Part shown: piece by piece, positions 1-48,161 of the stretch | Layout of the letters: each line of letters starts with the position of its first letter | Position numbering within the stretch: position 1 is the first letter of the stretch | From: a bacterium | Lineage (GTDB): Bacteria; Verrucomicrobiota; Kiritimatiellia; RFP12; CAIWXQ01 | DNA: 48,161 nucleotides | Assembly: GCA_037144015.1 (NCBI GenBank) | Contig: JBAWXQ010000001.1 | Coordinates: 1 to 48,161, forward strand | Reading direction: 5' to 3' | Program-made: the position numbers and the translations under genes | Notes under the pieces: model-generated | What the model was told of the DNA's origin: nothing | Database searches by the model: none | What the model saw: the letters and a program-made list of their open reading frames with translations, nothing else

Positions 1-3
1 TTT

Positions 4-39
4 GTCGACAAAGCTCGCGACAAAGCTCGCGACAAAGAT
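4..39. repeat. Tandem 12-mer repeat, 3 units (GTCGACAAAGCT, CGCGACAAAGCT, CGCGACAAAGAT), possibly truncated by the window edge
   Basis: Three consecutive 12-nt units read directly, differing at 1-3 positions. Confidence 0.8.
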
Positions 40-40
40 T

Positions 41-60
41 GGGTTGCGGGCTGTCCCGCC
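41..60 (-). repeat. Isolated reverse-orientation copy of the K-family left module (GGCGGGACAGCCCGCAACCC)
   Basis: Reverse complement of GGGTTGCGGGCTGTCCCGCC matches GGCGGGCNTCAGCCCGCAACCC seen at 12787 and 34759. Confidence 0.7.
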
Positions 61-69
61 GATGTCTGC

Positions 70-214
70 CGACGAAGCGTAGACGACGAAGTGTGGGACG
101 AAGAAAGCGACGAAGTGTGGCGTGGCACGGTTAGCGATGACAGCTAGTTCCCGCGCTTCGTCGCACACTGTAATCGCACACTTCGTCCCACACGTTGTCG
201 TCTACGCTTCGTCG
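70..214. repeat. Long imperfect inverted repeat: 34-nt arms (70-103 and 181-214) built from GACGAAG-type sub-repeats, 77-nt spacer
   Basis: Reverse complement of 181-214 equals 70-103 except 2 mismatches (checked base by base). Confidence 0.85.
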
Positions 215-300
215 AACTGCTTTATCGACTGTCGATATGGCGATCCTGCCCAGCGCGACCCCGCCCCCATCAAAAACCAAAACTCTGCGGTTTTGCGGTT

Positions 301-344
301 CCCTCCCTCCCTCCCTGCCTCCCACCCTCCACCCACCGCCCCGC
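301..344. repeat. Polypyrimidine C-rich low-complexity tract (CCCTCCCTCCCTCCCTGCCTCCCACCCTCCACCCACCGCCCC)
   Basis: Read directly. Complement-type counterpart of the G-rich heptamer tract at 27533. Confidence 0.8.
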
Positions 345-411
345 TTGCCACCCGATCCGCAGCCAACCGCAAAGTGTTAAAGGCAACGCATCACCTTCCC
401 GCCGCCCCCTG

Positions 412-433
412 CCGCTAACCGACCGCTAACCGA
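412..433. repeat. Tandem 11-mer CCGCTAACCGA x2
   Basis: Two identical adjacent 11-nt units. Confidence 0.8.
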
Positions 434-545
434 CTACGCGCGCGACAGCCTTCCAAATCTACGGCTGAGGACGACTCGTCATCTTGTCTTTGCTCCTCGT
501 TGCGTGTATCCTTGTCGATTGTTCATGTGATCGTGGGAAAATGCC

Positions 546-3500
546 ATGCCAGCCAAAGAGGACAAAATCCCTGATGCAAGTCCGGCGCCGTCGCCGGACT
601 TGCACAGGCGGCTGCGCCGCCGGCTCTGGTTGCTTCTCGCGCTGCTGGCGGCGGTGGGTGCGGCTACGGCTACGGCGCCGACCGGCTGGCTGCCGCGCCT
701 GGCCAACGCCCTGATCTGCGAGTATCTGCGCGTGCGGGACCTCTCCGCCATCCAGGTGCGTGTGGAACGGCTGACCCCCTGGCATTTGCGTGCCGCGCTC
801 CAGTTCGGCACCAACGATCCGGTTTCGCGGATCGAGCGCCTCGAGGCCCGCTTCTCTCCGGGGAGCTTGTGGCGGCATGGCGTTGCGCAGGTGGATGTCG
901 ACGGCGGCCTGCTGCAGTTCCGCACAGCGCCCGGCGGCGTGAGCGTCTGCGGCCTGCCGTCCGGCCTGCGGCGCCTGTCTCCCGGCACGTCGCCGCTCGC
1001 GGACGAGGACGATGTCCCGGTGCGGTGGCAGGTGGGGAAATTGCTGCTGGACAATGTCACCCTGCGCCTGCTGCCCCCGGAGGCCGGCGCCGCGCCGTTT
1101 GACATCTGCCTGCACGCCTCGGCTGTGACCGACCCGCAGGGCGAGACCCGCTTTGCCATCTCGGACTACGGCCGCGCCGGCACGCTGGCCAACGGCGCTT
1201 TCCGGTTCGAGACCGGCGACGGCTGGCTCGTGGCCGTGCTGCCGGAAAGCCAGGTGCAGGAGTGGCTGCGCGTGGCCCAGTGGTTCATGACGAACCCGCG
1301 ATTCCAGGGGAGCGACCTGTGCGCCGGGAACGGCGGCGCCACGCTGCTGGCCCGCATGGAGCAGTGGCGGCCGGCGCTGGTGCAGGGCGATCTCTCGCTG
1401 CGCGCCGCCACGCTGCTCCAGGACTGCAGCTTCACGTACGATCTGCGCCTGCACGGCGTGGCGCAGTGGGAAATGGCGGACAGCCTGCGCCCCACCATCA
1501 CGGCCAACGCGCAAGTCGGTCTGCGCATGGCTTCCTTTCCGGCTTTTGCCTGGTCGGATGACCACGAGCAGCCGGCCAGCGCCAGCGTGGCCGTCAAGCT
1601 GACGCCGCGCAAGGCCGAATGGGAGTGTCAGGTGGCGGCACGCGGGGCGTTGTCGCACGAGGCGGCGCAGGTCAGCGTGCCGACCGGTTCCGTGCAATTG
1701 CCGGAAGCCCCGGTCTTCCGGATCGATGGCGTGTTCACCAGCCCGGACCTGGCGACGTGGGATGGCGCTATCGAGGCCATGGCCATTGTGCCGCAGCCAC
1801 GGCTGCCGGCCGGGGACATGGCGCTGGCCTGCCGCGACCTGGTGGTTCAGGCCACGGCCACGGTGACCCACTCGCAGCCCGCGGTCGTGCGCGGACGTGT
1901 CGATCTTTCCGGGGTTTCGTGCGCCGGCCGCGGCATCCGGCTGGCCGGGGATGCGGGTGTGTCGTTCGGGTCAAGCGCCCCGTTTCAGTGTGCGAACGTG
2001 GCGGTCACGGCCGGCGTGGCGTCGCTGACCCTCCCCGCGGGGGCGGTTTCGTTCGACAAGGATGAACCCCTGCGGATGATCGCATCCGCAACATTGGCGC
2101 GCGCTCCGGACGGACGGGTTTCCGTCTGCGCGGCGGAGCTGAATGTGGCGCCGCAGCAGATGATCACGGGAAATACGCGGCTGGGGCTGCCTGACGGGCT
2201 GCAGTTACGGATGCGCCGCAGCGGAGAGAATCCGGACGGCATGACCGTGGAACTGCTGCCCGCTCCGGTCGCCGGGCAATCCGGCACCGGCATGGCGGCC
2301 ACGGCCTGGGTTTCCGCCGCCGCGTTTGTCGGCCGGCAAAGGAGCAGCACCGTCTCCTGTGGCGATATGACCCTGCGCGTGACGAATGTGCTGTTTCGTG
2401 CCGCTGAGCTGACCGGCGGCGTGGCCAGCGCGGATGTGACTGTGAGTAACGATAAAGCCGGCGGGCTGGCCTCCCGGTCCGCGCCTCGCATCCGCGCGGA
2501 GATTTCAGGTGCCTGGCTGCGCGGCAGGAATGGACTGCAGCTCGATGGGTTGCAGGCGCTGCTGCCGCTGGAATGCGTGGACCGTGAGATTCGCGTGGCC
2601 GGCCTGCCCGGACTGACGTGGCGCAACCTCGAATGCCAGGGCGTGCACCTGGTTCCGGAAGGGTTTGCACTGTCGCTGACCGGGCAGACGGCCGCGGTGC
2701 AGATGTCGGTTGGCGTGCTGGAGGCGAACCTGCATGCCAGCCTTGGCGTGTATGCGGACTGGAGCCGCGCGTGGCAGGTGGCGGTGACCGCGGAGGTGCC
2801 GCCCAGCACGCTGGCTGACACCGAGGCGCTGCGCGGCATGATCTGGCGGCTGGCAGACATGGACCTGGTCGTCACGGGGCAGGTTGCGGCCACGGTGAGC
2901 GCCCTGCTGGCAAAGGATCTGCCGCCAAGCGTAAAAGTGTCCGCCGCTGTCGGGAACCTCGATGTCGGGTGCCTGTCTGGAAAGTGGCAGGTGTCCGGAT
3001 TGTCCGCCGGCCTGACGGCGGATGGCCCGCGCGCCTGGCGCACGCCGCAGGGGCAGGTGTTGACGTTCCGCTCGGCCCGGTCCGGCGACCTGGCTCTTGA
3101 TGGCGGCGCACTGCGCTGGCAGTACCGGCGCGAGGCGCTGCTGGTGGAGCAGGCGGACGTCAACTGGTGCGGCGGCTCACTGCACGCCTTTGGCGTGCCG
3201 TACGACCCGCGCGAACAGCGGCTGGAGACGGTGCTGTACGCCGAGCGGATCGAGCTGGGGCGCCTGATGGCGCAGACCCGGATGCTGCAGGGCTCGGGCG
3301 CGGGGCGGCTGTACGGGCGCCTCCCGCTGACGCTCGACAAGGGGAAGGTGAAGCTGTCGGAGAGCTACCTCTATTCGACGCCCGGCGAGACGGGAAGCCT
3401 CAAGCTTTCCAACACCGCCCCGATCGAGCTGGCCATGGAGCAGGGGAGCATCGATGCCGCCACCCGGCAAAAGGTGAGCGCAGCCCTGCAGAATATGCAA

Positions 3501-3680
3501 TACTCCCTGTTCCGGATGGATCTTTCCGGCGGCGGCGCCAACGCGTCCCTGGGAATTCAAATCGAGGGGCGCGCGGCGGAGGACGCGGCTGCGCCGCCCG
3601 TGCATCTCAACGTGAACCTGGGCGGTTCACTGGATGAGTTCTTTAATTTTGGCATGGACCTGTCACGAAAGCTGCGCTAG
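546..3680 (+). CDS. ydbH: AsmA-like intermembrane phospholipid transport protein, YdbH family (1044 aa)
   Basis: N-terminal TM anchor (LWLLLALLAAVGAA). C-terminal region resembles the YdbH/DctA-YdbH family (GRLYGRLPLTLDKGKVKLSESYLYSTPGETGSLKL). Followed by ynbE- and ydbL-like genes as in the E. coli ydbH-ynbE-ydbL operon. Confidence 0.75.
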   Translation: MPAKEDKIPDASPAPSPDLHRRLRRRLWLLLALLAAVGAATATAPTGWLPRLANALICEYLRVRDLSAIQVRVERLTPWHLRAALQFGTNDPVSRIERLEARFSPGSLWRHGVAQVDVDGGLLQFRTAPGGVSVCGLPSGLRRLSPGTSPLADEDDVPVRWQVGKLLLDNVTLRLLPPEAGAAPFDICLHASAVTDPQGETRFAISDYGRAGTLANGAFRFETGDGWLVAVLPESQVQEWLRVAQWFMTNPRFQGSDLCAGNGGATLLARMEQWRPALVQGDLSLRAATLLQDCSFTYDLRLHGVAQWEMADSLRPTITANAQVGLRMASFPAFAWSDDHEQPASASVAVKLTPRKAEWECQVAARGALSHEAAQVSVPTGSVQLPEAPVFRIDGVFTSPDLATWDGAIEAMAIVPQPRLPAGDMALACRDLVVQATATVTHSQPAVVRGRVDLSGVSCAGRGIRLAGDAGVSFGSSAPFQCANVAVTAGVASLTLPAGAVSFDKDEPLRMIASATLARAPDGRVSVCAAELNVAPQQMITGNTRLGLPDGLQLRMRRSGENPDGMTVELLPAPVAGQSGTGMAATAWVSAAAFVGRQRSSTVSCGDMTLRVTNVLFRAAELTGGVASADVTVSNDKAGGLASRSAPRIRAEISGAWLRGRNGLQLDGLQALLPLECVDREIRVAGLPGLTWRNLECQGVHLVPEGFALSLTGQTAAVQMSVGVLEANLHASLGVYADWSRAWQVAVTAEVPPSTLADTEALRGMIWRLADMDLVVTGQVAATVSALLAKDLPPSVKVSAAVGNLDVGCLSGKWQVSGLSAGLTADGPRAWRTPQGQVLTFRSARSGDLALDGGALRWQYRREALLVEQADVNWCGGSLHAFGVPYDPREQRLETVLYAERIELGRLMAQTRMLQGSGAGRLYGRLPLTLDKGKVKLSESYLYSTPGETGSLKLSNTAPIELAMEQGSIDAATRQKVSAALQNMQYSLFRMDLSGGGANASLGIQIEGRAAEDAAAPPVHLNVNLGGSLDEFFNFGMDLSRKLR

Positions 3681-3737
3681 CAGCTAGTCGGGCTTAGCCT
3701 TTTCGCTGCACAAACTTTTTGCCGACAAAGCTGCTAG
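3677..3737 (+). repeat. Family-P palindromic element, copy P1 (61 bp, CTAG at both ends)
   Basis: CTAGCAGCTAGTCGGGCTTAGCC...TGCCGACAAAGCTGCTAG. Arms pair 9+5 bp. First CTAG contains the ydbH TAG stop. Confidence 0.9.
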
Positions 3738-3751
3738 CAAGGGAGGCGCAG

Positions 3752-3943
3752 ATGAGACTCGCATGGCGACACGCCGGATTTCTGGCGGTAATGGCGGCCG
3801 GCATCCTGGCCGGTGGCTGCTTCAGCGGCCAGATCAAGACCGACAACCAGGTCGAGGTCAAGCCGATTCACATCACGATCGACGTGAACGTGCATGTGCA
3901 GAAGGACCTGGACAGCTTTTTTGGGGACATTGACAAGAAGTAG
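3752..3943 (+). CDS. ynbE: YnbE-like small lipoprotein (63 aa from the ATG at 3752)
   Basis: GGGAGG SD 5 nt upstream. Signal plus lipobox-like ILAGGC. Mature part PIHITIDVNVHVQKDLDSFFGDI parallels E. coli YnbE. Position between ydbH and ydbL. Confidence 0.75.
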   Translation: MRLAWRHAGFLAVMAAGILAGGCFSGQIKTDNQVEVKPIHITIDVNVHVQKDLDSFFGDIDKK

Positions 3944-3975
3944 GGTGTTGCCGCGCGTAAATTGGGAGACAGACC

Positions 3976-4350
3976 ATGAATTACAAGCGAATGATGCTGG
4001 TGGCCGTGACGTTCCTGGGGCTGGCGCTGGCGGCGCAGGCGCAGGGGCTGGATGCGGTGAAGCAGAGCATGCTTGCCCGCAAGCCTGCAGTGGCGCAGCT
4101 GCTGGCGAGCAAGACCGTCGGCGAGAACCGCGACGGTCTGCTGGAGGCGACCGCCAAGGTTGCGGACGCCGACGCGAAGACCGTCGCGGCGGAGAATGCG
4201 GACCGCAAGGCCGTCTACGCGGCGATTGCCGCCAAGAACGGTACGGACGTCGCCAAGGTCGGCCAGTTGCGCGCGGCCGAGATTGCGGCCAGGGCCGAGG
4301 CCGGGACCCTGATCCAGGGCAGGGACGGCACGTGGGCCGGGAAAAAGTAG
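3976..4350 (+). CDS. ydbL: YdbL-like periplasmic protein (DUF1318 family)
   Basis: Signal peptide MLVAVTFLGLALAAQA. ENADRKAVYAAIAAKNGTDVAKVGQLRAAEIAARAEAGTLIQGRDGTW is collinear with E. coli YdbL. GGGAGA SD. Confidence 0.8.
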   Translation: MNYKRMMLVAVTFLGLALAAQAQGLDAVKQSMLARKPAVAQLLASKTVGENRDGLLEATAKVADADAKTVAAENADRKAVYAAIAAKNGTDVAKVGQLRAAEIAARAEAGTLIQGRDGTWAGKK

Positions 4351-4362
4351 CCGGGTCGCGGG

Positions 4363-4401
4363 TCTCTTTCTCTGTGGCCTTTGTGTCCTTCCACTTGGAT
4401 G
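4363..4401 (+). repeat. K-family fragment K1 (right arm only)
   Basis: TCTCTTTCTCTGTGGCCTTTGTGTCCTTCCACTTGGATG matches the right ends of K2 (12925-12961) and K3 (34889-34933). Confidence 0.85.
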
Positions 4402-4406
4402 ATTCC

Positions 4407-4967
4407 ATGTCCTCACCCCCGCGCCTCCTTGACCGCTTTACGCTCCTGGTCGCAACCTGGTTTGGCCTGGGGTATGCGCCGGTGGCCTCTGGAACCTTCG
4501 GCGCGCTGCCCGGCGCGCTGATCGCCTATGTTGTGGCGGTGTTGTCCCTGCACTCCGGTGCTGCGCCGGCGTGGCAGGTGGCCGGGCAGGTGGCGTTTGC
4601 GCTGGTGCTGAGCGGTCTGGCCGTTCCGGTCTGCGATGCCGCGGAGCAGATGCTGGGGACCAAGGACGATGGACGCATCGTGGCGGACGAGACGCTGACC
4701 TTTCCTGTCTGCACCATCGGCCTGCCGCTGGTGACGGCGCCATGGATGCTGGCCGTGGCGTTTGTGGTCAACCGCGTCTGCGACATCATCAAGCCGCCGC
4801 CGGCCCGCCGCCTGCAGGACCTGCACGGAGGCGTCGGCATTGTGATCGACGACTTCATCGCCTGCCTCTACGCGCTCGCCATCAACCACGCCATTTATTG
4901 GAGCGTGGCCTGGCACGGGGCATGTCTGTTTGCCTTCATCCCGGGAATGGCATCCAGCACGCCTTGA
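4407..4967 (+). CDS. pgpA: Phosphatidylglycerophosphatase A
   Basis: LVATWFGLGYAPVASGTFGALPG, DDGRIVADE and VCDIIKPPPAR motifs typical of PgpA. The track ORF from 3894 is a spurious 5' extension. Confidence 0.9.
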   Translation: MSSPPRLLDRFTLLVATWFGLGYAPVASGTFGALPGALIAYVVAVLSLHSGAAPAWQVAGQVAFALVLSGLAVPVCDAAEQMLGTKDDGRIVADETLTFPVCTIGLPLVTAPWMLAVAFVVNRVCDIIKPPPARRLQDLHGGVGIVIDDFIACLYALAINHAIYWSVAWHGACLFAFIPGMASSTP

Positions 4968-4994
4968 TCGAAAACTAGGCCTGCCCGCGGGCTT

Positions 4995-5023
4995 GACTCA
5001 ACCGCCGGAAGACCGGACAATCC
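4995..5023 (+). repeat. Possible third copy of the G-module seen after P2 and P4
   Basis: GACTCAACCGCCGGAAGACCGGACAATCC versus GACGCAACCGCCAAGCGCCGGACAACAG (11545) and GACGCAACCGCCAAGCACTGGACAAGAG (30549). A CTAG lies 16 nt upstream. Confidence 0.35.
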
Positions 5024-5108
5024 AGCTTAACGATTACGCAGCCCATCGGCTGTGCGCCAGCGGCAGCCCGCTTGCCGTCTTGCCAATCGGGTTTTGAGGA
5101 GTGTGCGC

Positions 5109-5858
5109 ATGCGAGTTGTTGGTGTGATTCCATCCCGGTGGGGGTCGACCCGGTTTCCCGGCAAAAGCCTGCATCCGATTCTGGGCAAGCCCCTGGTGGC
5201 GTGGGTGGTCGCAGCGGCGAAGCGCGCGCGGTTGCTCAGTGAAGTGATTGTGGCCACGGATGACGCGCGCATTGCGGCGGCGGTTGCCGGGACCGGCGCG
5301 CGGGCGGTCCTGACCCGCTCCGACCACCCCTCCGGCACCGACCGCGTAGCCGAGGCTGCCCGGTCGGCGGACGACGACATCATCGTCAACATCCAGGGGG
5401 ACGAGCCGATGATCGATCCGGCCCTCATCGACGCGCTGGCGCAAAGCCTCCTGTCCAACCCGGGGTGGTCCATGGCCACGGCCGCCTGCCCGATCACGAC
5501 CGCGCGCGATCTGGCGGCGCGCAGCGTGGTCAAGGTGGTGATCGACCGCGACGGCGCGGCGCTTTATTTCTCGCGCCTGCCGATCCCGTGCACGCGCGAC
5601 GGCGAGCCGGATCTGGCCTCCGGGCTCTACTTGCGCCACATCGGCATCTACGCCTACCGCGGCGCGTTTCTCCGGCGTCTGGTGCAGGAGCCGCCCTGTC
5701 TGCTGGAGCGCGCGGAGTCGCTCGAGCAGCTCCGCGCGATGTACATCGGCGGGCGCATTGGCGTGATTGTCACGGACCATGCGGGGGTTGGGGTGGACAC
5801 ACCCGAGGATGTCGGGTATGTTGAGGAAGCCATGCGGAAGCAGGCGTCGGTGCGTTAG
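5109..5858 (+). CDS. kdsB: 3-deoxy-manno-octulosonate cytidylyltransferase (CMP-KDO synthetase)
   Basis: VIPSRWGSTRFPGKSL, SGTDRVAEA and VNIQGDEPMI motifs. GAGGAG SD upstream of the ATG at 5109. Confidence 0.95.
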   Translation: MRVVGVIPSRWGSTRFPGKSLHPILGKPLVAWVVAAAKRARLLSEVIVATDDARIAAAVAGTGARAVLTRSDHPSGTDRVAEAARSADDDIIVNIQGDEPMIDPALIDALAQSLLSNPGWSMATAACPITTARDLAARSVVKVVIDRDGAALYFSRLPIPCTRDGEPDLASGLYLRHIGIYAYRGAFLRRLVQEPPCLLERAESLEQLRAMYIGGRIGVIVTDHAGVGVDTPEDVGYVEEAMRKQASVR

Positions 5859-5883
5859 CACACGGTTTTTGGTTTGGGCGGAT

Positions 5884-6000
5884 GTGATCGGTGATCGGTT
5901 GCCAGTGATTGGTAACGGGTAACCGGTGATCGGCGAATGGATCACTGCTCACGGTAACCGATCACCGATCACCGATTACTGATTACTGAGTACCGATCAC
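5884..6000. repeat. Inverted arrays of tandem heptamers: TGATCGG-type units (5885-5947) facing CCGATCA-type units (5958-5999)
   Basis: Left block reads TGATCGG TGATCGG TTGCCAG TGATTGG TAACGGG TAACCGG TGATCGG CGAATGG. Right block reads CCGATCA CCGATCA CCGATTA CTGATTA CTGAGTA CCGATCA. The blocks are mutually complementary. Confidence 0.9.
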
Positions 6001-6009
6001 GGGGATGCG

Positions 6010-6825
6010 ATGATGAGGAAAGTAAAAGTCGGCGAGGTGGTCTTTGGCGGCGGCGAACTGGCCTTGATTGCCGGCCCGTGCGTGATTGAGTCGCGTGCCG
6101 GATGCCTCGACCTGGCGGGGCGCCTGGTACGCCTGGCGCGCCGGATGAAGGTGCCGCTGGTGTTCAAGGCTTCCTTTGACAAGGCCAACCGCACGTCCGT
6201 GGATTCCTACCGCGGCCCCGGCCTGACCGAAGGGCTGGCTGTGCTGGCCGAGGTCAAGCGGCGGTATGGCGTGCCGGTGCTGACCGACATCCATGAACCG
6301 GGTCAGGCCGCGGTGGTGGCAGAGGTGGCGGATATCCTGCAGATTCCGGCCTTCCTTTGCCGACAGACCGATCTGCTGGTGGCGGCTGCGCGGACCGGGC
6401 GCGTCATCAACGTCAAAAAAGGGCAGTTCCTGGCTCCCGAGGACATGGCCCACGTGATCGGCAAGATCGAGCAGTGCGGCAATCGGAAGATCATTTTGAC
6501 TGAACGCGGCGCGAGTTTCGGGTATCATAACCTTGTGGCGGACATGCGGAGCCTGCTGATCATGCGCGAGCTGGGGTATCCGGTGGTGTTTGATGCCACG
6601 CACAGCGTGCAGCGGCCGGGCGGCGCCGGGAAGATGAGCGGCGGCGACGGGCGCTGGGCACCGGCGCTGGCGCGGGCCGCCGTAGCCACCGGCTGCGACG
6701 GGGTGTTCATGGAGACGCATGTCAATCCGGCACTGGCCCTTTCGGACAAGGCCAATGCCATTCCATTTCGAGATCTGCCTGACGTCTGGCGCGTGCTGAA
6801 GGAGCTACATGACGTGGTTGGCTGA
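6010..6825 (+). CDS. kdsA: 2-dehydro-3-deoxyphosphooctonate aldolase (KDO-8-P synthase)
   Basis: [42 protein letters not shown] and [12 protein letters not shown] motifs. Confidence 0.95.
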
Positions 6826-7411
6826 ACGTTTGCCCGGGTGGCTTTCCGCGCGTGCGGTGTGGCTGGTGCTGGCGGTTGCGGGTGCGATGGTTGCGCCTGC
6901 CGAGACGAACCTGCCTGCCCCGGCCGTCCCGGAGGTCGCGGTATCCAACGCACTGCCCGCATGGATGGAGCTCGGCACGCTGGGCACCAACGCGGCGGCA
7001 TGGGCCGATATGGCCGATGTTTGGCGGCGCCAGCCGGATGCGGAAGCCAGTCCGGTGGAAAATCTCACCTTGCCGATTGAACACTACGACAACGGCCGCG
7101 TCCGGGCGGTGCTCTACGCCAGCAAAGCGGCGGTGGGGAAGGGGGGGATGATCTGGGCGTGGAAGGTGGTCGTGGAAATGCTCGACCTGGGGGGCGCGCC
7201 GGACGGCCGGATCGAGGCGGACAGCTGCCTCTACGACCGCACCGCGCGACGCGGCTACTGCCCCGATTCGGTCGCGCTGGTCCGCACCAATGTGACCGCC
7301 AGCGGCATCGGAATGTATTGGACCATGGCACCCCAGCGGATGCAGATCCTTTCGAATGGGGTGATGCGCCTGCACCCAAAACCAAAAGATCCTGAAAGAA
7401 AGAAGAAGTGA
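6809..7411 (+). CDS. LptC-like LPS-export protein (single N-terminal TM plus OstA-type beta domain), putative
   Basis: [16 protein letters not shown]. Beta-rich body with ADSCLYDR...[17 protein letters not shown]. Sits directly upstream of lptA-lptB and overlaps both neighbours. Confidence 0.5.
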
Positions 7412-8091
7412 ATATGACGATCCGGATCGCCGGCATGCTCGCCGCATGCTTCTTCCTGCTGTCGGAATTGCAGGCGCAGGAAACCGCCGCGGTGTCGCCC
7501 ACCGGAGGTGTGTCTGTCGCCGCACCTGCCGCCGCACCTGCTGCTGCACCTGTCGCCGTACCTGTCGCCGCACCTGCTGCTGTACCTGTCGCCGCACCTG
7601 TCGCCGCACCTGCGACCACAGGAAAAGTTCATGCGGCCAAGCAGCCGAAAAGCGGCGCCCCCGCTTTTTTCAACCTGTCGGACGGGTCGTCAACCAACGG
7701 CATGACGATCACCTTCGACCGCCTGGAGTTCGACTACAAGGACATGGTCGCGGCCTACGACGGGCATGTGCGCGTTTTGGATTCGCGCTATGACATGATC
7801 TGTGATCGTCTGTTGGTTTTCCTGGAGGGGACCAACCAGATCAAGCAGATCATGGCCATGGGGAATGTGGTCATTACCCAGCCGGACCGGCGGGCAACCT
7901 GCAACCGGGCTGTCTATCAGCGCGCGTCCGAGCAGGTGGAGATGACCGGAAACCCCGTGGTGACCCAGGGTGGAAACCGGCTGGTGGGTGCCAAGATTCG
8001 CATCTGGCTGAATGACCAGCGTGCCGAAGTGGAATCCGGCCGCATGAACCTGGCGACCGAAACCATGAAAAACCGGGAAAGCAAGCCGTGA
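7408..8091 (+). CDS. lptA: LPS transport periplasmic protein LptA (OstA-like), with Ala-Pro-rich linker
   Basis: Signal peptide. OstA-like body ITFDRLEFDYKDMVAAYDGHVRV...ATCNRAVYQRASEQVEMTGNPVVTQGGNRLVGAKIRIWL. GTG at 7408 or ATG at 7414. 4-nt overlaps with both neighbours. Confidence 0.7.
   Translation: MNMTIRIAGMLAACFFLLSELQAQETAAVSPTGGVSVAAPAAAPAAAPVAVPVAAPAAVPVAAPVAAPATTGKVHAAKQPKSGAPAFFNLSDGSSTNGMTITFDRLEFDYKDMVAAYDGHVRVLDSRYDMICDRLLVFLEGTNQIKQIMAMGNVVITQPDRRATCNRAVYQRASEQVEMTGNPVVTQGGNRLVGAKIRIWLNDQRAEVESGRMNLATETMKNRESKP
7519..7614 (+). repeat. In-frame tandem repeat: eight 12-nt units (GCCGCACCTGYY), organised as two 36-nt super-units (7531-7566, 7567-7602)
   Basis: The two 36-mers differ at 2 positions. 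Encodes (A-A/V-P-A/V)n in LptA. Confidence 0.9.
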
Positions 8092-8846
8092 CAGATGCGG
8101 ATCAGACCGCGCGGGATGTTGCCCCGGCCGACCTGGAGGCTGTCGACCTGGTCAAGCAGTACCGGGGGCGGGCCGTAGTCAACGGCGTGTCGCTGCGCGT
8201 GCGCTGCGGCGAGATTGTCGGGCTGCTGGGGCCGAACGGCGCCGGGAAAACCACCAGCTTCTACATGGTGGTTGGTCTGGTGCGTCCCAACAGCGGCACG
8301 ATTATCTACCGCGGCCAGAACATCTCCCGTCTGCCGGTCTTCCGGCGCGCCCGCATGGGGCTGGGGTACCTGGCGCAGGAGGCTTCCGTTTTCCGCAAGC
8401 TCACCGTGGAGGAGAATCTGCTGGCCATCCTCGAGACCCTTTCGCTCTCGGCGGCACAGCGGCGCGCCCGCCTGGAAGAGCTGCTGGCGCAGCTTTCGCT
8501 GACCCGGGTGGCCCGGCAGCGCGCCTACACGCTCAGTGGCGGCGAGCGGCGCAAGCTGGAGATTGCCCGCGCCCTGGTGCGGCGTCCGGCCATCCTGATG
8601 CTGGACGAGCCGTTCAGCGGCGTGGACCCGCTGGCGGTGAATGACATCCAGGAGATTATCAAAGGGTTGCGCAGCCGCGGGCTGGGCATCATCGTGACCG
8701 ACCACAACGTGCGTGAGACGCTGGCCATCGTGGACCGGGCCTACCTGGTCTACGAGGGCAAGGTGCTGCGCGAGGGAACCAGCGAATTTCTGATCAACGA
8801 CCCCACCGCCCGGGAGCTGTATCTCGGGCGCAGTTTTCGCATGTGA
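8088..8846 (+). CDS. lptB: LPS export ABC transporter ATP-binding protein LptB
   Basis: Walker A GPNGAGKTT, signature LSGGERRKLEIARAL, Walker B ILMLDEPFSGVDP, and LptB-type C-terminus ARELYLGRSF. Confidence 0.95.
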   Translation: MTDADQTARDVAPADLEAVDLVKQYRGRAVVNGVSLRVRCGEIVGLLGPNGAGKTTSFYMVVGLVRPNSGTIIYRGQNISRLPVFRRARMGLGYLAQEASVFRKLTVEENLLAILETLSLSAAQRRARLEELLAQLSLTRVARQRAYTLSGGERRKLEIARALVRRPAILMLDEPFSGVDPLAVNDIQEIIKGLRSRGLGIIVTDHNVRETLAIVDRAYLVYEGKVLREGTSEFLINDPTARELYLGRSFRM

Positions 8847-8915
8847 CACACGCCCCGGTGTGCGCGTCGCCCTGGCGGCGGCCCGCCCCCGGACCGGCAA
8901 ACAAGGAGAGCAGAC

Positions 8916-9221
8916 ATGGCCATTGAAATCACCGCCCGCCACCTCCGCATCAGCGAGGGCCAGCAGCAGTTCGCGCGCGATAAGGCGGAGCAGCTGATCG
9001 CCGAGTTCCCCAAGATTGAACACGTGCACGTGATCCTGGACATCCAGCGGCACCAGTTCAGCGCCGAGTTCGTCGTGCAGCACAAGGGGCTGGCGAAGGT
9101 CGAAGCCAGGGAAGACTGCGATGACCTCGTGGCCGGAATCGACCTGGCCTATGAAAAGGTGGAGAAACAGCTGCGCAAACACCGCGATAAGGTCGTGGAC
9201 AGCCACCACCAGCGGGCCTGA
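8916..9221 (+). CDS. hpf: Ribosome hibernation promoting factor, short form (HPF/RaiA family)
   Basis: MAIEITARHLRISEGQQQFARDKAEQL...LAYEKVEKQLRKHRDK. AAGGAGAG SD. Confidence 0.9.
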   Translation: MAIEITARHLRISEGQQQFARDKAEQLIAEFPKIEHVHVILDIQRHQFSAEFVVQHKGLAKVEAREDCDDLVAGIDLAYEKVEKQLRKHRDKVVDSHHQRA

Positions 9222-9407
9222 CGGCCGGCGGTGGATTTCTTTCACCGGATCGTCATTCCTGTTGCACCCGGGCGCGATTTGGTGAATATTGTGTGGAAGC
9301 GACGGTGTCCGGGCGCTCCTTGCGCCAGTCCGGCTGGACTGGTTTACAAGCCCCGGCGGGATAGACCCGTTGCCGTCGGGCCCTGCCTGCGGAGAGAACG
9401 AGCATCG

Positions 9408-9693
9408 ATGAAACTGTCGGCCGAACAACGCGAAACACGTGACTTCGTACTGCGCAACCGCTATGGCATGCACGTGCGGCCGGCCGGGTTGTTTGCCAAG
9501 GTCGCGGCGCGCTTCAATGCCGAGGTTCAGGTCGAGAAGGACGGCAGCGTGGTTTCCGGCAAGAGCATCATGGCCCTGATGACGCTGGATGCGGCCTGCG
9601 GCTCCACCCTCCGCGTGTCAGCCGCCGGACCCCAGGCCTCGGAAGTCCTGGATGAACTGCAGGGACTGATCGCACGCAAGTTCGACATCCCCG

Positions 9694-9704
<11 letters not shown>
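9408..9704 (+). CDS. ptsH: Phosphocarrier protein HPr / NPr (98 aa)
   Basis: Active-site context NRYGMHVRPAG (His) and GKSIMALMTL (Ser46-type). GGAGAG SD. The track ORF from 9231 is an extension. Confidence 0.85.
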
Positions 9705-11477
<1,773 letters not shown>

Positions 11478-11481
<4 letters not shown>

Positions 11482-11537
11482 CAGCTTGTCGGATTTAGCG
11501 CTTACCTTTACAAACTTTGTGCCGACCAAACTGCTAG
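11478..11537 (+). repeat. Family-P palindromic element, copy P2 (60 bp)
   Basis: CTAGCAGCTTGTCGGATTTAGCG...CAAACTTTGTGCCGACCAAACTGCTAG. First CTAG contains the ptsI TAG stop. Confidence 0.9.
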
Positions 11538-11598
11538 TTTTGGGGACGCAACCGCCAAGCGCCGGACAACAGTGTCATGCGCTACCAAAAGAGTAACC
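11538..11598 (+). repeat. G-module extension shared by P2 and P4
   Basis: TTTTGGGGACGCAACCGCCAAGCGCCGGACAACAGTG...CAAAAGAG aligns with 30542-30605. Confidence 0.8.
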
Positions 11599-11681
11599 CT
11601 ATACGGCGCAGTAGATGGCCGTTGTTGAGGCTCAAGGTTCAGATCCTGCCGGCAATACGCTGGAGCCGTCAGTCCCCCGGC

Positions 11682-12746
11682 TCACCTGGCATCCAGCTGC
11701 CGCAGCATTTCCACGACGACCTGCCCCACGGCGGTCAGGCTGGTGGCGGAAAGTTTGTCCAGCGTGTCGTCGGGCGTGTGCCAGTAGTCGTGCCGCCCGG
11801 GGGCGCTGCCGTAGACGAAGTCAATCAGGTCCACCGCCGGGAATCCGGCGTCGAGAAACGCCTGGTGGTCATCGAGGATCCGCCGGTCGGCGAGGCGGAA
11901 GCTGTTGCGAACGCCGGCTGTTTTCGCCGCCTCCAGTGCCAGGAGCGTCAGGTGCAGGGTGCCGTTGTCCGGCAGCGTGATGGAGAGGTCGCGGTCGCCG
12001 ACCATGTCCAGCAGGATCACGGCGCGGATGTGCCGTTTTCCCGCCGCGAGCTGTGCGGCGAGCCGGTGGCTGCCATGGAATCCGTCGCGCGGGCCGTACT
12101 GCACGCGGCACTCTTCGCCGTCGAGAAAGCCGAACAGCACGTGGCACTGGCGCAGCGGCGTGCTGCCAAGCACCCGGGCAAGCTCCAGCAGCAGGCCGGT
12201 GGACGATCCGCCGTCGTTCGCGCCGACAAAATTGGTGCTGATGCCGCTCTTGGTGTCGAAGTGCGAGAGCAGCACGATGCAACCGCCCGGCGTTTCCACA
12301 GGTGGCCCGTGCGCTCCGCGCGCGGGCAAGTGACGGGACTGCTGCAGGTCGTGTGCGCTGCCCGTGCGCGGAGCGCCCGGGCCACCTTCCGTACGCGGCA
12401 GAATAGTGGCCAGCACGTTGCGGCAGACGAGGGGGCCGGCGGGGGTCTCGTTGGTAAAGGTGTCGATGCCCGCGGCGAGACCGTGGCGCTGCAGTTCGGC
12501 AGCCAGCCACTGCGCGGTGCGCGCGGCGCCGGGCGTGCCGGCATCGCGCGGCCCCAGCGTGCAAAGAGCGGCCACGCGCGCCAGGGCGTTGGAGCCGTTG
12601 GCGGCGGTGAAGGGAATTGCGGCGGAAAGCATCGCGGGTGCCCGGGAAACCGGCGCCGGGTCACAGGCGCATGTCAGGGCGATGAGGCAGGCGACGGTGC
12701 CGCCCAGGCGAATCACAGAATATCGAATATCGGGCCGCAGACGCAT
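11682..12746 (-). CDS. M28 family metallopeptidase (aminopeptidase / glutaminyl-cyclase-like), probably secreted
   Basis: NDGGSSTGLLLELARVL, FLDGEE, LLDMVGDRD and YWHTPDDTLDKL metal-ligand motifs. Start taken at MRLRPD because the upstream part of the track ORF runs through repeat K2. Confidence 0.8.
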   Translation of the reverse strand: MRLRPDIRYSVIRLGGTVACLIALTCACDPAPVSRAPAMLSAAIPFTAANGSNALARVAALCTLGPRDAGTPGAARTAQWLAAELQRHGLAAGIDTFTNETPAGPLVCRNVLATILPRTEGGPGAPRTGSAHDLQQSRHLPARGAHGPPVETPGGCIVLLSHFDTKSGISTNFVGANDGGSSTGLLLELARVLGSTPLRQCHVLFGFLDGEECRVQYGPRDGFHGSHRLAAQLAAGKRHIRAVILLDMVGDRDLSITLPDNGTLHLTLLALEAAKTAGVRNSFRLADRRILDDHQAFLDAGFPAVDLIDFVYGSAPGRHDYWHTPDDTLDKLSATSLTAVGQVVVEMLRQLDAR

Positions 12747-12783
12747 GCACTCCCTGCAATCGATTGCTCGGCACGGAAAATTC

Positions 12784-13006
12784 AAGGCGGGCGTCAGCCC
12801 GCAACCCGACAATTGCACAACTCGAGGACACTGAGAGCACCAAGAGTAACAGAGATCACAGAGAAATTCCCGACTGCGGCCGGCGATTCGGCCGCAGCAG
12901 TATGAATTCTCTCTGTGCTCTCTATCTTTCTCTGTGACCTCTGTGTCCTTCCACTTGGATGCCCAACATACACGCAAAAACGTGTATGTTGACTGGAAAG
13001 GTGCTA
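12784..13006 (+). repeat. K-family composite element, full copy K2 (~223 bp)
   Basis: Left hairpin GCGGGC-GTCA-GCCCGC. Imperfect palindrome of CACAGAG/CTCTGTG arms around CTGCGGCCG-GCGATT-CGGCCGCAG. Right hairpin ACATACACG-N6-CGTGTATGT. Alignable by eye over its full length with 34756-34981. Confidence 0.9.
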
Positions 13007-14005
13007 ATCGACTTCGACGCCCAGGAGCCCGAGCAGCCGGTCAAGGTCGTCGTTGTCGTAGAAGTCGATCTCGATGCGCCCCTTGCTGCGCTTGCCGTTG
13101 GCGTGGGTCATGCTGGGGGTGAGCCGCACGGACGTGCTGAACCGGCTGTGGAGCCGGTCGGACAGATGCTTGAGATGGCTGTCCGGAATGTCGGCCTGGG
13201 GGCCGCGCTTGTCGCTGCTGCGCGCCTGCTGGCGGCGCTGGAGCAGCCGCTCGAGGGCGCGGACCGTGAGGCCGTCGGTCACGCACTTGCGGGAAAGGAG
13301 CACCTGCTCCTTGGCCTCCGCCACGCCGAGCAGCACCTTGGCATGGCCGGAGCTGAGAAGCGTGGCTCCGATCAGCTGCTTGACCTCGTCCGGGAGCTCC
13401 AGCAGACGCATCGCATTGGCCACGCTGGCGCGGGCCTTGCCCACGCGGTCAGCCACATCCTGCTGGGTCAGGCCGAACTTCTCCGCCAGCGTGCGGTAGC
13501 CCTCCGCTTCCTCGATGGCGTTGAGGTCTTCGCGCTGGATGTTTTCGATGATGGCCATCTCGGCCGCGTCGCGGTCCGCCGCCTCGATCAGGATCACCGG
13601 AACCTGCCCCAGGCCGGCCAGCATGGCGGCGCGCAGGCGGCGCTCGCCCGCGATCAGTTCATAGCCGCCGGCCGCGCCGCGCCGGCAAATGAGCGGCTGG
13701 ATCACGCCGTGGGTCTTGATGGAGTCGGTCAGGTCCTTGAGCGCAGCCTCGTCAAACGTCTGCCGCGGCTGCCAGGTGCTGCGGCTGATGTCGGCCACAG
13801 GGAGCAGCGCCACATGGCGCCCGTCGGCGCGCGGCGCAGCCGGGTGCGTGCCGGCTGCCGGTGCGGACGCTGCCGCCTCTTTGCCGTCCAGGCCCGCGGG
13901 AACGCTGTCCCGGGTCGGTTCTGCGGGGTGCTGGCCGATCAGTGCGCCCAGGCCGCGGCCCAGGCCGGGACGCGGACGGTTGTTTTTCTTGGACGTGGTG
14001 CTCAT
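13004..14005 (-). CDS. parB: Chromosome partitioning protein ParB/Spo0J
   Basis: GLGRGLGALI, GVIQPLI, ELIAGERRLRAA (CTP-binding arginine patch), IIENIQREDL and HTH LTQQDVADRVGKARASVANAMRLL. Confidence 0.9.
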   Translation of the reverse strand: MSTTSKKNNRPRPGLGRGLGALIGQHPAEPTRDSVPAGLDGKEAAASAPAAGTHPAAPRADGRHVALLPVADISRSTWQPRQTFDEAALKDLTDSIKTHGVIQPLICRRGAAGGYELIAGERRLRAAMLAGLGQVPVILIEAADRDAAEMAIIENIQREDLNAIEEAEGYRTLAEKFGLTQQDVADRVGKARASVANAMRLLELPDEVKQLIGATLLSSGHAKVLLGVAEAKEQVLLSRKCVTDGLTVRALERLLQRRQQARSSDKRGPQADIPDSHLKHLSDRLHSRFSTSVRLTPSMTHANGKRSKGRIEIDFYDNDDLDRLLGLLGVEVD

Positions 14006-14029
14006 GGGTGCTCCATCGCGGGCGGGCGT

Positions 14030-15085
14030 CTAGGGGTAAATTCCGGGCCGCAGGAGACCGAGCGTCTCGGGCAGTCCGCACATCAGGTTCATGTTCTGCA
14101 GGGCGGACCCGGCCTGCCCCTTCATCAGGTTGTCAATGTAGGAGACGATCCGGAGACGGTTGACGCGGCTGTCCACGCTGACGACGAGGTTGCAGAAGTT
14201 GGTGCCGCGCACGTGCAGCGTGCCAATGGCGGCCTTGCTGTCGAAGACGCGCACGAACGGGCTCTCGCGGTAGAACTCGCGGTAGATCGCCAGCACGTTG
14301 GCTTCGGTGGCGGGGCGGGTGAGCGTGCCGTAGAGCGTCGACAGGATGCCGCGGCAGACGGGCACAACCTGCGCCGTGAACGTGACCCGCACGTCACGGC
14401 CGGCCAGGAGGGTAAGCTCGCGCTCGACCTCGCAGACGTGCTGGTGTCCGGCCAGCTTGTAGGCGTTCATCTGCTCGTAGCGCGCCGGATAGTGGAACGT
14501 GGGGCTGACTTTCTTGCCTGCGCCGGAGACGCCGGTCTTGCAGTCGCAGATGATGCTGAGCGGCTCCACCAGGGCGTCCCGGGCGGCAGGGGCGAGACCG
14601 AGGATGCAGCTCACGGCAAAGCAGCCCGGGTTGCCGACGACGCGCGCCTGGCGGATCGCGGCGCGGTGCAGCTCCGCCAGGCCATAGGCGTTCGAGCCCA
14701 GCAGCTGCGGCGAGGCGTGCGCCGGGTCCGCGCCGATGCGGCGGGAGTACTCGGCAAAGGCCTCGGGCGTGGTGAAGCGGAAGTCGCCGCTGTAATCGAT
14801 CACCCGGGCGCCGCACGCCAGCGCGGCGGGTGCGGCCTGCATGCCAACCCGGTCCGGCGTGGCGCAGAAAACCACGTCCACCGGCTCCTGGGCACGGGGG
14901 TCGTCCGGTGCAAGCACCGGCAGGTCGCAGAACCCCGCAAGGTGCGGATAAACCTGGCTGATGGGTTGCCCGACATCCTCGCGCGCCACCAGCGTCACCA
15001 GGCTGGCCTCGGGATGCTGGAGCAGCAGCTCCGTGATTCCGATGCCGCCGTAGCCTGTTGCGCCGATGACCTTCACCCTGACCAT
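14030..15085 (-). CDS. argC: N-acetyl-gamma-glutamyl-phosphate reductase
   Basis: VIGATGYGGIGITELL, active-site region GNPGCFAVSCILGLAP, and IVSYIDNLMKGQAGSALQNMN. Confidence 0.95.
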   Translation of the reverse strand: MVRVKVIGATGYGGIGITELLLQHPEASLVTLVAREDVGQPISQVYPHLAGFCDLPVLAPDDPRAQEPVDVVFCATPDRVGMQAAPAALACGARVIDYSGDFRFTTPEAFAEYSRRIGADPAHASPQLLGSNAYGLAELHRAAIRQARVVGNPGCFAVSCILGLAPAARDALVEPLSIICDCKTGVSGAGKKVSPTFHYPARYEQMNAYKLAGHQHVCEVERELTLLAGRDVRVTFTAQVVPVCRGILSTLYGTLTRPATEANVLAIYREFYRESPFVRVFDSKAAIGTLHVRGTNFCNLVVSVDSRVNRLRIVSYIDNLMKGQAGSALQNMNLMCGLPETLGLLRPGIYP

Positions 15086-15189
15086 GGGACAGCGACTCCT
15101 TCGGGGTTCTACACATTCGGAATTGTGTTACTATGTACTCCCTGCGCTGATTGTGTCAAGGATTCGCGCGGAAAGGACCTGAGCCGGCC

Positions 15190-16788
15190 ATGCGGATTGA
15201 GACCTGCGACTATTTTGTGGCTGGCAGCGGCATCGCCGGCCTGATGAGCGCCCTCCACCTGGCCCCGCACGGACGCGTGCTGCTGGCCACCAAGAAGGAT
15301 TCGGCCGAAAGCAACACCAATTACGCCCAGGGCGGCATTGCCTGCGTCATGGATCCGGGCGACAGCTTTGAGCAGCATGTGGCCGACACGCTGGACGCGG
15401 GCGCGGGGCTGTGCGACGAGCCGGTGGTGCGGCGTATTGTGACCGATGCGCCGGCGCGCATCGCCGAGCTGCAAAAGCTCGGCGTGCAGTTTGCCGCGCG
15501 CGCCGACGGCCAGCCCGGGTACGACCTGGGGCGCGAGGGCGGCCATTCCAACCGCCGCGTGCTGCACGCCGGCGACATCACCGGGCAGCAGATCGAAGGC
15601 GCGCTGCTGCACGCCGTGCAGACGCACCCCAACATCCGCCTCGTGGATCATGCGCTGCTCATCGACCTGATCACCACCCACTGGCTGCGCCGGCCGGGCG
15701 ACAACCGCTGCGTGGGCGCCTACGTGCTCGACCGCCGCAGCGGCGAAATTTTCGCCGTGCGCGCACCCTGGACCATCCTCGCCACCGGCGGCTGCGGCAA
15801 GGTCTACCTCTACACCAGCAACCCGGACATCGCCACCGGCGACGGCGTGGCCGTGGCCTGGCGCGCCGGGGCGGCCGTGGCCAACATGGAGTTCATCCAG
15901 TTCCACCCCACCTGCCTCTACCACCCCAAGGCGAAGAGCTTCCTGATCAGCGAGGCCGTGCGCGGCGAGGGCGCCGAACTGGTGGACCGCGAGGGGCGCC
16001 CCTTCATGACGCGCTACGACCCGCGCGGATCCCTGGCCCCGCGTGACATCGTCGCCCGCGCCATCGACGCGGAGATGAAGCGCACGGCCGCGCCCTACTG
16101 CTGCCTCGACATCCGCCACAAGACGCGGGCGTTCCTGCAGACGCGATTTCCAAACATCTATGCCTCCTGCGAACGCTTCGGCATCGACATGGCGGCGGAC
16201 CTGATTCCGGTGGTGCCCGCCGCGCACTACTGCTGCGGCGGCGTGCAGGCGGGGGTGGATGGCGTCACGTCGCTTCCCGGCCTGCTGGCCGTGGGCGAAG
16301 TGGCCAGCACCGGGCTGCACGGCGCCAACCGGCTGGCCAGCAATTCCCTGCTCGAGGCGCTGGTCTGCGCCCACGCCATGGCGGACCGGCTGGTCGGGCG
16401 GCCGCGACCGCCGGCCGTGGACCAGGCCAGGATCCCGGACTGGGAATACGGCGACGCCGTGCCCAGCGACGAGCAGGTGGTGGTGTCGCACAACTGGAAC
16501 GAAGTGCGCACCAACATGTGGGACTATGTCGGCATCGTGCGCACCAACAAGCGGCTGGAGCGCGCGCAGCGCCGCATCCGCATGCTGCGCGAGGAGATCC
16601 GGCAGTATTACTTCGATTACCTGGTCACCGCCGACATGCTGGAACTGCGCAACATCGCCGACGCGTCGGAGCTCATCGTGCGCAGCGCCATGCGCCGCCA
16701 CGAGAGCCGCGGCCTGCACTACACGCTGGACTTCCCGGACAAGCTGACGCAGGCGCGCGACACGGTGCTGGCCGGACGGAAAAGCTAG
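15190..16788 (+). CDS. nadB: L-aspartate oxidase
   Basis: FAD fold VAGSGIAGL, NTNYAQGGIA, HPTCLYHP, LISEAVRGEGA and GLHGANRLASNSLLE. Confidence 0.95.
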   Translation: MRIETCDYFVAGSGIAGLMSALHLAPHGRVLLATKKDSAESNTNYAQGGIACVMDPGDSFEQHVADTLDAGAGLCDEPVVRRIVTDAPARIAELQKLGVQFAARADGQPGYDLGREGGHSNRRVLHAGDITGQQIEGALLHAVQTHPNIRLVDHALLIDLITTHWLRRPGDNRCVGAYVLDRRSGEIFAVRAPWTILATGGCGKVYLYTSNPDIATGDGVAVAWRAGAAVANMEFIQFHPTCLYHPKAKSFLISEAVRGEGAELVDREGRPFMTRYDPRGSLAPRDIVARAIDAEMKRTAAPYCCLDIRHKTRAFLQTRFPNIYASCERFGIDMAADLIPVVPAAHYCCGGVQAGVDGVTSLPGLLAVGEVASTGLHGANRLASNSLLEALVCAHAMADRLVGRPRPPAVDQARIPDWEYGDAVPSDEQVVVSHNWNEVRTNMWDYVGIVRTNKRLERAQRRIRMLREEIRQYYFDYLVTADMLELRNIADASELIVRSAMRRHESRGLHYTLDFPDKLTQARDTVLAGRKS

Positions 16789-16824
16789 AGACAGGCCGCC
16801 GCCCCATTTAATTTTGATTCGCGC

Positions 16825-16854
16825 TTGATTCTTTCAGCCTGATGCCCGTATATT
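16825..16854 (+). promoter_or_regulatory. Sigma-70-type promoter candidate for tRNA-Asp (TTGATT-18 nt-TATATT)
   Basis: -35 at 16825-16830, -10 at 16849-16854, 15 nt before the tRNA 5' end. AT-rich UP-like tract upstream. Confidence 0.5.
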
Positions 16855-16869
16855 ACCGAACTGCTTTGC

Positions 16870-16946
16870 GGGGACGTGGCGCAATTGGTTAGCGCACCGG
16901 ACTGTCGATCCGGAAGTTGCGGGTTCGAACCCCGTCGTCCTCGCCA
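16870..16946 (+). tRNA. tRNA-Asp (anticodon GTC), CCA encoded
   Basis: Cloverleaf folded by hand: acceptor GGGGACG/CGTCCTC, anticodon stem CCGGA/TCCGG with loop CTGTCGA, T-loop TTCGAAC. 77 nt. Confidence 0.9.
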
Positions 16947-16984
16947 TTTTCTTTTCGGGAGGGCCCGCAAGCGCCGGGTGACCC

Positions 16985-17563
16985 ATGCACAAGCCCAATC
17001 CCAAACGGATCGAGAAGCTTGTACGGCAACTCCTCGTCGAACTGGGAGAAGATCCGCAGCGCGAAGGGTTGCGCGACACGCCGCAGCGCGTGGCCCGCTC
17101 CTATGAGTTCCTGACCAGCGGCTACCGCCAGTCTCCCCGCCACGTGGTCAACGAGGCGATCTTCGAGTCGCACGCGAACAACATGATCATCGTGCGCGAC
17201 ATCGAGGTTTATTCCCTTTGCGAGCACCACCTGCTGCCCTTCTACGGCCGGTGCCACGTGGGCTACGTGGCGGAGGACAAGGTTGTCGGCGTCAGCAAGA
17301 TTGCGCGGCTCGTGGATTGCTTCGCGCGCCGGTTGCAGGTGCAGGAGCGCCTCACCGAACAGGTGGCCGAGGCGGTCATGACGATGGCCGGTGCCGAAGG
17401 CGTCGGTGTGGTCATGGAATGCCGTCACCTGTGCATGATGATGCGCGGCGTGCAGAAGCAGAACTCCGTGATGACGACATCCTCCGTGCTCGGCAGTTTC
17501 CGCCGCCGCGGCACCACGCGCGCCGAGTTTCTCAGCCTGATCAATGCGCCGTTCCGCGGGTAA
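16985..17563 (+). CDS. folE: GTP cyclohydrolase I
   Basis: [30 protein letters not shown] and QVQERLT motifs. Confidence 0.95.
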
Positions 17564-17624
17564 GCTTCGTGCTGTTTCAGTCCGGGCAACCGGAGTGCGG
17601 CCGGGCGGAAAAGGAAACACGCAC

Positions 17625-18512
17625 ATGAAGCCCGCCCCCGTGCATACCACCGTCGGCTTCATCGGCACCGGCGTCATGGGGCGATCCATGGCCGGGCATC
17701 TGCTGGATGCCGGGCATCACCTGCTGGTCTATAACCGGTCCCGTGACAAGGCCGGCGACCTGCTCCGGCGCGGTGCCGTGTGGTGCGACACGCCCGCCGC
17801 CCTGGCCGCCGGATGCGATGTGGTGTTCACCATCGTCGGGTTTCCCGCGGATGTGGCGGAGGTCTACCTCGGCGGGCACGGGCTGGTGGCGCATGCCCGG
17901 CCGGGCGCCGTCCTGGTCGACATGACCACCTCCAGCCCGTCCCAGGCAGAGCAGATTGCGGCCGCGGCCGCGGCGCGCGGCGTCTTCGCGCTGGATGCGC
18001 CGGTCACCGGCGGTGACAAGGGCGCACGCGAGGCCACGCTGGCCATTCTGGTTGGCGGTGACCCGGCGGCTTTTGCGCACGTGCGGCCGCTGCTGGCGCT
18101 CATGGGAAAAACGATCGTGCACCTGGGCGCGGCCGGCTGCGGCCAGCACGCGAAGCTGGCCAACCAGATCGCCATTGCCGGCACGATTCAGGGCGTGTGC
18201 GAGGCGCTGGCCTATGCGCAGGGCATGGGGCTCGATACCGCCAGGCTGCTGGATGCGATCGACAGCGGCGCGGCCGGCAGCTGGCAGCTGCGCAACGTCG
18301 GCCCCAAGATGCTGAGCGGCGACTTCGCCCCGGGCTTTTTCGTGAAGCATTTTGTCAAGGACATGACCCTGGCCCTGGATGCGGCGAGCCGCGCCGGCAT
18401 CGAACTGCCGGCGCTGAAGCTCGCGCGGGATCGCTACGCCGAGTTGGCCACCGCCGGCGGGGCGGAACTCGGCACGCAGGGGATTTTTCGCGAATACGAC
18501 GAAAAATCCTAG
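17625..18512 (+). CDS. NAD(P)-dependent oxidoreductase, 3-hydroxyisobutyrate/2-hydroxy-3-oxopropionate reductase family
   Basis: Rossmann VGFIGTGVMGRSMAGHL. DAPVTGGDKGAREATLAILVGG. KLANQIAIAG. KDMTLALD. Start at the ATG at 17625 after AAGGAAA. Confidence 0.85.
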   Translation: MKPAPVHTTVGFIGTGVMGRSMAGHLLDAGHHLLVYNRSRDKAGDLLRRGAVWCDTPAALAAGCDVVFTIVGFPADVAEVYLGGHGLVAHARPGAVLVDMTTSSPSQAEQIAAAAAARGVFALDAPVTGGDKGAREATLAILVGGDPAAFAHVRPLLALMGKTIVHLGAAGCGQHAKLANQIAIAGTIQGVCEALAYAQGMGLDTARLLDAIDSGAAGSWQLRNVGPKMLSGDFAPGFFVKHFVKDMTLALDAASRAGIELPALKLARDRYAELATAGGAELGTQGIFREYDEKS

Positions 18513-18569
18513 CAGCCGGGTCGGCAGACGATGGCTGTCTCCACACGGCTAAGCCCGACTGGCTGCTAG
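18509..18569 (-). repeat. Family-P palindromic element, copy P3 (61 bp, inverted relative to P1)
   Basis: The reverse complement starts CTAGCAGCCAGTCGGGCTTAGCC, 22/23 identical to P1. The left CTAG holds the plus-strand TAG at 18510-18512. The right CTAG holds the minus-strand TAG at 18568-18566. Confidence 0.9.
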
Positions 18570-18787
18570 AAGTTGATGTCGAGCTGCGTGGTCACCGTGT
18601 TGGCGCCGGCCACGGACTTTTTGTTGTAGACGTCGTAGCCGAGGATCACGGAAACGTTGGGCGTGAAGGCCCAGGCCACGCCGAAGTTGAGCGCGCCCAG
18701 GGCGTTCTTCCCGCCCTGGTAGTCCACGGCCAGCCAGAGACGGTCGTCGATCTCGCTCAGCGTGCGGTCCCAGGAGAGCAGGAACTT
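18566..18787 (-). pseudogene. Remnant of an outer-membrane porin gene (last ~73 codons only)
   Basis: Hand translation: KFLLSWDRTLSEIDDRLWLAVDYQGGKNALGALNFGVAWAFTPNVSVILGYDVYNKKSVAGANTVTTQLDINF-stop. Alternating beta-strand pattern with C-terminal Phe. An in-frame TGA lies at 18790-18788. An SD-ATG at 18791 is in another frame. Confidence 0.5.
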
Positions 18788-18810
18788 TCATTTTGCATCT
18801 CCTTTGGTCA

Positions 18811-18837
18811 TCGCGCTGCGGGGCAGCGCTCCTACAG
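18811..18837 (-). repeat. REP-like R-family unit R1 (TCGCGCTGCGGGGCAGCGCTCCTACAG)
   Basis: Core hairpin GCGCTGC-GGG-GCAGCGC. Same unit as at 29246-29275. Confidence 0.85.
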
Positions 18838-18859
18838 TTGTGAAGGGACAATGATGTGC

Positions 18860-18889
18860 CAACAAAGGTTTTCCGGAACGGAAAACCTA
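18860..18889 (-). terminator. Hairpin terminator candidate for amtB-glnK (AGGTTTTCC-GTTCC-GGAAAACCT, then TTGTTGG)
   Basis: 9-bp stem whose first two nt are the AG of the glnK TAG stop, followed by a U-rich tail. Confidence 0.55.
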
Positions 18890-19228
18890 GCCGATGGCCG
18901 CGCCGCCGGTTTCGCCCGTGCGCACGCGGATGCACTCGCTCATCTCGAGCACAAAGATCTTCCCGTCGCCGATCTCGCCGGTCCTGGCGCCGTTCAGAAT
19001 CGCGTCCACGGCAGCCTTGAGGTAGTCGTCGTTGACGGCGATCTCCAGCTTTACCTTCTTGAGCAGGCTGCCGGCTTCGCAGTGGCTCCGGTAGACCGTG
19101 GCGATCCCTTTCTGTCGGCCGCGCCCCATTACGTTTGACACGGTAACCAGGTGAATTTCCTTCTGCTCAAGCAGGTCCAGCACGTGATCCAGGCGGTCCG
19201 GCTGAATGATCGCAATAACGTACTTCAT
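18887..19228 (-). CDS. glnK: P-II family nitrogen regulatory protein
   Basis: MKYVIAIIQP..., T-loop GRGRQKG, C-terminal TGEIGDGKIFV...IRVRTGE. Immediately downstream of amtB. Confidence 0.9.
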   Translation of the reverse strand: MKYVIAIIQPDRLDHVLDLLEQKEIHLVTVSNVMGRGRQKGIATVYRSHCEAGSLLKKVKLEIAVNDDYLKAAVDAILNGARTGEIGDGKIFVLEMSECIRVRTGETGGAAIG

Positions 19229-19258
19229 GACCATCTCCCTCTTTTTCCACTCGTTTTC

Positions 19259-19284
19259 CGGCGGCGGCCATCCGGCCGCCGCCG
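19259..19284 (-). other. 11-bp GC hairpin in the amtB-glnK spacer (CGGCGGCGGCC-N4-GGCCGCCGCCG)
   Basis: Perfect complementarity checked base by base. Confidence 0.8.
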
Positions 19285-19287
19285 CGA

Positions 19288-19310
19288 AGGATTCGCGGAA
19301 CGCGAATCCT
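19288..19310 (-). other. 10-bp hairpin overlapping the amtB stop codon (AGGATTCGCG-TTC-CGCGAATCCT on the mRNA)
   Basis: The stem starts with the AG of the TAG stop at 19311-19309. Confidence 0.8.
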
Positions 19311-20739
19311 AGTCCAGCATGGTGTATCCGGCTTCCTTGTGCTGCGTCAGGTCGAGGCCGATGCGCTCCTCGTGCTCCGACACGCGCAGCCCGACAAGTT
19401 TGTCAACCAGCTTGAACAGGATAAACGAAACCACGGCGGAGTAGACAACGGTGACGAGCACCGCCTTGACCTGCAGCAGGAACTGGCCCGGGTTGCCGTA
19501 CAGCAGGCCGTCGCAGCCGTTGATGGCCTTGTCGGCGAAAATCCCGGTCGCCAGGGCGCCGAAAATGCCGCCGATGCCGTGCACGCCAAAGGCGTCCAGC
19601 GAGTCGTCATACCCGCATTTGTTCTTGAGGAACGTGACCGCCAGCCAGCAGCAGATCGCCGCGCCCAGCCCGATCCAGATCGCGCTCATGGGCGAGACAA
19701 AGCCGCAGGCCGGTGTGATGGCCACCAGCCCGGACACGGCGCCCGAGATCACCCCCAGCGTGGTCGCGCGGCGGTGGTAGACCCAATCGCACAGCACCCA
19801 GCCCAGGCCGGCGACGGCCGTGGCAATGTGCGTGGTGACAAAGGCGTTACCGGCCAGTCCGTTGGCCGCCAGGGCGCTGCCGGAATTGAAGCCGAACCAG
19901 CCGAACCAGAGCAGCCCGGCGCCCAGTACGGCGAACGGCAGGTTGTGCGGCGGCGAGGATGTGCCCACGCGCTTGCGCAGCAGGACCGCCGATACCAGCG
20001 CCGCAATGCCCGCGTTGATGTGCACCACCGTGCCGCCGGCGAAGTCCAGCGCGCCCGCCCTGGCGTTTCCGGCCGCGTCAAACCGCGACAGGAAGCCCCC
20101 GAGACCCCAGACCCAGTGCGCCACCGGGTCGTACACCAGCGTGGCCCAGAGCACGATGAAGAGGCAGAACGCCGAGAACTTCATCCGCTCGGCAAACGCG
20201 CCGAGGATCAGCGCAGGCGTGATCACCGCGAACATCGCCTGGAAGATCATGAAGACGGAGTGGGGGATCGTTGCGGAGTACCCCGCGAACGGATCGCCGC
20301 CCACATGCCGCAGGAAGGCCCAGTCCAGGTTGCCGATGACCCCTTTCACGTCCGGCCCAAACGCCAGCGTATAGCCGAACAGCGCCCACTGGAGCGTCAC
20401 GAGGCAGATCACGATGAAGCACTGCATGAGGATCGACAGCACGTTCTTTTTGCGGACCAGTCCGCCATAAAAGAACGCCAGGCCGGGCGTCATCAGCAGC
20501 ACCATCGCCGAGGCTGTCAGCACCCAGGCCGTGTCACCCGCGCTGAGGGTGGAAGCCGGAGCCGCCGCTGGCGCGGCAGGCGGGGCAATGACCGGTGATG
20601 TGCCCGCAACTCCGGCAGGTGCCGTTACGGCAGCAGGTGCGGCAGGCGTGGCGTCTGCACCCTGTGCCTGCACCTTTGCAGCAACAAAAAAACAAGCTAG
20701 GAAACCAGCCGCCGTCAGGATTCGGAATCGTGTTCTCAT
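19309..20739 (-). CDS. amtB: Ammonium transporter AmtB with signal peptide and Ala/Pro-rich N-terminal spacer
   Basis: GLAFFYGGLVRKKN, DFAGGTVVHINAGIAAL, GWFGFNSGSAL and DDSLDAFGVHGIGGIFG. Start ATG at 20739 or 20745, after an AAGGGGGG SD. Confidence 0.95.
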   Translation of the reverse strand: MRTRFRILTAAGFLACFFVAAKVQAQGADATPAAPAAVTAPAGVAGTSPVIAPPAAPAAAPASTLSAGDTAWVLTASAMVLLMTPGLAFFYGGLVRKKNVLSILMQCFIVICLVTLQWALFGYTLAFGPDVKGVIGNLDWAFLRHVGGDPFAGYSATIPHSVFMIFQAMFAVITPALILGAFAERMKFSAFCLFIVLWATLVYDPVAHWVWGLGGFLSRFDAAGNARAGALDFAGGTVVHINAGIAALVSAVLLRKRVGTSSPPHNLPFAVLGAGLLWFGWFGFNSGSALAANGLAGNAFVTTHIATAVAGLGWVLCDWVYHRRATTLGVISGAVSGLVAITPACGFVSPMSAIWIGLGAAICCWLAVTFLKNKCGYDDSLDAFGVHGIGGIFGALATGIFADKAINGCDGLLYGNPGQFLLQVKAVLVTVVYSAVVSFILFKLVDKLVGLRVSEHEERIGLDLTQHKEAGYTMLD

Positions 20740-20775
20740 GGACATACCCCCCTTTGTTGTTGTGGCTAGAGGTAT

Positions 20776-20791
20776 CGCAGACCACGTGCCA
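20776..20791 (-). promoter_or_regulatory. Sigma-54-type promoter candidate for amtB-glnK (TGGCACG-N4-CTGCG)
   Basis: The minus strand reads TTGGCACGTGGTCTGCGATA. GG and GC are spaced as in TGGCACG-N4-TTGCW. The GC lies ~32-38 nt upstream of the amtB start codons. Confidence 0.5.
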
Positions 20792-21007
20792 ACCATCCGG
20801 AAGCAGGCAGGCTAAAAATACATAACATGTTGTTCTGCAGTATTTTAAATAAATAATTAAGCTGTTCAAAAAAGACAACCATCAGAATGATTAGTTCTAT
20901 TATCGATGGCCAATTGCTTAAAAATACAAATATGTATCACTATTTACAGCAAACACACAAGCAGTATGTAGGCAGAAAGATTCAAGCCTGCAATATATGC
21001 AGACCAG

Positions 21008-21045
21008 GAGCGAAAACAGAAAGATTTTGCGGCAGCAAAATCTTA
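21008..21045 (-). terminator. Rho-independent terminator of the SorE-like dehydrogenase gene
   Basis: mRNA reads TAA-GATTTTGC-TGCC-GCAAAATCTT-TCTGTTTTCG. 10-bp stem beginning with the AA of the TAA stop, then a U-rich tail. Confidence 0.75.
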
Positions 21046-22320
21046 TGCGTCGGCTTCAAGACGCTTGCCATGCTTCAGCAGATAATGCTCTGCCTCGGTT
21101 GCCCAGAGGCCGTTGTTGCGATTGCAGATCTCGGCCAGCGCGGCAAACAGCGGATCAGTTGTTCCCAGCTTGCCGAAATCGGCAATGGCAGTCATGGGCA
21201 TGGAGAAATGCGTGTAAACCAGCCGCTTGCCGCCGGGGACTTTCGGCAGGTCAAGGGTGGTTTGGGCGGCCGAGTCGATGCCGCCGACGTGTGTGACCAT
21301 GACCGAGGGGTTGATCTTTCCGGCGGCCGAGAGGCGCAGTGCGTCGCGCAGGTCTTCGGTGTTGCCGCCGGACGAGCCGACGACGTGGTGCCCCATGTAG
21401 TGCACGTCGTAGAAATTCATCGCGGCCTTGAAATCCGGCTTGGATGGACCGGCGAAGAAGTTGAGGCACCCGTTGTAGCCCAGCAGCGCCGAGGCCTGCT
21501 CCACCAGCGCGGGCACCGGCGCGAAGACCAGCACATCGTCGAACCCCCTGCCGCCATTGGCTGCCTTGATCGCGGCCACGGGGTCGCTGCTCGCGGCGGT
21601 GTTGACGTACTGCAGGTCGATGCCAGCCGCCCGGGCCACGGCAACCGGGAAGATGGCTGCCGCGCGGTCGAGGCGCGAGGCATCGATGTCCGTGACCACG
21701 AGCCGCGCCGGCCGGTTCTCGCCGTGCAGCGCGAGGTCCACGGCGCTCAGCCCCATGGGGCCGGCGCCAGCCAGGATGACCAGGCTTCCGCCGGATTTCA
21801 GCCCCATCTGGTGCACGTATTCGCCGGGCTTGTAGTGGTAATTGGTCTTGTAAGCGCCGATGATGCAGCAGACCGGCTCGGCCAGCGAGCCCTTGAAGAA
21901 CGCGTCGCCGTCGTAGGTGAGCAGGCAGTCGAGTTCCATGACTTCGCGCGGGATGATGATGCGCGTGGCCTGGCCGCCGATCGAGTGGAAGGAGTACCCG
22001 GGAGCCATGTGCTCTTTGCCGGGGATGTTGAGCTGCGGCTGGATGCTGTACTTCTGGCCCGGCTTGAACTTGCCCGCCGCCTTGCGGCCGACCTGCAGGA
22101 TGCGGCCGCAGAACTCATGGCCGAGGATGATGGGGCGGCGGTCTACGTCCTTGGGTACGCGCTTGTGGTCCGGCCCCTGCGCGGCCGCCTTGTGGTCGGA
22201 CATGCAGATGCTGTTGGAGACGATGTCCGCGAGAATTTCGTCCTCGCCAAGGGCAGGGAGGTCAAACTTCTCCAGACGCAGATCGTTCTTGCCGTACAGG
22301 CGCAGGGCGAGTGTGTTCAT
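21043..22320 (-). CDS. Zinc-dependent MDR-family dehydrogenase, L-sorbose-1-phosphate reductase (SorE)-like (425 aa)
   Basis: NSICMSDHK, ILGHEFCG and Rossmann LAGAGPMGL. Length and layout fit SorE-type polyol-phosphate dehydrogenases. Start at MNTLALRLYG. Confidence 0.75.
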   Translation of the reverse strand: MNTLALRLYGKNDLRLEKFDLPALGEDEILADIVSNSICMSDHKAAAQGPDHKRVPKDVDRRPIILGHEFCGRILQVGRKAAGKFKPGQKYSIQPQLNIPGKEHMAPGYSFHSIGGQATRIIIPREVMELDCLLTYDGDAFFKGSLAEPVCCIIGAYKTNYHYKPGEYVHQMGLKSGGSLVILAGAGPMGLSAVDLALHGENRPARLVVTDIDASRLDRAAAIFPVAVARAAGIDLQYVNTAASSDPVAAIKAANGGRGFDDVLVFAPVPALVEQASALLGYNGCLNFFAGPSKPDFKAAMNFYDVHYMGHHVVGSSGGNTEDLRDALRLSAAGKINPSVMVTHVGGIDSAAQTTLDLPKVPGGKRLVYTHFSMPMTAIADFGKLGTTDPLFAALAEICNRNNGLWATEAEHYLLKHGKRLEADA

Positions 22321-22432
22321 GCTGTGGCTCCGCTTGTGCTTGGAATGGGCGACTGAATGCGGCATTATGGTGTCCCTCGCGATGGGAGACAAGGGCAAAA
22401 CGCGCGGACTGGCGTCCGCCAGGTTGCCCGGG

Positions 22433-22458
22433 CGCTCCGCGCACGGGCCGTGCGCGAG
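22433..22458. repeat. R-like hairpin variant (GCTCCGCGCACGGGCCGTGCGCGAGG)
   Basis: Stem CGCGCAC/GTGCGCG flanked by CTC...GAGG, like the R units. Confidence 0.5.
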
Positions 22459-22526
22459 GCCCGCGCCGGTTCTGCCACGCGCCTGGGCCATCGAACGAAT
22501 AACAGAGGCAATACGGCAAGAACATT

Positions 22527-23339
22527 ATGTACACAATCCTGATCAGTCTTCTCCTGGGCATATCGGTGAGCGCAACCCTCTGGTTCACGCACGCCACACA
22601 GCACCGGGTCTGGGTGGCGGTGTGGGGCCTGCTGGGGGTTATTGCCGGCCAGATTTCGCTCGGGCTGATCCTGCGCCGCAAGATTAAAAAGGCGATGGAC
22701 GCCGTGCAGAATGTGCTCCTGTCGGGGCAGAAGAAGCTGCAGCAGAAGATCAGCCACTGGCAGATGCGGCCGCCGGGAAGCCTCAAGCAGGCGCAGCTCG
22801 AAATGGAGCGCGACCAGCGCGTCTTCATCGAACAGGCGCTGGAAGCCTCGAAAGGGATGGAGAAATTTGTCCGCTGGACGCTGATGCTGGACCGGCAGAT
22901 CGCCACCCTGCGCATGCAGCTTCACTACCAGCTCAAGGAGTATCGCAAGGTGGATGCCCTTCTGCCCAAGTGCATGTTCATGGACCCCATGACCGCGGCC
23001 ATGAAGCTCGCCCGCCTGCATGTGCGCGATGAAAGGACGGAGGCCGCGAAGTTCTTCCACAAGCAGACCCGGCGCCTGCGCTACGGGCAGGGGGCGATCC
23101 TGTACGCGCTCTACGCCTGGATGCTGGTGCAGCGGCAGGAGACGGAAGCCGCGCACAAGCTGCTGGTGCGCGCCTGCGAGAAGATGGAAAACGAGGTCCT
23201 CAAGGCCAACCGCGACCATCTGGCCAACAACCGCCTCAACCAGTTCTCCAATGCCGGCCTGTCCGAGGAATGGTATGCGCTCGGGCTCGAGCAGCCCAAG
23301 GTCAAGATGCAGCGCCAGCGCCACCCGGGGCAGTACTAG
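22527..23339 (+). CDS. Hypothetical membrane protein: two N-terminal TM helices plus a ~200-aa helical domain
   Basis: Clean 270-codon frame with no competing recognisable gene on the opposite strand. TM1 ILISLLLGISVSATLWF and TM2 VWVAVWGLLGVIAGQISLGLIL. No family recognised. Confidence 0.6.
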   Translation: MYTILISLLLGISVSATLWFTHATQHRVWVAVWGLLGVIAGQISLGLILRRKIKKAMDAVQNVLLSGQKKLQQKISHWQMRPPGSLKQAQLEMERDQRVFIEQALEASKGMEKFVRWTLMLDRQIATLRMQLHYQLKEYRKVDALLPKCMFMDPMTAAMKLARLHVRDERTEAAKFFHKQTRRLRYGQGAILYALYAWMLVQRQETEAAHKLLVRACEKMENEVLKANRDHLANNRLNQFSNAGLSEEWYALGLEQPKVKMQRQRHPGQY

Positions 23340-23364
23340 GTTTTCCGAGCCGGAAAGCCTTTGG
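23338..23364 (+). terminator. Stop-codon-embedded hairpin (AGGTTTTCCG-AGC-CGGAAAGCCT, then TTGG)
   Basis: 10-bp stem (one G-U) beginning with the AG of the TAG at 23337-23339. Same family as the glnK hairpin. Confidence 0.45.
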
Positions 23365-23641
23365 AAACTGAGCCGGAGCCATAACCGCCCGAGTATGTTC
23401 TCGAAATCCCCTCCGCCGAAGGGATGCCCGCAGGCCGCGGTGGGTTTGTTTCGAGGACGACGGACGACGGACGAGGACGATCATACGTCACCGAGCTTTC
23501 CACCGTGAGTACTACGGCCGCCCCTTCGCGTGTAAACATGGACAAAAACTATATGAGACGAATGATAACTGGCGCGATAACACGCAGATTTAACGAGCCA
23601 TCTTTTGTTATTTTTGCCAACAAAAACGCTATATTTCAGCA

Positions 23642-23716
23642 TGGCGCGCCTACGGGGAGTCGAACCCCGCTTCTAGGGATGAAAACCCTATGTCCTAACC
23701 GATAGACGATAGGCGC
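23642..23716 (-). tRNA. tRNA-Glu (anticodon TTC), CCA encoded
   Basis: Acceptor GCGCCTA/TAGGCGC, anticodon stem TAGGG/CCCTA with loop TTTTCAT, T-loop TTCGACT. 75 nt. Confidence 0.9.
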
Positions 23717-23729
23717 GGAAAAGGTTCGG

Positions 23730-23758
23730 ATAATAGCCATAACCAACCTTGTAGGCAA
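23730..23758 (-). promoter_or_regulatory. Sigma-70-type promoter candidate for tRNA-Glu (TTGCCT-17 nt-TATTAT)
   Basis: The minus strand reads CTTGCCTACAAGGTTGGTTATGGCTATTATCCG. The -10 ends 13 nt before the tRNA 5' end. Confidence 0.5.
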
Positions 23759-23855
23759 GCGCGGACCACACTCCCTGTTCGACTTGTCGGCTGACAGCCG
23801 CTATAGTTGAGCGCATCGAATTACGGCAAGAAAGTCACCTCCGGGAGCTGTGCGG

Positions 23856-24995
23856 ATGAAACCGATTGTTGTGGCCGGGCATGTCTGTCTCGATATCATC
23901 CCCGCGTTTCCCAAGCTGGCGGCCAGCCTGGACATGCTGCTCGTGCCGGGCAAGCTGGTGGATGTCGGGCCGGCCACGATCTCCACCGGCGGCGCCGTGG
24001 CCAACACCGGCCTGGCGCTCCACCGCCTGGGCTTGCCGGTGCGGCCCGTGGCCAAGGTGGGCGATGACGCCTTCGGCCGCGCGGTGCTGGATGTTTTCCG
24101 TGCTGCGGGCGCGACCACGGATGGCCTGGTGGTCGATCCTGCGGCCTCGACATCCTACACCGTGGTGCTGAGCCCTGCCGGCTGCGACCGCATCTTTCTT
24201 CATTGCCCGAGCGCCAACGACCTGTTCGGCGCGTCGGACCTGAGCGCCGCCGTGCTGTCCGGTGCGTCCCTGCTGCACTTTGGCTATCCGCCGCTCATGC
24301 GCCGCATGTATGCCGATGGTGGCACCGAGCTCCGCGCCTTGCTGCTGCGCGCCAAGGATGCCGGGGTGACGACTTCGCTCGACCTGGCGCTGCCCGACCC
24401 GCAGTCTCCCGCCGGCCGCGCCGACTGGATGGGGATCCTACGCCAGGCCCTGCCGCTGGTGGATCTGTTCGTGCCGAGCCTGGACGAAATCGTCTACATG
24501 CTCGACCGCGGTCGCAGCGACGCCATGCGTCTCCAAACCGCCCGTGGCGTGCCGCTGGGTGGCCTCTCCGTATCCGAAGTGCGGCAGGTGGCCGATCAGG
24601 CGATCGATATGGGCGCGGCCATTGTGCTGCTCAAGCTTGGCGTGGAAGGCGTCTACTTCCAGACGACGCATGATCTGGCGCGCCTGATGGCCTGCGGTGC
24701 AACCGCGCTGGATCCCATGGCTTGGCGCGGTGTTTCCGGGCATGCGCCGTGCTATGATGTGGAAGTCGCCGGCACAACCGGGTCCGGTGATTGCACCATT
24801 GCCGGCTTCCTGGCTGCGATTTGCAAGGGGATGCAGCCGGACGACGCCGCGCGCATGGCCGTTGCCGCAGGCGCCGCGAGCGTGGAACAGCCGGACGCCA
24901 CCAGCGGCGTCCAGCCATGGGATGTGCTGAACGCACGCATGGCCGCCGGGTGGAAGCGGCGCAAGCCGCGCGTCACGTTCTCCCGAGTGGTGTAG
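23856..24995 (+). CDS. PfkB-family carbohydrate kinase
   Basis: VVAGHVCLDIIP, GGAVANTGLAL, and C-terminal anion-hole/catalytic motif GTTGSGDCTIAGFL. GGGAG SD 8 nt before the ATG at 23856. Confidence 0.85.
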   Translation: MKPIVVAGHVCLDIIPAFPKLAASLDMLLVPGKLVDVGPATISTGGAVANTGLALHRLGLPVRPVAKVGDDAFGRAVLDVFRAAGATTDGLVVDPAASTSYTVVLSPAGCDRIFLHCPSANDLFGASDLSAAVLSGASLLHFGYPPLMRRMYADGGTELRALLLRAKDAGVTTSLDLALPDPQSPAGRADWMGILRQALPLVDLFVPSLDEIVYMLDRGRSDAMRLQTARGVPLGGLSVSEVRQVADQAIDMGAAIVLLKLGVEGVYFQTTHDLARLMACGATALDPMAWRGVSGHAPCYDVEVAGTTGSGDCTIAGFLAAICKGMQPDDAARMAVAAGAASVEQPDATSGVQPWDVLNARMAAGWKRRKPRVTFSRVV

Positions 24996-25013
24996 GGGCT
25001 GTCGCCCCGTGAA
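24991..25013 (+). repeat. Small REP-like hairpin (TGTAGGGGCTGTCGCCCCGTGAA) overlapping the kinase stop codon
   Basis: Stem GGGGC/GCCCC. The TAG stop at 24993-24995 lies inside the GTAGG motif. Confidence 0.7.
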
Positions 25014-25024
25014 TATGAGTAGAG

Positions 25025-25198
25025 ATGAAGATCATGATCCCACGCAGTCAGGTGCGCCTTGCCCAGCAGCGCGCACGGCGCACGTTGCAGGAGGCGGGAA
25101 TTGTGCTGACACCGTCGGAAGCTTCGCACATCGAGGCGGCTGATTTTGGCCTCAACGAGCTTGAGCGCACCGGGCTGGAACTCGTCACGTACACCCCC
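25025..25198 (+). pseudogene. N-terminal ~55-codon fragment of a D-lyxose/D-mannose-isomerase-type cupin gene, in frame with mtlD
   Basis: EAGIVLTPSEASHIEAADFGLNELERTGLELVTY matches, from memory, the N-terminus of YdaE-type lyxose isomerases. The metal-binding cupin core is absent. Confidence 0.5.
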
Positions 25199-26383
25199 AT
25201 GCCCACCCCCCTCTACCTCCACTTTGGCGCCGGCAACATTGGCCGCTCGCTGGCCGGCGCGCTCTTTGCGCGCGGCGGCTATGACGTGCTGTTCGTGGAT
25301 GCGCTGCCCGATGTCGTGGCGGCGCTGCAGGCGAAGCGCAGCTACCGCGTGGTGGTCAAGGACGAGATCCCGCCGGGCGCGCCAGCCGAATACCTGATCG
25401 AGCACGTGGATGGGATTGCCGCGCAGGATGCGGACGCGGTGACCGCAGCCGTGGCGCGCGCGGATGTGATCGGCACCTCGGTCGGGGCCGGCGTGCTGCC
25501 GCGCGTGCTGGCGGCCATGGTGCCGGGCTTGCAGCGTCGCACGCGCCCGGTCTCAATCATCCTGTGCGAGAACCTGCACCACGCCGCGGCTGTGGCGCGT
25601 GACATGCTGCGTCAGCACCTGCCACCGGACTTCCCGCTGGCGGAGCGCGTGGGACTGGTCGAAACCAGCATCGGCAAGATGGTGCCGCTCATGCCGGCCG
25701 ACGTGCGGGCGCGCGATCCGCTGGAAGTCTGGGGCGAGGCCTACAACCGGATCATTGCCGACCGTGACGGATTTCTCGGCCTGCCGCCGCAGGTTGAAGG
25801 CGTCGATCTCAAGCCGCACTTTGCCGCCTATGTGGATCGCAAGCTCTACATACACAACCTCGGGCACGCGGTCTGCGCCTGCGAAGGGTTCCTGCGCGGG
25901 CATCATTTCATCTGGCAGGCCGTCTCCGACCCGGCGGTTGCCGCCATTGTCGTGGCGGCCATGGAAGCGGCCGCGTCCGCCCTGGCCCGGAAGTATCCGG
26001 GAGTCTTGTACGCGGCCGATCTGCAGGCGCATGTCGCCGACCTGCTCCGGCGCTTCGGCAACCGCGCGCTGGGCGACACGGTCTTCCGCGTCGGCCGCGA
26101 CCTGCCGCGCAAGCTCGCGCCCGGCGACCGCTTCATCGGCGCGCTGCGGCTCATGCAGGCCACCGGCGGCAATCTGGCGACGATCTGCCGCGGCACTGCC
26201 GCGGCCTTCCACTTCGCGGCCGTGGACGAGCACGGAAAGCCGTTCCCGGCGGACGAGGCGTTTCGTGCGCAGGTGGCGCAGCAGGGGGTGCGGCAGGTTT
26301 TGGCGGAGCACTGCCAGCTCGATCCGAAGCGCGATGCGGCTGTGATGGACCGGATCGAGGAAGACTACCGGCTTCTGCTGTAG
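25025..26383 (+). CDS. mtlD: Mannitol-1-phosphate 5-dehydrogenase (the MtlD body starts at the ATG at 25199; the ORF is open from 25025)
   Basis: Collinear with E. coli MtlD: LHFGAGNIGRS, IILCEN, DPLEVWGE, VDRKLYIHNLGHA, VFRVGRDLPRKLAPGDRFIGAL and AAAFHF. Confidence 0.85.
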   Translation: MKIMIPRSQVRLAQQRARRTLQEAGIVLTPSEASHIEAADFGLNELERTGLELVTYTPMPTPLYLHFGAGNIGRSLAGALFARGGYDVLFVDALPDVVAALQAKRSYRVVVKDEIPPGAPAEYLIEHVDGIAAQDADAVTAAVARADVIGTSVGAGVLPRVLAAMVPGLQRRTRPVSIILCENLHHAAAVARDMLRQHLPPDFPLAERVGLVETSIGKMVPLMPADVRARDPLEVWGEAYNRIIADRDGFLGLPPQVEGVDLKPHFAAYVDRKLYIHNLGHAVCACEGFLRGHHFIWQAVSDPAVAAIVVAAMEAAASALARKYPGVLYAADLQAHVADLLRRFGNRALGDTVFRVGRDLPRKLAPGDRFIGALRLMQATGGNLATICRGTAAAFHFAAVDEHGKPFPADEAFRAQVAQQGVRQVLAEHCQLDPKRDAAVMDRIEEDYRLLL

Positions 26384-26403
26384 ATGCGGCTGCCGGCCGG
26401 GGA

Positions 26404-26480
26404 TGGTGGGCACTACAGGACTCGAACCTGTGACTTCTGCCGTGTGAAAGCAGCGCTCTAACCAACTGAGCTAAGTGCCC
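26404..26480 (-). tRNA. tRNA-Val (anticodon CAC), CCA encoded
   Basis: Acceptor GGGCACT/AGTGCCC, D-arm GCTC-AGTTGGTTA-GAGC, anticodon loop TTCACAC, T-loop TTCGAGT. 77 nt. Confidence 0.9.
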
Positions 26481-26504
26481 CTTATGGCCGTGGAAACCGC
26501 AGAA

Positions 26505-26534
26505 TTAATAGCATGGCCGGCGGGGTGGTGTCAA
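26505..26534 (-). promoter_or_regulatory. Sigma-70-type promoter candidate for tRNA-Val (TTGACA-18 nt-TATTAA)
   Basis: The minus strand reads GCATTGACACCACCCCGCCGGCCATGCTATTAATTC, 24 nt upstream of the tRNA 5' end. Confidence 0.5.
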
Positions 26535-26565
26535 TGCAGGTCACATTTCCCCAAACCCGTCAAAT

Positions 26566-26595
26566 CTGTGGGAGCGCGGCCCCGCCCGCGCGAAG
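26566..26595 (+). repeat. REP-like R-family variant R4 (CTGTGGGAGCGCGGCCCCGCCCGCGCGAAG)
   Basis: GTGGGAGCGC-hairpin-GCGCGA architecture parallel to GTAGGAGCGCTGCCCCGCAGCGCGA. Confidence 0.7.
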
Positions 26596-26684
26596 CCTGT
26601 CGTTTTCTCAGGGTTTCGCATCTGGTTGTTGAAAAGCGAATTCAGAAATAGTTCGTGTAAGGTCCGGTTACGCTCGGAGGTGTC

Positions 26685-27527
26685 ATGTACTTTGTCGGCC
26701 CTCATGTCTCCATCGGCGGTGGTGTTGATCACGCGCCGGCGAATGCCGCGGCCGTCGGTGCCACGGGCTTCGGCATGTTCACCAAGAACCAGCTGCAGTG
26801 GCAGGCGCCGGCGATTGCCGCCGAAACTCGCACCCTGTTTGCCGCCGCGCTCGCGGCGCACCGGTTCACGCCGCAGCAGGTGTTGCCGCATGCCGGCTAC
26901 CTGATCAACCTCGCGAATCCGGACGAGGCCGCGCACGCCAGGGCCCTGGATTCGTTCATCGGCGAAGTCCGGCGGTGCGAGGAGCTTGGGCTGAAGATGC
27001 TGAACCTTCATCCGGGGAGCCACCTGCGCAAGCTGGACCCCATGGCCGCCTGCGCACGCGTGGCGGGGGCGGTCAACGAGGCGCTGCGGCAGACCCGGGG
27101 GGTGACCGTGGTGATCGAGAACACGGCCGGCCAGGGGGCCTGCCTTGGATCCACCTTCGTGGAACTGGCCGCGATCATCGCCGGCGTGCAGGATCCTGAA
27201 CGAATCGGCGTCTGCCTCGATACGGCGCACACCTTTGCCGCGGGGTTCGACATCCGCACGCGCGACGGGTTGAGGCGCACGCTGGATGATTTCGACCGTA
27301 TCGTGGGCTTCCGTTACCTGCGCGGCATGCACCTCAATGATTCCAAAGCGGCGTTCAACTCCCACGTTGACCGGCATGAATCGCTCGGCAGGGGGCAGAT
27401 CGGCTGGGAGCCGTTCCAGTGGATCATGCAGGACCCGCGGTTTGCCGGCATGCCCCTGGTGGTCGAGACCCCGGATGAGACGCTCTGGCCGGAGGAGATC
27501 AAAAGACTGCTCGAACTGGCGGGGTAG
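26685..27527 (+). CDS. nfo: Endonuclease IV
   Basis: GPHVSIGGG, LPHAGYLINLA, LNLHPGSH, VVIENTAGQG, VCLDTAHTFAAG, MHLNDSK and DRHESLG metal-ligand motifs. Confidence 0.95.
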   Translation: MYFVGPHVSIGGGVDHAPANAAAVGATGFGMFTKNQLQWQAPAIAAETRTLFAAALAAHRFTPQQVLPHAGYLINLANPDEAAHARALDSFIGEVRRCEELGLKMLNLHPGSHLRKLDPMAACARVAGAVNEALRQTRGVTVVIENTAGQGACLGSTFVELAAIIAGVQDPERIGVCLDTAHTFAAGFDIRTRDGLRRTLDDFDRIVGFRYLRGMHLNDSKAAFNSHVDRHESLGRGQIGWEPFQWIMQDPRFAGMPLVVETPDETLWPEEIKRLLELAG

Positions 27528-27532
27528 GATCA

Positions 27533-27569
27533 GGTGGGAGGTGGATGGTGGAAGGTGGGAACGTAGGGA
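27533..27569. repeat. G-rich tandem heptamers (GGTGGGA GGTGGAT GGTGGAA GGTGGGA, plus a degenerate unit)
   Basis: Four consecutive GGTGGRW units read directly, starting 6 nt after the nfo stop. Confidence 0.85.
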
Positions 27570-27601
27570 TGTCGCGCAGAGAAGCAGGGATGCGGATGGA
27601 G

Positions 27602-27709
27602 CGAACCGCAGATTGACGATTGAAGAGGTTTGAATCATGAAGGAATCGTTCCGCGAATGAGGCATTACCTTCAAAAATCGGCACTGGACATTCGTCAAGC
27701 TGCGGTTCG
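27602..27709. repeat. 18-nt inverted repeat (CGAACCGCAGATTGACGA / TCGTCAAGCTGCGGTTCG, 1 mismatch) enclosing a 72-nt lower-GC spacer with nested stems
   Basis: Arms at 27602-27619 and 27692-27709. Inner pairing TGAAGG (27638)/CCTTCA (27668). Confidence 0.8.
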
Positions 27710-27809
27710 AATGTCGTCGAGCTGCACCTCGTGCTGGGCCTCGCCGGGGACGGTTTCTGCCGACGGCGCACGGCCGTTCCGCCGGCCGCCGCGGTGTGGA
27801 TGTGTTTGC

Positions 27810-27831
27810 GGACGGCGGCGGAGCGCCGTCC
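27810..27831 (-). other. 8-bp GC hairpin abutting the folK stop codon (GGACGGCG-N6-CGCCGTCC)
   Basis: Starts on the mRNA immediately after the TAG at 27834-27832. Confidence 0.75.
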
Positions 27832-28335
27832 CTACCATTGTTCGACTGCCACCGACACGATGGGCTCATGCGGCATCCGGGAGAGCAGCTCGCGCACCGG
27901 GAGGTGCTGGCCGGGCAGGACCAGCGTCGGGCGCAGCTCGGCCAGAGGCTCGCAGACGAAGCGCCGCAGGTGGGCGCGCGGGTGGGGGAGTTGCAGCGCG
28001 GGCTCATCAAGCTGCAGGCCGTCGCAGCAGATCAAGTCGATGTCCATCGCGCGCGGCGCGTTGCGCTCCGCGGTGCGCGTGCGCCCCATGCGGTCCTCGA
28101 TGGCGTGTGCCGCCTCCGAGAACGCATGCACCTCCAGCCGTGTTTCCAGTACGACGATGGCGTTGAAAAACTCCAGCCCGCCGGCGGCGCGCGGCACATC
28201 CACCGGCTCGGTGACATACACGCGCGACGACGCCACGAGGCGCGTCTGTGGCAGGTGTGCCAGCGCCTCCCGCGCGCGCACAAGGTGCGCCAGCCGGTCG
28301 CCGAGGTTCGAGCCGAGTGAAAGGATGGCGTCCAT
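27832..28335 (-). CDS. folK: 2-amino-4-hydroxy-6-hydroxymethyldihydropteridine diphosphokinase (HPPK)
   Basis: LSLGSNLGDR, SRVYVTEPV, FFNAIVVLET, RNAPRAMDIDLI, LQLPHPR and RRFVCEPL. Confidence 0.9.
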   Translation of the reverse strand: MDAILSLGSNLGDRLAHLVRAREALAHLPQTRLVASSRVYVTEPVDVPRAAGGLEFFNAIVVLETRLEVHAFSEAAHAIEDRMGRTRTAERNAPRAMDIDLICCDGLQLDEPALQLPHPRAHLRRFVCEPLAELRPTLVLPGQHLPVRELLSRMPHEPIVSVAVEQW

Positions 28336-28358
28336 AGATTTTGCGGTACGCAAAATCT
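28336..28358 (-). other. 10-bp hairpin filling the dapB-folK spacer (TAG-ATTTTGCG-TAC-CGCAAAATCT-ATG)
   Basis: The stem starts with the AG of the dapB stop and ends 1 nt before the folK ATG. Same stem sequence family as the terminator at 21021-21044. Confidence 0.85.
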
Positions 28359-29148
28359 ACTCCAATCCCAGCACATGGCGCATGCTGTACAGTCCCGGCT
28401 TCTTTCCGTGCAGCCAGCGGGCGGCGCGGAGCGCGCCCATGGCAAAGGCTTCGCGGCTGCTGGCGCGGTGGGTGATCTCCACGCGTTCGCCCTCGCAGGC
28501 AAACAGCACGGTGTGGTCGCCCACGACATCCCCGCCGCGCAGGGCGTGCATGCCGATCTGTCCGCGCGGGCGTTCGCCGGTCATCCCTTCGCGTCCATGG
28601 CAGACGACATCCTTCAGCGCCACGCCACGTCCCGCGGCCAGCGCCTCGCCCAGCGCCAGCGCCGTGCCGCTGGGCGCATCCTTCTTGAAATGGTGGTGCA
28701 TTTCGACAATCTCGGCATCGTAGTCCGGCCCGAGGATGGCGGCGGCGCGGCGCACGAGGTCGAGGAGCACGTTGATGCCAAGGCTCATGTTGGCGGCCCA
28801 GACTATGGGAATCTGGTCAGCGGCGGCGCGCACGGCGCCCTGTTCCGCCTCGGTGAGGCCGGTGGTGCCCAGAACCAGCGCCTGTCGAGCGGCCACGGCA
28901 GCCGCCACGTTGGCGGGTGTTGCGGTGTGGAAGGTGAAGTCAATGACCACGTCCGCGCCTGTGGCCGGGGCGGTCGTGATCGGCAGCTGCAGCCGCGTGC
29001 CGGCCGTGAGGCCGGCGTCCAGCCCGAGCGCAGGGTGTCCCGCCGTCTCGACCGCCGCGACGATCTTCAGCTCCGGGATGCGTGGCGTGCAGCGGATCAG
29101 CATCTGGCCCATGCGTCCGGCGGCGCCCAGGATGGCAATTTTGGTCAT
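28357..29148 (-). CDS. dapB: 4-hydroxy-tetrahydrodipicolinate reductase
   Basis: KIAILGAAGRMGQ, VIDFT, GTTGL, NMSLGIN, EMHHHFKKDAPSGTA and HALRGGDVVGDHTV. Confidence 0.95.
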   Translation of the reverse strand: MTKIAILGAAGRMGQMLIRCTPRIPELKIVAAVETAGHPALGLDAGLTAGTRLQLPITTAPATGADVVIDFTFHTATPANVAAAVAARQALVLGTTGLTEAEQGAVRAAADQIPIVWAANMSLGINVLLDLVRRAAAILGPDYDAEIVEMHHHFKKDAPSGTALALGEALAAGRGVALKDVVCHGREGMTGERPRGQIGMHALRGGDVVGDHTVLFACEGERVEITHRASSREAFAMGALRAARWLHGKKPGLYSMRHVLGLE

Positions 29149-29201
29149 GGGGGTCCTTGTCGTAAGGCGTGTGGGTAGCGGTTCGTGCTCTCGGATTTGC
29201 G

Positions 29202-29275
29202 CTCGCGCTGTGGGGCAGCGCCTACAGATGCACCCGTCGGGGTTTGCAGGTAGGAGCGCTGCCCCGCAGCGCGAG
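29202..29275. repeat. Inverted pair of R-family REP units (BIME-like) between dapA and dapB
   Basis: CTCGCGCTGTGGGGCAGCGCCTACAG ... GCAGGTAGGAGCGCTGCCCCGCAGCGCGAGG. Each unit carries its own GCGCTGC/GCAGCGC hairpin. Confidence 0.85.
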
Positions 29276-29280
29276 GTGTT

Positions 29281-30150
29281 CTACTTCATCATCCCCAGCG
29301 TGACCAGCGTCGTGCGCAACTGTGCGCGCACCTTGTCTGACGGCTCGCAGAGCGGCAGGCGATAAACTTCCTCGATTTTGCCCAGCAGGGCCAGCGCTGC
29401 CTTGACCGGGATCGGGTTGGTGTCGATGAACAGGTCGCGAAACAGCGGATAGAGGCGCATGTGGGCCTTCCGGGCAGCCGCGAGATCATTGCGCAGCGCA
29501 TGCCGCACCATGTCCGCCACATCGCGCGGCGCCACGTTCGAGGCCACGCTGACCACGCCCTGTGCGCCCACGCTGATCATCGGCAGCGCCAGCCCATCGT
29601 CGCCGGACAGCACGACGATCTTGCAGGCGTCAAGAATGGCGCTGACGCGCTCGGTGCTGCCGCCGGCCTCCTTGACGGCCACAATCTTCGGGTGCCTGGC
29701 CAGGCGCGCGATGGTTTCCACCGGGATGTCGCGGCCGCTGCGGCCGGGCACGTTGTAGAGAACCACCGGCAGGCCGAGGTCCGCCACGGCGCTGAAATGG
29801 CGGAAAAGACCTTCGGGGCTGGGCTTGTTGTAATAGGGCGTGACCTGCAGCGTCCCCTGACACCCCAGGTCGAGCACGCGCCGGGTGAGGTCCACCGCCT
29901 CGCTGGTGGCGTTGGCGCCCGTGCCGGCAATGACCTGCAGCCGGCCGCGGCTGGCTTCGACGCTGACGCGGATGACCTCGATGTGTTCATCCACCTCGAG
30001 CGTGGGCGACTCGCCGGTCGTGCCCACGGGCACGATTCCTGCCACGCCGGATTCCGCCTGCCACTCGATCAGTTCGCGCAGGCGCCCGAAATCAACGCTG
30101 CCGTTGCGGTTGAATGGCGTGACAATGGCCGTGTACGTTCCCTGGAACAT
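29281..30150 (-). CDS. dapA: 4-hydroxy-tetrahydrodipicolinate synthase
   Basis: GTYTAIVTPF, VPVGTTGES, VIAGTGANAT, VTPYYNKP, LYNVPGRSG and VAVKEAGG (active-site Lys). Confidence 0.95.
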   Translation of the reverse strand: MFQGTYTAIVTPFNRNGSVDFGRLRELIEWQAESGVAGIVPVGTTGESPTLEVDEHIEVIRVSVEASRGRLQVIAGTGANATSEAVDLTRRVLDLGCQGTLQVTPYYNKPSPEGLFRHFSAVADLGLPVVLYNVPGRSGRDIPVETIARLARHPKIVAVKEAGGSTERVSAILDACKIVVLSGDDGLALPMISVGAQGVVSVASNVAPRDVADMVRHALRNDLAAARKAHMRLYPLFRDLFIDTNPIPVKAALALLGKIEEVYRLPLCEPSDKVRAQLRTTLVTLGMMK

Positions 30151-30294
30151 GGGGTGATTATCCTTCCGGACTGTCCACAGCAGTCCAAGCCGTAGAAAGA
30201 GTACGCGAGCCGTGCGGCTGCTGCAACCATGGATTTTGGCTGTTTCGTCTGCTTGACGTGCGGCAGCCATTCTGGCAACATGCCGACGTTTTCT

Positions 30295-30379
30295 GCACCC
30301 GTGGTGGAATTGGCAGACACGCAAGATTCAGGTTCTTGTCCCGCAAGGGGTGGGGGTTCAACTCCCTCCGGGTGCACCA
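30295..30379 (+). tRNA. tRNA-Leu (anticodon CAG), long variable arm, CCA encoded
   Basis: Acceptor GCACCCG/CGGGTGC, anticodon stem CAAGA/TCTTG with loop TTCAGGT, variable arm TCCCGCAAGGGGT, T-loop TTCAACT. 85 nt. Confidence 0.9.
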
Positions 30380-30388
30380 GCTTAAAAA

Positions 30389-30414
30389 CGCCATCTCGTA
30401 TGGCGGTTTTTTTT
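30389..30414 (+). terminator. Rho-independent terminator after tRNA-Leu
   Basis: CGCCAT-CTCGT-ATGGCG followed by G and T8. Confidence 0.8.
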
Positions 30415-30443
30415 ATCGCCCGGGCGTTTGGCGCCGGGCCCAA

Positions 30444-30479
30444 GGCAGGCTGACGCCCGCAGTCCAACAATTGCATAAG
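30444..30479 (+). repeat. K-family left module (variant) interrupted by P4
   Basis: AAGGCAGGCTGACGCCCGCAGTCCAACAATTGCATAAG versus K2 AAGGCGGGCGTCAGCCCGCAACCCGACAATTGCACAAC. Confidence 0.75.
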
Positions 30480-30541
30480 CTAGCAGCCTGTCGGATTTAG
30501 GTTTTGCGTCTGCACACGGTTCGTGCCGACCAGGCTGCTAG
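30480..30541 (+). repeat. Family-P palindromic element, copy P4 (62 bp)
   Basis: CTAGCAGCCTGTCGGATTTAGG...GTGCCGACCAGGCTGCTAG. Not adjacent to a CDS. Confidence 0.9.
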
Positions 30542-30605
30542 TTAGTGGGACGCAACCGCCAAGCACTGGACAAGAGTGAAATACGCAACAAAAGAACAGC
30601 CGGAA
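30542..30605 (+). repeat. G-module extension (second copy)
   Basis: TTAGTGGGACGCAACCGCCAAGCACTGGACAAGAGTG...CAAAAGAAC aligns with 11538-11598. Confidence 0.8.
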
Positions 30606-30632
30606 CAATTTTTCTGTCTGTAACTGAGTCTT

Positions 30633-30847
30633 CGCAACCCGCGGGCAGCGGGTTGCACAACTAGGAGACTGTCGGCAGAAGGCCCTGGACCGATCCGAGG
30701 CCTAAGTCCGACAGCCTCCTAGGACACCGAGAGCACAGAGAGGAATAGAGGGCACAGAGGAATTCCTGTCTGCGGCCGGCTTCCCGGCCCGGGCAAGCAG
30801 AAATTGACTCTGCGCTCTCATTTGATCTCGGTGCCCTCTGTGTCCTT
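30633..30847 (+). repeat. K-family element K4 (variant) carrying nested P5
   Basis: CGCAACCCGCGGGCAGCGGGTTGCACAA-[P5]-GGACACCGAGAGCACAGAG...GGTGCCCTCTGTGTCCTT. Confidence 0.8.
30661..30722 (-). repeat. Family-P palindromic element, copy P5 (62 bp, divergent termini CTAGGAG.../...CTCCTAG), nested in K4
   Basis: CTAGGAGACTGTCGGCAGA...GGCCTAAGTCCGACAGCCTCCTAG. The interior matches the P3 orientation. Left and right terminal changes are compensatory. Confidence 0.85.
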
Positions 30848-30899
30848 GACGTCGCATGAATGAAGATGCGCCGCATTTGCATCTCGCACAACGAACAAT

Positions 30900-31574
30900 C
30901 TATTTACTGGCTGTACAGACCCAGATGCAGCAATGACGGGAGCGCGCGCCTTTGTACGTTGGTGCAGGGATGCATTGCACGCGGACCTGCTCCTGCCGCA
31001 GGCGGCGCTCGAACGCAGCATCCTGAAAGGCGGACCAGACCGCGAGGCAACCGTTTGACCGGAGCGCATCGAGGCAGGCGCGGATGCCTTGCGGGCTGTA
31101 GAGCTGCTCGTTGCGATTATCGGTAATGGCCTCGGGGCCGTTGTCAACGTCGAGCAGGATGGCATCAAACGCGCCGGGGGACTGGCGGATGACGCTGGCC
31201 ACATCTTCGACCTTGAGGACCACGCGAGGGTCCCGCAGCGGGTGATTGGCCAGGTTCCCGATGTAGTCACGGTTCCACCGGACGATCTCGGGCAGCAGCT
31301 CGGCAACGACCACCGTGGCGCGCGCTTTCAGCATGTCGAGCGATTGCCGCAGGGTGTAGCCCATGCCGAGGCCGCCGATCAGGACCCGGGGCGCGCGATG
31401 TCCGGTCAGGCGGGCGCACCCGAGGCGCGCGAGTTCTTTCTCCGACTCGTGGGCACGGCTCACCATCAGGTCGTGCTGGCCCACGGTGATGACGAAGTCA
31501 TCCTGGTGCCGGTAGAGCACCAGGCGGCTGCCGTCCGGGGCGTTGGTTGTGGCGATCTGCGTCCTGGCCTTCAC
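30900..31574 (-). CDS. Spermidine-synthase-like class I methyltransferase-fold protein
   Basis: VLIGGLGMGYTLRQ (SAM-type glycine motif), FDAILLDVDNGP and LYSPQG, typical of the spermine/spermidine synthase-like family. GTG start. Confidence 0.65.
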   Translation of the reverse strand: MKARTQIATTNAPDGSRLVLYRHQDDFVITVGQHDLMVSRAHESEKELARLGCARLTGHRAPRVLIGGLGMGYTLRQSLDMLKARATVVVAELLPEIVRWNRDYIGNLANHPLRDPRVVLKVEDVASVIRQSPGAFDAILLDVDNGPEAITDNRNEQLYSPQGIRACLDALRSNGCLAVWSAFQDAAFERRLRQEQVRVQCIPAPTYKGARSRHCCIWVCTASK

Positions 31575-31725
31575 CCGCAGGGCTCCTGTCGGTCGAGTGG
31601 ATCCATCACCGCGCCGGCTCGTTGGAGCCAGCCGTGCTCACAAGTGTCCTGATTGTGAGGATTGCGGTTCCGGAAAGCCACACGAAACGGAAAATACGTC
31701 GTCTGCAACGGGTACGACAAAACGT

Positions 31726-31772
31726 AAGGACACAGAGGCCACAGAGAATGAAGGAGAGCACAGAGAGAATTT
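31726..31772 (-). repeat. K-family half copy K5 (inverted right arm)
   Basis: AAGGACACAGAGGCCACAGAGAATGAAGGAGAGCACAGAGAGAATT equals the reverse complement of the K2/K3 right arm. Confidence 0.8.
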
Positions 31773-32053
31773 GGGCGCATTGCACTTCCGTCGACATTCC
31801 CTTCGCCCGGAAATTCGGGCCGGAGAAGTAGCCTTTGGGGGAGTTGCCGGGAAAACACGGTGCAGTAGGCTGTGGGTAGCCAAACCGGCATGGGGCGGGT
31901 CAAGAAGGAGATGTCATGCGTGACGGCGTCGCGTTAGCCTTCGGCCCTTCGGCGCGGGTGTGCCTGCGCCCTTTTGCCCCTTGTGGCGAACAGCATCATA
32001 TCCTATTCTATCGTTTTTCTGCAGCAGCACATGTGTGTCTGGGAGTTAGCGGC

Positions 32054-33349
32054 ATGAAGCAGATCGGCATCGGATTGCTCGGGTTCGGGACCGTGGGCGC
32101 AGGGGTCGTGGATGGCCTCCGGCGCAACCGCGAAGTCCTGGCAGACCGGCTTGGTTTTGAGCTGGTGCTGCGACGCATGGCCGACGTCGATCTCGACCGC
32201 GACCGCGGCGTGCACGTGGACCGCGGCGTGCTCACGCGCGACGCCCGCGAGGTCATCCGCGACCCGTCCGTGGACATCGTGGTGGAGCTGATCGGCGGCA
32301 CCGGCGTGGCCCGCACCCTGGTGACTGAGGCGCTGCAGGCCGGCAAGCCGGTGGTCACGGCGAACAAGAAGCTGCTGGCCGAGCATGGCGAGGAGCTCTT
32401 TGCCCTGGCGGAAGCGAAGGGCTTGGACCTCTCTTTCGGCGCCAGCGTGGGCGGCGGCATCCCGATTATCCGCGTGCTGCGCGAAGGGCTGGTCGGCAAC
32501 CGGGTGCAGCGGTTGCTGGGGATACTGAACGGCACGTGCAACTACATTCTGACGCGCATGGAGCAGGAGGGCGCGGCGTTCGACACGGTGCTCCAGGCGG
32601 CGCAGCAAGCCGGCTATGCGGAGGCCGACCCCGGGCTGGACATCGACGGGTTCGACACGGCCCACAAGGCTGTCATCCTGGCATCCCTGGCCTATGGGTT
32701 TCACGTGCCGATGTCCGGCGTGACCGTCGAGGGGATTCGCGGCCTGTCCGGCGTGGATGTGCAGTACGCGCGCGAGCTTGGCTACCGCATCAAGCTTCTG
32801 GCCGTGATCCGTCGCGATGCTGACGAGATCGAGGTGCGCGTGCACCCGACGCTCGTGCCGGTGGACCACATGCTGGCCTCCGTGAACCAGGTGTTCAACG
32901 CCGTGATGGTGCGCTGCGACCTCACCGGCGACACGCTGTACTACGGGCGCGGCGCCGGACGCGACCCCACGGCCAGCACCGTGATCGCCGACCTGGCGGA
33001 CGTGGCCCGCAGCCTGGCCTCCGGGCAGCCCCGACGCCTGTGCAGCGCGTCGCCGGGGCGCGCCCCGCGCCTCCGGCCGCTGCGCGAGATCACCTGCCAC
33101 TACTACGTGCGCCTGAACGTGCTCGACAAGCCGGGATCGCTCGGCATCTTTACGGGCATTCTCGGGAGGCACGGCGTCAGCATCTCGGCCGTGACGCAGC
33201 GCGCCGTGCAGAAGGAGGGCGGACACGTCCCCGTGGTGGTGCTGACCCACGCCGCGCGCGAGGCCGAGCTGGACGCGGCCCTGGCGGAGATCCACGCCGC
33301 GGGCGTGGTGGGTGAGCTGCCGAAAAAACTGCGGATTCTGGAGGAGTAG
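32054..33349 (+). CDS. hom: Homoserine dehydrogenase
   Basis: IGLLGFGTVGAGV, VVTANKKLLA, ASVGGGIPII, GILNGTCNYILT, and a C-terminal ACT domain. Confidence 0.95.
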   Translation: MKQIGIGLLGFGTVGAGVVDGLRRNREVLADRLGFELVLRRMADVDLDRDRGVHVDRGVLTRDAREVIRDPSVDIVVELIGGTGVARTLVTEALQAGKPVVTANKKLLAEHGEELFALAEAKGLDLSFGASVGGGIPIIRVLREGLVGNRVQRLLGILNGTCNYILTRMEQEGAAFDTVLQAAQQAGYAEADPGLDIDGFDTAHKAVILASLAYGFHVPMSGVTVEGIRGLSGVDVQYARELGYRIKLLAVIRRDADEIEVRVHPTLVPVDHMLASVNQVFNAVMVRCDLTGDTLYYGRGAGRDPTASTVIADLADVARSLASGQPRRLCSASPGRAPRLRPLREITCHYYVRLNVLDKPGSLGIFTGILGRHGVSISAVTQRAVQKEGGHVPVVVLTHAAREAELDAALAEIHAAGVVGELPKKLRILEE

Positions 33350-33355
33350 AGGAAT

Positions 33356-34723
33356 ATGTTCAAGGTGTGTAAATTCGGCGGCTCGTCCCTGGCCGACGGC
33401 GGCCAGGTCAGAAAAGTGTGTGACATTGTACTGGCGGACCCGACCCGCCGCATCGTGGTGGTCTCGGCGCCCGGCAAGCGCAGCAAGCAGGACACCAAGG
33501 TGACCGACCTGCTGATCGACTGCGCCAACCGCGCCCTGGCTGGCCAGGCGTACGAGCCGGTGCTGCAGGAGATTGTCGACCGGTTTGCGGAGATCCAGCG
33601 CACGCTCGGACTGGATGCCGGCATCGTGCCGGAGATCGAGGCTGACCTGCGGCGGCGCCTGGACGGACGGCGCGATCACGCCGGCATGTTCCTGGATGCC
33701 ATGAAGGCGGCCGGCGAGGACAACGCCGCCCGGATCACGGCGGCCGCCTTCCGCGCCCGCGGCGTGGAGGCCGAGTATGTCGACCCGCGCGATGCCGGCA
33801 TGCTGCTGACCGACGAGTTCGGCAATGCCCAGCTTCTCGACGAGTCCTACCCGAACCTGGCGCAGGCGCTCAGCACCCGCCAGGCGGTGGTGGTTTTCCC
33901 GGGCTTCTTCGGCTACACCCGCAGCGGCGCCGTGGCCACCTTCCCGCGCGGCGGATCCGACATCACCGGCGCCATCCTCGCGGCCGCGGTGAAAGCCACC
34001 GTGTACGAGAATTTCACGGACGTGGACTCCGTCTTTGCCGTGGATCCGCGGATCGTTCCCGACGTGCGCCACGCCATCGACGTGATGACCTTCCGCGAGA
34101 TGCGCGAGCTCTCCTACGCGGGGTTCGGCGTGTTCCACGACGAAGCCGTGCTGCCGGCCATCCGCGCTGGCGTACCCATCAACATCCGCAACACCAACCG
34201 CCCGGGCCAGCCCGGCACGATGGTGGTGCCGAAGCGCGAGGTCAAGCCGGGCGAGTGCGCCGTGGTGGGGATTGCCAGCGACACGGGGTTTGTGAACCTC
34301 TATGTGGACAAGTACCTCATGAACCGCGAAGTCGGCTTCTGCCGCCGTCTGCTGCAGATCCTGGAGGAGGAGGGCGTGTCCATCGAGCACATGCCCTCGG
34401 GCATCGACAACGTGTCCGTCGTGCTGCGCGAAGCACGCTTCGATGCTGCGCGCGAGCAGCGCGTGGTGGCGCGGATCAAGGCGGAGTTCGCGCCGGACAA
34501 CATGCTGGTCGAACGCGGCCACGCGCTGATCATGGTTGTGGGCGAGGGGATGCAGTATGCCGTGGGCATGGCGGCGCGCGCCACCAAGGCCCTGGCCGAC
34601 GTCCACGTGAATATCGAGATGATCAATCAGGGCGCATCCGAGATCAGCATCATGTTCGGCGTCAAGGCCTCCGACCGCGACCGCGCCGTGCAGGGGCTGT
34701 ACCGGGAATTCTTTGGCGCATAA
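33356..34723 (+). CDS. lysC: Aspartate kinase
   Basis: VCKFGGSSL, VVVSAPGK, GGSDITGAILAA, FREMRELSYAGFGVFH, and C-terminal ACT domains. Confidence 0.9.
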   Translation: MFKVCKFGGSSLADGGQVRKVCDIVLADPTRRIVVVSAPGKRSKQDTKVTDLLIDCANRALAGQAYEPVLQEIVDRFAEIQRTLGLDAGIVPEIEADLRRRLDGRRDHAGMFLDAMKAAGEDNAARITAAAFRARGVEAEYVDPRDAGMLLTDEFGNAQLLDESYPNLAQALSTRQAVVVFPGFFGYTRSGAVATFPRGGSDITGAILAAAVKATVYENFTDVDSVFAVDPRIVPDVRHAIDVMTFREMRELSYAGFGVFHDEAVLPAIRAGVPINIRNTNRPGQPGTMVVPKREVKPGECAVVGIASDTGFVNLYVDKYLMNREVGFCRRLLQILEEEGVSIEHMPSGIDNVSVVLREARFDAAREQRVVARIKAEFAPDNMLVERGHALIMVVGEGMQYAVGMAARATKALADVHVNIEMINQGASEISIMFGVKASDRDRAVQGLYREFFGA

Positions 34724-34755
34724 CCTCCGCGGCACACGTGTCGCCTATGGATCGT

Positions 34756-34981
34756 AAGGCGGGCATCAGCCCGCAACCCAACGAATGAACACGTCAAGGA
34801 CACCGAGAGCACAGAGAACAACCGAGACCACAGAGAACTGCCTGTCCACGGCTGGCGAGCCGGCCGCAGCAGCATGAATTTCTCTCTGTGCTCTCTTGCT
34901 TTCTCTGTGGCCTCTGTGTCCGTCCACTTGGATGCTCCTACATAGACGCAAGAACGTGTATGTTGACCGGAAAGGAGCTAA
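34756..34981 (+). repeat. K-family composite element, full copy K3 (~226 bp)
   Basis: Same three-module layout and orientation as K2. The arms contain a duplicated 19-mer, CA(C/A)CCGAGA(G/C)CACAGAGAA. Confidence 0.9.
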
Positions 34982-35061
34982 CTAACCTCATGTGTCGCGA
35001 CCGCAATCGTGATAATCTCTGAACCCGAGTCCAGAACCCCGAACGCAGAAACATTTTTCCC

Positions 35062-37752
35062 ATGGACAAGCACTACGATCCCAAGGCCGTGGAGGCCAAA
35101 TGGTACGCCTGGTGGGAGGCGCAGGGCTTTTTTCATGCCGACCTCGCGCAGGGCGGTGAGCCGTACTGCGTGATGATCCCGCCGCCGAATGTGACCGGCA
35201 TCCTGCACATGGGCCACGCGCTCAACAACACCGTCCAGGACATCCTGGTGCGCTGGCGCCGCATGCAGGGGCGCAACACCCTCTGGATGCCGGGCACGGA
35301 CCATGCCGGCATTGCCACGCAGAACGTGGTGGAAAAGGCGCTGCGCAAGGAGGGCTCCGGGCGGCATGAACTGGGACGCGAGGCGTTTGTCGAGCGCGTC
35401 TGGTCCTGGCGCAGGGAGTACGGCGGCACGATCGTGCGCCAGCTGCGCCAGCTCGGCGCCAGCTGCGACTGGCCGCGCGAGCGCTTCACCATGGACGAGG
35501 GGATGAGCGCGGCCGTGGCCGAAGTCTTCTGCCGCCTCTACAACGAGGGGCTGATCTACCGCGGTAACTACATCGTGAACTGGTGCCCGCGCTGCCACAC
35601 CGCGCTCTCGGACGAGGAGAGCGAGCACCAGGAGACGCAGGGGAGCCTCTGGCACATCCGCTACCCCGTGTCGGACGGCACCTTTGTGACCGTGGCCACG
35701 ACGCGCCCCGAGACCCTGCTCGGCGACACGGCCGTGGCCGTCAACCCGAAGGACGAGCGCTACGCCGGCCTGCACGGCAAGACGGTCCTGCTGCCGATCC
35801 TCGGCCGCGCGCTGCGCGTGGTGGCCGACGACTACGTGGACGCCGCGTTCGGCACGGGCGTGGTGAAGATCACCCCGGCCCACGACCCCAACGATTTTCA
35901 GGTGGCGCAACGCCACGGCCTGCCGTCCCTGAACGTGATGAACGGCGACGGCACCATGAACGAGGCCGCCGGCCCGTACGCGGGCATGGACCGGTTTGCC
36001 TGCCGCAAGAAACTCGTGGCCGACCTGGAGGCCCAGGGGCTGCTGGACAGGGTCGAGCCGCACCTGCACGCCGTGGGCCACTGCTACCGCTGCGACACCG
36101 TGGTCGAGCCGCGGCTTTCGCTGCAGTGGTTTGTGCGCATGAAGCCGCTGGCCGGCGCGGCCATTGAAGCGGTCCGCGGCGGGCAGGTGCAGTTCACCCC
36201 AAAACGCTGGGAAAAGACCTACCTCGACTGGATGGAAAACATCCGCGACTGGTGCATCTCGCGCCAGATCTGGTGGGGGCACCGCATCCCGGTCTACACC
36301 TGCGGCGGCTGCCGGCACGAATGGGCCGCGCCCGCCGCGCCGGCGTCCTGCACGAAGTGCGGCGCCGGCAGCAGCGCCATCACGCAGGATCCGGACGTGC
36401 TCGACACCTGGTTCTCCTCGTGGCTCTGGCCGTTCAGCACGCTGGGGTGGCCGCAGAAAACCGCGGAGCTGGAAAAATACTACCCGTCGCACGACCTGGT
36501 GACCGCCCCGGAGATCATCTTCTTCTGGGTGGCGCGCATGATCATGGCCGGCTGCAAGTTCATGGGCGAGCCGCCGTTCCGCAACGTGTACATCCACGGC
36601 ACGGTGCGCGACGACCGCGGCCGCAAGATGAGCAAGAGCCTCGGCAACTCCATCGACCCGCTCGACATCATCGAGCAGTACAGCGCCGACGCGCTGCGCT
36701 TCAGCATGATGATGATCACGGCCACCGGCCAGGACGTCCAGGTCAACCTGGACAAGTTCGAGATCGGCCGCAACTTCGGCACCAAGATCTGGAACGCCGC
36801 GCGCTTCCTGCAGCTGCACATGGAAAAGACGGCCGGGCTCGACTGGCGCGCGCTGGCCACCGCCGCGCCGCAGCTTGATCCGGCGCGGCTCACGGATGAC
36901 GACCGCCACCTGCTGGCCAAGGGCGATGCGGCGGTGCGCCTGCTGACCGCCCACCTGGAGCAGTTCCGCTTCCAGGACGGCGCGCGCCTCCTGTACGACT
37001 TTGTCTGGAGCGACTTCTGCGACTGGTATGTCGAGTATGCCAAGGGCGACCTCTACGGCGAAGATGCCGCGCGCCGCGAGCAGGTGCTGCGCCTGATGAC
37101 GCACGTGTTTGCAAACATCCTGAAGCTGCTCCACCCCTACATGCCGTTCCTCACCGAAGAGCTCTGGCACGCCATGGGGTACGCCACGGCGGAAGAGACC
37201 ATCCTGCTGGCGCCGTGGCCGCTGTCGCTGGCAGAGGCCGCTGCGGCCGCATATGGCCTGGGCGACGCCACCACCGCCTATGTGGAGGCCAAGCACGAGC
37301 TGATTGGCGCGGGGCGCACCCTGCGCGCCGAGTACGGCATTGCTCCGGCCAAGCTGATTCGCTACGTGATCCACACCGTGGACGCGGCCACGGCGGCGCG
37401 GTTCGAGCTCGACCGGCGTCCGCTGCTGGCGCTCCTGCGCGCCGAGGCCGTGGAGATCGTCTCCGGTGGCGAGGCCTGCGGCATGCCCGGCGCGCTGGGC
37501 AAGCTCGGCACCATCTACCTGCCGCTGGCCGGCCTGATCGACGTGCCGGCCGAGGTCACGCGCGTGCGGGGAGAGCTGTCCAAGTCTCGCGGCTTCCTGC
37601 AGGGCGTCGAGTCCAAGCTGGCCAACGAATCCTTTGTCGCCAAGGCGCCGCCGCAGGTCATCGAGCAGCAGCGTGCGAAGCGGGTGGAGCTGACGGAAAC
37701 CATCGCCCGGCTGGAGCGCCTGGAGAAGACGCTGCAGGCCGTGGGATCCTAG
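35062..37752 (+). CDS. valS: Valine-tRNA ligase
   Basis: PPPNVTGILHMGHAL (HIGH), KMSKSLGN (KMSKS), the editing domain, and a C-terminal coiled coil. Confidence 0.97.
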   Translation: MDKHYDPKAVEAKWYAWWEAQGFFHADLAQGGEPYCVMIPPPNVTGILHMGHALNNTVQDILVRWRRMQGRNTLWMPGTDHAGIATQNVVEKALRKEGSGRHELGREAFVERVWSWRREYGGTIVRQLRQLGASCDWPRERFTMDEGMSAAVAEVFCRLYNEGLIYRGNYIVNWCPRCHTALSDEESEHQETQGSLWHIRYPVSDGTFVTVATTRPETLLGDTAVAVNPKDERYAGLHGKTVLLPILGRALRVVADDYVDAAFGTGVVKITPAHDPNDFQVAQRHGLPSLNVMNGDGTMNEAAGPYAGMDRFACRKKLVADLEAQGLLDRVEPHLHAVGHCYRCDTVVEPRLSLQWFVRMKPLAGAAIEAVRGGQVQFTPKRWEKTYLDWMENIRDWCISRQIWWGHRIPVYTCGGCRHEWAAPAAPASCTKCGAGSSAITQDPDVLDTWFSSWLWPFSTLGWPQKTAELEKYYPSHDLVTAPEIIFFWVARMIMAGCKFMGEPPFRNVYIHGTVRDDRGRKMSKSLGNSIDPLDIIEQYSADALRFSMMMITATGQDVQVNLDKFEIGRNFGTKIWNAARFLQLHMEKTAGLDWRALATAAPQLDPARLTDDDRHLLAKGDAAVRLLTAHLEQFRFQDGARLLYDFVWSDFCDWYVEYAKGDLYGEDAARREQVLRLMTHVFANILKLLHPYMPFLTEELWHAMGYATAEETILLAPWPLSLAEAAAAAYGLGDATTAYVEAKHELIGAGRTLRAEYGIAPAKLIRYVIHTVDAATAARFELDRRPLLALLRAEAVEIVSGGEACGMPGALGKLGTIYLPLAGLIDVPAEVTRVRGELSKSRGFLQGVESKLANESFVAKAPPQVIEQQRAKRVELTETIARLERLEKTLQAVGS

Positions 37753-37795
37753 CAGCTTGCCGGGCGCAGCCTTTGCGCTTCAAAACTTTGTATGG
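37749..37795 (+). repeat. Family-P element, degenerate copy P6 (left arm and loop only)
   Basis: CTAGCAGCTTGCCGGGCGCAGCCTTTGCGCTTCAAAACTTTGTATGGAG. The CTAG holds the valS TAG. The right arm is missing. Confidence 0.75.
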
Positions 37796-38538
37796 AGGGC
37801 TCGACGATGTCTGCATCAGACCACGCAAGCGTACACGGATCGCCCGGGGAAGGGGCGCGGATGGCGGGCATTGCCCGCGCGATCTTCCCGCTGCTGGTGG
37901 CGCTGTTCTGCATCGGCTATGTGGCCGGTGCCGCCTCCGGCGCCACCATCAGCGGCTGGGCCGCGGGCACGATTCTGCTGCTGGCCGGCGTGCTGCTGCT
38001 GCTGGGCGCCACGTCCGGATCCCGGCGGATCGCGGCGTTTTTCACGGGCGCGGCCGGCGAGGAGATTGTGGCGCGCGAGCTCGCGCGCCTGCCGGCCGGC
38101 TACCACGTGTTTCATTCGCTGGACGCGGGCGGCGGCTTGCTCATGTGGCGCGGCGGTGACATTGACCATGTGGTCGTCGGGCCCACCGGCGTGTTTGCCG
38201 TTGAGACCAAGAACTGGCGCGGCCCGGTGACGCTGGCGGATGGGCGCCTGCTGCTGGCGGGCGCGGCGCCGCGCCGCGAGCCGCTGGCGCAGGTGCGGCA
38301 GGCGGTTTCGGCGCTGCAGGTGCGGCTGGGGCGCGCAGGCATCTACCATGTGGACGTGGTGCCCGTGGTCTGCTTTGCCAGCGATTGCCTTGCCGCGGCC
38401 AGCCAGGCCGACGGCGAGGCCGTGGTCTGCAACGCCGCCTCGCTGCTGGATGTGCTGACGGATGAACGCCGGCGCGCCGGCGCGCGGGTGGATGTGGCGG
38501 GTGTGGCCAGCGCGTTGAGCTCGACCCGCGCCGGATGA
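37792..38538 (+). CDS. NERD-domain protein with two N-terminal TM helices
   Basis: TMs IFPLLVALFCIGYVAGAA and AAGTILLLAGVLLLLGA. NERD core GEEIVARELARL...GGDIDHVVVGPTGVFAVETKNW. Alternative start at 37807. Confidence 0.7.
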   Translation: MEGSTMSASDHASVHGSPGEGARMAGIARAIFPLLVALFCIGYVAGAASGATISGWAAGTILLLAGVLLLLGATSGSRRIAAFFTGAAGEEIVARELARLPAGYHVFHSLDAGGGLLMWRGGDIDHVVVGPTGVFAVETKNWRGPVTLADGRLLLAGAAPRREPLAQVRQAVSALQVRLGRAGIYHVDVVPVVCFASDCLAAASQADGEAVVCNAASLLDVLTDERRRAGARVDVAGVASALSSTRAG

Positions 38539-40724
38539 TCTCCAGGAATACCATGAATGTAATTCGATGCCTGCTGACCCTGCTCCTCGCGGCCGCACCG
38601 GCCTTCGCCGGGCTCGCAAACCTTGCTCCGAACTCGCGCGACGGGCAGGTGGCGAAGCAGCTGGCCCGCATGCTGCCCGTGGTGCACCTGCTCCAGTCGC
38701 CGCTGGATGAGGAGATGTCCGCGCGCGCCTGGACCAACTTCCTGAACACGCTGGACTTCGACCACAGCTGTCTGCTGCAGCCGGACATCGACCGATTTGC
38801 CGCCAGCCGCAGCGGCATCGGCGATGCGCTGCGGCGCGGCGACGTGCAGTTCGCCTACGATGTGTTCAACGTCTACCGCCAGCGCGTCCAGGAGCGCGCC
38901 ACGTTTGTCACCAACATGCTGGCGCAGAAAATTGACCTGTCCGTGAATGAAAGCTACCAGTGGAAGCGCAAGGACGCGCCCTGGCCCCGGGACCGCGCCG
39001 AGCAGGATGAGCTCTGGCGCCGGCGGGTCAAGAACGAATATCTGGGGTATGTCGTGGCGCGCGAGATCGATGCCGCCCGCGCCACCAACCAGAGCCTGAC
39101 CGCCTCCGGCGCGGTCACCGGCGCCGTGACGGCGGTGGCGACCGCCGCCGCCACCAACGGCGCCGCACACGCGCCGCCGCCGCCGCCGACCGCCGAAGAG
39201 TTTGTGCGCAAGCGCTACGAGCAGTTCCTGCTGGTGCTGCAGGACGCGGACTCCGAGTTCGTGCTGGCGCGCTACCTGGGCGCGGTGGCCAGCGCCTACG
39301 ATCCCCATTCCGAATACATGTCGCCGGCGCGGATGGAGGACTTCAACATCGACATGAGCCTTTCGCTGTGCGGCATTGGCGCGCAGCTTCGCTCGGAGGA
39401 CGGCACCGCCAAGATCGAGGAGATGATCCCGGGCGGCCCGGCCGCGCGCGACACGCGCGACATCCGCCTGCGCCCCGGCGACAAAATTATTGGCGTGGCC
39501 CAGGGCAGCGGGCCGATCGAAAGCGTGCTGCACATGCCGCTGAACCAGGCCGTGCGCAAGATCCGCGGCGCCAAGGACACGAAGGTGGTGCTCAATGTCA
39601 TCTCTGCCAGCGACCCGAGCGGCGCCAGCACCCGGCTCGTGGACCTGATTCGCGACGAGGTGAAGCTGGAGGAGCAGGCGGCCACCGGGCGCGTGGAGCG
39701 CGTCACGCTGCCGGACGGCCGCGAGCGGAAGCTGGGGGTCGTGCGGCTGCCGGCATTCTACGGCACCATGCAGCAGCGCCCCGGCACGCCCGGCTACCGC
39801 AGCGCCGCCGCGGATGTCATGCGCATCCTGGGGCGCCTGAACGCCGAGCACGTGGAGGGCCTGGTGCTCGACCTGCGCAACAACGGCGGCGGTTCGCTGC
39901 GCGAGGCGGTCGAGCTGGCCGGCGCGTTCATTCGCAGCGGGCCAGTGGTGCAGGTGCGCGAAGTGCGGCAGGTGCACCTGCTGCCGATCCCGGACACGGA
40001 CCCGGCCGTGGCGTTCCGCCGCCCCATGGTGGTGCTGATCAACCGCATCAGCGCCTCGGCGTCGGAAATCGTGGCCGGCGCGCTGCAGGATTACGGCCGC
40101 GTCGTGACCGTCGGCGACCCCCAGACGCATGGCAAGGGCTCGGTTCAGACCATCCTGCCGCTGGGCGACGAGAAGCTCGGGCAGCTGAAGGTGACCACGG
40201 CGAATTACTACCGCATCAGCGGGCTGTCCACGCAGCTGCGCGGCGTCCGCCCGGACATCGTCATCCCCTCGGTCTTCGACACCCTGGACCTGGGCGAGGA
40301 CAAGCTCCCCAATGCCATGCCGTGGACCTGCGTTCCGGCATCGCAGTATGCGCAGGTCTGGGATCTCTCGCGGTGGCTCCCTGCGCTGCGGTCGCGATCG
40401 GCGGAGCGCCTGTCGAAAAGCCCCCGCTATGCCAGCTATTGCAAGCTCGTGCAGCATCTGCGCGAGCTCAACGAGCGCACGTCCGTGCCGCTGGAAAAGA
40501 AGGCCCGCCTGCAGCTGGCAGCCACGGAGCGTGAAATTCAGAAGCTGCAGAACGAGGAGGTCAAGGTTGCCGACGAGAAGGGCCCGAAGGAAGACCTGAT
40601 GATGGACGAGTCGCTGCGCATCCTGGCCGACCTGATCGAGGTCAGCGGCGGCGCCGAGATGCCGTGGGAGAACAAGGAAGACCTGCGCCTGCAGATGCTG
40701 CGGATGTTCGGGATCGGGCTGTAA
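38535..40724 (+). CDS. prc: Tail-specific (C-terminal processing) protease, S41 family
   Basis: Signal peptide, PDZ region GIGAQLRSEDGTAKIEEMIPGGPAARD, catalytic region DLRNNGGGSL and SASASEIVAGAL...GKG. Alternative start at 38553. Confidence 0.9.
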   Translation: MISRNTMNVIRCLLTLLLAAAPAFAGLANLAPNSRDGQVAKQLARMLPVVHLLQSPLDEEMSARAWTNFLNTLDFDHSCLLQPDIDRFAASRSGIGDALRRGDVQFAYDVFNVYRQRVQERATFVTNMLAQKIDLSVNESYQWKRKDAPWPRDRAEQDELWRRRVKNEYLGYVVAREIDAARATNQSLTASGAVTGAVTAVATAAATNGAAHAPPPPPTAEEFVRKRYEQFLLVLQDADSEFVLARYLGAVASAYDPHSEYMSPARMEDFNIDMSLSLCGIGAQLRSEDGTAKIEEMIPGGPAARDTRDIRLRPGDKIIGVAQGSGPIESVLHMPLNQAVRKIRGAKDTKVVLNVISASDPSGASTRLVDLIRDEVKLEEQAATGRVERVTLPDGRERKLGVVRLPAFYGTMQQRPGTPGYRSAAADVMRILGRLNAEHVEGLVLDLRNNGGGSLREAVELAGAFIRSGPVVQVREVRQVHLLPIPDTDPAVAFRRPMVVLINRISASASEIVAGALQDYGRVVTVGDPQTHGKGSVQTILPLGDEKLGQLKVTTANYYRISGLSTQLRGVRPDIVIPSVFDTLDLGEDKLPNAMPWTCVPASQYAQVWDLSRWLPALRSRSAERLSKSPRYASYCKLVQHLRELNERTSVPLEKKARLQLAATEREIQKLQNEEVKVADEKGPKEDLMMDESLRILADLIEVSGGAEMPWENKEDLRLQMLRMFGIGL

Positions 40725-40725
40725 A

Positions 40726-40740
40726 TTTCCGTTCCGGAAA
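40726..40740 (+). other. Short hairpin 1 nt after the prc stop (TTTCCG-TTC-CGGAAA)
   Basis: 6-bp stem sharing its core with the hairpins at 18866 and 23338. Confidence 0.5.
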
Positions 40741-40759
40741 AAGCGCTTGGGGGTGTGGC

Positions 40760-41596
40760 ATGAAGCTGGATTTTGTCAAGATGCACGGGGCCGGCAATGA
40801 TTTTGTCATGCTGGACGACCGCGCCGGGACGGTTCCCTGGCAGGATCACTTCCTGATGGCCGCCCTGGCCACCCGGCGCACCGGCATCGGGAGCGAAGGC
40901 GTGGTTCTGGTGCAGCCGTCGACGCGCGCCGACTTTCGCATGCGCTTTCTGAATCCCGACGGCGCCGAGGCGGAGATGTGCGGCAACGCCGCGCGCTGCG
41001 TGGCTGCCTTTGCCCACGCCATTGGCGCGGCGGGCCGAACCATGACCATGGAAACCCTGTGCGGGCTGATGGACGCGGAGCTTACTGATCAGGGTGTGCG
41101 CGTCTGGATGCCCGAGCCGGACAAGCGGCGGTACAACCTGTCGGTGCCGCTCGGCGCCACGTTCGTCAGCGGGCATTTCATCAACACGGGCGTGCCGCAC
41201 CTGGTCGTGCCGGTGGCGGAGATCGGCGGCGTTGACGTGGCGCGCGACGGCCGCGCCCTGCGGCGCCATCACCTGTTCATGCCCGATGGCGCGAACGTGA
41301 ACTTTGTCATGTGGCGGGCGCCGGACCGCATGAGCGTGCGGACCTATGAGCGCGGCGTGGAGGCGGAAACGGGCGCCTGCGGCACCGGCGCCGTGGCCTG
41401 CGCCGTGGCGGCCGTGGAAACCGCCGGGTTCCGCCTGCCCGTGCGGGTCCGCACCACCGCCGGCTATGAACTGCTCGTGGATGGCGACTGGCGTGACGGC
41501 AAGTGCACCGGGCTGACCCTGACCGGTCCGGCCAGGGAAGTGTACCGCGGCGTGATTGACCTCGATACGCTGGAAATGGGCGATGCGATCGAGTGA
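40760..41596 (+). CDS. dapF: Diaminopimelate epimerase
   Basis: FVKMHGAGNDFVMLD, NPDGAEAEMCGNAARC and ERGVEAETGACGTGAVA (two catalytic Cys). Confidence 0.95.
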   Translation: MKLDFVKMHGAGNDFVMLDDRAGTVPWQDHFLMAALATRRTGIGSEGVVLVQPSTRADFRMRFLNPDGAEAEMCGNAARCVAAFAHAIGAAGRTMTMETLCGLMDAELTDQGVRVWMPEPDKRRYNLSVPLGATFVSGHFINTGVPHLVVPVAEIGGVDVARDGRALRRHHLFMPDGANVNFVMWRAPDRMSVRTYERGVEAETGACGTGAVACAVAAVETAGFRLPVRVRTTAGYELLVDGDWRDGKCTGLTLTGPAREVYRGVIDLDTLEMGDAIE

Positions 41597-42357
41597 ACCG
41601 CATTCTTTTCGAGCCGAACGAACTCCTGCCTGACGGAACGGTGCGCCTGACCGACGCCCGTGCCGCGCACATCCGCGGCGTGCTGGGTGCAGACATCGGA
41701 CGCATCCTGCAGGTTGGCATGGTGGACGGGATGGCCGGCACCGGGCGCGTGATGGAGGACAGCCCGGACGGCCTGCTCCTGGCGGTGACGCTGAACGTTG
41801 CGGCCCCGGCGCCCTGGATCGACCTGATCCTGGCCGTGCCGCGGCCCAAGGTCCTCAAGCGGCTGTGGGCGCAGCTGGCCGCGCTCGGGGTGGGGCGCAT
41901 CGTCCTGATCCGTGCGGCGCGCGTGGAGCGCGAGTATTTTGCCACGCACTGGATCGAGGAGGCCCACTACCGGCCGCTGCTGATCGAGGGGCTGACGCAG
42001 GCGGGAACCACGCGCCTGCCCACGGTTTCCGTGGAGCGCCGCTTCCGGCCGTACATCGAGGACCGCCTGGACGCGGCGTTCGCCGGCAGCCTGCGGCTGG
42101 TGGCGCATCCGGGCGCGGCCGCCTGCCCGCCCGCAGCGGATTTTCAGGCGCGACGCATCCTGCTGGCCGTCGGCCCGGAAGGCGGCTGGACGCCGTTTGA
42201 AATCGACCTCCTCGCGCAGCACGGATTCGCCGCGCTCTCCATGGGTGCGCGCACGCTTCGCACGGATACCGCCTGCATTGCCCTGCTGGCGGTGCTGGCC
42301 TTCCTGCACGGGGACGAATCGGAAACCCGGGAAGCCCGGAAGCGGTGCAGAGCGTGA
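41593..42357 (+). CDS. rsmE: 16S rRNA (uracil1498-N3)-methyltransferase
   Basis: LILAVPRPKVL, and C-terminal LAVGPEGGWTPFEIDLL...GARTLRTDTA. GTG start overlapping the dapF stop. Confidence 0.9.
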   Translation: MNRILFEPNELLPDGTVRLTDARAAHIRGVLGADIGRILQVGMVDGMAGTGRVMEDSPDGLLLAVTLNVAAPAPWIDLILAVPRPKVLKRLWAQLAALGVGRIVLIRAARVEREYFATHWIEEAHYRPLLIEGLTQAGTTRLPTVSVERRFRPYIEDRLDAAFAGSLRLVAHPGAAACPPAADFQARRILLAVGPEGGWTPFEIDLLAQHGFAALSMGARTLRTDTACIALLAVLAFLHGDESETREARKRCRA

Positions 42358-42368
42358 AGGGGAAAGCC

Positions 42369-44156
42369 ATGGATCGATTGGCGCCGGCGAAACCGAACGA
42401 GGCGGACAGCTTCTGCTCCCGCTGGCACCTGTGGCTGCTGGGTGCGATCCTGCTGGCCTACGTGCTGATCGCCTGGCAGGCGATTCATGCCCCGCTGGTC
42501 GTGGGGGACGATACGGCGGAAATGGCCTATCTGCGCTCCCGGCCATCGATCAGCAGCCTGCTGCAGATGGATTGCTTCTTCTTCTTCCGGCCGGTCAAGA
42601 ATCTCCTATTTCTCGGCTTTGATGCGCTCCTGCCGCTGGGCATGGCCGCCAGCCGGCTGCTGGCCGTGGCCATCGGCCTGGCCAGCGCCGCCGCCGTGTA
42701 CGCCCTGTTCCGCCGCCTGCTGCCGTCGGCGCTCGCCGGCCTCTCGGCCATCGCCTGCTGGCTGCTCGCGCCGACCCTGCTGTCGTGCACGGCCTGGCTG
42801 AGCTGCGTCAACATACAGGTCATGGCCGGGTTTGCCGCCGTGGCCATCCTGCTGTGGCTTGCGGCGCAGGAAGCCGCCGGCAGGCTCCGGCAGCGCTGCC
42901 TGGCCGGTTCCTGGATGGCCACCCTTCTGGCCGTGCTCTGCTACGAGGGCGCCGTATGCCTCCCCGTGGTGATCCTGCTGATCGACTTCTATCTGTACCC
43001 GGATCGCCTCTGCGGCGGCCGGGCCTGGCGCACATACCTTGTGCCCGTCTCAGCCGTAATCCTGTACCTGCTGCTGCGCACGGTCCGCACAACCGCGGCG
43101 CACCAGATCTTTTCGCCCAACTTCGGCGAACTGGCGGACGGACAGATTTGTGCGGCGGCGCCCTGGTTTTTCTTCCAGCATCTCTCGATCTGGCTGTGGC
43201 CGTTCAACCGGCAGGCGATCCTGGGCGGATACGTGCCGGGGCAGGCTTCGCTGCTGGCGCTCGGGTGTGCGTGGGCCGGAGGCCTCGTGCTGGCAGCCGG
43301 GTGCCTGCTGCTGCGGCGTCGCCTGCCTTTTGCGGCGCTGGGCGTGGCGTGGTGCCTGACGGCATTCCTGCCCATGAGCAACATCCTGGCCTTTCGCAAC
43401 GGGCCGTACGGCGACTATTACCTGGCCCTGGCGAGCATGGGATTGGCGCTCGCCTTCGGATGGGGCATCGGGATGCTGACCGGGCGCGGCCGGCGCGCGC
43501 GCGGCGCGCTGCTGGTGCTGGCGGCACTGGCGGTCTGGCGCCTCGCCGCCGCGGGCGAGAGCTTCGCCTGGGCGCGGGCCTGGAACGACCCGGAGGAGAT
43601 CGCCCGGCGCACGCTCCAGACCTTTCCGCGCGCCTTCAGCGTGATCAACGAATGCGCCCGCTTCCGGTACCGCGCGGGAGCGTATGACGAGTGCCAGGCC
43701 CTGACGGATCGGGCGCTCGCCATCTCGCCGCGCAGCCGCGAGGCGCATGAGCTGCGCGCGCTGGTTGCGGCCCGGCATGGCAACGCCGCGCTGGCGCAGC
43801 GTGAGCTCGACCGGGTCATGGAATACGGTGGCGCGGATCGATCCTGGAGCTGGTATTTCCAGGGGTTTCTCCTCGACGAGCATCGCGGCGACACAAACGG
43901 CGCCGTCCGCTGTTACCGGCAGGCGATCGCCAAGCGGGCCGGGTGGAGCCCGGATGTGCTCGATGCCATGACGGCCTTGGCGTATCATGCCATCCATCGC
44001 GGCGAGCGGGGCGAGGCGATTGCGCTCTGGGAGCAGGTGGTGCAGATCGATCCGGCACGCACCCGCGAGCGTCAGAACCTGATCCGGGCCTACGGCGAAG
44101 CTGGCGACCGAGCCAAAGCGCAGCAGCATCGGCAACGGCTTTCACAGCAGCCATAA
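42369..44156 (+). CDS. Polytopic membrane protein with C-terminal TPR repeats (GT-C/PMT/TMTC-like architecture)
   Basis: About 10 hydrophobic segments over ~400 aa, then TPR-like helices (ECQALTDRALAISPRSREAHELRALV..., AIALWEQVVQIDP...). Start at the ATG at 42369 after GAAGGGGAAAG. Confidence 0.6.
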   Translation: MDRLAPAKPNEADSFCSRWHLWLLGAILLAYVLIAWQAIHAPLVVGDDTAEMAYLRSRPSISSLLQMDCFFFFRPVKNLLFLGFDALLPLGMAASRLLAVAIGLASAAAVYALFRRLLPSALAGLSAIACWLLAPTLLSCTAWLSCVNIQVMAGFAAVAILLWLAAQEAAGRLRQRCLAGSWMATLLAVLCYEGAVCLPVVILLIDFYLYPDRLCGGRAWRTYLVPVSAVILYLLLRTVRTTAAHQIFSPNFGELADGQICAAAPWFFFQHLSIWLWPFNRQAILGGYVPGQASLLALGCAWAGGLVLAAGCLLLRRRLPFAALGVAWCLTAFLPMSNILAFRNGPYGDYYLALASMGLALAFGWGIGMLTGRGRRARGALLVLAALAVWRLAAAGESFAWARAWNDPEEIARRTLQTFPRAFSVINECARFRYRAGAYDECQALTDRALAISPRSREAHELRALVAARHGNAALAQRELDRVMEYGGADRSWSWYFQGFLLDEHRGDTNGAVRCYRQAIAKRAGWSPDVLDAMTALAYHAIHRGERGEAIALWEQVVQIDPARTRERQNLIRAYGEAGDRAKAQQHRQRLSQQP

Positions 44157-44248
44157 CGCGCGGCGGACAACCGCCCGCAAACAGAACCGCGTGTCACGCG
44201 TCGTTGGCATCAGGGCAACCGCGGAACGCGGATTCCGGAAGGGAACCG

Positions 44249-45037
44249 ATGGATACGAAGGGCGAATGGGTATACGGCCGGCGGCCGGTGGCCGAGGTGC
44301 TGCATGCGAAGCGCCGGCACATCTACGAGGCGGTGCTTCCCAGCGGCGGGCGTGACAGCCCGGATGTGGCGGAACTGCGTACGCTGCTGCTGGCCGCCGG
44401 GGTGCCGCTGCATGCCTTGCAGCGGCAGGAGCTGGACCTGCTGTCTGCCGGCGGCAACCACCAGGGCGTGGCCCTGCGCGTGGGCGGCTATCCCTACATC
44501 GGCCTGGAGCAGGTGGCGCACGATGTCCGGGCGCAGCCGCAGGCGCTCGTGCTGCTGCTGGATCACATCGAGGATCCGCAGAATGTCGGCGCCCTGCTGC
44601 GCAGCGCCGAGGCCGCGGGCGTCATCGGCGTGATCCTGCCGGAGGATCGCGCGGCCGGCATCACCCCGGCCGTGGTGCGGGCTTCGGCAGGAGCATCGGA
44701 ACACCTGCGGATTGCCAGGACCGTCAACCTGGTCCGCGCCATGAAGCAGCTGCAGGAGGCCGGAGCCTGGCTGGCGGGGCTGGACATGGGCGAGGACGCG
44801 CGGCTGTACACGGAGGTGGACTTCAAGGGGCGCATGGGCATTGTCGTCGGCGCCGAGGGGCAGGGGATCGGACGCCTGGTGCGCGAAAGCTGCGATTTCA
44901 TCGCACGCATCCCCATGACGGGCAGGGTCGCCTCGCTCAACGCCAGTGTGGCGGGCGCGCTGGTGATGTTCGAGGCCGTGCGGCAGCGGACGGGCCGGCA
45001 GGAAACAAAATTGCCGGCAGGAAAACCTATCGCTTGA
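44249..45037 (+). CDS. rlmB: 23S rRNA (guanosine2251-2'-O)-methyltransferase, SpoU/TrmH family
   Basis: GRRPVAEVL, NHQGVAL, LDHIEDPQNVGALLRSAEAAGV, IVVGAEGQGI and IPMTGRVASLNASVAGAL. Confidence 0.9.
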   Translation: MDTKGEWVYGRRPVAEVLHAKRRHIYEAVLPSGGRDSPDVAELRTLLLAAGVPLHALQRQELDLLSAGGNHQGVALRVGGYPYIGLEQVAHDVRAQPQALVLLLDHIEDPQNVGALLRSAEAAGVIGVILPEDRAAGITPAVVRASAGASEHLRIARTVNLVRAMKQLQEAGAWLAGLDMGEDARLYTEVDFKGRMGIVVGAEGQGIGRLVRESCDFIARIPMTGRVASLNASVAGALVMFEAVRQRTGRQETKLPAGKPIA

Positions 45038-46955
45038 GCCAGGCGCCGAAACTGGCGAGGCGCCGGGGGGCGCCGGATCCGGGCGCGGCTTCCTTGATGT
45101 CGCCGGCGCGGTTTTCGGGGCTGATGCCGGCGGCGCGCTCAAGCTCCTCAATGCGGCGGTGCAGCGCCTGCTGCGTGGCCTGAAACTGCTCGCGGTCCTG
45201 GTCGCGGATGCGGCGCTCCTGGGCGAGCTCCTGTTCGCGGCGGCGGATGGTCTCCATCAGCTCGAACTTCCTGCCGCCCTCCATGTCCGTGGCTTCCAGC
45301 AGGCTGCGCAGGCGGGTCTCCTCGGTCTCCAGCACGCGGACGCGGCGGAGCAGTTCGGCTTCCCGCTCCTCAAAATGCTTGGTCTCCTTCTGCTGCTCCT
45401 CCCGGAGCAGGTCAACCTCGTTCTGCATGCGGGACGGATCCAGGCCGGACATGCGCTGTGCGGCGGTTGAGGGGCGACGCCCGTCGGGGTGGGGGTGGTT
45501 TCCGGACAGCAGCCGCTGGATGGCCTGGATGCGTGACTGGATTGTTTCCTGCCGCACGGCGCTGAGCGACTTGAAATCGTTGAACGACTGCCGCTCTTCG
45601 TGCAGCGCCTTGTCGAGCGTGGTCAGTTCATCGGTTGCAAACTGCCGCAGCCACCCCTCCGCCTCCGGCGCCGCCGCTGCGGCATGCTCCGGCAGGCGGG
45701 CCAGCCGCCCCTGCAGCTCGGCGATGCGGCTGCGCGCCGTCGCCAGCTCGGCGGTCAGGCGGGCTTCGCGCTCGCTGGCGGTTCCGAGTTCATTCAGGCG
45801 GGCGTCCAGACCGGTCTTCACCGTTTCCAGCTCCTCGATGCGCAACCGGCTGGCCAGGTCGCGCTCATTGGACGACGCGAGCAGCTCCGCGATTGCGGCG
45901 CGCTCCGCTGTCAGGGCCTGGTCGGTCTGCGCCAGCTCCGTGCGCAGACCTGCGGTGACCGCCTCGAGCTGCTCCACGCGCCGGCGCAGCTCGCCGTTGG
46001 CGGCCTCATTGGTCGCATCCGTGGCCGCGCTCATGGCCACGCCGAGCTGCTGCTGCAGCTTCTCACGCTCGGCGGCGACCTTGTGCCGCTCGGTCTCCAG
46101 CTGTCCCACCTGGCTGGCCAATTCCGCCGCGCGCTTGTCGAGCTTGACCATCTTGGCAAGCAGGGACTTGTTTTCCGCCTGTGCATCCGCCAGATCCTTC
46201 TCCAGCTGCTGGATGCGGGCGCGCAGGACTTCCGCGTCGCGGTCCAGCACGCGGCGCTCATCCTCGGCCTGACGGCGGAGCTCTTCCATTGCCTGCCGGG
46301 AATCATCCCCGGCGTCGCGGCTGCCGGCTTCCGGAATCAGCTCCAGCATGGGGTGCGACGCGGCCTCTTCCTGCTCCTGCCGCAGGCGCGTGACTTCCTG
46401 CTTGAGACCATCCAGCTTGCGCTCGCGCTTTTGGGCATCCTTTTCCGCGTTTGCCCGGACGTTCTCCAGTTGCGCCTGCAACTCCTGCATCTGCTTGCGC
46501 AGCGCATCGCGCTCATCCTCGATTGCGCCCTGGCTCTTGCCGGCCTGCCGGGCGGGGGCGCTGGCCTCCCGCCTGACTTCCGGTGCGGGTGCCAGGGTGT
46601 CCGGAGACTCCGCCGGATCGGCCGTGCGCGGGGCGAGCCGTGCGGGGTCGACCTCCTTGGCCTGGATCAGCTTGGCGCCGGACGGCGCCTTGCCGCTTTT
46701 CAGGAAAGTTTCCGCGGCGTTGCGGTTGAAGGGGCCTTCGGTCTTGGCTCCGGCATTGACGTACCAGTCCATCTCAAGTTCCGGGACGGTTTCAGCCGAG
46801 ATCCAGGTTTCGCGGTCATTCGACACTTCGTTGCCGGGAACGATTCGCCCCTGCTCCGCCCAGACGATCAGGCCTTTGGTGGAGACCGGGCCGAACACGG
46901 TCCCGCCGGCAATGCGAAGAAACCACTGGTTCAAATCAACTTTTTCGTTCGCCAT
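45027..46955 (-). CDS. GYF_2-domain (x2) protein with a ~480-aa coiled coil (642 aa)
   Basis: WFLRIAGGTVFGPVSTKGLIVWAEQGRIVPGNEVSNDRETWISAETVPELEMDW followed by a second degenerate GYF-like unit. Then long E/R/Q/L/A heptad-rich sequence. AAGGA SD. Confidence 0.75.
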   Translation of the reverse strand: MANEKVDLNQWFLRIAGGTVFGPVSTKGLIVWAEQGRIVPGNEVSNDRETWISAETVPELEMDWYVNAGAKTEGPFNRNAAETFLKSGKAPSGAKLIQAKEVDPARLAPRTADPAESPDTLAPAPEVRREASAPARQAGKSQGAIEDERDALRKQMQELQAQLENVRANAEKDAQKRERKLDGLKQEVTRLRQEQEEAASHPMLELIPEAGSRDAGDDSRQAMEELRRQAEDERRVLDRDAEVLRARIQQLEKDLADAQAENKSLLAKMVKLDKRAAELASQVGQLETERHKVAAEREKLQQQLGVAMSAATDATNEAANGELRRRVEQLEAVTAGLRTELAQTDQALTAERAAIAELLASSNERDLASRLRIEELETVKTGLDARLNELGTASEREARLTAELATARSRIAELQGRLARLPEHAAAAAPEAEGWLRQFATDELTTLDKALHEERQSFNDFKSLSAVRQETIQSRIQAIQRLLSGNHPHPDGRRPSTAAQRMSGLDPSRMQNEVDLLREEQQKETKHFEEREAELLRRVRVLETEETRLRSLLEATDMEGGRKFELMETIRRREQELAQERRIRDQDREQFQATQQALHRRIEELERAAGISPENRAGDIKEAAPGSGAPRRLASFGAWLKR

Positions 46956-46976
46956 GCGGGTATCCTTGCGATGCGC

Positions 46977-48074
46977 TTATCCCTTGGGGCGTCCCTTGAA
47001 CAAGGAGCCGCCCTTGCTGCCAAGCTGGCGCAGTTCGCGCTGCGCCTGTGCCTCCAGGTCGGCCAGCGACATGCCCGGCTTGACGCCTCCGGCCGGTGTT
47101 GCCAGGGGCGGCGGGCCGTCCTTGGCCGTGCCGGCGGACGGGGCAGGGGCATCGACGATTTCAGCGTCGGTGGCCTCTTCCATGCTCCCCAGCGACGAGC
47201 TGGCCTGCTGCAAAAGCTTGCGCGCGGATTCCAGCCGGAGCTTCAGCGAGCGGACGCTGTCGCGCAGCGATCCGGTTTCGCGGTCGTGGTTGGCCACGAG
47301 CTCCTTCAGCAGGGCGGTGTTGCGCTCCGCTTCGCGCTGGAGATTGCGGGCCTGCTCCAGCTGTTCGCGCACCTGCACGGCCTGGCGCGCATGCTCGGAT
47401 GCAGCGCGCTCGGCATCGGCCAGCCTGGCTTCCAGCGCCTGCCGGTCGCGGGCAAGCTGCTCCGTGCGCTGCACGTCCGCTTCCAGGGCCGCAATCCGGC
47501 CGTCGCGCTTGAGAAGCTCAGCCTGCAGTCGGGCATGGGATGCCTTTTGCTCCTGGCGCTCGGCGTCGAACTCGAGGTCGCGTGCGCCCAGGGCGGAGCG
47601 GGACTGCTCCTGCGCGTTGCGCGCGGCCGTCAGCTGGGTTTCCAGTTCGGCAACCCGGCTGGACAGCTGCTGCTGCAGTTCACGCACGCGGCTTTCGAGC
47701 TGTTGCTCCTGCGCGGACGGGCCGCGCGGGGCCGAGGAGCCGCGCTGAAACTTGGGTGCCGCCGCGCTGATCGAGCCCTCCCGGACAAGCTCGGCCATGG
47801 CCTCCTTGTGAATGGGGCCGTAAAACGAACCGGGCGTCACTTCGGCCACCCAGTCCATCTCGAGCTCGGACATCGAGGTCACCGCAATCCAGTCCTGGCT
47901 GTCGTCGCAGATCTGATGCGTGGGCGCGAGTCGACCATCCTTTGCCCAGGCCTTGAGGGTGGCCAGGTCGGCGGGGCCGAAGATGTCGCCCTTTTCCGTG
48001 CGGATGCGCCACATGCGTCTGGCGGCGTCCGGGGGCGTCTTGTCGACGATGGAAGAACTGTTTTTGCTGGTCAT
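46977..48074 (-). CDS. GYF_2-domain (x2) coiled-coil protein, shorter paralogue (365 aa)
   Basis: WRIRTEKGDIFGPADLATLKAWAKDGRLAPTHQICDDSQDWIAVTSMSELEMDW plus a second unit, then ~180 aa of coiled coil. ATG at 48074 (GTG at 48080 also possible). 21 nt upstream of its paralogue. Confidence 0.75.
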   Translation of the reverse strand: MTSKNSSSIVDKTPPDAARRMWRIRTEKGDIFGPADLATLKAWAKDGRLAPTHQICDDSQDWIAVTSMSELEMDWVAEVTPGSFYGPIHKEAMAELVREGSISAAAPKFQRGSSAPRGPSAQEQQLESRVRELQQQLSSRVAELETQLTAARNAQEQSRSALGARDLEFDAERQEQKASHARLQAELLKRDGRIAALEADVQRTEQLARDRQALEARLADAERAASEHARQAVQVREQLEQARNLQREAERNTALLKELVANHDRETGSLRDSVRSLKLRLESARKLLQQASSSLGSMEEATDAEIVDAPAPSAGTAKDGPPPLATPAGGVKPGMSLADLEAQAQRELRQLGSKGGSLFKGRPKG

Positions 48075-48161
48075 GTTCACACGTGGCCGTGAGGTGTCTG
48101 CAGGCTATGCCGGTTGTCCGATACCTTACACCAACGAACGCGGCGTGTGCAACGCGGGACT

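Follow-up and report, generated by a model that had tools for sequence, protein, structure and literature searches.

Insertion of IS5 duplicates YTAR, most often CTAG (PMC5493358), and MITEPsy1, a miniature inverted-repeat element of Pseudomonas syringae derived from the IS5-family ISPsy2, is 100 nt long and is flanked by a 4-nt CTAG/YTAA duplication (PMC3189936). According to Tenzen and Ohtsubo 1990/91 (cited in PMC2170065), the target of IS630 is the TA of CTAG. REP sequences are defined differently, by an unpaired GTAG at one end of a 20-40-bp palindrome (PMC3733652, PMC8266576), and hairpins of the Correia and ERIC type can alter transcript processing or stability (PMC10969869).

We compared with these systems a 61-bp palindromic element lying between ydbH and ynbE in a 48,161-nt stretch of bacterial DNA (the window, that is, the whole stretch analysed). 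It resembles MITEPsy1, which is small and non-coding, and IS5 in having inverted repeats and a duplicated CTAG (CTAG or YTAA/YTAR in those systems; PMC3189936, PMC5493358). MITEPsy1, however, has 18-nt repeats starting GGAAGG within its 100 nt, few copies and a known parent IS, whereas the present element has 61 nt, other arms, a high copy number and no parent that we could find, and may duplicate only TA. IS630/Tc1-mariner elements and their MITEs likewise insert at TA and duplicate it, with IS630 preferring the TA of CTAG (cited in PMC2170065). A TA duplication of the IS630 type around an element proper of the form G...C would give CTAG at both ends, as seen, but we found no IS630-family transposase or matching inverted repeat, and only the target signature links the element to this family.

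Other high-copy palindromic MITEs are the Correia elements of Neisseria and the ERIC/IRU sequences of Enterobacteria and Yersinia, which lie beside or between genes, are co-transcribed and form long hairpins in mRNA (PMC10969869). Their length is 100-160 bp, and promoters or IHF sites are present in some of them, in contrast to the 61 bp, lack of a promoter-like site, strict CTAG ends and marked stop-codon association seen here. REP, BIME and REPIN sequences share with our element hairpin repeats at gene 3' ends, mosaics, ends that overlap or supply TAG stops (PMC3733652) and compensatory stem changes, and are known for roles in mRNA 3'-end protection. Unlike them, the present element lacks the unpaired GTAG tag and has a self-complementary, base-paired CTAG at both ends; the arms of the 61-bp unit pair with each other, whereas each REP unit is its own palindrome; and we found no RAYT in the ORFs scanned and empty sites that behave like a target duplication. 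The family belongs to a known kind, the small palindromic repeats of MITE/REP-like type, and has CTAG as its target.

An element inserted into the ydbH stop codon

The element reads CTAGCAGCTAGTCGGGCTTAGCCTTTTCGCTGCACAAACTTTTTGCCGACAAAGCTGCTAG in the window, and its coordinates and those of the surrounding features are listed in Table 1. The 57-nt core consists of inverted arms CAGCNNGTCGG ... CCGACNNNGCTG with some 30 nt of variable sequence between them; after the left arm comes the family motif GCTTAG (3692-3697), and the ydbH copy is solo, with no module alongside. Sequence and fold (-22.5 kcal/mol, z = -2.8) agree with the original prediction of a CTAG-bounded element whose arms pair over 9 + 5 bp. 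Also as predicted, the TAG at 3678-3680 within the first CTAG closes the 1044-codon frame of ydbH (ORF 546-3680), 14 nt separate the element's last base (3737) from the ynbE ATG (3752), and the position inside a ydbH-ynbE-ydbL operon is borne out by the PF11739 ORF upstream and by an ORF in the ynbE position and a PF07027 match downstream.

The arm pattern CTAGCAGCNNGTCGG has 12 matches in the window at up to 2 mismatches (5 of the 12 exact) against 2.07 expected, and none of 100 shuffled windows reached 12. A chance palindrome was rejected on this excess over shuffles and on the profile HMM matches given below. Furthermore, in the metagenomes that contain the window genome, contigs stop precisely at 3677 and at 3736/3737, and the 61 bp have 12-16 times the depth of their flanks (X1), as is expected for a dispersed repeat with those boundaries. 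The identical 61 bp (100%) stand at ydbH in four other assemblies of the same species, and a further (fifth) same-species contig stops inside the ydbH copy, a typical repeat-caused assembly break. All five assemblies carry the element, and no empty allele of the junction was found within the species.

Table 1. Positions of the ydbH-ynbE-ydbL genes, the element and its relatives, counted from the first base of the window
Feature	Position	Strand	Remarks
ydbH (1044 codons)	546..3680	+	PF11739 YdbH-like; C-terminus unaltered by insertion
61-bp element	3677..3737	+	57-nt core between two CTAGs, of which one (or only its TA) is the target-site duplication
Left arm CTAGCAGCTAGTCGG	3677..3691	+	Includes ydbH stop TAG 3678-3680
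Right arm CCGACAAAGCTGCTAG	3722..3737	+	Pairs with left arm, 9 + 5 bp
ynbE ribosome-binding site GGGAGG	3741..3746	+	Outside the element; homologous to the site in relative L028
ynbE, 63 aa	3752..3943	+	No Pfam match; named from its position between ydbH and ydbL (synteny)
ydbL (DUF1318, PF07027)	3976..4350	+	Pfam match
Family copy	11478..11537	+	Left CTAG is the stop of ptsI (9694-11481)
Unoccupied CTAG stop of L-aspartate-oxidase-like gene	16785..16788	+	A related strain has an element starting exactly there
Family copy, inverted	18509..18569	-	CTAG 18509 is the stop of a 3-hydroxyisobutyrate-dehydrogenase-like gene (17544-18512)
Composite	30480..30722	.	Element (+) 30480-30541, 119-nt module, element (-) 30661-30722
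Partial copy, left arm and centre only	37749..37787	+	CTAG is the stop of valS (35062-37752)

The element had been proposed to donate the ydbH stop codon. Relatives without the element contradict this, for they end ydbH at the same codon, and the stop is the native target. In relative L030 (YdbH 60% identical) the junction reads AAA CTA CGC TAG gaattcac ATG, that is, K-L-R-TAG with a bare CTAG and an 8-nt gap; in relative L028 (YdbH 70% identical) it reads AAG TTG CAG TAA cggcagggaggcgcgc ATG, that is, K-L-Q-TAA with a 16-nt gap; and on a third relative contig without the element (YdbH 57% identical) the gap is 18 nt. With 57 nt and one CTAG taken out, the window junction becomes AAG CTG CGC TAG caagggaggcgcag ATG, collinear with the relatives including the ribosome-binding site, and the last YdbH residues agree with those of L030 and L028. 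The original prediction had set an insertion against a conserved operon structure, and the 8-18 nt between ydbH and ynbE in relatives decide for the insertion, although these element-free junctions come from distant relatives only (57-70% protein identity). A metagenome scan anchored on the protein gave one relative only.

The aligned junctions demonstrate that the ydbH copy was inserted into an existing CTAG in which the ydbH stop already lay, with CTAG or its central TA duplicated. The target duplication regenerated the TAG. Hence neither the stop nor the C-terminus of YdbH nor the ribosome-binding site of ynbE was disrupted, while the ydbH-ynbE spacer grew from about 14 nt before insertion (as reconstructed) to 71 nt now. 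A stop that overlaps the end of the repeat is here a preserved target and not a repeat-derived truncation, and YdbH is full length.

Other loci point the same way. A gene ending GAC TAG in the metagenome-assembled genome (MAG) ELA687 has an element where its window ortholog, ending GAG TAG at the same codon, has none. In a strain 97% identical to the window, contig X8 matches up to 16788 and then enters an element at a site that is empty in the window, a polymorphism seen from the left junction only. Adjacent elements have one CTAG in common; with the one bare CTAG of the empty ydbH junction, this is what target duplication leaves. A comparison of locus L022 with the window downstream of an alcohol dehydrogenase gene was set aside because the C-termini differ.

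Family members, mosaics and CTAG targets

A profile HMM made from 54 family members and run on the whole window returned five full copies, at 3677, 11478, 18509, 30480 and 30661 (E 1e-12 to 1e-14), one partial copy at 37749-37787 (E 0.046) and none beyond these six sites, which are exactly the six members originally listed. The copies lie in both orientations (4 plus, 2 minus) and have CTAG at every intact end, as had been claimed; GC skew is positive along the entire window. They are 66% identical overall and 48% in the centre, the arms being far better conserved, and the one at 30661-30722 belongs to the CTAGGAG subfamily.

Further copies elsewhere, the subject of a check named with the original prediction, proved to be many. 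An exact two-arm pattern scan of species-representative genomes gave at least 26 loci in ELA687 and at least one in ELA597; in the genes common to both, ELA687 and the window have only about 80-83% identity, and ELA687 is therefore another species. A tolerant scan, which took in the window and the loci listed from the exact scan (about 226 kb, two species), yielded 56 full copies, with flanks that are unique on the outward-facing (gene) side. We found three arm subfamilies (CAGCC/GGCTG, GAACC/GGTTC and GAGAC/GTCTC). The CTAG ends, TGTCGG/CCGACA and a TAG (mostly CTTAG) just inside one arm are invariant (CTAG, GTCGG and TAG over 54 copies), and the internal TAG gives each copy a polarity. Across 15 arm pairs 98.2% of cells are paired (52 distinct copies), four arm columns change on both sides together in a compensatory manner, and a bulged base is conserved in one subfamily. 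CTAG stands at 120 of 123 arm ends, the exceptions being TTAG (2) and ATAG (1); in two copies just one end reads CTAG and the opposite end is CTAA or CTAT, and nested insertions and truncations also occur at internal TTAG.

Element 31-mers were found in more than 10 freshwater, lake and sediment metagenome studies, and in one DNA run (X23) the depth of the element is about 1000 times that of its flanks. The copy number is at least in the dozens and probably in the hundreds. By contrast, no copy was found by profile HMM in 22.7 kb from each of two sister lineages (ValS 85-87% identical), where CTAG counts are 1 and 8. These results demonstrate that the family, as far as sampled, is confined to one freshwater Kiritimatiellia lineage, and it constitutes a previously undescribed, very abundant family of small mobile elements in Kiritimatiellia.

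The intergenic DNA of the host genomes is a BIME-like mosaic, in which the repeats cluster with other conserved motifs in fixed relative orientation. A recurrent composite has two inverted elements, with their CTTAG-bearing arms outward, around a CTAG-bounded module of 118-150 nt; the architecture of 30480-30722 recurs in ELA687 loci L007, L011, L013, L022 and L027, and the recurrent module after the 11478-11537 copy is 81% identical to the module after 30541. One module starts with a hairpin GCAACCCGC-N5-GCGGGTTGC, which is also present in the 119-nt module of 30480-30722; another has inverted ends of its own, GGAAACCCGCCG; and some CTAG-bounded modules have no inverted repeats of their own. 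The short GC hairpin of the first of these modules adjoins an element, 3-4 nt from a CTAG, in all 21 of its occurrences. The arm bearing CTTAG faces the gene in a ratio of 24:1, a bias that a palindromic target alone does not predict and that we interpret as mostly due to the inverted-pair composites.

CTAG is strongly under-represented in the window: there are 22 occurrences per strand, where base composition predicts about 150 and a Markov estimate about 36, and 11 of the 22 sit within family elements. TAG is, unusually, the commonest stop, at 21 of 37 window gene ends (57%), and nine of these read C-TAG. Of the 56 copies, 23-26 have an outer CTAG that serves as stop to a long, high-GC3 ORF. 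In the window, four of the nine C-TAG stops are occupied and none of the 12 remaining TAG stops (p = 0.02). As there is some circularity in this test, the weight rests on the orthologous comparisons above. With CTAG rare in a 66% GC genome, C-TAG stops would be a main supply of targets, TAG being the commonest stop, and we infer that the stop-codon association follows from target choice. An element landing in a stop would do no harm, since the duplication re-creates the stop codon and both neighbouring genes stay whole. C-TAG stops would in this way be safe landing sites, a simple account of repeats gathering exactly at gene ends.

As a separate observation, the presence of the family coincides with TAG-dominated stops, and the element-free sister lineages are not so: the TAG share is 57% in the window and 13-22% in those lineages.

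Movement of the family and effect on the operon

We consider that the 61-bp sequence is probably a non-autonomous, MITE-type mobile element inserted at the CTAG that holds the ydbH stop. Small, non-coding and multi-copy units with differing flanks, terminal inverted repeats, CTAG duplication, subfamilies and a lineage-restricted burst constitute a MITE signature, and the predominance of CTAG at arm ends is the target feature of IS630-type and IS5-type elements. A DDE transposase acting in trans would move the family, with a target choice that may be IS630-like (TA within CTAG) or IS5-like (4-bp YTAR, mostly CTAG); the CTAG/CTAA and CTAG/CTAT copies lean slightly towards a TA duplication, with the element beginning with G and ending with C.

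An autonomous copy or cognate IS with matching ends was not found in the window, in 27 ELA687 loci or in plasmid or viral collections. No transposase or RAYT (Y1/HUH) was seen in the scanned window ORFs or between distant inverted arm pairs, where the ORFs are housekeeping genes (radical SAM, MiaB-like, melibiase and NYN), and a PHROG sweep of 104 ELA687 ORFs gave no transposase among the best 25 of 51 families. Plasmid searches (near mode with the locus, distant mode with the composite consensus) showed no similarity, and viral contigs gave no match.

Three resemblances to known elements were set aside. The GAGACTGTC arm recalls an end of ISPsy17, a coincidence, as ISPsy17 is an IS256-family element with 8-bp duplications; the resemblance to the ends of IS5 and Sleeping Beauty is too weak to use; and integron attC sites and Xer/dif modules were rejected since the ends are CTAG and not GTTRRRY and the copies lie in inverted pairs and not in uniform orientation.

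We regard it as unlikely, although still credible, that the family is of the REP/REPIN type, in which a domesticated HUH tyrosine transposase (RAYT/TIRYT-like) would recognise the hairpin in single-stranded DNA and spread it, with CTAG serving as a guide or cleavage context like GTAG in classical REPs and with no true target duplication. A structure-selected element of this kind would look alike in having arms better conserved than the centre and four compensatory columns, and the long imperfect hairpin with conserved stem ends and variable centre and the bulged base kept in one subfamily are in line with it, as are the BIME-like mosaics with other modules, such as the GC hairpin next to CTAG. 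However, the unpaired GTAG at one end of a 20-40-bp palindrome is missing, and CTAG stands at both ends and within the stem. That no DDE transposase turned up in the ORFs scanned speaks for a REP-like origin, but neither did a RAYT in about 270 kb examined. GTAG termini of REPs are reported to be a frequent source of TAG stops, and RAYT-like genes flanked by long inverted repeats instead of REPs exist (TIRYTs; both PMC3733652). Against this, empty CTAG sites and one CTAG common to neighbours are exactly the outcome of a target duplication, and the copies occur in mixed orientations on one replication strand, which strictly strand-specific insertion would not give. Non-autonomous transposition with target duplication is the reading that we favour.

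For the operon, we found no terminator-like site in 3300-4500 and no promoter match; the element has no U-tract, its hairpin being followed by CAAGGGAGG, and an intrinsic terminator was rejected for lack of a U-tract and of a terminator match. Rfam covariance models gave no match at E <= 1 in 3550-3850, and only tRNAs scored above the gathering threshold in the whole window. The hairpin persists when folded in context, with the ynbE ribosome-binding site unpaired in the centroid fold. Metatranscriptome contigs at the ydbH locus cover 3149-3343 only; some contigs of family members pass from unique upstream sequence into the element, indicating that these copies are transcribed together with the gene before them. 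Within the ydbH-ynbE-ydbL transcript, the element is predicted to form a hairpin of about -22 kcal/mol that lacks a U-tract. By lengthening the spacer to 71 nt, the insertion could plausibly loosen translational coupling, or it might hold up 3' exonucleases, as is possible for REPs and for ERIC and Correia elements (PMC10969869). If 3'-end protection, processing or coupling were affected, this would be incidental; the presence of the element can be explained with no regulatory role, since unrelated genes also have it at their C-TAG stops.

A REP effect on mRNA is known from the malEFG operon. By analogy, the ydbH-ynbE hairpin might have been retained because it tunes the operon and sets the YdbH:YnbE:YdbL ratio, through 3'-exonuclease protection of ydbH, a processing site or uncoupling of ynbE from ydbH translation; we find this distinctly unlikely. 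The hairpin is stable and is kept in the context fold, but its stem is only 9 + 5 bp with bulges, and typical RNase III substrates are longer. Five assemblies from different samples carry the copy, which is fixed, at 100% identity, although such agreement within a single species tells little about selection. Metatranscriptome contigs of the family are compatible with a role in mRNA, yet those at this locus include nothing at the element, and a U-tract, terminator match and promoter match are all missing. There are precedents in RNase III processing at Correia elements and transcript-level effects of ERIC (PMC10969869). Here, however, the ynbE ribosome-binding site is unpaired and outside the element, relatives run the same operon with an 8-18-nt spacer, and the same element after ptsI, valS and the dehydrogenase gene means that CTAG alone explains its position. 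The ydbH copy is an ordinary selfish repeat that kept a native stop.

It is highly doubtful, in our judgement, that the family represents a CTAG-tagged third REP-like class beside GTAG and CGTC, spread by an unrecognised HUH enzyme, with an expansion causally tied to the shift of the lineage to TAG; if true, stop-codon usage and a selfish repeat family would be co-evolving. Scarcely credible is an account with no transposition, in which CTAG-bounded modules are shuffled by BfaI-like cutting and re-ligation or are host-protein sites TGTCGG...CCGACA: several unrelated mosaic modules are CTAG-bounded, some without inverted repeats of their own, and TGTCGG/CCGACA is invariant while adjacent arm positions vary, but no such enzyme or protein was found, the truncations and nested insertions at internal TTAG are unusable by a CTAG-specific cutter, and the strong orientation rule in composites is not expected from random re-ligation.

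The host lineage

Only freshwater and lake metagenomes matched the window. The named relatives of its ValS all belong to Kiritimatiellia (64-74% identity), one YdbH homolog is labelled Kiritimatiellia, and an exact-sequence look-up of the P-II protein gave no match; the ValS comparison places the host in Kiritimatiellia. Little work has been done on this PVC lineage, for which MAGs are the main source. The window is housekeeping chromosome, with kdsB, kdsA, lptB, hpf, ptsI, parB, folE, glnB-amtB, hom, lysC and valS among other genes, and no mobile-element genes were seen among its scanned ORFs. The split of a ydbH-ynbE junction that measures 8-18 nt in relatives by a 57-nt hairpin offers a natural experiment on the coupling and stoichiometry of YdbH-YnbE-YdbL lipid transport. 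In addition, the family breaks assemblies at gene ends.

Composite and chimeric CTAG elements

We found a recurrent composite of ~243 bp in which a 119-nt module lies between two CTAG elements (~61-bp palindromic repeats with CTAG at both ends) in inverted orientation. Two species, that of the window and that of the MAG ELA687, have this composite in conserved form (see table), and its module comprises a GC hairpin and a conserved tail, the end of which is GCTTGCCCCATGA. When the composite was compared with Rfam, nothing scored above threshold (sub-threshold matches, E 0.14 and 0.93); a larger MITE, a remnant of a parent IS and a small RNA are all candidates for its identity.

Two CTAG elements in ELA687 (L002 1287-1348 and L007 1155-1216) were chimeric, with a left arm of the CAGCC subfamily and a right arm of GGTTC or GTCTC, a pattern suggesting either that elements have recombined with one another or that mixed pairs of arms have been mobilised. 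In one sister lineage, otherwise without this family, a PhoU-like gene has CTAGCTGCCCGTCGGAC at its stop (L032/L033 6612-6665; profile E = 2.6); this sequence could be a decayed left arm or a chance match.

Stop codons and associated hairpins

TAG was the commonest stop codon at gene ends in the window (21/37, with 10 TGA and 6 TAA), which is unusual in a 66% GC bacterium. In the element-free relatives, by comparison, TGA was dominant and TAG closed 2/15 (L031) and 4/18 (L032) genes (Fisher p = 0.0013). The window's preference may be tied to CTAG-targeting repeats, or to hairpins with TAG in the foot. At six places in the window (see table), stop codons fall in the 5' foot of small hairpins that are related to one another and share an A/T-rich core, such as TAGGTTTTCCGTTCCGGAAAACCTTTG, TAGGATTCGCGTTCCGCGAATCC, TAAGATTTTGCTGCCGCAAAATCTTTCTGTTTT and TAGATTTTGCGTACCGCAAAATCTA; the hairpins may serve as compact terminators or form a second family of REP-like elements, with TAG/TAA as its tag.

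Comparison of the valS end (window 37749-37791; L031 12640-12770; L032 12640-12845) revealed that the window protein extends one residue further at its end than in relatives (…GS* vs …G*). The window stop lies within a truncated CTAG element, whose right half is absent immediately before a NERD-domain gene, and the element may have slightly changed the protein's C-terminus.

Repeat features by location
Feature	Position	Strand	Source
~243 bp composite	30480-30722		window
~243 bp composite	L007, L011, L013, L022, L027		ELA687
Stop-bearing small hairpin	18860-18890	-	window
Stop-bearing small hairpin	19280-19312	-	window
Stop-bearing small hairpin	21010-21045	-	window
Stop-bearing small hairpin	23336-23366	+	window
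Stop-bearing small hairpin	28328-28360	-	window
Stop-bearing small hairpin	40722-40745	+	window
Further palindromic repeat	70-214		window
Further palindromic repeat	4347-4402		window
Further palindromic repeat	5891-6000		window
Further palindromic repeat	12784-12962		window
Further palindromic repeat	30723-30859		window
Further palindromic repeat	31726-31772		window
Further palindromic repeat	34756-34935		window

Other repeats

The window holds further families of palindromic intergenic repeats made of reiterated short motifs, namely of the types GACGAAG, GATCGGT/GATTAC (between kdsB and kdsA) and CACAGAG. Relatives of these in ELA687 sit as insertions at TAG/TTAG sites within CTAG elements. 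A 12-nt tandem repeat of ~11 CTGTCGCCGCAC-like units (window 7502-7633), between a kdsA-adjacent ORF and lptB, possibly encodes a linker rich in Pro/Ala within a protein that resembles LptA/LptC. ELA687 also carries a second very high-copy repeat (~85-115 bp; L017 6668-6786), with a sequence not related to that of the CTAG element; this repeat reached a depth of up to ~9000 vs ~4 in the metagenome DNA run X23.

Follow-up and report, generated by a model that had tools for sequence, protein, structure and literature searches.

The palindromic element at positions 18509 to 18569 of the window, as we call the whole stretch of 48,161 nucleotides analysed here, holds the stop codons of two convergent reading frames, and this element, termed P, is very probably a MITE derived from the end of an ISAzo1-like IS of the IS1182 family. 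A preference for CTAG as the insertion site, put forward as the simplest explanation in an earlier sequence-only reading of this DNA, is supported by the CTAG flanks of 188 of 192 P copies and of all IS copies examined. The element, its two ends and the adjoining genes are as follows:

18509 to 18569, minus strand: P element, a probable MITE of 61 nt (sequence CTAGCAGCCGGGTCGGCAGACGATGGCTGTCTCCACACGGCTAAGCCCGACTGGCTGCTAG), inverted relative to the copy at 3677
18509 to 18512, plus strand: left CTAG of P, in which the HIBADH-type gene ends (stop codon TAG, 18510-18512)
18566 to 18569, minus strand: right CTAG of P, of which TAG (18568-18566) is the stop codon of the porin-like frame
17625 to 18512, plus strand: gene for a HIBADH-type NAD(P)-dependent dehydrogenase of 295 aa (Pfam NAD_binding_2 and NAD_binding_11)
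18566 to 18791, minus strand: pseudogene of a porin-like outer-membrane protein, comprising the start region MKVPALL and the last 72 codons, out of frame

This copy of P has a core of the form CAGC...GCTG between its two CTAGs, and its terminal hairpin, with a stem of 15 bp and a loop of about 30 nt, reaches -31.6 kcal/mol on the plus strand and -29.5 kcal/mol on the minus strand (z of about -3.6 and -3.1). The earlier reading was right that a single palindrome holds the stops of two convergent frames (TAG at 18510-18512 on the plus strand and at 18568-18566 on the minus strand), that its reverse complement and the 3677 copy agree at 22 of the first 23 positions, and that five frames, namely those of the YdbH-like protein, PtsI, the HIBADH-type dehydrogenase, the porin-like protein and ValS, end in P CTAGs. 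The porin-like frame does have its stop in the P CTAG, but it is not intact: the window holds a pseudogene remnant, of which a minus-strand open frame of 73 codons ends at 18566 (...TTQLDINF*). Gene calls in three public assemblies include a protein identical to the HIBADH-type one.

A profile built from the obvious copies and searched against the window with nhmmer returned six P copies, including a truncated one from 37749. Apart from that at 18509, they are:

3677 to 3737, plus strand: P copy, the left CTAG of which holds the stop (3678-3680) of a YdbH-like gene (546-3680)
11478 to 11537, plus strand: P copy, the left CTAG of which holds the ptsI stop (11479-11481; gene 9694-11481)
30480 to 30722, plus strand: composite 243-nt MITE downstream of tRNA-Leu, with CTAG at its outer ends
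30480 to 30541, 30542 to 30660 and 30661 to 30722: parts of the composite, respectively P, the M module of 119 nt, and an inverted P' on the minus strand
37749 to 37808, plus strand: decayed P copy that has lost its right arm (nhmmer match to 37807-37808)

The ribosome-binding site and ATG of the next gene lie 14 nt past the right CTAG of the 3677 copy, and an M-module fragment (about 11538-11603) comes after the 11478 copy. The left CTAG of the 37749 copy holds the valS stop (37750-37752; gene 35062-37752), and the start of a NERD-domain gene (37792) falls inside this P remnant. P' at 30661-30722 belongs to a subfamily in which GAGR replaces CAGC, and the composite at 30480-30722 is an internally deleted form of the parent IS described below. 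Rfam 15 identified four tRNAs in the window and no match to P; it gave no match at 18400-18700 up to an E-value of 1, and sub-threshold, chance-level matches only at 30380-30900. No full-length IS and no transposase were found in the window.

CTAG occurs 22 times in the window versus 51 ± 5.6 in dinucleotide shuffles, and 12 of these 22 sites lie within P copies. The scarcity of CTAG perceived in the earlier reading is therefore genuine, but its statement that most other sites are stop codons is not, as only half of them (five of ten) are C-TAG stops of credible genes (asd-type at 14030, nadB-type at 16785, P-II at 18887, ammonium transporter at 19309 and the gene ending at 23339, with its CTAG at 23336); one of the ten is in tRNA-Glu. 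Within the window, P occupies four of nine stop CTAGs versus one of six others, a difference that is not significant (one-sided Fisher p of about 0.29).

We then scanned metagenome contigs with the pattern CAGCNNGTCGGNNTTAG...GCCGAC...GCTG, from which the CTAG flanks were left out, and obtained 118 contigs (891 kb), mostly from the window's own project (SESD, SESE, SESH). Many P copies without CTAG flanks would speak against CTAG targeting; in this search 188 full-length copies out of 192 were bounded by CTAG on both sides, and neighbouring or tandem copies have one CTAG in common. The copies are 60-63 nt long, and after removal of duplicates 182 copies with distinct flanks were retained in the 891 kb. 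They fall into four arm subfamilies (CAGCCTG, CAGCTTG, GAGACTG and GAACCTG), the two arms agree in 144 of 178 copies, and fifteen identical 61-mers recur in two or more different flanks. A gene stop adjoins 81 of the 182 copies (45%). Taking P-left as the GTCGGRYTTAG side, stops of gene-like ORFs are seen at the P-left end only in 71 copies, at the other end only in 4 and at both ends in 6 (n=182); long credible ORFs are present in four of the six double-stop copies (those of the window, L148, L170 and L135, where L numbers denote loci retrieved in this work). On these P-selected contigs, a biased sample in which the free class takes in CTAGs inside genes and within other repeats, there are 32 free stop CTAGs to 81 copies at stops, and 241 free CTAGs that are not stops to 101 copies elsewhere; this higher occupancy at stops is what CTAG targeting together with purging within genes is expected to produce.

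The origin of P is indicated by its outer arm, CTAG-CAGCnnGTCGGACTTAG, which a full-length IS of 1.7-1.8 kb carries as its terminal inverted repeat. One end of P has this IS terminus, and the opposite end repeats the first ~15 nt of it in inverted orientation. Two of the full copies are:

L203, 994 to 2764: full-length IS
L167, 113 to 1883: full-length IS (1771 bp), bounded, as is the L203 copy, by outward-facing CTAGCAGCyyGTCGGACTTAG

L203 was found through the look-up of HIBADH orthologues, and L167 and L098 by tblastn. Past the HIBADH stop (GCC TAG), L203 has, in this order, a P-left arm, a transposase gene on the other strand and a complete inverted P. L167 has a CTAG outside each end of the IS and a full P hairpin per end with the P-left arm outward, and L098 carries the same IS terminus on a truncated left-end P, with a full P at the opposite end. 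Thus, L167 has complete hairpins at both ends, and L203 and L098 have one each, at the transposase-proximal end. The transposases of all three are 478 aa long, those of L167 and L098 being 91% and 83% identical in the tblastn comparison. The L203 transposase (1182-2615) scores 321.6 bits against the NCBIfam model NF033551 for IS1182 (cutoff 270) and contains DUF772, DDE_Tnp_1 and DDE_Tnp_1_6 domains; the IS1182 family is related to IS5 and has DUF772 and DDE_Tnp_1 domains. The expectation of a transposase with terminal repeats like CAGCNNGTCGG has thus been borne out, in that IS1182-family DDE elements carry exactly these termini and are CTAG-flanked. As for the transposase types that had been suggested, the IS5-related one was recovered in the form of IS1182, no IS630-type enzyme was seen, and the RAYT was found to be flanked by another repeat. 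In the window's metagenome project, tblastn detected transposase fragments only (SESD and SESH contigs), two of the four being at contig ends.

More distant relatives of this IS carry the same kind of terminus. The transposase of L215 is 66% identical, and this IS, which lacks an inner hairpin arm, ends in perfect termini of 21 nt (tCTAGCAGCCTGTCGGACTTA and TAAGTCCGACAGGCTGCTAGa); the 7.9-kb L215 locus contains two CTAGs in all, and both flank the IS. Inverted termini are complementary at 90% over 21 nt in L203 and at 100% over 21 nt in L215, while ISAzo1 (from plasmid 2 of Aromatoleum aromaticum EbN1) and an IS1182-family element of Pseudomonas aeruginosa (plasmid CP109686) have CTAG-flanked termini, CTAGCAGCGTGTCGGACT and CTAGCAGCCTGTCGGACTT, that are 100% complementary over 18 and 19 nt, respectively. 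Every IS copy examined has CTAG on both flanks. Judged by sequence, a catalogued IS subgroup has the P arm as its canonical terminus and CTAG as its constant flank. We also considered the inner unit TTTG...CAAA as the real IS and rejected it, as the elements of L215, ISAzo1 and P. aeruginosa end directly in the P-type arm. It has been reported that IS1182-family members target palindromes or stem-loops (PMC5678879) and that ISPsy36 of this family has the 4-bp palindromic target GGCC (PMC8027508).

The strong apparent orientation bias of P can be understood in the same terms, because most copies are ends of full or internally deleted IS. The repeats found past the inner end of P in most of the 182 copies are IS subterminal regions, one of which takes in the transposase leader and its promoter-like TTGACA box. 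The T-rich stretch past the inner end was considered as a U-tract or a target preference and rejected, as the IS or MITE interior begins with it; truly unique P flanks have no T preference.

Orthologous HIBADH loci show which stops are occupied:

Window: stop TCC TAG, occupied by an inverted P
L202: stop GAC TAG, occupied by an inverted P
L203: stop GCC TAG, occupied by the IS, forward
L206: stop GAA TAG, unoccupied, with a 169-nt spacer and a porin gene that ends in TAA
L204/205: stop AAA TAG, unoccupied
L210/211: stop GCG TAG, unoccupied
L207-209: stop CGG TAG, unoccupied
L212, L213/214 and L001: stop TGA, unoccupied

C-TAG stops are therefore occupied in three of three cases, and ATAG, GTAG and TGA stops are all unoccupied. 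Since the orientations differ (inverted P versus forward IS), at least two independent insertions must have taken place at the HIBADH stop. A second comparison is offered by the nadB-type gene, whose stop CTAG is bare in the window (16785) and P-occupied in L202, with the same stop codon in both. Past the L202 stop come P, another small element nested in the far CTAG of P, and an M-module fragment; in place of this insert the window has 22 bases of unrelated sequence, and hence is no clean empty site. Among the compared loci, none with a clean empty site was recovered. Simulated empty sites (left flank, CTAG and right flank joined) searched by BLAST against all loci gave tandem-repeat artefacts only, all-against-all megablast of the loci revealed no polymorphic P copies, and arm pairing by regular expression found no long elements in the P-selected contigs. 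Scanning a genome collection with the HIBADH protein gave P in none of 80 loci, among which one fairly close relative (L001, 78%) is without P.

The same loci bear on how one P came to close two frames. L202 (HIBADH identity 89%) has an intact porin-like gene of 255 aa (MKVPALLPIVGLL...TTQLDVNF*) convergent with HIBADH, and compared with it the window frame has a frame-shifting internal deletion of 542 nt between short direct repeats: the remnant keeps the first eight bases and resumes 542 nt on at the direct repeat TCCTGCTCT. The gene is likewise intact (255 aa) in L206, and in both L202 and L206 the native C-terminus is Phe followed directly by the stop. The stops would have been pre-existing ones that P split or abutted, rather than ones created by P. 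Whatever the chemistry, the sequences flanking an inserted element would have been contiguous before insertion, and two routes can be envisaged. In the first, P would have inserted into a CTAG common to both convergent genes, which would have had a 4-bp stop overlap; without P the junction would read AAATCCTAGAAGTT (...AAA TCC TAG AAG TTG..., with AAC TTC TAG on the minus strand). In the second, P would have inserted at one stop, and an element-mediated adjacent deletion would have extended to the next CTAG, which would likely be the stop of the other gene given that CTAG is nearly confined to stops. In the more distant relative L206, the convergent HIBADH and porin genes are 169 nt apart and their stops are not CTAG, and for this reason a 4-bp stop overlap is not ancestral to the wider group; a bare CTAG common to both stops was found in none of the orthologues retrieved (L206 has its 169-nt spacer and the others are without a porin gene). 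At the HIBADH site, the P interiors of the window and L202 are ~55% identical and the arms ~91%, versus 85% at four-fold degenerate sites of HIBADH. One insertion followed by simple descent does not explain this interior divergence well, and each of three processes could account for it, namely re-insertion turnover, gene conversion between copies and fast mutation of the loop.

The supply of targets appears to owe much to the stop-codon usage of the Kiritimatiellia-like lineage; for ValS, the relatives that NCBI names are MAGs of Kiritimatiellia (73-74% identity). TAG makes up ~59% of the window's stops (21 of 35 credible genes), and C precedes it in 9 of the 21 TAG-ending genes. Relatives without P at the HIBADH locus (L204, L207 and L210) use TAG for 40-45% of stops, and other taxa returned by the genome scan for 9-33%. 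The frequency of TAG in P-less relatives implies that the preference belongs to the lineage as such and did not arise through P. Inside genes of the window, 0-2 CTAGs are found versus 6.3 ± 2.3 under codon-order shuffling, and the high GC3 already makes CTAG rare there.

Based on these observations, we propose that the transposase may handle P as a mini-IS of 53 nt, with CTAG as the site of insertion. To judge from the flanks, the target would be duplicated on insertion, either as CTAG or as its central TA, so that, CTAG being a palindrome that is restored on either side of the element, a gene with a C-TAG stop would remain intact and keep its stop. With TAG as the main stop and CTAG rare in genes, most harmless targets would be stop codons, and surviving copies would hence be found flush against stops, insertions within genes having been purged. 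The pattern is explained without a new mechanism, by ordinary transposon biology.

Two readings in which the hairpin itself matters deserve consideration. The more plausible, though still unlikely, is that the CTAG-targeting IS1182 element is now in effect stop-codon-homing and that its 61-nt hairpin has been co-opted by the host as a bidirectional 3'-end structure (a terminator or RNA stabiliser) serving two convergent genes, for example in the HIBADH/porin copy in two lineages. We regard as less likely again the proposal that P hairpins owe their position to selection and not to target choice, being retained at gene ends as 3'-end structures, that is as bidirectional terminators or mRNA stabilisers; some REP and Correia elements do act in these ways. 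The hairpin is stable on both strands, GAUUUUUCG follows the 18509 copy on the minus strand, and L202 and L203 have a run of five T past the element on the strand opposite HIBADH. Against this, the loop of ~30 nt is unlike that of intrinsic terminators, which have a short G+C-rich stem, a loop of 3-8 nt and a T run, and a consensus terminator scan of 18300-18900 on both strands gave no site. P is at the same site in the window and L202, with the arms conserved and one paired arm change, and arm complementarity is kept within subfamilies (144 of 178 copies), but paired arms are equally expected of inverted repeats recognised by one transposase, and the CTAG flanks together with the identity of arm and IS terminus account for the position of P without any function. 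Moreover, a terminator at the 3677 copy, 14 nt before the next ribosome-binding site, would break an operon, and the orientation bias is mostly gone once parts of larger elements are set aside. The hairpin, the minus-strand T run and the paired arm change fit a structural role and equally fit plain transposon biology; nothing was found that calls for a host function or positively supports a selected terminator role.

That P is instead an IS630/Tc1-type MITE, inserting into the TA of CTAG and duplicating this TA, is very improbable. IS630 does target CTAG, the CTAG flanks also fit duplication of TA alone, and the small nested element of L202 (about 4179-4272) has the boundaries CTA|A...T|TAG, which fit a TA duplication; however, no IS630-type transposase was seen, and the termini of P equal those of IS1182-family elements base for base. 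Spread of P by a RAYT as a REP/REPIN-type element is scarcely credible: P is a short extragenic palindrome of high copy number, and a P-bearing contig has a RAYT gene (L189, 95-556; NCBIfam REP_Tyr_transpos NF047646, 83.9 bits), but that gene is flanked by GGTGGCCCGyGCGCTCCGCGCGCGGGCA (GGTGGCCCG-type palindromes) and not by P, the P arm is the terminus of DDE-transposase elements, and P is without the GTAG/CTAC head of REPs.

Viewed as a CTAG-targeting MITE of probable IS1182 descent, P has consequences for the reading of these genomes. Many genes of this uncultured lineage end in a palindromic repeat, and one such repeat closes two convergent frames. For annotation, gene ends are marked by P copies, by the 243-nt composite and by the parent IS, which are not to be annotated as genes or sRNAs; all three also cause assembly breaks. 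Target specificity, stop-codon usage and purifying selection jointly give the transposon a safe landing site, and the TAG-rich stop usage of the lineage is a more unusual fact than the P element. Literature searches gave nothing specific on a CTAG- and stop-codon-associated MITE of this kind.

Among known systems, P is closest to ISAzo1 and the IS of P. aeruginosa plasmid CP109686, with which it has in common the terminal inverted repeat CAGCnnGTCGGACT(T) and CTAG on both flanks. Unlike them, P is 61 nt long and has no transposase, and the P-linked transposases (the L203 protein being the one compared) are only ~48% identical to theirs. The hairpin-ended IS of the window's lineage also differs from ISAzo1 and L215, which are without an inner arm in the repeat scan. 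IS1272 of staphylococci reportedly moves by stem-loop-replacing transposition, with no target duplication and no fixed target sequence. It resembles the parent of P in belonging to the IS1182 family, whose members target palindromic DNA (PMC5678879). Unlike IS1272, the IS of P is always CTAG-flanked on both sides, as are 188 of 192 P copies. REP, BIME and REPIN sequences are similar to P in that it is an extragenic palindrome found in mosaic arrays with other modules at gene ends; they differ in that the P termini belong to a DDE-transposase IS, and the RAYT present in the community is flanked by another repeat. The Correia elements of Neisseria, RUP of Streptococcus pneumoniae and ERIC are short, non-coding, bounded by inverted repeats and a fixed short target repeat, and present in many copies; like P, they are often located at gene ends and can form hairpins in transcripts. 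Correia and RUP target TA whereas P targets CTAG, the parent IS family differs, and P is shorter than most of these elements.

The P copy at 18509-18569, which holds the stops of the HIBADH-type gene and of the convergent porin-like frame, occupies the same site in a second lineage, L202 (a relative whose HIBADH is 89% identical; P at L202:6046-6105). Between the two lineages, the arms of this palindromic element are about 91% identical and its interior only about 55%, whereas the four-fold degenerate sites of the adjoining gene are 85% identical and hence far less diverged than the interior. The porin-like gene (18566-18791), which follows the genes for the ammonium transporter and P-II, has been inactivated by a 542-nt deletion between direct repeats TCCTGCTCT; what is left of it shares 93.5% identity with its intact counterpart in L202, so the deletion is recent.

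Several further repeats were found in the window and its relatives, as follows.

70-214: inverted repeat of GACGAAG-like units, arms 41 nt, spacer 63 nt
4347-4402, 12784-12962, 30723-30859, 31726-31772 and 34756-34935: CACAGAG/CTCTGTG-type repeats
5891-6000: inverted repeat of GTGATCG/CCGATCAC heptamer-like units
7502-7633: 12-nt tandem repeat, CTGTCGCCGCAC-like, at least 8 units
11538-11603 and 30542-30660: M module, the latter copy being 119 nt long and lying between P and an inverted P' (GAGR-subfamily) copy
12300-12387, L189:1-830 and L204:10890-11000: palindromic repeats of a family other than P
L202:4179-4272: small element distinct from P, with inverted ends CGAGGTTTC/GAAACCTCG

The M module, which contains the hairpin GCAACCCGCGGGCAGCGGGTTGC, recurs in dozens of contigs. 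Its opening bases are similar to subterminal sequence of the parent IS1182-family elements, and the module therefore probably represents the inner part of such an element after an internal deletion. The CACAGAG/CTCTGTG-type repeats form a family of 100-180 nt, rich in these units, and frequently start exactly at a CTAG beside P copies. An Rfam match to the NiCo riboswitch (30745-30834, minus strand) falls within one of them, but with 19 bits against a gathering score of 37 (E 0.14) it is sub-threshold and probably due to chance. The spacer of the GACGAAG inverted repeat carries a CTAG (at 144), and similar GACGAAG/CTTCGTC-rich sequence adjoins P' copies in three comparison loci (L098, L106 and L183). 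An array of CACTGATCAC similar to the heptamer-like units is present in the relative L210 (~12030-12130), and the 12-nt tandem repeat apparently lies within a coding region.

In L202 a P copy carries the small element inside its far CTAG, and the flanks of this element, CTA|A...T|TAG, are as expected for a TA duplication within CTAG; the CTAG target may be used by a second transposon type.

TAG is the most frequent stop codon, accounting for 59% of stops in the whole window, 47% in the related contigs L084-L201, 40-45% in relatives without P at the HIBADH locus (L204, L207 and L210) and only 9-33% in the other fetched taxa. TGA is normally the dominant stop in high G+C genomes, and TAG as the leading stop at 66% G+C is unusual.

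The second palindromic family has the form GGTGGCCCGyGCGCTCCGCGCGCGGGCA. Its repeats border a REP-associated tyrosine transposase (RAYT) gene in L189 (95-556; NCBIfam NF047646, 83.9 bits), and together they look like a classical REP/RAYT system, distinct from P.

Follow-up and report, generated by a model that had tools for sequence, protein, structure and literature searches.

Integron attC sites are imperfect palindromes whose start lies at or within the stop codon of the ORF before them, in an orientation that is constant relative to that ORF, whilst REP elements stabilise the mRNA upstream of them; Liang, Rudd and Deutscher reportedly found in 2015 that E. coli REPs within ~15 nt of the stop lower translation. 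Amongst mobile elements, the IS1182 family is reported to home to palindromes at gene ends (PMC5678879), and the targets of its staphylococcal member IS1272 are inverted repeats of 22-30 bp, with arms of 9-12 bp, that lie downstream of genes and are replaced with no target duplication (PMC5678879). MITEPsy1 duplicates CTAG or YTAA, and the IS5/IS630 groups target CTAG/YTAR (PMC3189936). For intrinsic terminators, a study in E. coli reports that a terminator a few bp 3' of a translated gene is almost fully repressed (PMC4824070). Stop-proximal terminators are also discussed for species with runaway transcription.

Here we analyse a window, i.e. the complete 48,161-nt stretch of DNA, from a freshwater Kiritimatiellia genome in which the TAG or TAA stop of about a quarter of the genes supplies the opening base pairs of a palindrome. 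These palindromes are two element classes and not one device: class A, a miniature transposable element (MITE) that we term P, and class B, a set of small palindromes. Our preferred reading, to which we assign a probability of roughly 0.6, is that both classes occupy the TA of TAG/TAA stops, that their register has a separate basis in each, and that class B forms RNA hairpins.

Hairpins at stop codons

Gene calling with a codon model gave 41 complete CDS ends in the window, with TAG at 23, TGA at 12 and TAA at 6 (in the clade the TAG share of stops is 44-56%), and Pfam/NCBIfam confirmed the identities of amtB, the P-II/glnK context, Zn-ADH, PfkB, dapB, folK (HPPK), the 3-hydroxyisobutyrate-type dehydrogenase, ptsI and valS. 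A first-pass annotation of this DNA had described stop-proximal hairpins in a common register; the hairpins are real, their sequences are as it gave them and where it placed them, and shuffled and shifted controls put the shared register far beyond chance. Perfect stems of at least 8 bp beginning at stop nt 1-4 occur at 5 of the 41 CDS ends, compared with a mean of 0.02 (maximum 1) in 1000 dinucleotide shuffles and 0-1 in shifted registers, and the arms of the ~60-nt palindrome contain five further stops. The whole 48 kb holds six perfect hairpins of at least 10 bp with a loop of 3-4 nt, four of which begin at stop nt 1-2. In the comparison of TAG with TGA ends, also raised in the first pass, stop-overlapping hairpins or elements were confined to TAG/TAA ends (11/29 versus 0/12 TGA ends, Fisher p=0.018).

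GC-rich intergenic DNA often contains hairpins, a few of which might touch stops by chance or composition, an explanation with which two cases, taken alone, are compatible:

24993..25008, + strand: PfkB-kinase stop hairpin; weak, 5 bp, GC
27810..27834, - strand: folK hairpin; 8 bp, GC-rich, directly 3' of TAG (27832-27834); of the ordinary GC-rich type and not class B

Both had been listed previously, and the 8-bp folK hairpin is present as described; the PfkB sequence is likewise there, but at 5 bp it is not, by itself, separable from chance. For the set as a whole the shuffle and shifted-register controls refute this explanation, and the in-register position of four of the six longest perfect hairpins, together with the A/T-containing composition of the stop-overlapping stems where other intergenic hairpins are GC-rich, leaves it with a negligible probability.

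Class A: the P element

P is non-coding and 55-63 nt in size; six copies lie in the window, and one of them adjoins a gene remnant:

3678..3737, + strand: P copy at the ydbH-like gene; first TAG (3678-3680) is the stop of this 1016-1044-aa 'ydbH-like' gene; forward orientation
11479..11537, + strand: diverged P copy at ptsI; first TAG (11479-11481) is the ptsI stop; TTTT follows
18510..18569, no strand assigned: P copy between the convergent dehydrogenase gene and porin remnant; left TAG (18510-18512) is the dehydrogenase stop, right CTA (18566-18568) the minus-strand stop of the porin remnant
18569..18781, - strand: porin remnant, 5'-truncated; final 71 codons of an OMP-like gene of 240-260 aa
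30481..30540, + strand: additional P copy after tRNA-Leu, not at a stop codon
30662..30721, - strand: additional P copy with the terminal inverted repeat variant TAGGAGAC/TAGGAGGC
37750..37800, + strand: decayed P copy on the valS stop (37750-37752); left arm and core recognisable

The copy at 30662..30721 adjoins a GCAACCCGC hairpin at 30634-30657 to form a composite that, taken whole, shares 94% identity with contigs L093 and L116. The porin remnant of the first-pass annotation is genuine, its 71 aa being 71-87% identical to an OMP-like protein whose full gene lies 3' of glnK in four relatives. Intact P copies have RNA fold energies of -20 to -30 kcal/mol; they are long-range imperfect stems with bulges, rather than the perfect hairpins first described, and the valS copy, previously counted as a hairpin, has lost its right arm, so that no hairpin forms and folding is no better than in shuffles.

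The ends of P read TA-GCAGCCTGTCGGACTTAG, as in IS1182-family insertion sequences of Pseudomonas and Mesorhizobium plasmids, and its terminal inverted repeats agree at 19/20 nt or more with the ends of 1.57-kb elements that carry an IS1182-family transposase. Such full-length elements, with the same ends, an annotated transposase of this family and boundaries C|TAGCAGCC...GGCTGCTA|G, occur on P. aeruginosa and other plasmids, and transposase homologues (37-64% identity) adjoin P-type ends in L064 (Mesorhizobium), L039, L009 and L028. A pattern scan located the P palindrome at 61 loci from Pseudomonadota, Planctomycetota, Verrucomicrobiota, Chloroflexota, one cyanobacterium and unclassified MAGs; within 154 kb of MAG ELA687 there are ~50 copies. 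In 36/63 copies, one or both terminal TAGs serve as the in-frame stop of a coding-looking ORF, and in 9/63 both do so. The window and the Kiritimatiellia loci examined yielded no IS1182 transposase. Judged by its ends, small size, multiple copies and presence or absence at given sites, P is a MITE of an IS1182-family insertion sequence. We found no description of its sequence in the searchable literature, and the terms IS1182, CTAG and stop codon are all absent from a 2024 review of prokaryotic MITEs.

With a search key restricted to the core, C stands at -1 in 69 of 76 P copies and the base one further out is random; ~90% of copies have C-TA...TA-G flanks, and the variants are consistent with duplication of TA. 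The count of CTAG in the window is 22, with 149 expected; none lies within a CDS and 10 are at stops, and 8/10 C-TAG stops carry P or class B, compared with 2/13 other TAG stops (p=0.003). The gene for a conserved 270-aa protein ends in TAC-TAG in three lineages: the window has class B there, L125 has P, and L127 has neither (a different hairpin lies ~16 nt downstream in it). The TAG is therefore the target and not the product. P is present at the dehydrogenase stop in the window and not in L127 or L137, and at the 270-aa gene stop in L125 and not in the window or L127; elements at orthologous gene ends turn over quickly.

We propose that P inserts into C|TA|G at the TA, which it duplicates, the transposition chemistry probably involving TA rather than CTAG. 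As P begins with G and finishes with C, an intact TAG would be rebuilt on both flanks, and convergent genes with one common CTAG would each retain a stop, as may have happened to the dehydrogenase and porin remnant, where the empty site was presumably a single CTAG common to both stops. CTAG is almost absent from this 66% GC genome outside C-TAG gene ends, making the stop codon an available and protein-neutral target, and the class A register follows from the C|TA|G target itself. Asymmetric P copies in relatives all (25/25) have one and the same orientation with respect to the gene, a bias that is not predicted for a DDE transposon entering a palindromic target and that hairpin energy does not account for.

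Class B: a family of short palindromes

The class B hairpins of the window, with a further hairpin from the amtB-glnK spacer, are as follows:

18866..18889, - strand: glnK; T-AGGTTTTCCG-TTC-CGGAAAACCT; 10 bp, loop TTC; stop TAG 18887-18889, of which A2 and G3 form the first two pairs; RNA folding energy -13 kcal/mol (z -4.9)
19259..19284, - strand: second hairpin, amtB-glnK spacer; GC-rich, 11 bp; also in L130 and L140 with one mirrored change
19288..19311, - strand: amtB; T-AGGATTCGCG-TTC-CGCGAATCCT; 10 bp, loop TTC; stop TAG 19309-19311; RNA fold -15 kcal/mol, z -3.8
21021..21045, - strand: Zn-ADH; T-AAGATTTTGC-TGCC-GCAAAATCTT; 10 bp, loop TGCC; TAA stop 21043-21045
23337..23360, + strand: 270-aa protein; 10 bp, one of them T.G; overlaps the stop, a TAG
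28335..28359, - strand: dapB; TAGATTTTGCG-TAC-CGCAAAATCTA; 11 bp including T1-A, loop TAC, flanks TA...TA; reaches from the dapB stop (28357-28359) as far as the ATG of folK, the A of which closes the palindrome
40722..40745, + strand: degenerate, class-B-like; TAA-ATTTCCG-TTC-CGGAAAA, 6 bp; 3' of the tail-specific protease gene and out of register (offset 4)

The first-pass annotation had one rule acting across several unrelated stem families. The shared register holds, but the stems do not fall that way: those of P belong to the MITE, and the short stems of glnK, amtB, the 270-aa gene, dapB and ADH are a single degenerate family of 21-25-nt palindromes with the form T|A-R-(R/W)-TTT(T)-S-C-G, a sense loop T-N-C and then the mirror arm. 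The outermost pair involves A2 of the stop in 9-10 of 12 copies, and on the sense strand 10-11 loops read T-N-C, with no loop reading G-N-A. The hairpin reported for the 270-aa gene exists, although it is perfect only as RNA, and its 5' arm is identical to that of the glnK hairpin. In 361 kb of related DNA we found 17 hairpins of the TTT/AAA type, all single, 12-13 of which begin at -1..+2 of a stop. Rfam searches returned no curated RNA family beyond four tRNAs, the only matches to reach gathering score, with nothing meaningful in 18400-19400 at E up to 1.

In the amtB hairpins of the window, L130 and L140, pair 4 is G-C/A-T/T-A and pair 5 is A-T/T-A/T-A with none broken, i.e. pairing is perfect, with mirrored changes, across ~8% AmtB divergence; the glnK hairpin is common to the window and L127 with one mirrored change. 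These orthologue comparisons, of three sequences (amtB) and two (glnK), constitute the bias-free evidence for covariation, the family alignment (96% of cells paired, 6/10 pairs changed on both sides) being biased by the choice of its sequences as palindromes. Class B is patchy among orthologues (glnK 2/~10, amtB 3/~10), and the GGTTTTCCG stem recurs, identical, at non-orthologous genes, a pattern that fits mobility at least as well as conserved function. Flanks are TA...TA in 5/11 copies and TA...TT in 4/11; a TA duplication is not established for this class.

Possible roles of the class B hairpins

Pairing maintained over evolution and orientation relative to the gene together suggest that class B most likely acts as RNA. 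Several of the hairpins lie inside operons or 5' of canonical terminators, and they are therefore probably RNA hairpins of the upstream cistron and not terminators. On this proposal class B would comprise lineage-specific, REP-like palindromes, perhaps introduced by insertion, on the 3' end of the upstream cistron, where they could provide a decay barrier or a termination pause that the terminating ribosome must melt; the dapB-folK hairpin would couple stop and restart. They would not be canonical terminators.

The first pass leaned towards terminators, and it is conceivable that all stop-overlapping hairpins, P included, are intrinsic terminators lacking a U-tract on which selection imposes a common register. 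Both classes are stable as RNA (class B -13 to -15 kcal/mol, z -3.8 to -4.9; intact P as given above) and not randomly oriented with respect to the gene, the window shows no enrichment of consensus terminator-like sites (18 found versus 15.3 expected), so that some other signal must end transcripts, and the ADH hairpin and ptsI P copy are followed by U-rich tails. Such tails are in the minority, however, in agreement with the earlier observation that only some hairpins precede U-tracts: ADH is the sole class B hairpin flagged by the terminator scan, and the amtB, dapB, 270-aa gene, L130 and L140 tails are not U-rich. Furthermore, the amtB and dapB hairpins separate co-directional genes of apparent operons (75 nt and 0 nt before the next start), and canonical stem and U-tract terminators are found ~35 nt after the stop-overlapping hairpin at L127 glnK and L125 enolase, as well as 3' of tRNA-Leu in the window. 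Close relatives have a different element, or none, at the orthologous ends, and the E. coli study has terminators a few bp after a translated gene almost fully repressed (PMC4824070). The terminator reading is thus weak, and we consider it improbable.

Slightly less probable again is an action on translation, by which a sequestered stop slows termination or tunes read-through, or the next cistron needs a terminating ribosome that melts the stem. The frequent pairing of A2 is in keeping with this, as is the dapB hairpin, which runs exactly from TAG to the folK ATG, but that is a single stop-to-start case, and no cistron follows closely on glnK, ADH or the 270-aa gene; the restriction of hairpins to the RF1-read stops TAG and TAA is equally explained by a requirement for TA. 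A stronger contender, if still a doubtful one, is that class B has no host function, consisting either of mobile or insertion-generated mini-MITEs or REP-like palindromes, or of stem-loop targets for IS1182-family elements. P would then inherit its register by replacing class B foot to foot, much as IS1272 replaces inverted repeats downstream of genes (PMC5678879). The exchange of class B for P at the 270-aa gene end, class B at the ADH end in the window versus half a P in L125, the abutting class B and P in L098, the identical GGTTTTCCG arms at non-orthologous genes and the TA...TA flanks of some copies all favour such an origin. Nevertheless, the exact class B core is rare in metagenomes (only ~4/60 matches fall in related contigs) and is not a high-copy dispersed repeat, class B lacks the strict C-TA...TA-G flanks of P, and neither the loop orientation bias, which is unexpected for a palindromic insertion, nor the mirrored changes of the amtB hairpin sit easily with it.

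Comparison with known systems

Like integron attC sites, the palindromes described here lie at stop codons and are oriented relative to the ORF; unlike them, they have no integrase context and adjoin ordinary chromosomal housekeeping genes. By eye, the P and class B sequences inspected contain no R''/R' core sites (RYYYAAC/GTTRRRY), which speaks against attC identity. Class B, which we prefer to view as RNA hairpins, shares with REP elements the form of short palindromes at the 3' ends of unrelated genes, including inside operons, but its stems are A/T-rich, it has no unpaired GTAG head (the head being N-TAG/N-TAA with A and G/A paired), its copy number appears low and it forms no BIME-like arrays (17 single copies/361 kb). 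A REP/RAYT identity was rejected on the basis of head, copy number and arrays, and no RAYT gene was seen among the scanned window proteins. The window also has separate, more typical REP-like units (GTAGGAGCGCTGCCCCGCAGCGC). With intrinsic terminators class B has in common a stable hairpin directly after the CDS, and it differs from them in that most tails are without a U-tract, some hairpins are intra-operonic and canonical terminators co-occur downstream.

P resembles the CTAG/YTAR elements of the IS5/IS630 groups in its CTAG target, small size and terminal inverted repeats. However, the transposases adjoining P-type ends are IS1182-type, the flank variants A-TA-T and C-TA-A are more readily explained by a TA duplication of 2 bp than by one of 4 bp and, unlike those elements as described, P would rebuild a TAG stop at either end. 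P shares its terminal inverted repeats with the IS1182 family, to which IS1272 of staphylococci belongs; whereas IS1272 reportedly replaces sequence-unrelated stem-loops without duplication, P, at ~60 nt and without coding capacity, is flanked by C-TA...TA-G and sits on the stop codon itself.

Hairpins at stop codons

The window has a GC content of 66%, and a codon-usage model trained on the window itself called 41 complete coding sequences, ending in TAG (23), TGA (12) or TAA (6). Gene names given in a first-pass annotation (AmtB, Zn-ADH, PfkB kinase, DapB, HPPK/FolK, a 3-hydroxyisobutyrate-type dehydrogenase, PtsI and ValS) are borne out by Pfam and NCBIfam. The best named AmtB homologues come from Kiritimatiellia/Kiritimatiellales MAGs (79-85% identity over the full query), the sequencing runs that contain window sequence are freshwater and lake metagenomes, and positions 18729-20597 are identical to one 1.9-kb metagenome contig.

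The stop-overlapping hairpins have the sequences originally described for them. Perfect hairpins with a stem of at least 10 bp and a loop of 3-4 nt number six in the whole window, and four of these, at glnK, amtB, ADH and dapB, begin at nucleotide 1 or 2 of a stop codon. Perfect stems of at least 8 bp starting at stop nucleotides 1-4 were found at 5 of the 41 coding sequence ends, compared with a mean of 0.02 (maximum 1) in 1000 dinucleotide shuffles of the 3' flanks and 0-1 in each of eight shifted registers, so that the common register proposed in the first-pass annotation stands far above both kinds of control. The gene for a 270-residue protein (270-aa gene) provides a sixth hairpin, with one G.U position. 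The hairpin reported at the PfkB kinase gene is present, although its stem is only 5 bp. Five more stops, those of the ydbH-like gene, ptsI, the dehydrogenase, a porin remnant and valS, sit in the arms of a palindrome of about 60 nt, here called P; the valS copy, previously listed among the hairpins, is missing its right arm and fails to fold. Such elements occur at 11 of 29 TAG or TAA ends as against none of 12 TGA ends (p=0.018). Consensus intrinsic-terminator sites show no enrichment in the window (18 found, 15.3 +/- 5.5 expected), and an Rfam search of the window returned no family matching the stop hairpins. The stop-hairpin finding is thus real, and its structure is richer than was first thought. 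Separately, the longest perfect hairpin in the window (575-604, 13 bp, TGCAAGTCCGGCG-CCGT-CGCCGGACTTGCA) is situated where the ydbH-like gene starts or upstream of that point, and not at a stop.

A family of small stop-anchored palindromes

The stems at glnK, amtB, the 270-aa gene, dapB and ADH, which we term class B, share the form A-R-(R/W)-TTT(T)-S-C-G directly after the T of the stop, followed by a loop of 3-4 nt and a mirror arm; the short stems, earlier assigned to several unrelated families, are therefore one. Class B hairpins also occur in comparison loci (L-numbers), at glnK in L127, at amtB in L130 and L140, and in L088, L098, L018 and L049. When 361 kb of related DNA was surveyed for stems of 9-11 bp with no more than one mismatch and with TTT in their 5' arm, 16 such hairpins came to light in addition to that at amtB in the window, and 12-13 begin at -1 to +2 of a stop; the remaining intergenic hairpins are GC-rich and scattered. 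The second stop nucleotide, A2, is paired in 9-10 of 12 class B copies.

Conservation was assessed on amtB-glnK loci fetched by protein identity and not by hairpin. The window (AGGATTCGCG), L130 (AGATTTCGCG) and L140 (TAGTTTTCGC) all carry the amtB stop hairpin; their AmtB proteins are about 92-93% identical in the mature region, and among these three loci two stem positions of the hairpin have changed on both sides with no pair broken. Behind it a further hairpin, GC-rich, is likewise retained, with one mirrored change. The amtB end carries the 5' arm alone and then a REP-like unit in L125 and L134, REP-like doublets in L127 and L129, and neither hairpin nor REP-like unit in L131, L141 and L137. 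The glnK hairpin is common to the window and L127 (mirrored G>A and C>T) and absent in eight other relatives. Pairing holds in 96% of cells across the family alignment, 6 of 10 pairs have changed on both sides and none of 500 shuffles equals this, a count that is descriptive only because the aligned rows were picked as palindromes. Small stop-anchored hairpins that keep their pairing appear to be new.

The region around glnK contains the following features:

18887-20796, minus strand: amtB preceding glnK, the order constant in all relatives fetched
18806-18838: single REP-like unit GTAGGAGCGCTGCCCCGCAGCGC (GTAG-type head plus 7-bp GC hairpin) after the glnK hairpin
18569-18781, minus strand: porin remnant, just the last 71 codons of an OMP-like gene
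18479-18508: last 10 codons of the dehydrogenase gene (GIFREYDEKS), a class-B-like palindrome GGATTTTTCG...CGAAAAATCC ending at the stop

The customary gene order is glnK-amtB, the reverse of that in the window. An OMP-like gene of 240-260 aa lies 3' of glnK in L129, L130, L137 and L141, and the 5' part missing from the remnant coincides with the glnK hairpin and REP-like unit. Extension of the dehydrogenase C-terminus into a hairpin was considered and rejected; the tail is conserved in orthologues, and is therefore ordinary coding sequence.

Other repeats lie elsewhere in the window:

29202-29275: inverted doublet of the GTAGGAGCGCTGCCCCGCAGCGC unit after dapA (the unit also occurs in L127)
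12825-12949 and 34798-34921: long imperfect inverted repeats of CACAGAGA/GGACACAGAGG-type units
13004 and 30900: scattered CACAGAGA/GGACACAGAGG-type copies after genes (like motifs in L098, L026 and L129)
5884-6000: GTGATCGGT/GTAACGGGT short-repeat cluster downstream of kdsB, with a 43-nt imperfect inverted repeat

P as an IS1182-family MITE

Scanning one genome per species with the pattern TAGCAGC-NN-GTCGG...CCGAC...CTGCTA located P at 61 loci or more, the matches listed including Pseudomonadaceae, Betaproteobacteria, Halieaceae, Marinobacter, Xanthomonas and Azoarcus, as well as Planctomycetota, Verrucomicrobiaceae, Victivallales, Anaerolineae, a cyanobacterium and unclassified MAGs. Between these phyla the arms, TA-GCAGCCTGTCGGACTTAG, are conserved and the interior varies. 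BLAST of one P copy against plasmids showed that the same ends bound a 1.57-kb plasmid element whose sole gene is annotated as an IS1182 family transposase, with boundaries C-TAGCAGCC...GGCTGCTA-G (the element lying between C and G) common to copies in four Pseudomonas plasmids. Searches with this transposase (tblastn) found homologues directly adjoining P-type ends in a Mesorhizobium plasmid (L064, 64% identity) and in L039, L009 and L028 (37-50%). Since transposases so diverged retain identical ends, the ends are part of the element rather than of its target. The converse, that P is a target into which an IS inserted, is ruled out by the five ISs (transposases 37-64% identical) with common 16-20-nt ends, inside which there is no further inverted repeat. 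An IS630/Tc1-mariner origin, suggested by an apparent TA duplication in CTAG, was likewise discarded, the transposases adjoining the ends being IS1182-type. A literature search with the P sequence gave no description, returning mouse primers only, and P, though spread over many phyla, appears to be undescribed; a cross-phylum IS1182-type MITE that rebuilds a stop codon appears to be new.

When the P core alone (C-N-GTCGG...CCGAC) was used as the search key, the base 5' of TAG was C in 69 of 76 copies, with the next base out random. Exceptional flanks such as A-TA-T, C-TA-A and T-TA-G are consistent with TA insertion, 2-bp duplication and CTAG preference; a possible alternative is a 4-bp CTAG duplication, as described for the IS5-type MITEPsy1 (PMC3189936). 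Because the outermost bases of P are G at its start and C at its end, an insertion at C-TA-G would give C-TAG...CTA-G, rebuilding TAG on each strand. CTAG occurs 22 times in the window against 149 expected from base composition, never within called coding sequences and 10 times at stops, the remainder being mostly far ends of P copies; TA and TAG are likewise depleted. Elements are found at 8 of the 10 C-TAG stops (five P, three class B) and, among the 13 TAG stops not preceded by C, at 2 (p=0.003). Among the matches listed across phyla, at least one P end is the in-frame stop of a coding-looking ORF in 36 of 63 copies, and both ends are in nine.

The empty site between the dehydrogenase and the convergent porin remnant would have been a single CTAG with two overlapping convergent stops. 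Metagenome contigs searched for population polymorphism yielded divergent relatives only, none with a clean empty site. In three lineages the 270-aa gene has TAC-TAG at its end, followed by class B in the window, P in L125 and neither in L127, where a different hairpin starts about 16 nt downstream; judged from these orthologous ends, the TAG predates the P element.

After tRNA-Leu, at 30479-30723, two P-type MITEs and a GCAACCCGC hairpin form a composite that matches pieces of unrelated contigs from the same study (L093, L116) at 94-98% identity, and is therefore a recently spread unit.

Orientation of P

P is asymmetric in the window, in same-lake contigs L093 and L098 and in MAG ELA687 (folK 74% identical), its left arm, GTCGGACTTAG, being full and its right arm shortened. 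The full arm adjoins the stop in 25 of 25 copies touching a single called stop, and three further genes have their end at the CTTAG inside a forward copy. Either orientation would be expected of a DDE element that enters a palindromic target. Hairpin stability does not account for the bias (RNA folds of -25.4 kcal/mol forward and -25.6 kcal/mol reverse), nor does a back-up in-frame stop, as either orientation offers stops in two frames. Either one of the two orientations is lost to selection, or the unit, or its target, is bigger and not symmetric. Such strict gene-relative orientation appears to be new. In ELA687 (loci L003-L062) the arm variants GCAGCC, GGAACC and GGAGAC all precede one common module of about 100 nt (for example L012, 4673-4840), which consists of TTG-GCAACCCGCGGATAGCGGGTTGC, includes a 9-bp hairpin, and continues into a promoter-like, sigma-70-type TTGCGA-N16-CAGAAT pointing downstream; P plus this module also occurs in the window at 30589-30723.

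Possible RNA role or mobility of class B

Class B loops read TTC, TGC, TAC or TGCC in the sense direction in 10-11 copies, and the reverse G-N-A never (about 7 versus 0 with orthologous sets counted once), and since the stems are palindromic this polarity suggests either a role or an origin that is specific to one strand. The amtB hairpin sits in the amtB-glnK interval, and that of dapB spans exactly from its TAG to the folK ATG. A canonical stem and U-tract terminator comes after the stop-overlapping hairpin of glnK in L127 and of enolase in L125, and in the window a canonical terminator directly 3' of tRNA-Leu (30389-30413, 6-bp stem plus T8) shows that the organism does use standard terminators. 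Loop polarity, the amtB and dapB positions and the downstream canonical terminators together lead us to favour class B as a putative RNA hairpin on the upstream cistron, acting as a decay barrier or termination pause, rather than a terminator. That class B is purely selfish or neutral we consider possible but rather unlikely; in its favour are TA...TA flanks in 5 of 11 copies and the recurrence of one arm, GGTTTTCCG, which the window has at both glnK and the 270-aa gene and which is squeezed in L088 between a TAA and a CTA stop that converge, abuts a P copy in L098 and lies 8 nt past a TAG in L093. A high-copy dispersed repeat was ruled out, as a metagenome scan for GGTTTTCCG-N3-CGGAAAACC gave 60 contigs, nearly all from unrelated organisms and lacking the TA prefix.

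The small oriented hairpins that keep pairing at amtB and the strict orientation of P within one clade hint at a real RNA-level role. A much more speculative proposal, which we regard as improbable, is that the stop codon and the hairpin from its second base would form a single gene-end signal read in RNA, tying translation termination to mRNA 3'-end formation or decay, with IS1182-type MITEs kept only in the signal-supplying orientation. If true, this would account for the 25/25 orientation bias and the T-N-C loops, and might add to the clade's unusually high TAG usage.

TAG usage

TAG is the commonest stop in the window (23/41), which is unusual for a bacterium of 60-69% GC, and in 174 kb of related loci not chosen by element content (L125-L141) it makes up 63 of 143 stops (44%). 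In bacteria TAG is as a rule a rare stop whose use does not respond to GC, the 'TAG paradox' (PMC9348620), so that a clade in which 44-56% of stops are TAG makes a useful outlier. Supply of TAG by the elements is ruled out, as orthologues have TAG with or without an element and usage is still 40% once element-bearing ends are removed. The elements do not create the TAG bias today; the TAG bias supplies their landing sites. In a GC-rich genome, a G-starting, CTAG-seeking MITE can survive solely on TAG stops, where it is invisible to the protein, and a selfish element can in this way mimic designed syntax through target specificity and purifying selection. For annotation pipelines, P and class B elements account for many apparent terminators and small spurious gene-end ORFs.

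Comparison with known systems

At its core the explanation is a familiar one, combining a target-specific MITE with REP-like hairpins. IS1272, also of the IS1182 family, reportedly seeks and replaces inverted repeats of 22-30 bp downstream of genes (PMC5678879). Two orthologous ends carry class B in the window as against P or half P in L125, and, given this swap, P may have partly inherited its position from class B-like hairpins, which are exactly the kind of target reported for IS1272.

Follow-up and report, generated by a model that had tools for sequence, protein, structure and literature searches.

A repeat cluster downstream of a bacterial tRNA-Leu gene is probably one repeat copy split by a composite IS1182-type MITE at CTAG

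REP families carry GTAG or CGTC tags and are paired with Y1/HUH RAYT genes. Other short repeats are derived from insertion sequences. For example, MITEPsy1 of Pseudomonas syringae stems from the IS5-family element ISPsy2 and inserts at CTAG or YTAA with a 4-nt duplication (PMC3189936). The reported target of ISPsy36, a member of the IS1182 family, is GGCC, a palindromic tetranucleotide (PMC8027508), and IS630/Tc1-mariner elements and MITEs prefer a CTAG context.

We analysed a bacterial DNA stretch of 48,161 nucleotides (hereafter the window) in which a cluster of repeats occupies the interval between a tRNA-Leu gene and the stop side of a minus-strand methyltransferase-like ORF (30900-31574). 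No convincing gene lies between these two. Only tRNAs pass the gathering score when the window is scanned with Rfam 15, and at relaxed thresholds the best sub-threshold matches in 30380-30900 have E values of at least 0.14. An initial annotation had recognized a K left module, the hairpin P4, a G module, a second K left module, the hairpin P5 and K arms in this interval. All of these pieces are present at 30442-30847, the supposed second left module being a hairpin module (H), and a CTAG stands at the start and at the end of both P hairpins. We conclude that 30442-30897 is probably one copy of the modular repeat K, interrupted when one 243-bp IS1182-type MITE inserted at a CTAG, a reading to which we assign a probability of roughly 0.8 (Table 1). 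In this way an apparent ‘nested repeat grammar’ would reduce to a single MITE landing in a copy of a different repeat, for which IS1182 is named as the likely enzyme family.

The P hairpins resemble several of the described systems. Like REP and REPIN sequences, they are short, abundant extragenic hairpins that are often clustered and lie between convergent genes. However, an identity as REP or REPIN was rejected, because the termini are CTAG, no RAYT was seen and the inverted repeats are those of IS1182-type insertion sequence ends. P and MITEPsy1 are both short, non-coding, bounded by terminal inverted repeats and inserted at CTAG, but the repeats of MITEPsy1 are unrelated (GGAAGGTCTGAAAAAGCC), its parent belongs to another IS family, its length is 100 bp and it occurs in one species group. 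In line with the IS1182 family, full-length elements with P termini have proteins that score above the cutoff of the IS1182 model, measure 1.5-1.66 kb, carry a single ORF and are bounded by palindromic tetranucleotides. The window differs in that all its copies are non-coding derivatives (62 and 243 bp), CTAG takes the place of GGCC as the target, and the terminal 19 bp of P are conserved across many phyla in our sample. Finally, IS630/Tc1-mariner elements and MITEs leave flanks that look the same after insertion, but they depend on a different transposase family and duplicate TA only, whereas the elements with P termini are of the IS1182 type.

Table 1. Coordinates and interpretation of the repeat features in the window
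Feature	Coordinates	Strand	Description
tRNA-Leu(CAG)	30295..30379	+	ARAGORN and Rfam; context, outside the element
K left module	30442..30479	+	Core AAGGCAGGCTGACGCCCGCAGTCCAA plus CAATTGCATAAG; putative 5′ segment of the split K; 35 intact K copies have a matching left module
Candidate composite MITE P4-G-H-P5	30480..30722	+	243 bp; probable unit inserted into K
Composite outer inverted repeats	30480-30501 / 30701-30722		22 bp each; 86% complementary
Left CTAG	30480..30483		Putative copy of the duplicated target
Right CTAG	30719..30722		Putative second target copy; its final G is the first G of the K-arm motif GGACACC
P4 (subfamily Pa)	30480..30541	+	Left terminal hairpin of the composite, 62 nt
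G module and linker	30542..30633	+	Interior of the composite
H module	30634..30660	+	Hairpin GCAACCCGC-GGGCA-GCGGGTTGC plus ACAA; 9-bp stem
P5 (subfamily Pb)	30661..30722	-	Right terminal hairpin, 62 nt, orientation opposite to P4; CTAGGAGAC...GTCTCCTAG type
K arms	about 30722..30847	+	124-nt imperfect hairpin with CACAGAG-type 9-10-mers and a central GC hairpin
K right tail	30848..30897	+	GACGTCGCATGAATGAAGATGCGCCGCATTTGCATC... type
P1	3677..3737	+	Solo P hairpin; left CTAG is the TAG stop of ORF 546-3680
P2 and G module	11478..11589 (P2 = 11478-11537)	+	Truncated composite; left CTAG is the stop of ORF 9694-11481
P3	18509..18569	-	Solo P between convergent frames; both terminal CTAGs are TAG stops
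P6	37749..37791	+	Truncated, left arm only; CTAG is the stop of the ValRS-like ORF 35062-37752
K2	12784..13007	+	Intact K copy; junction CTCGAGG
K3	34756..34981	+	Intact K copy; junction GTCAAGG

P4 and P5 fold as stable hairpins (z = -5.25), and neither the P hairpins nor the composite contain an ORF of meaningful length, only overlapping mechanical ORFs. In P4 the outer arm is IS-like (CTAGCAGCCTGTCGGATTTAGG), whereas the inner arm repeats it in inverted, degenerate form and has a 1-nt bulge. In the composite as a whole, the outer arms carry the well-conserved terminus (...GTCGGAYTTAGG) and the inner arms are degenerate, with a bulge and with GCAGAAGG replacing conserved sequence. Both P hairpins had been placed directly after the K-module motif, a description that needs amending in that P4 is preceded by TTGCATAA plus an extra G. 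The G module occurs a second time 3′ of P2 (11538-11589, 81% identity). Outside the composite, the K arms pair over 39 nt with 77% complementarity (folding z = -3.9).

When the window was compared by BLAST with all fetched loci (designated by L numbers), positions 30479-30725 were found elsewhere as one block, with 84% identity over 248 nt in L198, 81% in L197 and 72% in L068. In these three copies the order and orientation of the parts (Pa, G, H and an inverted P) are kept, and unrelated flanks begin directly outside the outer CTAGs. P4-G-H-P5 therefore recurs as a unit of 242-245 bp at unrelated loci in other assemblies, and composites of the same length with different interiors between P and P′ are present in the related metagenome-assembled genome (MAG) ELA687 (L022 and L036). 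Partial composites (L203, L142 and L160) and the partial units P-G and G-H-P also exist. Since solo P hairpins are found alongside such partial units, the composite could have been put together from parts prior to spreading. The initial annotation had reasoned that membership of P5 and its flanks in a longer conserved unit would speak against target duplication; such a unit does exist, but it extends P5 on the H side only.

The interrupted host, K, consists of a left module, long hairpin arms and a right tail, and a metagenome scan for its arms returned more than 117 loci. In 35 intact copies of the subfamily with the left module of the window, a fixed spacer of 16 nt separates the left-module core from GGACACC. 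The junction within these copies reads TCAAGG in 29, TCTAGG in two (L141 and L156) and other variants in four, including K2. TCTAGG places a CTAG at the exact insertion point, and the two copies that carry it represent the ‘caattg[ct]aca[ag]gtcta’ variant, which is closest to the CAATTGCATAAG of the window. Thus, the prediction that uninterrupted K copies carry a single CTAG at this site is borne out by the nearest variant and not by the majority, and the CTAG target appears to be a variant of K rather than a family-wide feature. On the right side of the insertion, positions 30721-30883 of the window align with intact K copies (87% with L170 and 83% with L114).

For every candidate element we reconstructed an empty site by joining its two flanks (120 nt each) through one CTAG, and compared it with all loci. 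For the composite (30480-30722), the empty site gives alignments that run through the junction to at least 20 intact K copies, for example L141 (85% over 166 nt) and L170 (85% over 171 nt), whereas the empty site of P5 alone matches only itself. Because these two results differ in this way, the whole cluster would be explained by one 243-bp insertion into a CTAG-bearing K copy, as far as paralogous copies allow the original sequence to be read. Judged against these paralogous empty sites, the target at CTAG is duplicated. Compared with the TCTAGG variant, the restored junction has 1 nt fewer (AAG-CTAGG versus AAGTCTAGG), and an uninterrupted K copy at this locus would be expected to read ...AAG(T)CTAGGACACC, without the insert. 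The earlier proposal of a CTAG-bounded insertion into K therefore stands, in that deleting the element and one CTAG restores K, but the inserted unit is the composite and not P5. A search for filled and empty pairs among all fetched loci gave self-matches only, K paralogues excepted. No orthologous pair at the strain level was found among them; a look-up of the exact DapA protein returned no record, the nearest DapA relatives are at most 88% identical and not collinear here, and the contigs with DapA homologues have neither the tRNA-Leu arrangement nor copies of P or K. A different K copy of the window, K3, is missing from the syntenic AK-ValRS junction of L095.

P hairpins belong to an extensive family that was divided with an HMM, built from the window copies and related copies, into the subfamilies Pa (CTAGCAGCC...CCAGGCTGCTAG, 61 nt) and Pb (CTAGGAGAC...CAGTCTCCTAG, 62 nt). 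P5, which had been regarded as a divergent P4, proves to be an ordinary member of Pb. The related MAG (isolate ELA687, JBAXVM01) is rich in Pb copies, as are metagenome contigs whose accessions start with SESD or SESH, and dozens of P copies occur in ELA687 and other genomes. When P copies are placed in standard orientation, the sequence to the left is unique, and a small set of recurring modules, H and G among them, accounts for nearly every right flank. Specifically, H is attached to P5-type hairpins at many loci without K, both in ELA687 and in SESD and SESH contigs. Solo P hairpins of 60-62 bp with unique flanks are represented by P1 and P3 in the window and by L029, L082 and L006.

Scanning a single genome from each species for the hairpin pattern yielded at least 89 loci, and the phyla among the matches listed comprise Chloroflexota, Verrucomicrobiota, Planctomycetota, Acidobacteriota, several proteobacterial classes and others. 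Of the 116 pattern matches, 90 have CTAG termini, and almost all the others looked like chance matches to a loose pattern; two P copies read TTAG...CTAG (L020 and L036). Counting bases conserved beyond those imposed by the search pattern, the P consensus is CTAG[G/C]AG[C/T]CTGTCGGACTT...AAGTCCGACAG[G/A]CT[C/G]CTAG, with variable interiors. The consensus P gave no BLAST match to PLSDB plasmids.

The probable parent of these hairpins was recognized in a viral-contig collection, in which 32 loci matched a single P arm. Frequently the motif is situated around 100 nt from the contig end and points outward, and an ORF starting MSRF.P.DR.T.YLLPPS begins 50-100 nt past it. Indeed, many contigs of this collection contain or terminate in the 19-nt terminus of P followed by this ORF. 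Complete elements running from CTAG to CTAG were found in L219 (1538 bp), L224 (1602 bp; identical to L239) and L231 (1659 bp), in each of which P-type termini of 18-19 nt flank a single transposase gene. The 450-aa proteins of L219 and L224 score 363 and 367 bits, respectively, on NCBIfam NF033551 (IS1182 family; cutoff 270), and that of L219 matches the Pfam domains DUF772 and DDE_Tnp_1, with DDE_Tnp_1_6 also among the Pfam matches. The P termini CTAG[C/G]AG[C/T]CTGTCGGACTT (the outer 19-22 bp or so) are identical to the inverted repeats of the full-length elements. On account of this identity, the P elements and the composite appear to be MITEs of an IS1182-family clade. Also consistent with this assignment, they are short and non-coding, carry terminal inverted repeats, are present in many copies at unrelated loci and have their repeats in common with an autonomous element.

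No IS1182-type transposase was detected by tblastn in the window, and in the sampled contigs of the closest relatives there is just a degenerate copy, in L029, which adjoins the P copy most similar to P4. We therefore infer mobilization of P elements in this lineage. When the genome and metagenome loci were searched for half-sites that might enclose a full-length element, only chance pairs emerged, such as L022 2447-3623 and L073. In the literature we found no description of this terminus and no IS1182-derived MITE with a CTAG target. The single literature match to the terminus string is a Geobacter sulfurreducens primer that contains GAGCCTGTCGGACTT by chance, and the string is absent from the supplements of the Geobacter genome paper.

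If this model is correct, an IS1182-family DDE transposase, supplied in trans from a source outside the window, would bind the two outer repeats of the composite and insert it at CTAG by means of a staggered cut. Repair of the cut would duplicate the target, which may be the 4 bp of CTAG or, if the ends of the element are G...C, the central TA; both alternatives give the same sequence. At a gene end, duplication of the target would regenerate the stop codon of the host gene. The kind of element and its mechanism are standard and represent ordinary mobile-DNA behaviour, which leaves current concepts of transposition unchanged.

Two other insertion histories deserve consideration. One, the view of the initial annotation, has P4 and P5 arriving independently as 62-bp elements after K-type left modules, P5 having entered between a second such module and the K arms with CTAG duplication. 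Solo P hairpins of this size with unique flanks do exist, and deleting P5 and one CTAG does leave TTGCACAA-CTAG-GACACC, which the initial annotation had taken for a restored K. Moreover, H and the K left module have two 8-mers in common, CGCAACCC and TTGCACAA, in the same order, and it is possible that the two are distantly related, although our explanation does not need this. However, the supposed second K left module is the H module of the composite, H replaces the left module in none of the 35 intact K copies, and both H-P5 and the whole of P4-G-H-P5 recur together at loci that have no K. Together with the failure of the P5-only empty site to match any K copy, these findings largely refute separate insertions, which we consider very unlikely. 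A reading that concerns the enzyme rather than the unit assigns P elements to MITEs of the IS630/Tc1 type, which would enter CTAG at its TA, duplicate TA alone and have G...C as their true ends. IS630 is reported to prefer TA within 5′-CTAG-3′ (a statement cited in PMC2170065), and the copies that read TTAG...CTAG would fit TA duplication in a TTAG target. Nevertheless, the only full-length elements found with P termini encode IS1182-family transposases, and no IS630-type ORF was seen beside the termini. We consider this reading, too, very unlikely.

Insertion of an IS1182-type MITE also bears on the question of why the arms of P match. We assessed covariation in 65 distinct arm pairs (19 nt per arm, joined by an artificial GAAA loop) and found that 8 of the 19 pairs have changed on both sides. 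Doubly changed cells number 79, compared with 34.5 ± 4.4 in shuffles, none of 500 shuffles is as high, and the signal collapses in slid controls. Complementary arm changes, as claimed earlier for P5, are thus real across the family, but in P5 itself position 5 alone is compensated (G5:C) and position 8 is an A/C mismatch (left CTAGGAGA, right-arm reverse complement CTAGGAGG); other Pb copies have an A8:T pair. This covariation, the stability of the hairpins (z of about -5) and the location of the elements directly after stop codons and between convergent genes could all be taken to mean that P hairpins are kept for a structural role, as a 3′-UTR stabilizer, a terminator or a REP/REPIN-like element moved by a RAYT, and that the arm changes reflect selection on the stem. 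However, the ends of full-length elements, which lie 1.5 kb apart, co-vary at position 5 as well, with C5...G in L219 and L231 and G5...C in L224. Position 5 is the sole varying arm position that can be compared in these elements (n = 3), and position 8 is mismatched in L224. Because ends at this distance co-vary, the arm covariation is no proof of hairpin selection and reflects matching terminal inverted repeats, which undercuts the earlier conclusion that the hairpin rather than the primary sequence is being preserved. Such co-variation is expected if both ends fit one transposase and MITE subfamilies descend from different parents. In addition, there is no T-run 3′ of the stem, the REP tags are missing and no RAYT gene was seen, as noted above, and the CTAG target explains why the elements lie just after stop codons. 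Selection for a structural role is thus a highly improbable account of the family, although P hairpins may have acquired a secondary, co-opted structural function.

The CTAG target also accounts for where P elements are found. The window has 22 CTAGs, where base composition would predict about 149 and a Markov estimate 33; P termini make up 11 of them. Of the ten window CTAGs other than P termini, six end open frames of 100 codons or more, so that most of the few CTAGs in this genome are stop codons. The P pattern itself is found at five places in the window, where shuffles predict none, and a truncated sixth copy lies at 37749. In P1, P2, P3 and P6 the left CTAG provides the TAG stop of a long upstream ORF (ends 3680, 11481, 18512 and 37752), and P3 stops two frames, ORF 17544-18512 on the plus strand and a minus-strand frame ending ...TTQLDINF*. 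A similar relationship is seen across the fetched genomes, which represent many phyla: the terminal TAG closes an open frame of at least 100 codons in 48 of 90 CTAG-bounded elements. In a shifted-frame control with the 71 elements outside the window and MAG ELA687, 37 are in frame compared with 9 and 22 in the shifted frames.

Because CTAG is scarce and found mainly in C-TAG stops, the P family accumulates at gene ends, and because each insertion adds a CTAG beside the element, adjacent and nested copies are favoured. Neighbouring elements with one common CTAG (L022, L197 and L203) fit insertion into a CTAG made by an earlier insertion. We propose tentatively, and at somewhat less than even odds, that P and its parent IS1182 elements make up a lineage with CTAG specificity whose members effectively home in on C-TAG stops, where the stop would be regenerated and a fresh CTAG target made, giving self-extending nested arrays at the 3′ ends of genes that remain unbroken, with a terminus of about 19 bp nearly invariant across at least eight phyla. 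If true, this would be a little-described and widespread ‘safe-harbour’ strategy for a bacterial transposon. The link to stop codons illustrates how strict target specificity and depletion of a tetranucleotide can together direct a transposon to sites where it does no harm. Wider interest is limited to this broad distribution of the terminus and its association with stop codons.

For annotation, CTAG[C/G]AG[C/T]CTGTCGGACTT offers a usable signature by which these MITEs and the insertion sequences that they derive from can be recognized across many phyla. Metagenome assemblies probably break at such repeats, given that many sampled contigs end inside one. With regard to the host repeat, the K arms resemble a repeat in the Geobacter genome paper, as that repeat is described there, in forming inverted arrays of three or four CTCTGTG/CACAGAG-type 9-10-mers with variable spacing. 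Some metagenome copies of K read CTCCGTG.

The arms of K, an interspersed repeat built of a left module, long imperfect hairpin arms and a right tail, belong to a very widespread superfamily in which each inverted array consists of three or four 9-mers of type NNCACAGAG (CCACAGAG GACACAGAG AGCACAGAG). Across the collected set L098-L214 and L247-L315, this superfamily is found at more than 117 metagenome loci, and more than 60 viral contigs carry single arrays of the K-arm type directly 5′ of ORFs. The array looks like a putative protein-binding array. The 'class 2 global regulator sites' reported from Geobacter genomes are given as three copies of TCTCCGTS[Y], paired, and by their description the K-arm superfamily may correspond to these sites.

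K is composed modularly, as exemplified by two copies in the window and by those at L102, L108, L171, L173 and other loci. At some loci the left module AAGGCGGGCGTCAGCCCGCAACCCAA is followed by quite different bodies, and two alternative right tails occur 3′ of the arms.

Positions of repeat features and associated sequences in the window
Feature	Position	Composition
K copies with modular structure (K2, K3)	12784-13007, 34756-34981	
K arms	30722-30845, 12826-12948, 34798-34921	inverted arrays of 9-mers
K right tail, alternative 1		TTCCACTTGGATGC + hairpin ACATACACG...CGTGTATGT + TTGAC..GGAAAGG.GCTAA
K right tail, alternative 2		GATGCGACGCATATGCATCGCATG hairpin type
K-arm copies, partial or solo	4347-4402, 31726-31772	one, right arm + TTCCACTTGGATG tail; the other, single arm in inverted orientation with 91% complementarity to K2 and K3
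Aspartate kinase-ValRS spacer	34724-35061	338 bp, occupied by K3
Further hairpin repeat	5891-6000	inverted arrays of tandem heptamers (GTGATCG / GGTAACG type)
Tandem repeat	7502-7633	about ten copies of 12-nt unit CTGTCGCCGCAC and variants
Long inverted repeats	70-214, 12300-12387, 27602-27709	41-nt arms, 88% complementary; 29-nt, 93%; 42-nt, 71%
Frame ending in the right CTAG of P3	18566-18889 (-)	

In the syntenic relative L095 (3540-3600), the aspartate kinase stop abuts the ValRS start (TAAATG), whereas the same junction in the window is a spacer filled by K3, and thus K3 is an insertion relative to the L095 genome. 3′ of the L095 ValRS stop (~780-880) is a GGTCATTG array comparable to the heptamer repeat of the window, which resembles K in architecture but differs in its repeating unit. 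The 12-nt tandem repeats probably encode a tetrapeptide repeat within an ORF.

Sequence related to G, the interior module of the 243-bp composite MITE, adjoins the right end of a K copy at L141 (~8560-8668, GGAAACCCGCCGCCAAGCGCCGGAAAACAGTGTAATACGCAACC) without a P hairpin, the CTAG-bounded element of the composite. G-type sequence is therefore also present outside the composite. In the related MAG ELA687, P copies are followed by tails (GGAAACCCGCCGCC) related to this L141 module.

Many contigs in a viral-contig collection (L215-L246) stop roughly 60-130 nt inside an IS1182-type terminus, which points outward, suggesting that these repeats break metagenome assemblies.

The minus-strand frame beside the P3 hairpin closes in the right CTAG of that element. 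Only about 74 residues follow an in-frame stop, ending ...GYDVYNKKSVAGANTVTTQLDINF*. This frame resembles what remains of the C-terminus of a beta-barrel outer-membrane protein and may be a pseudogene.
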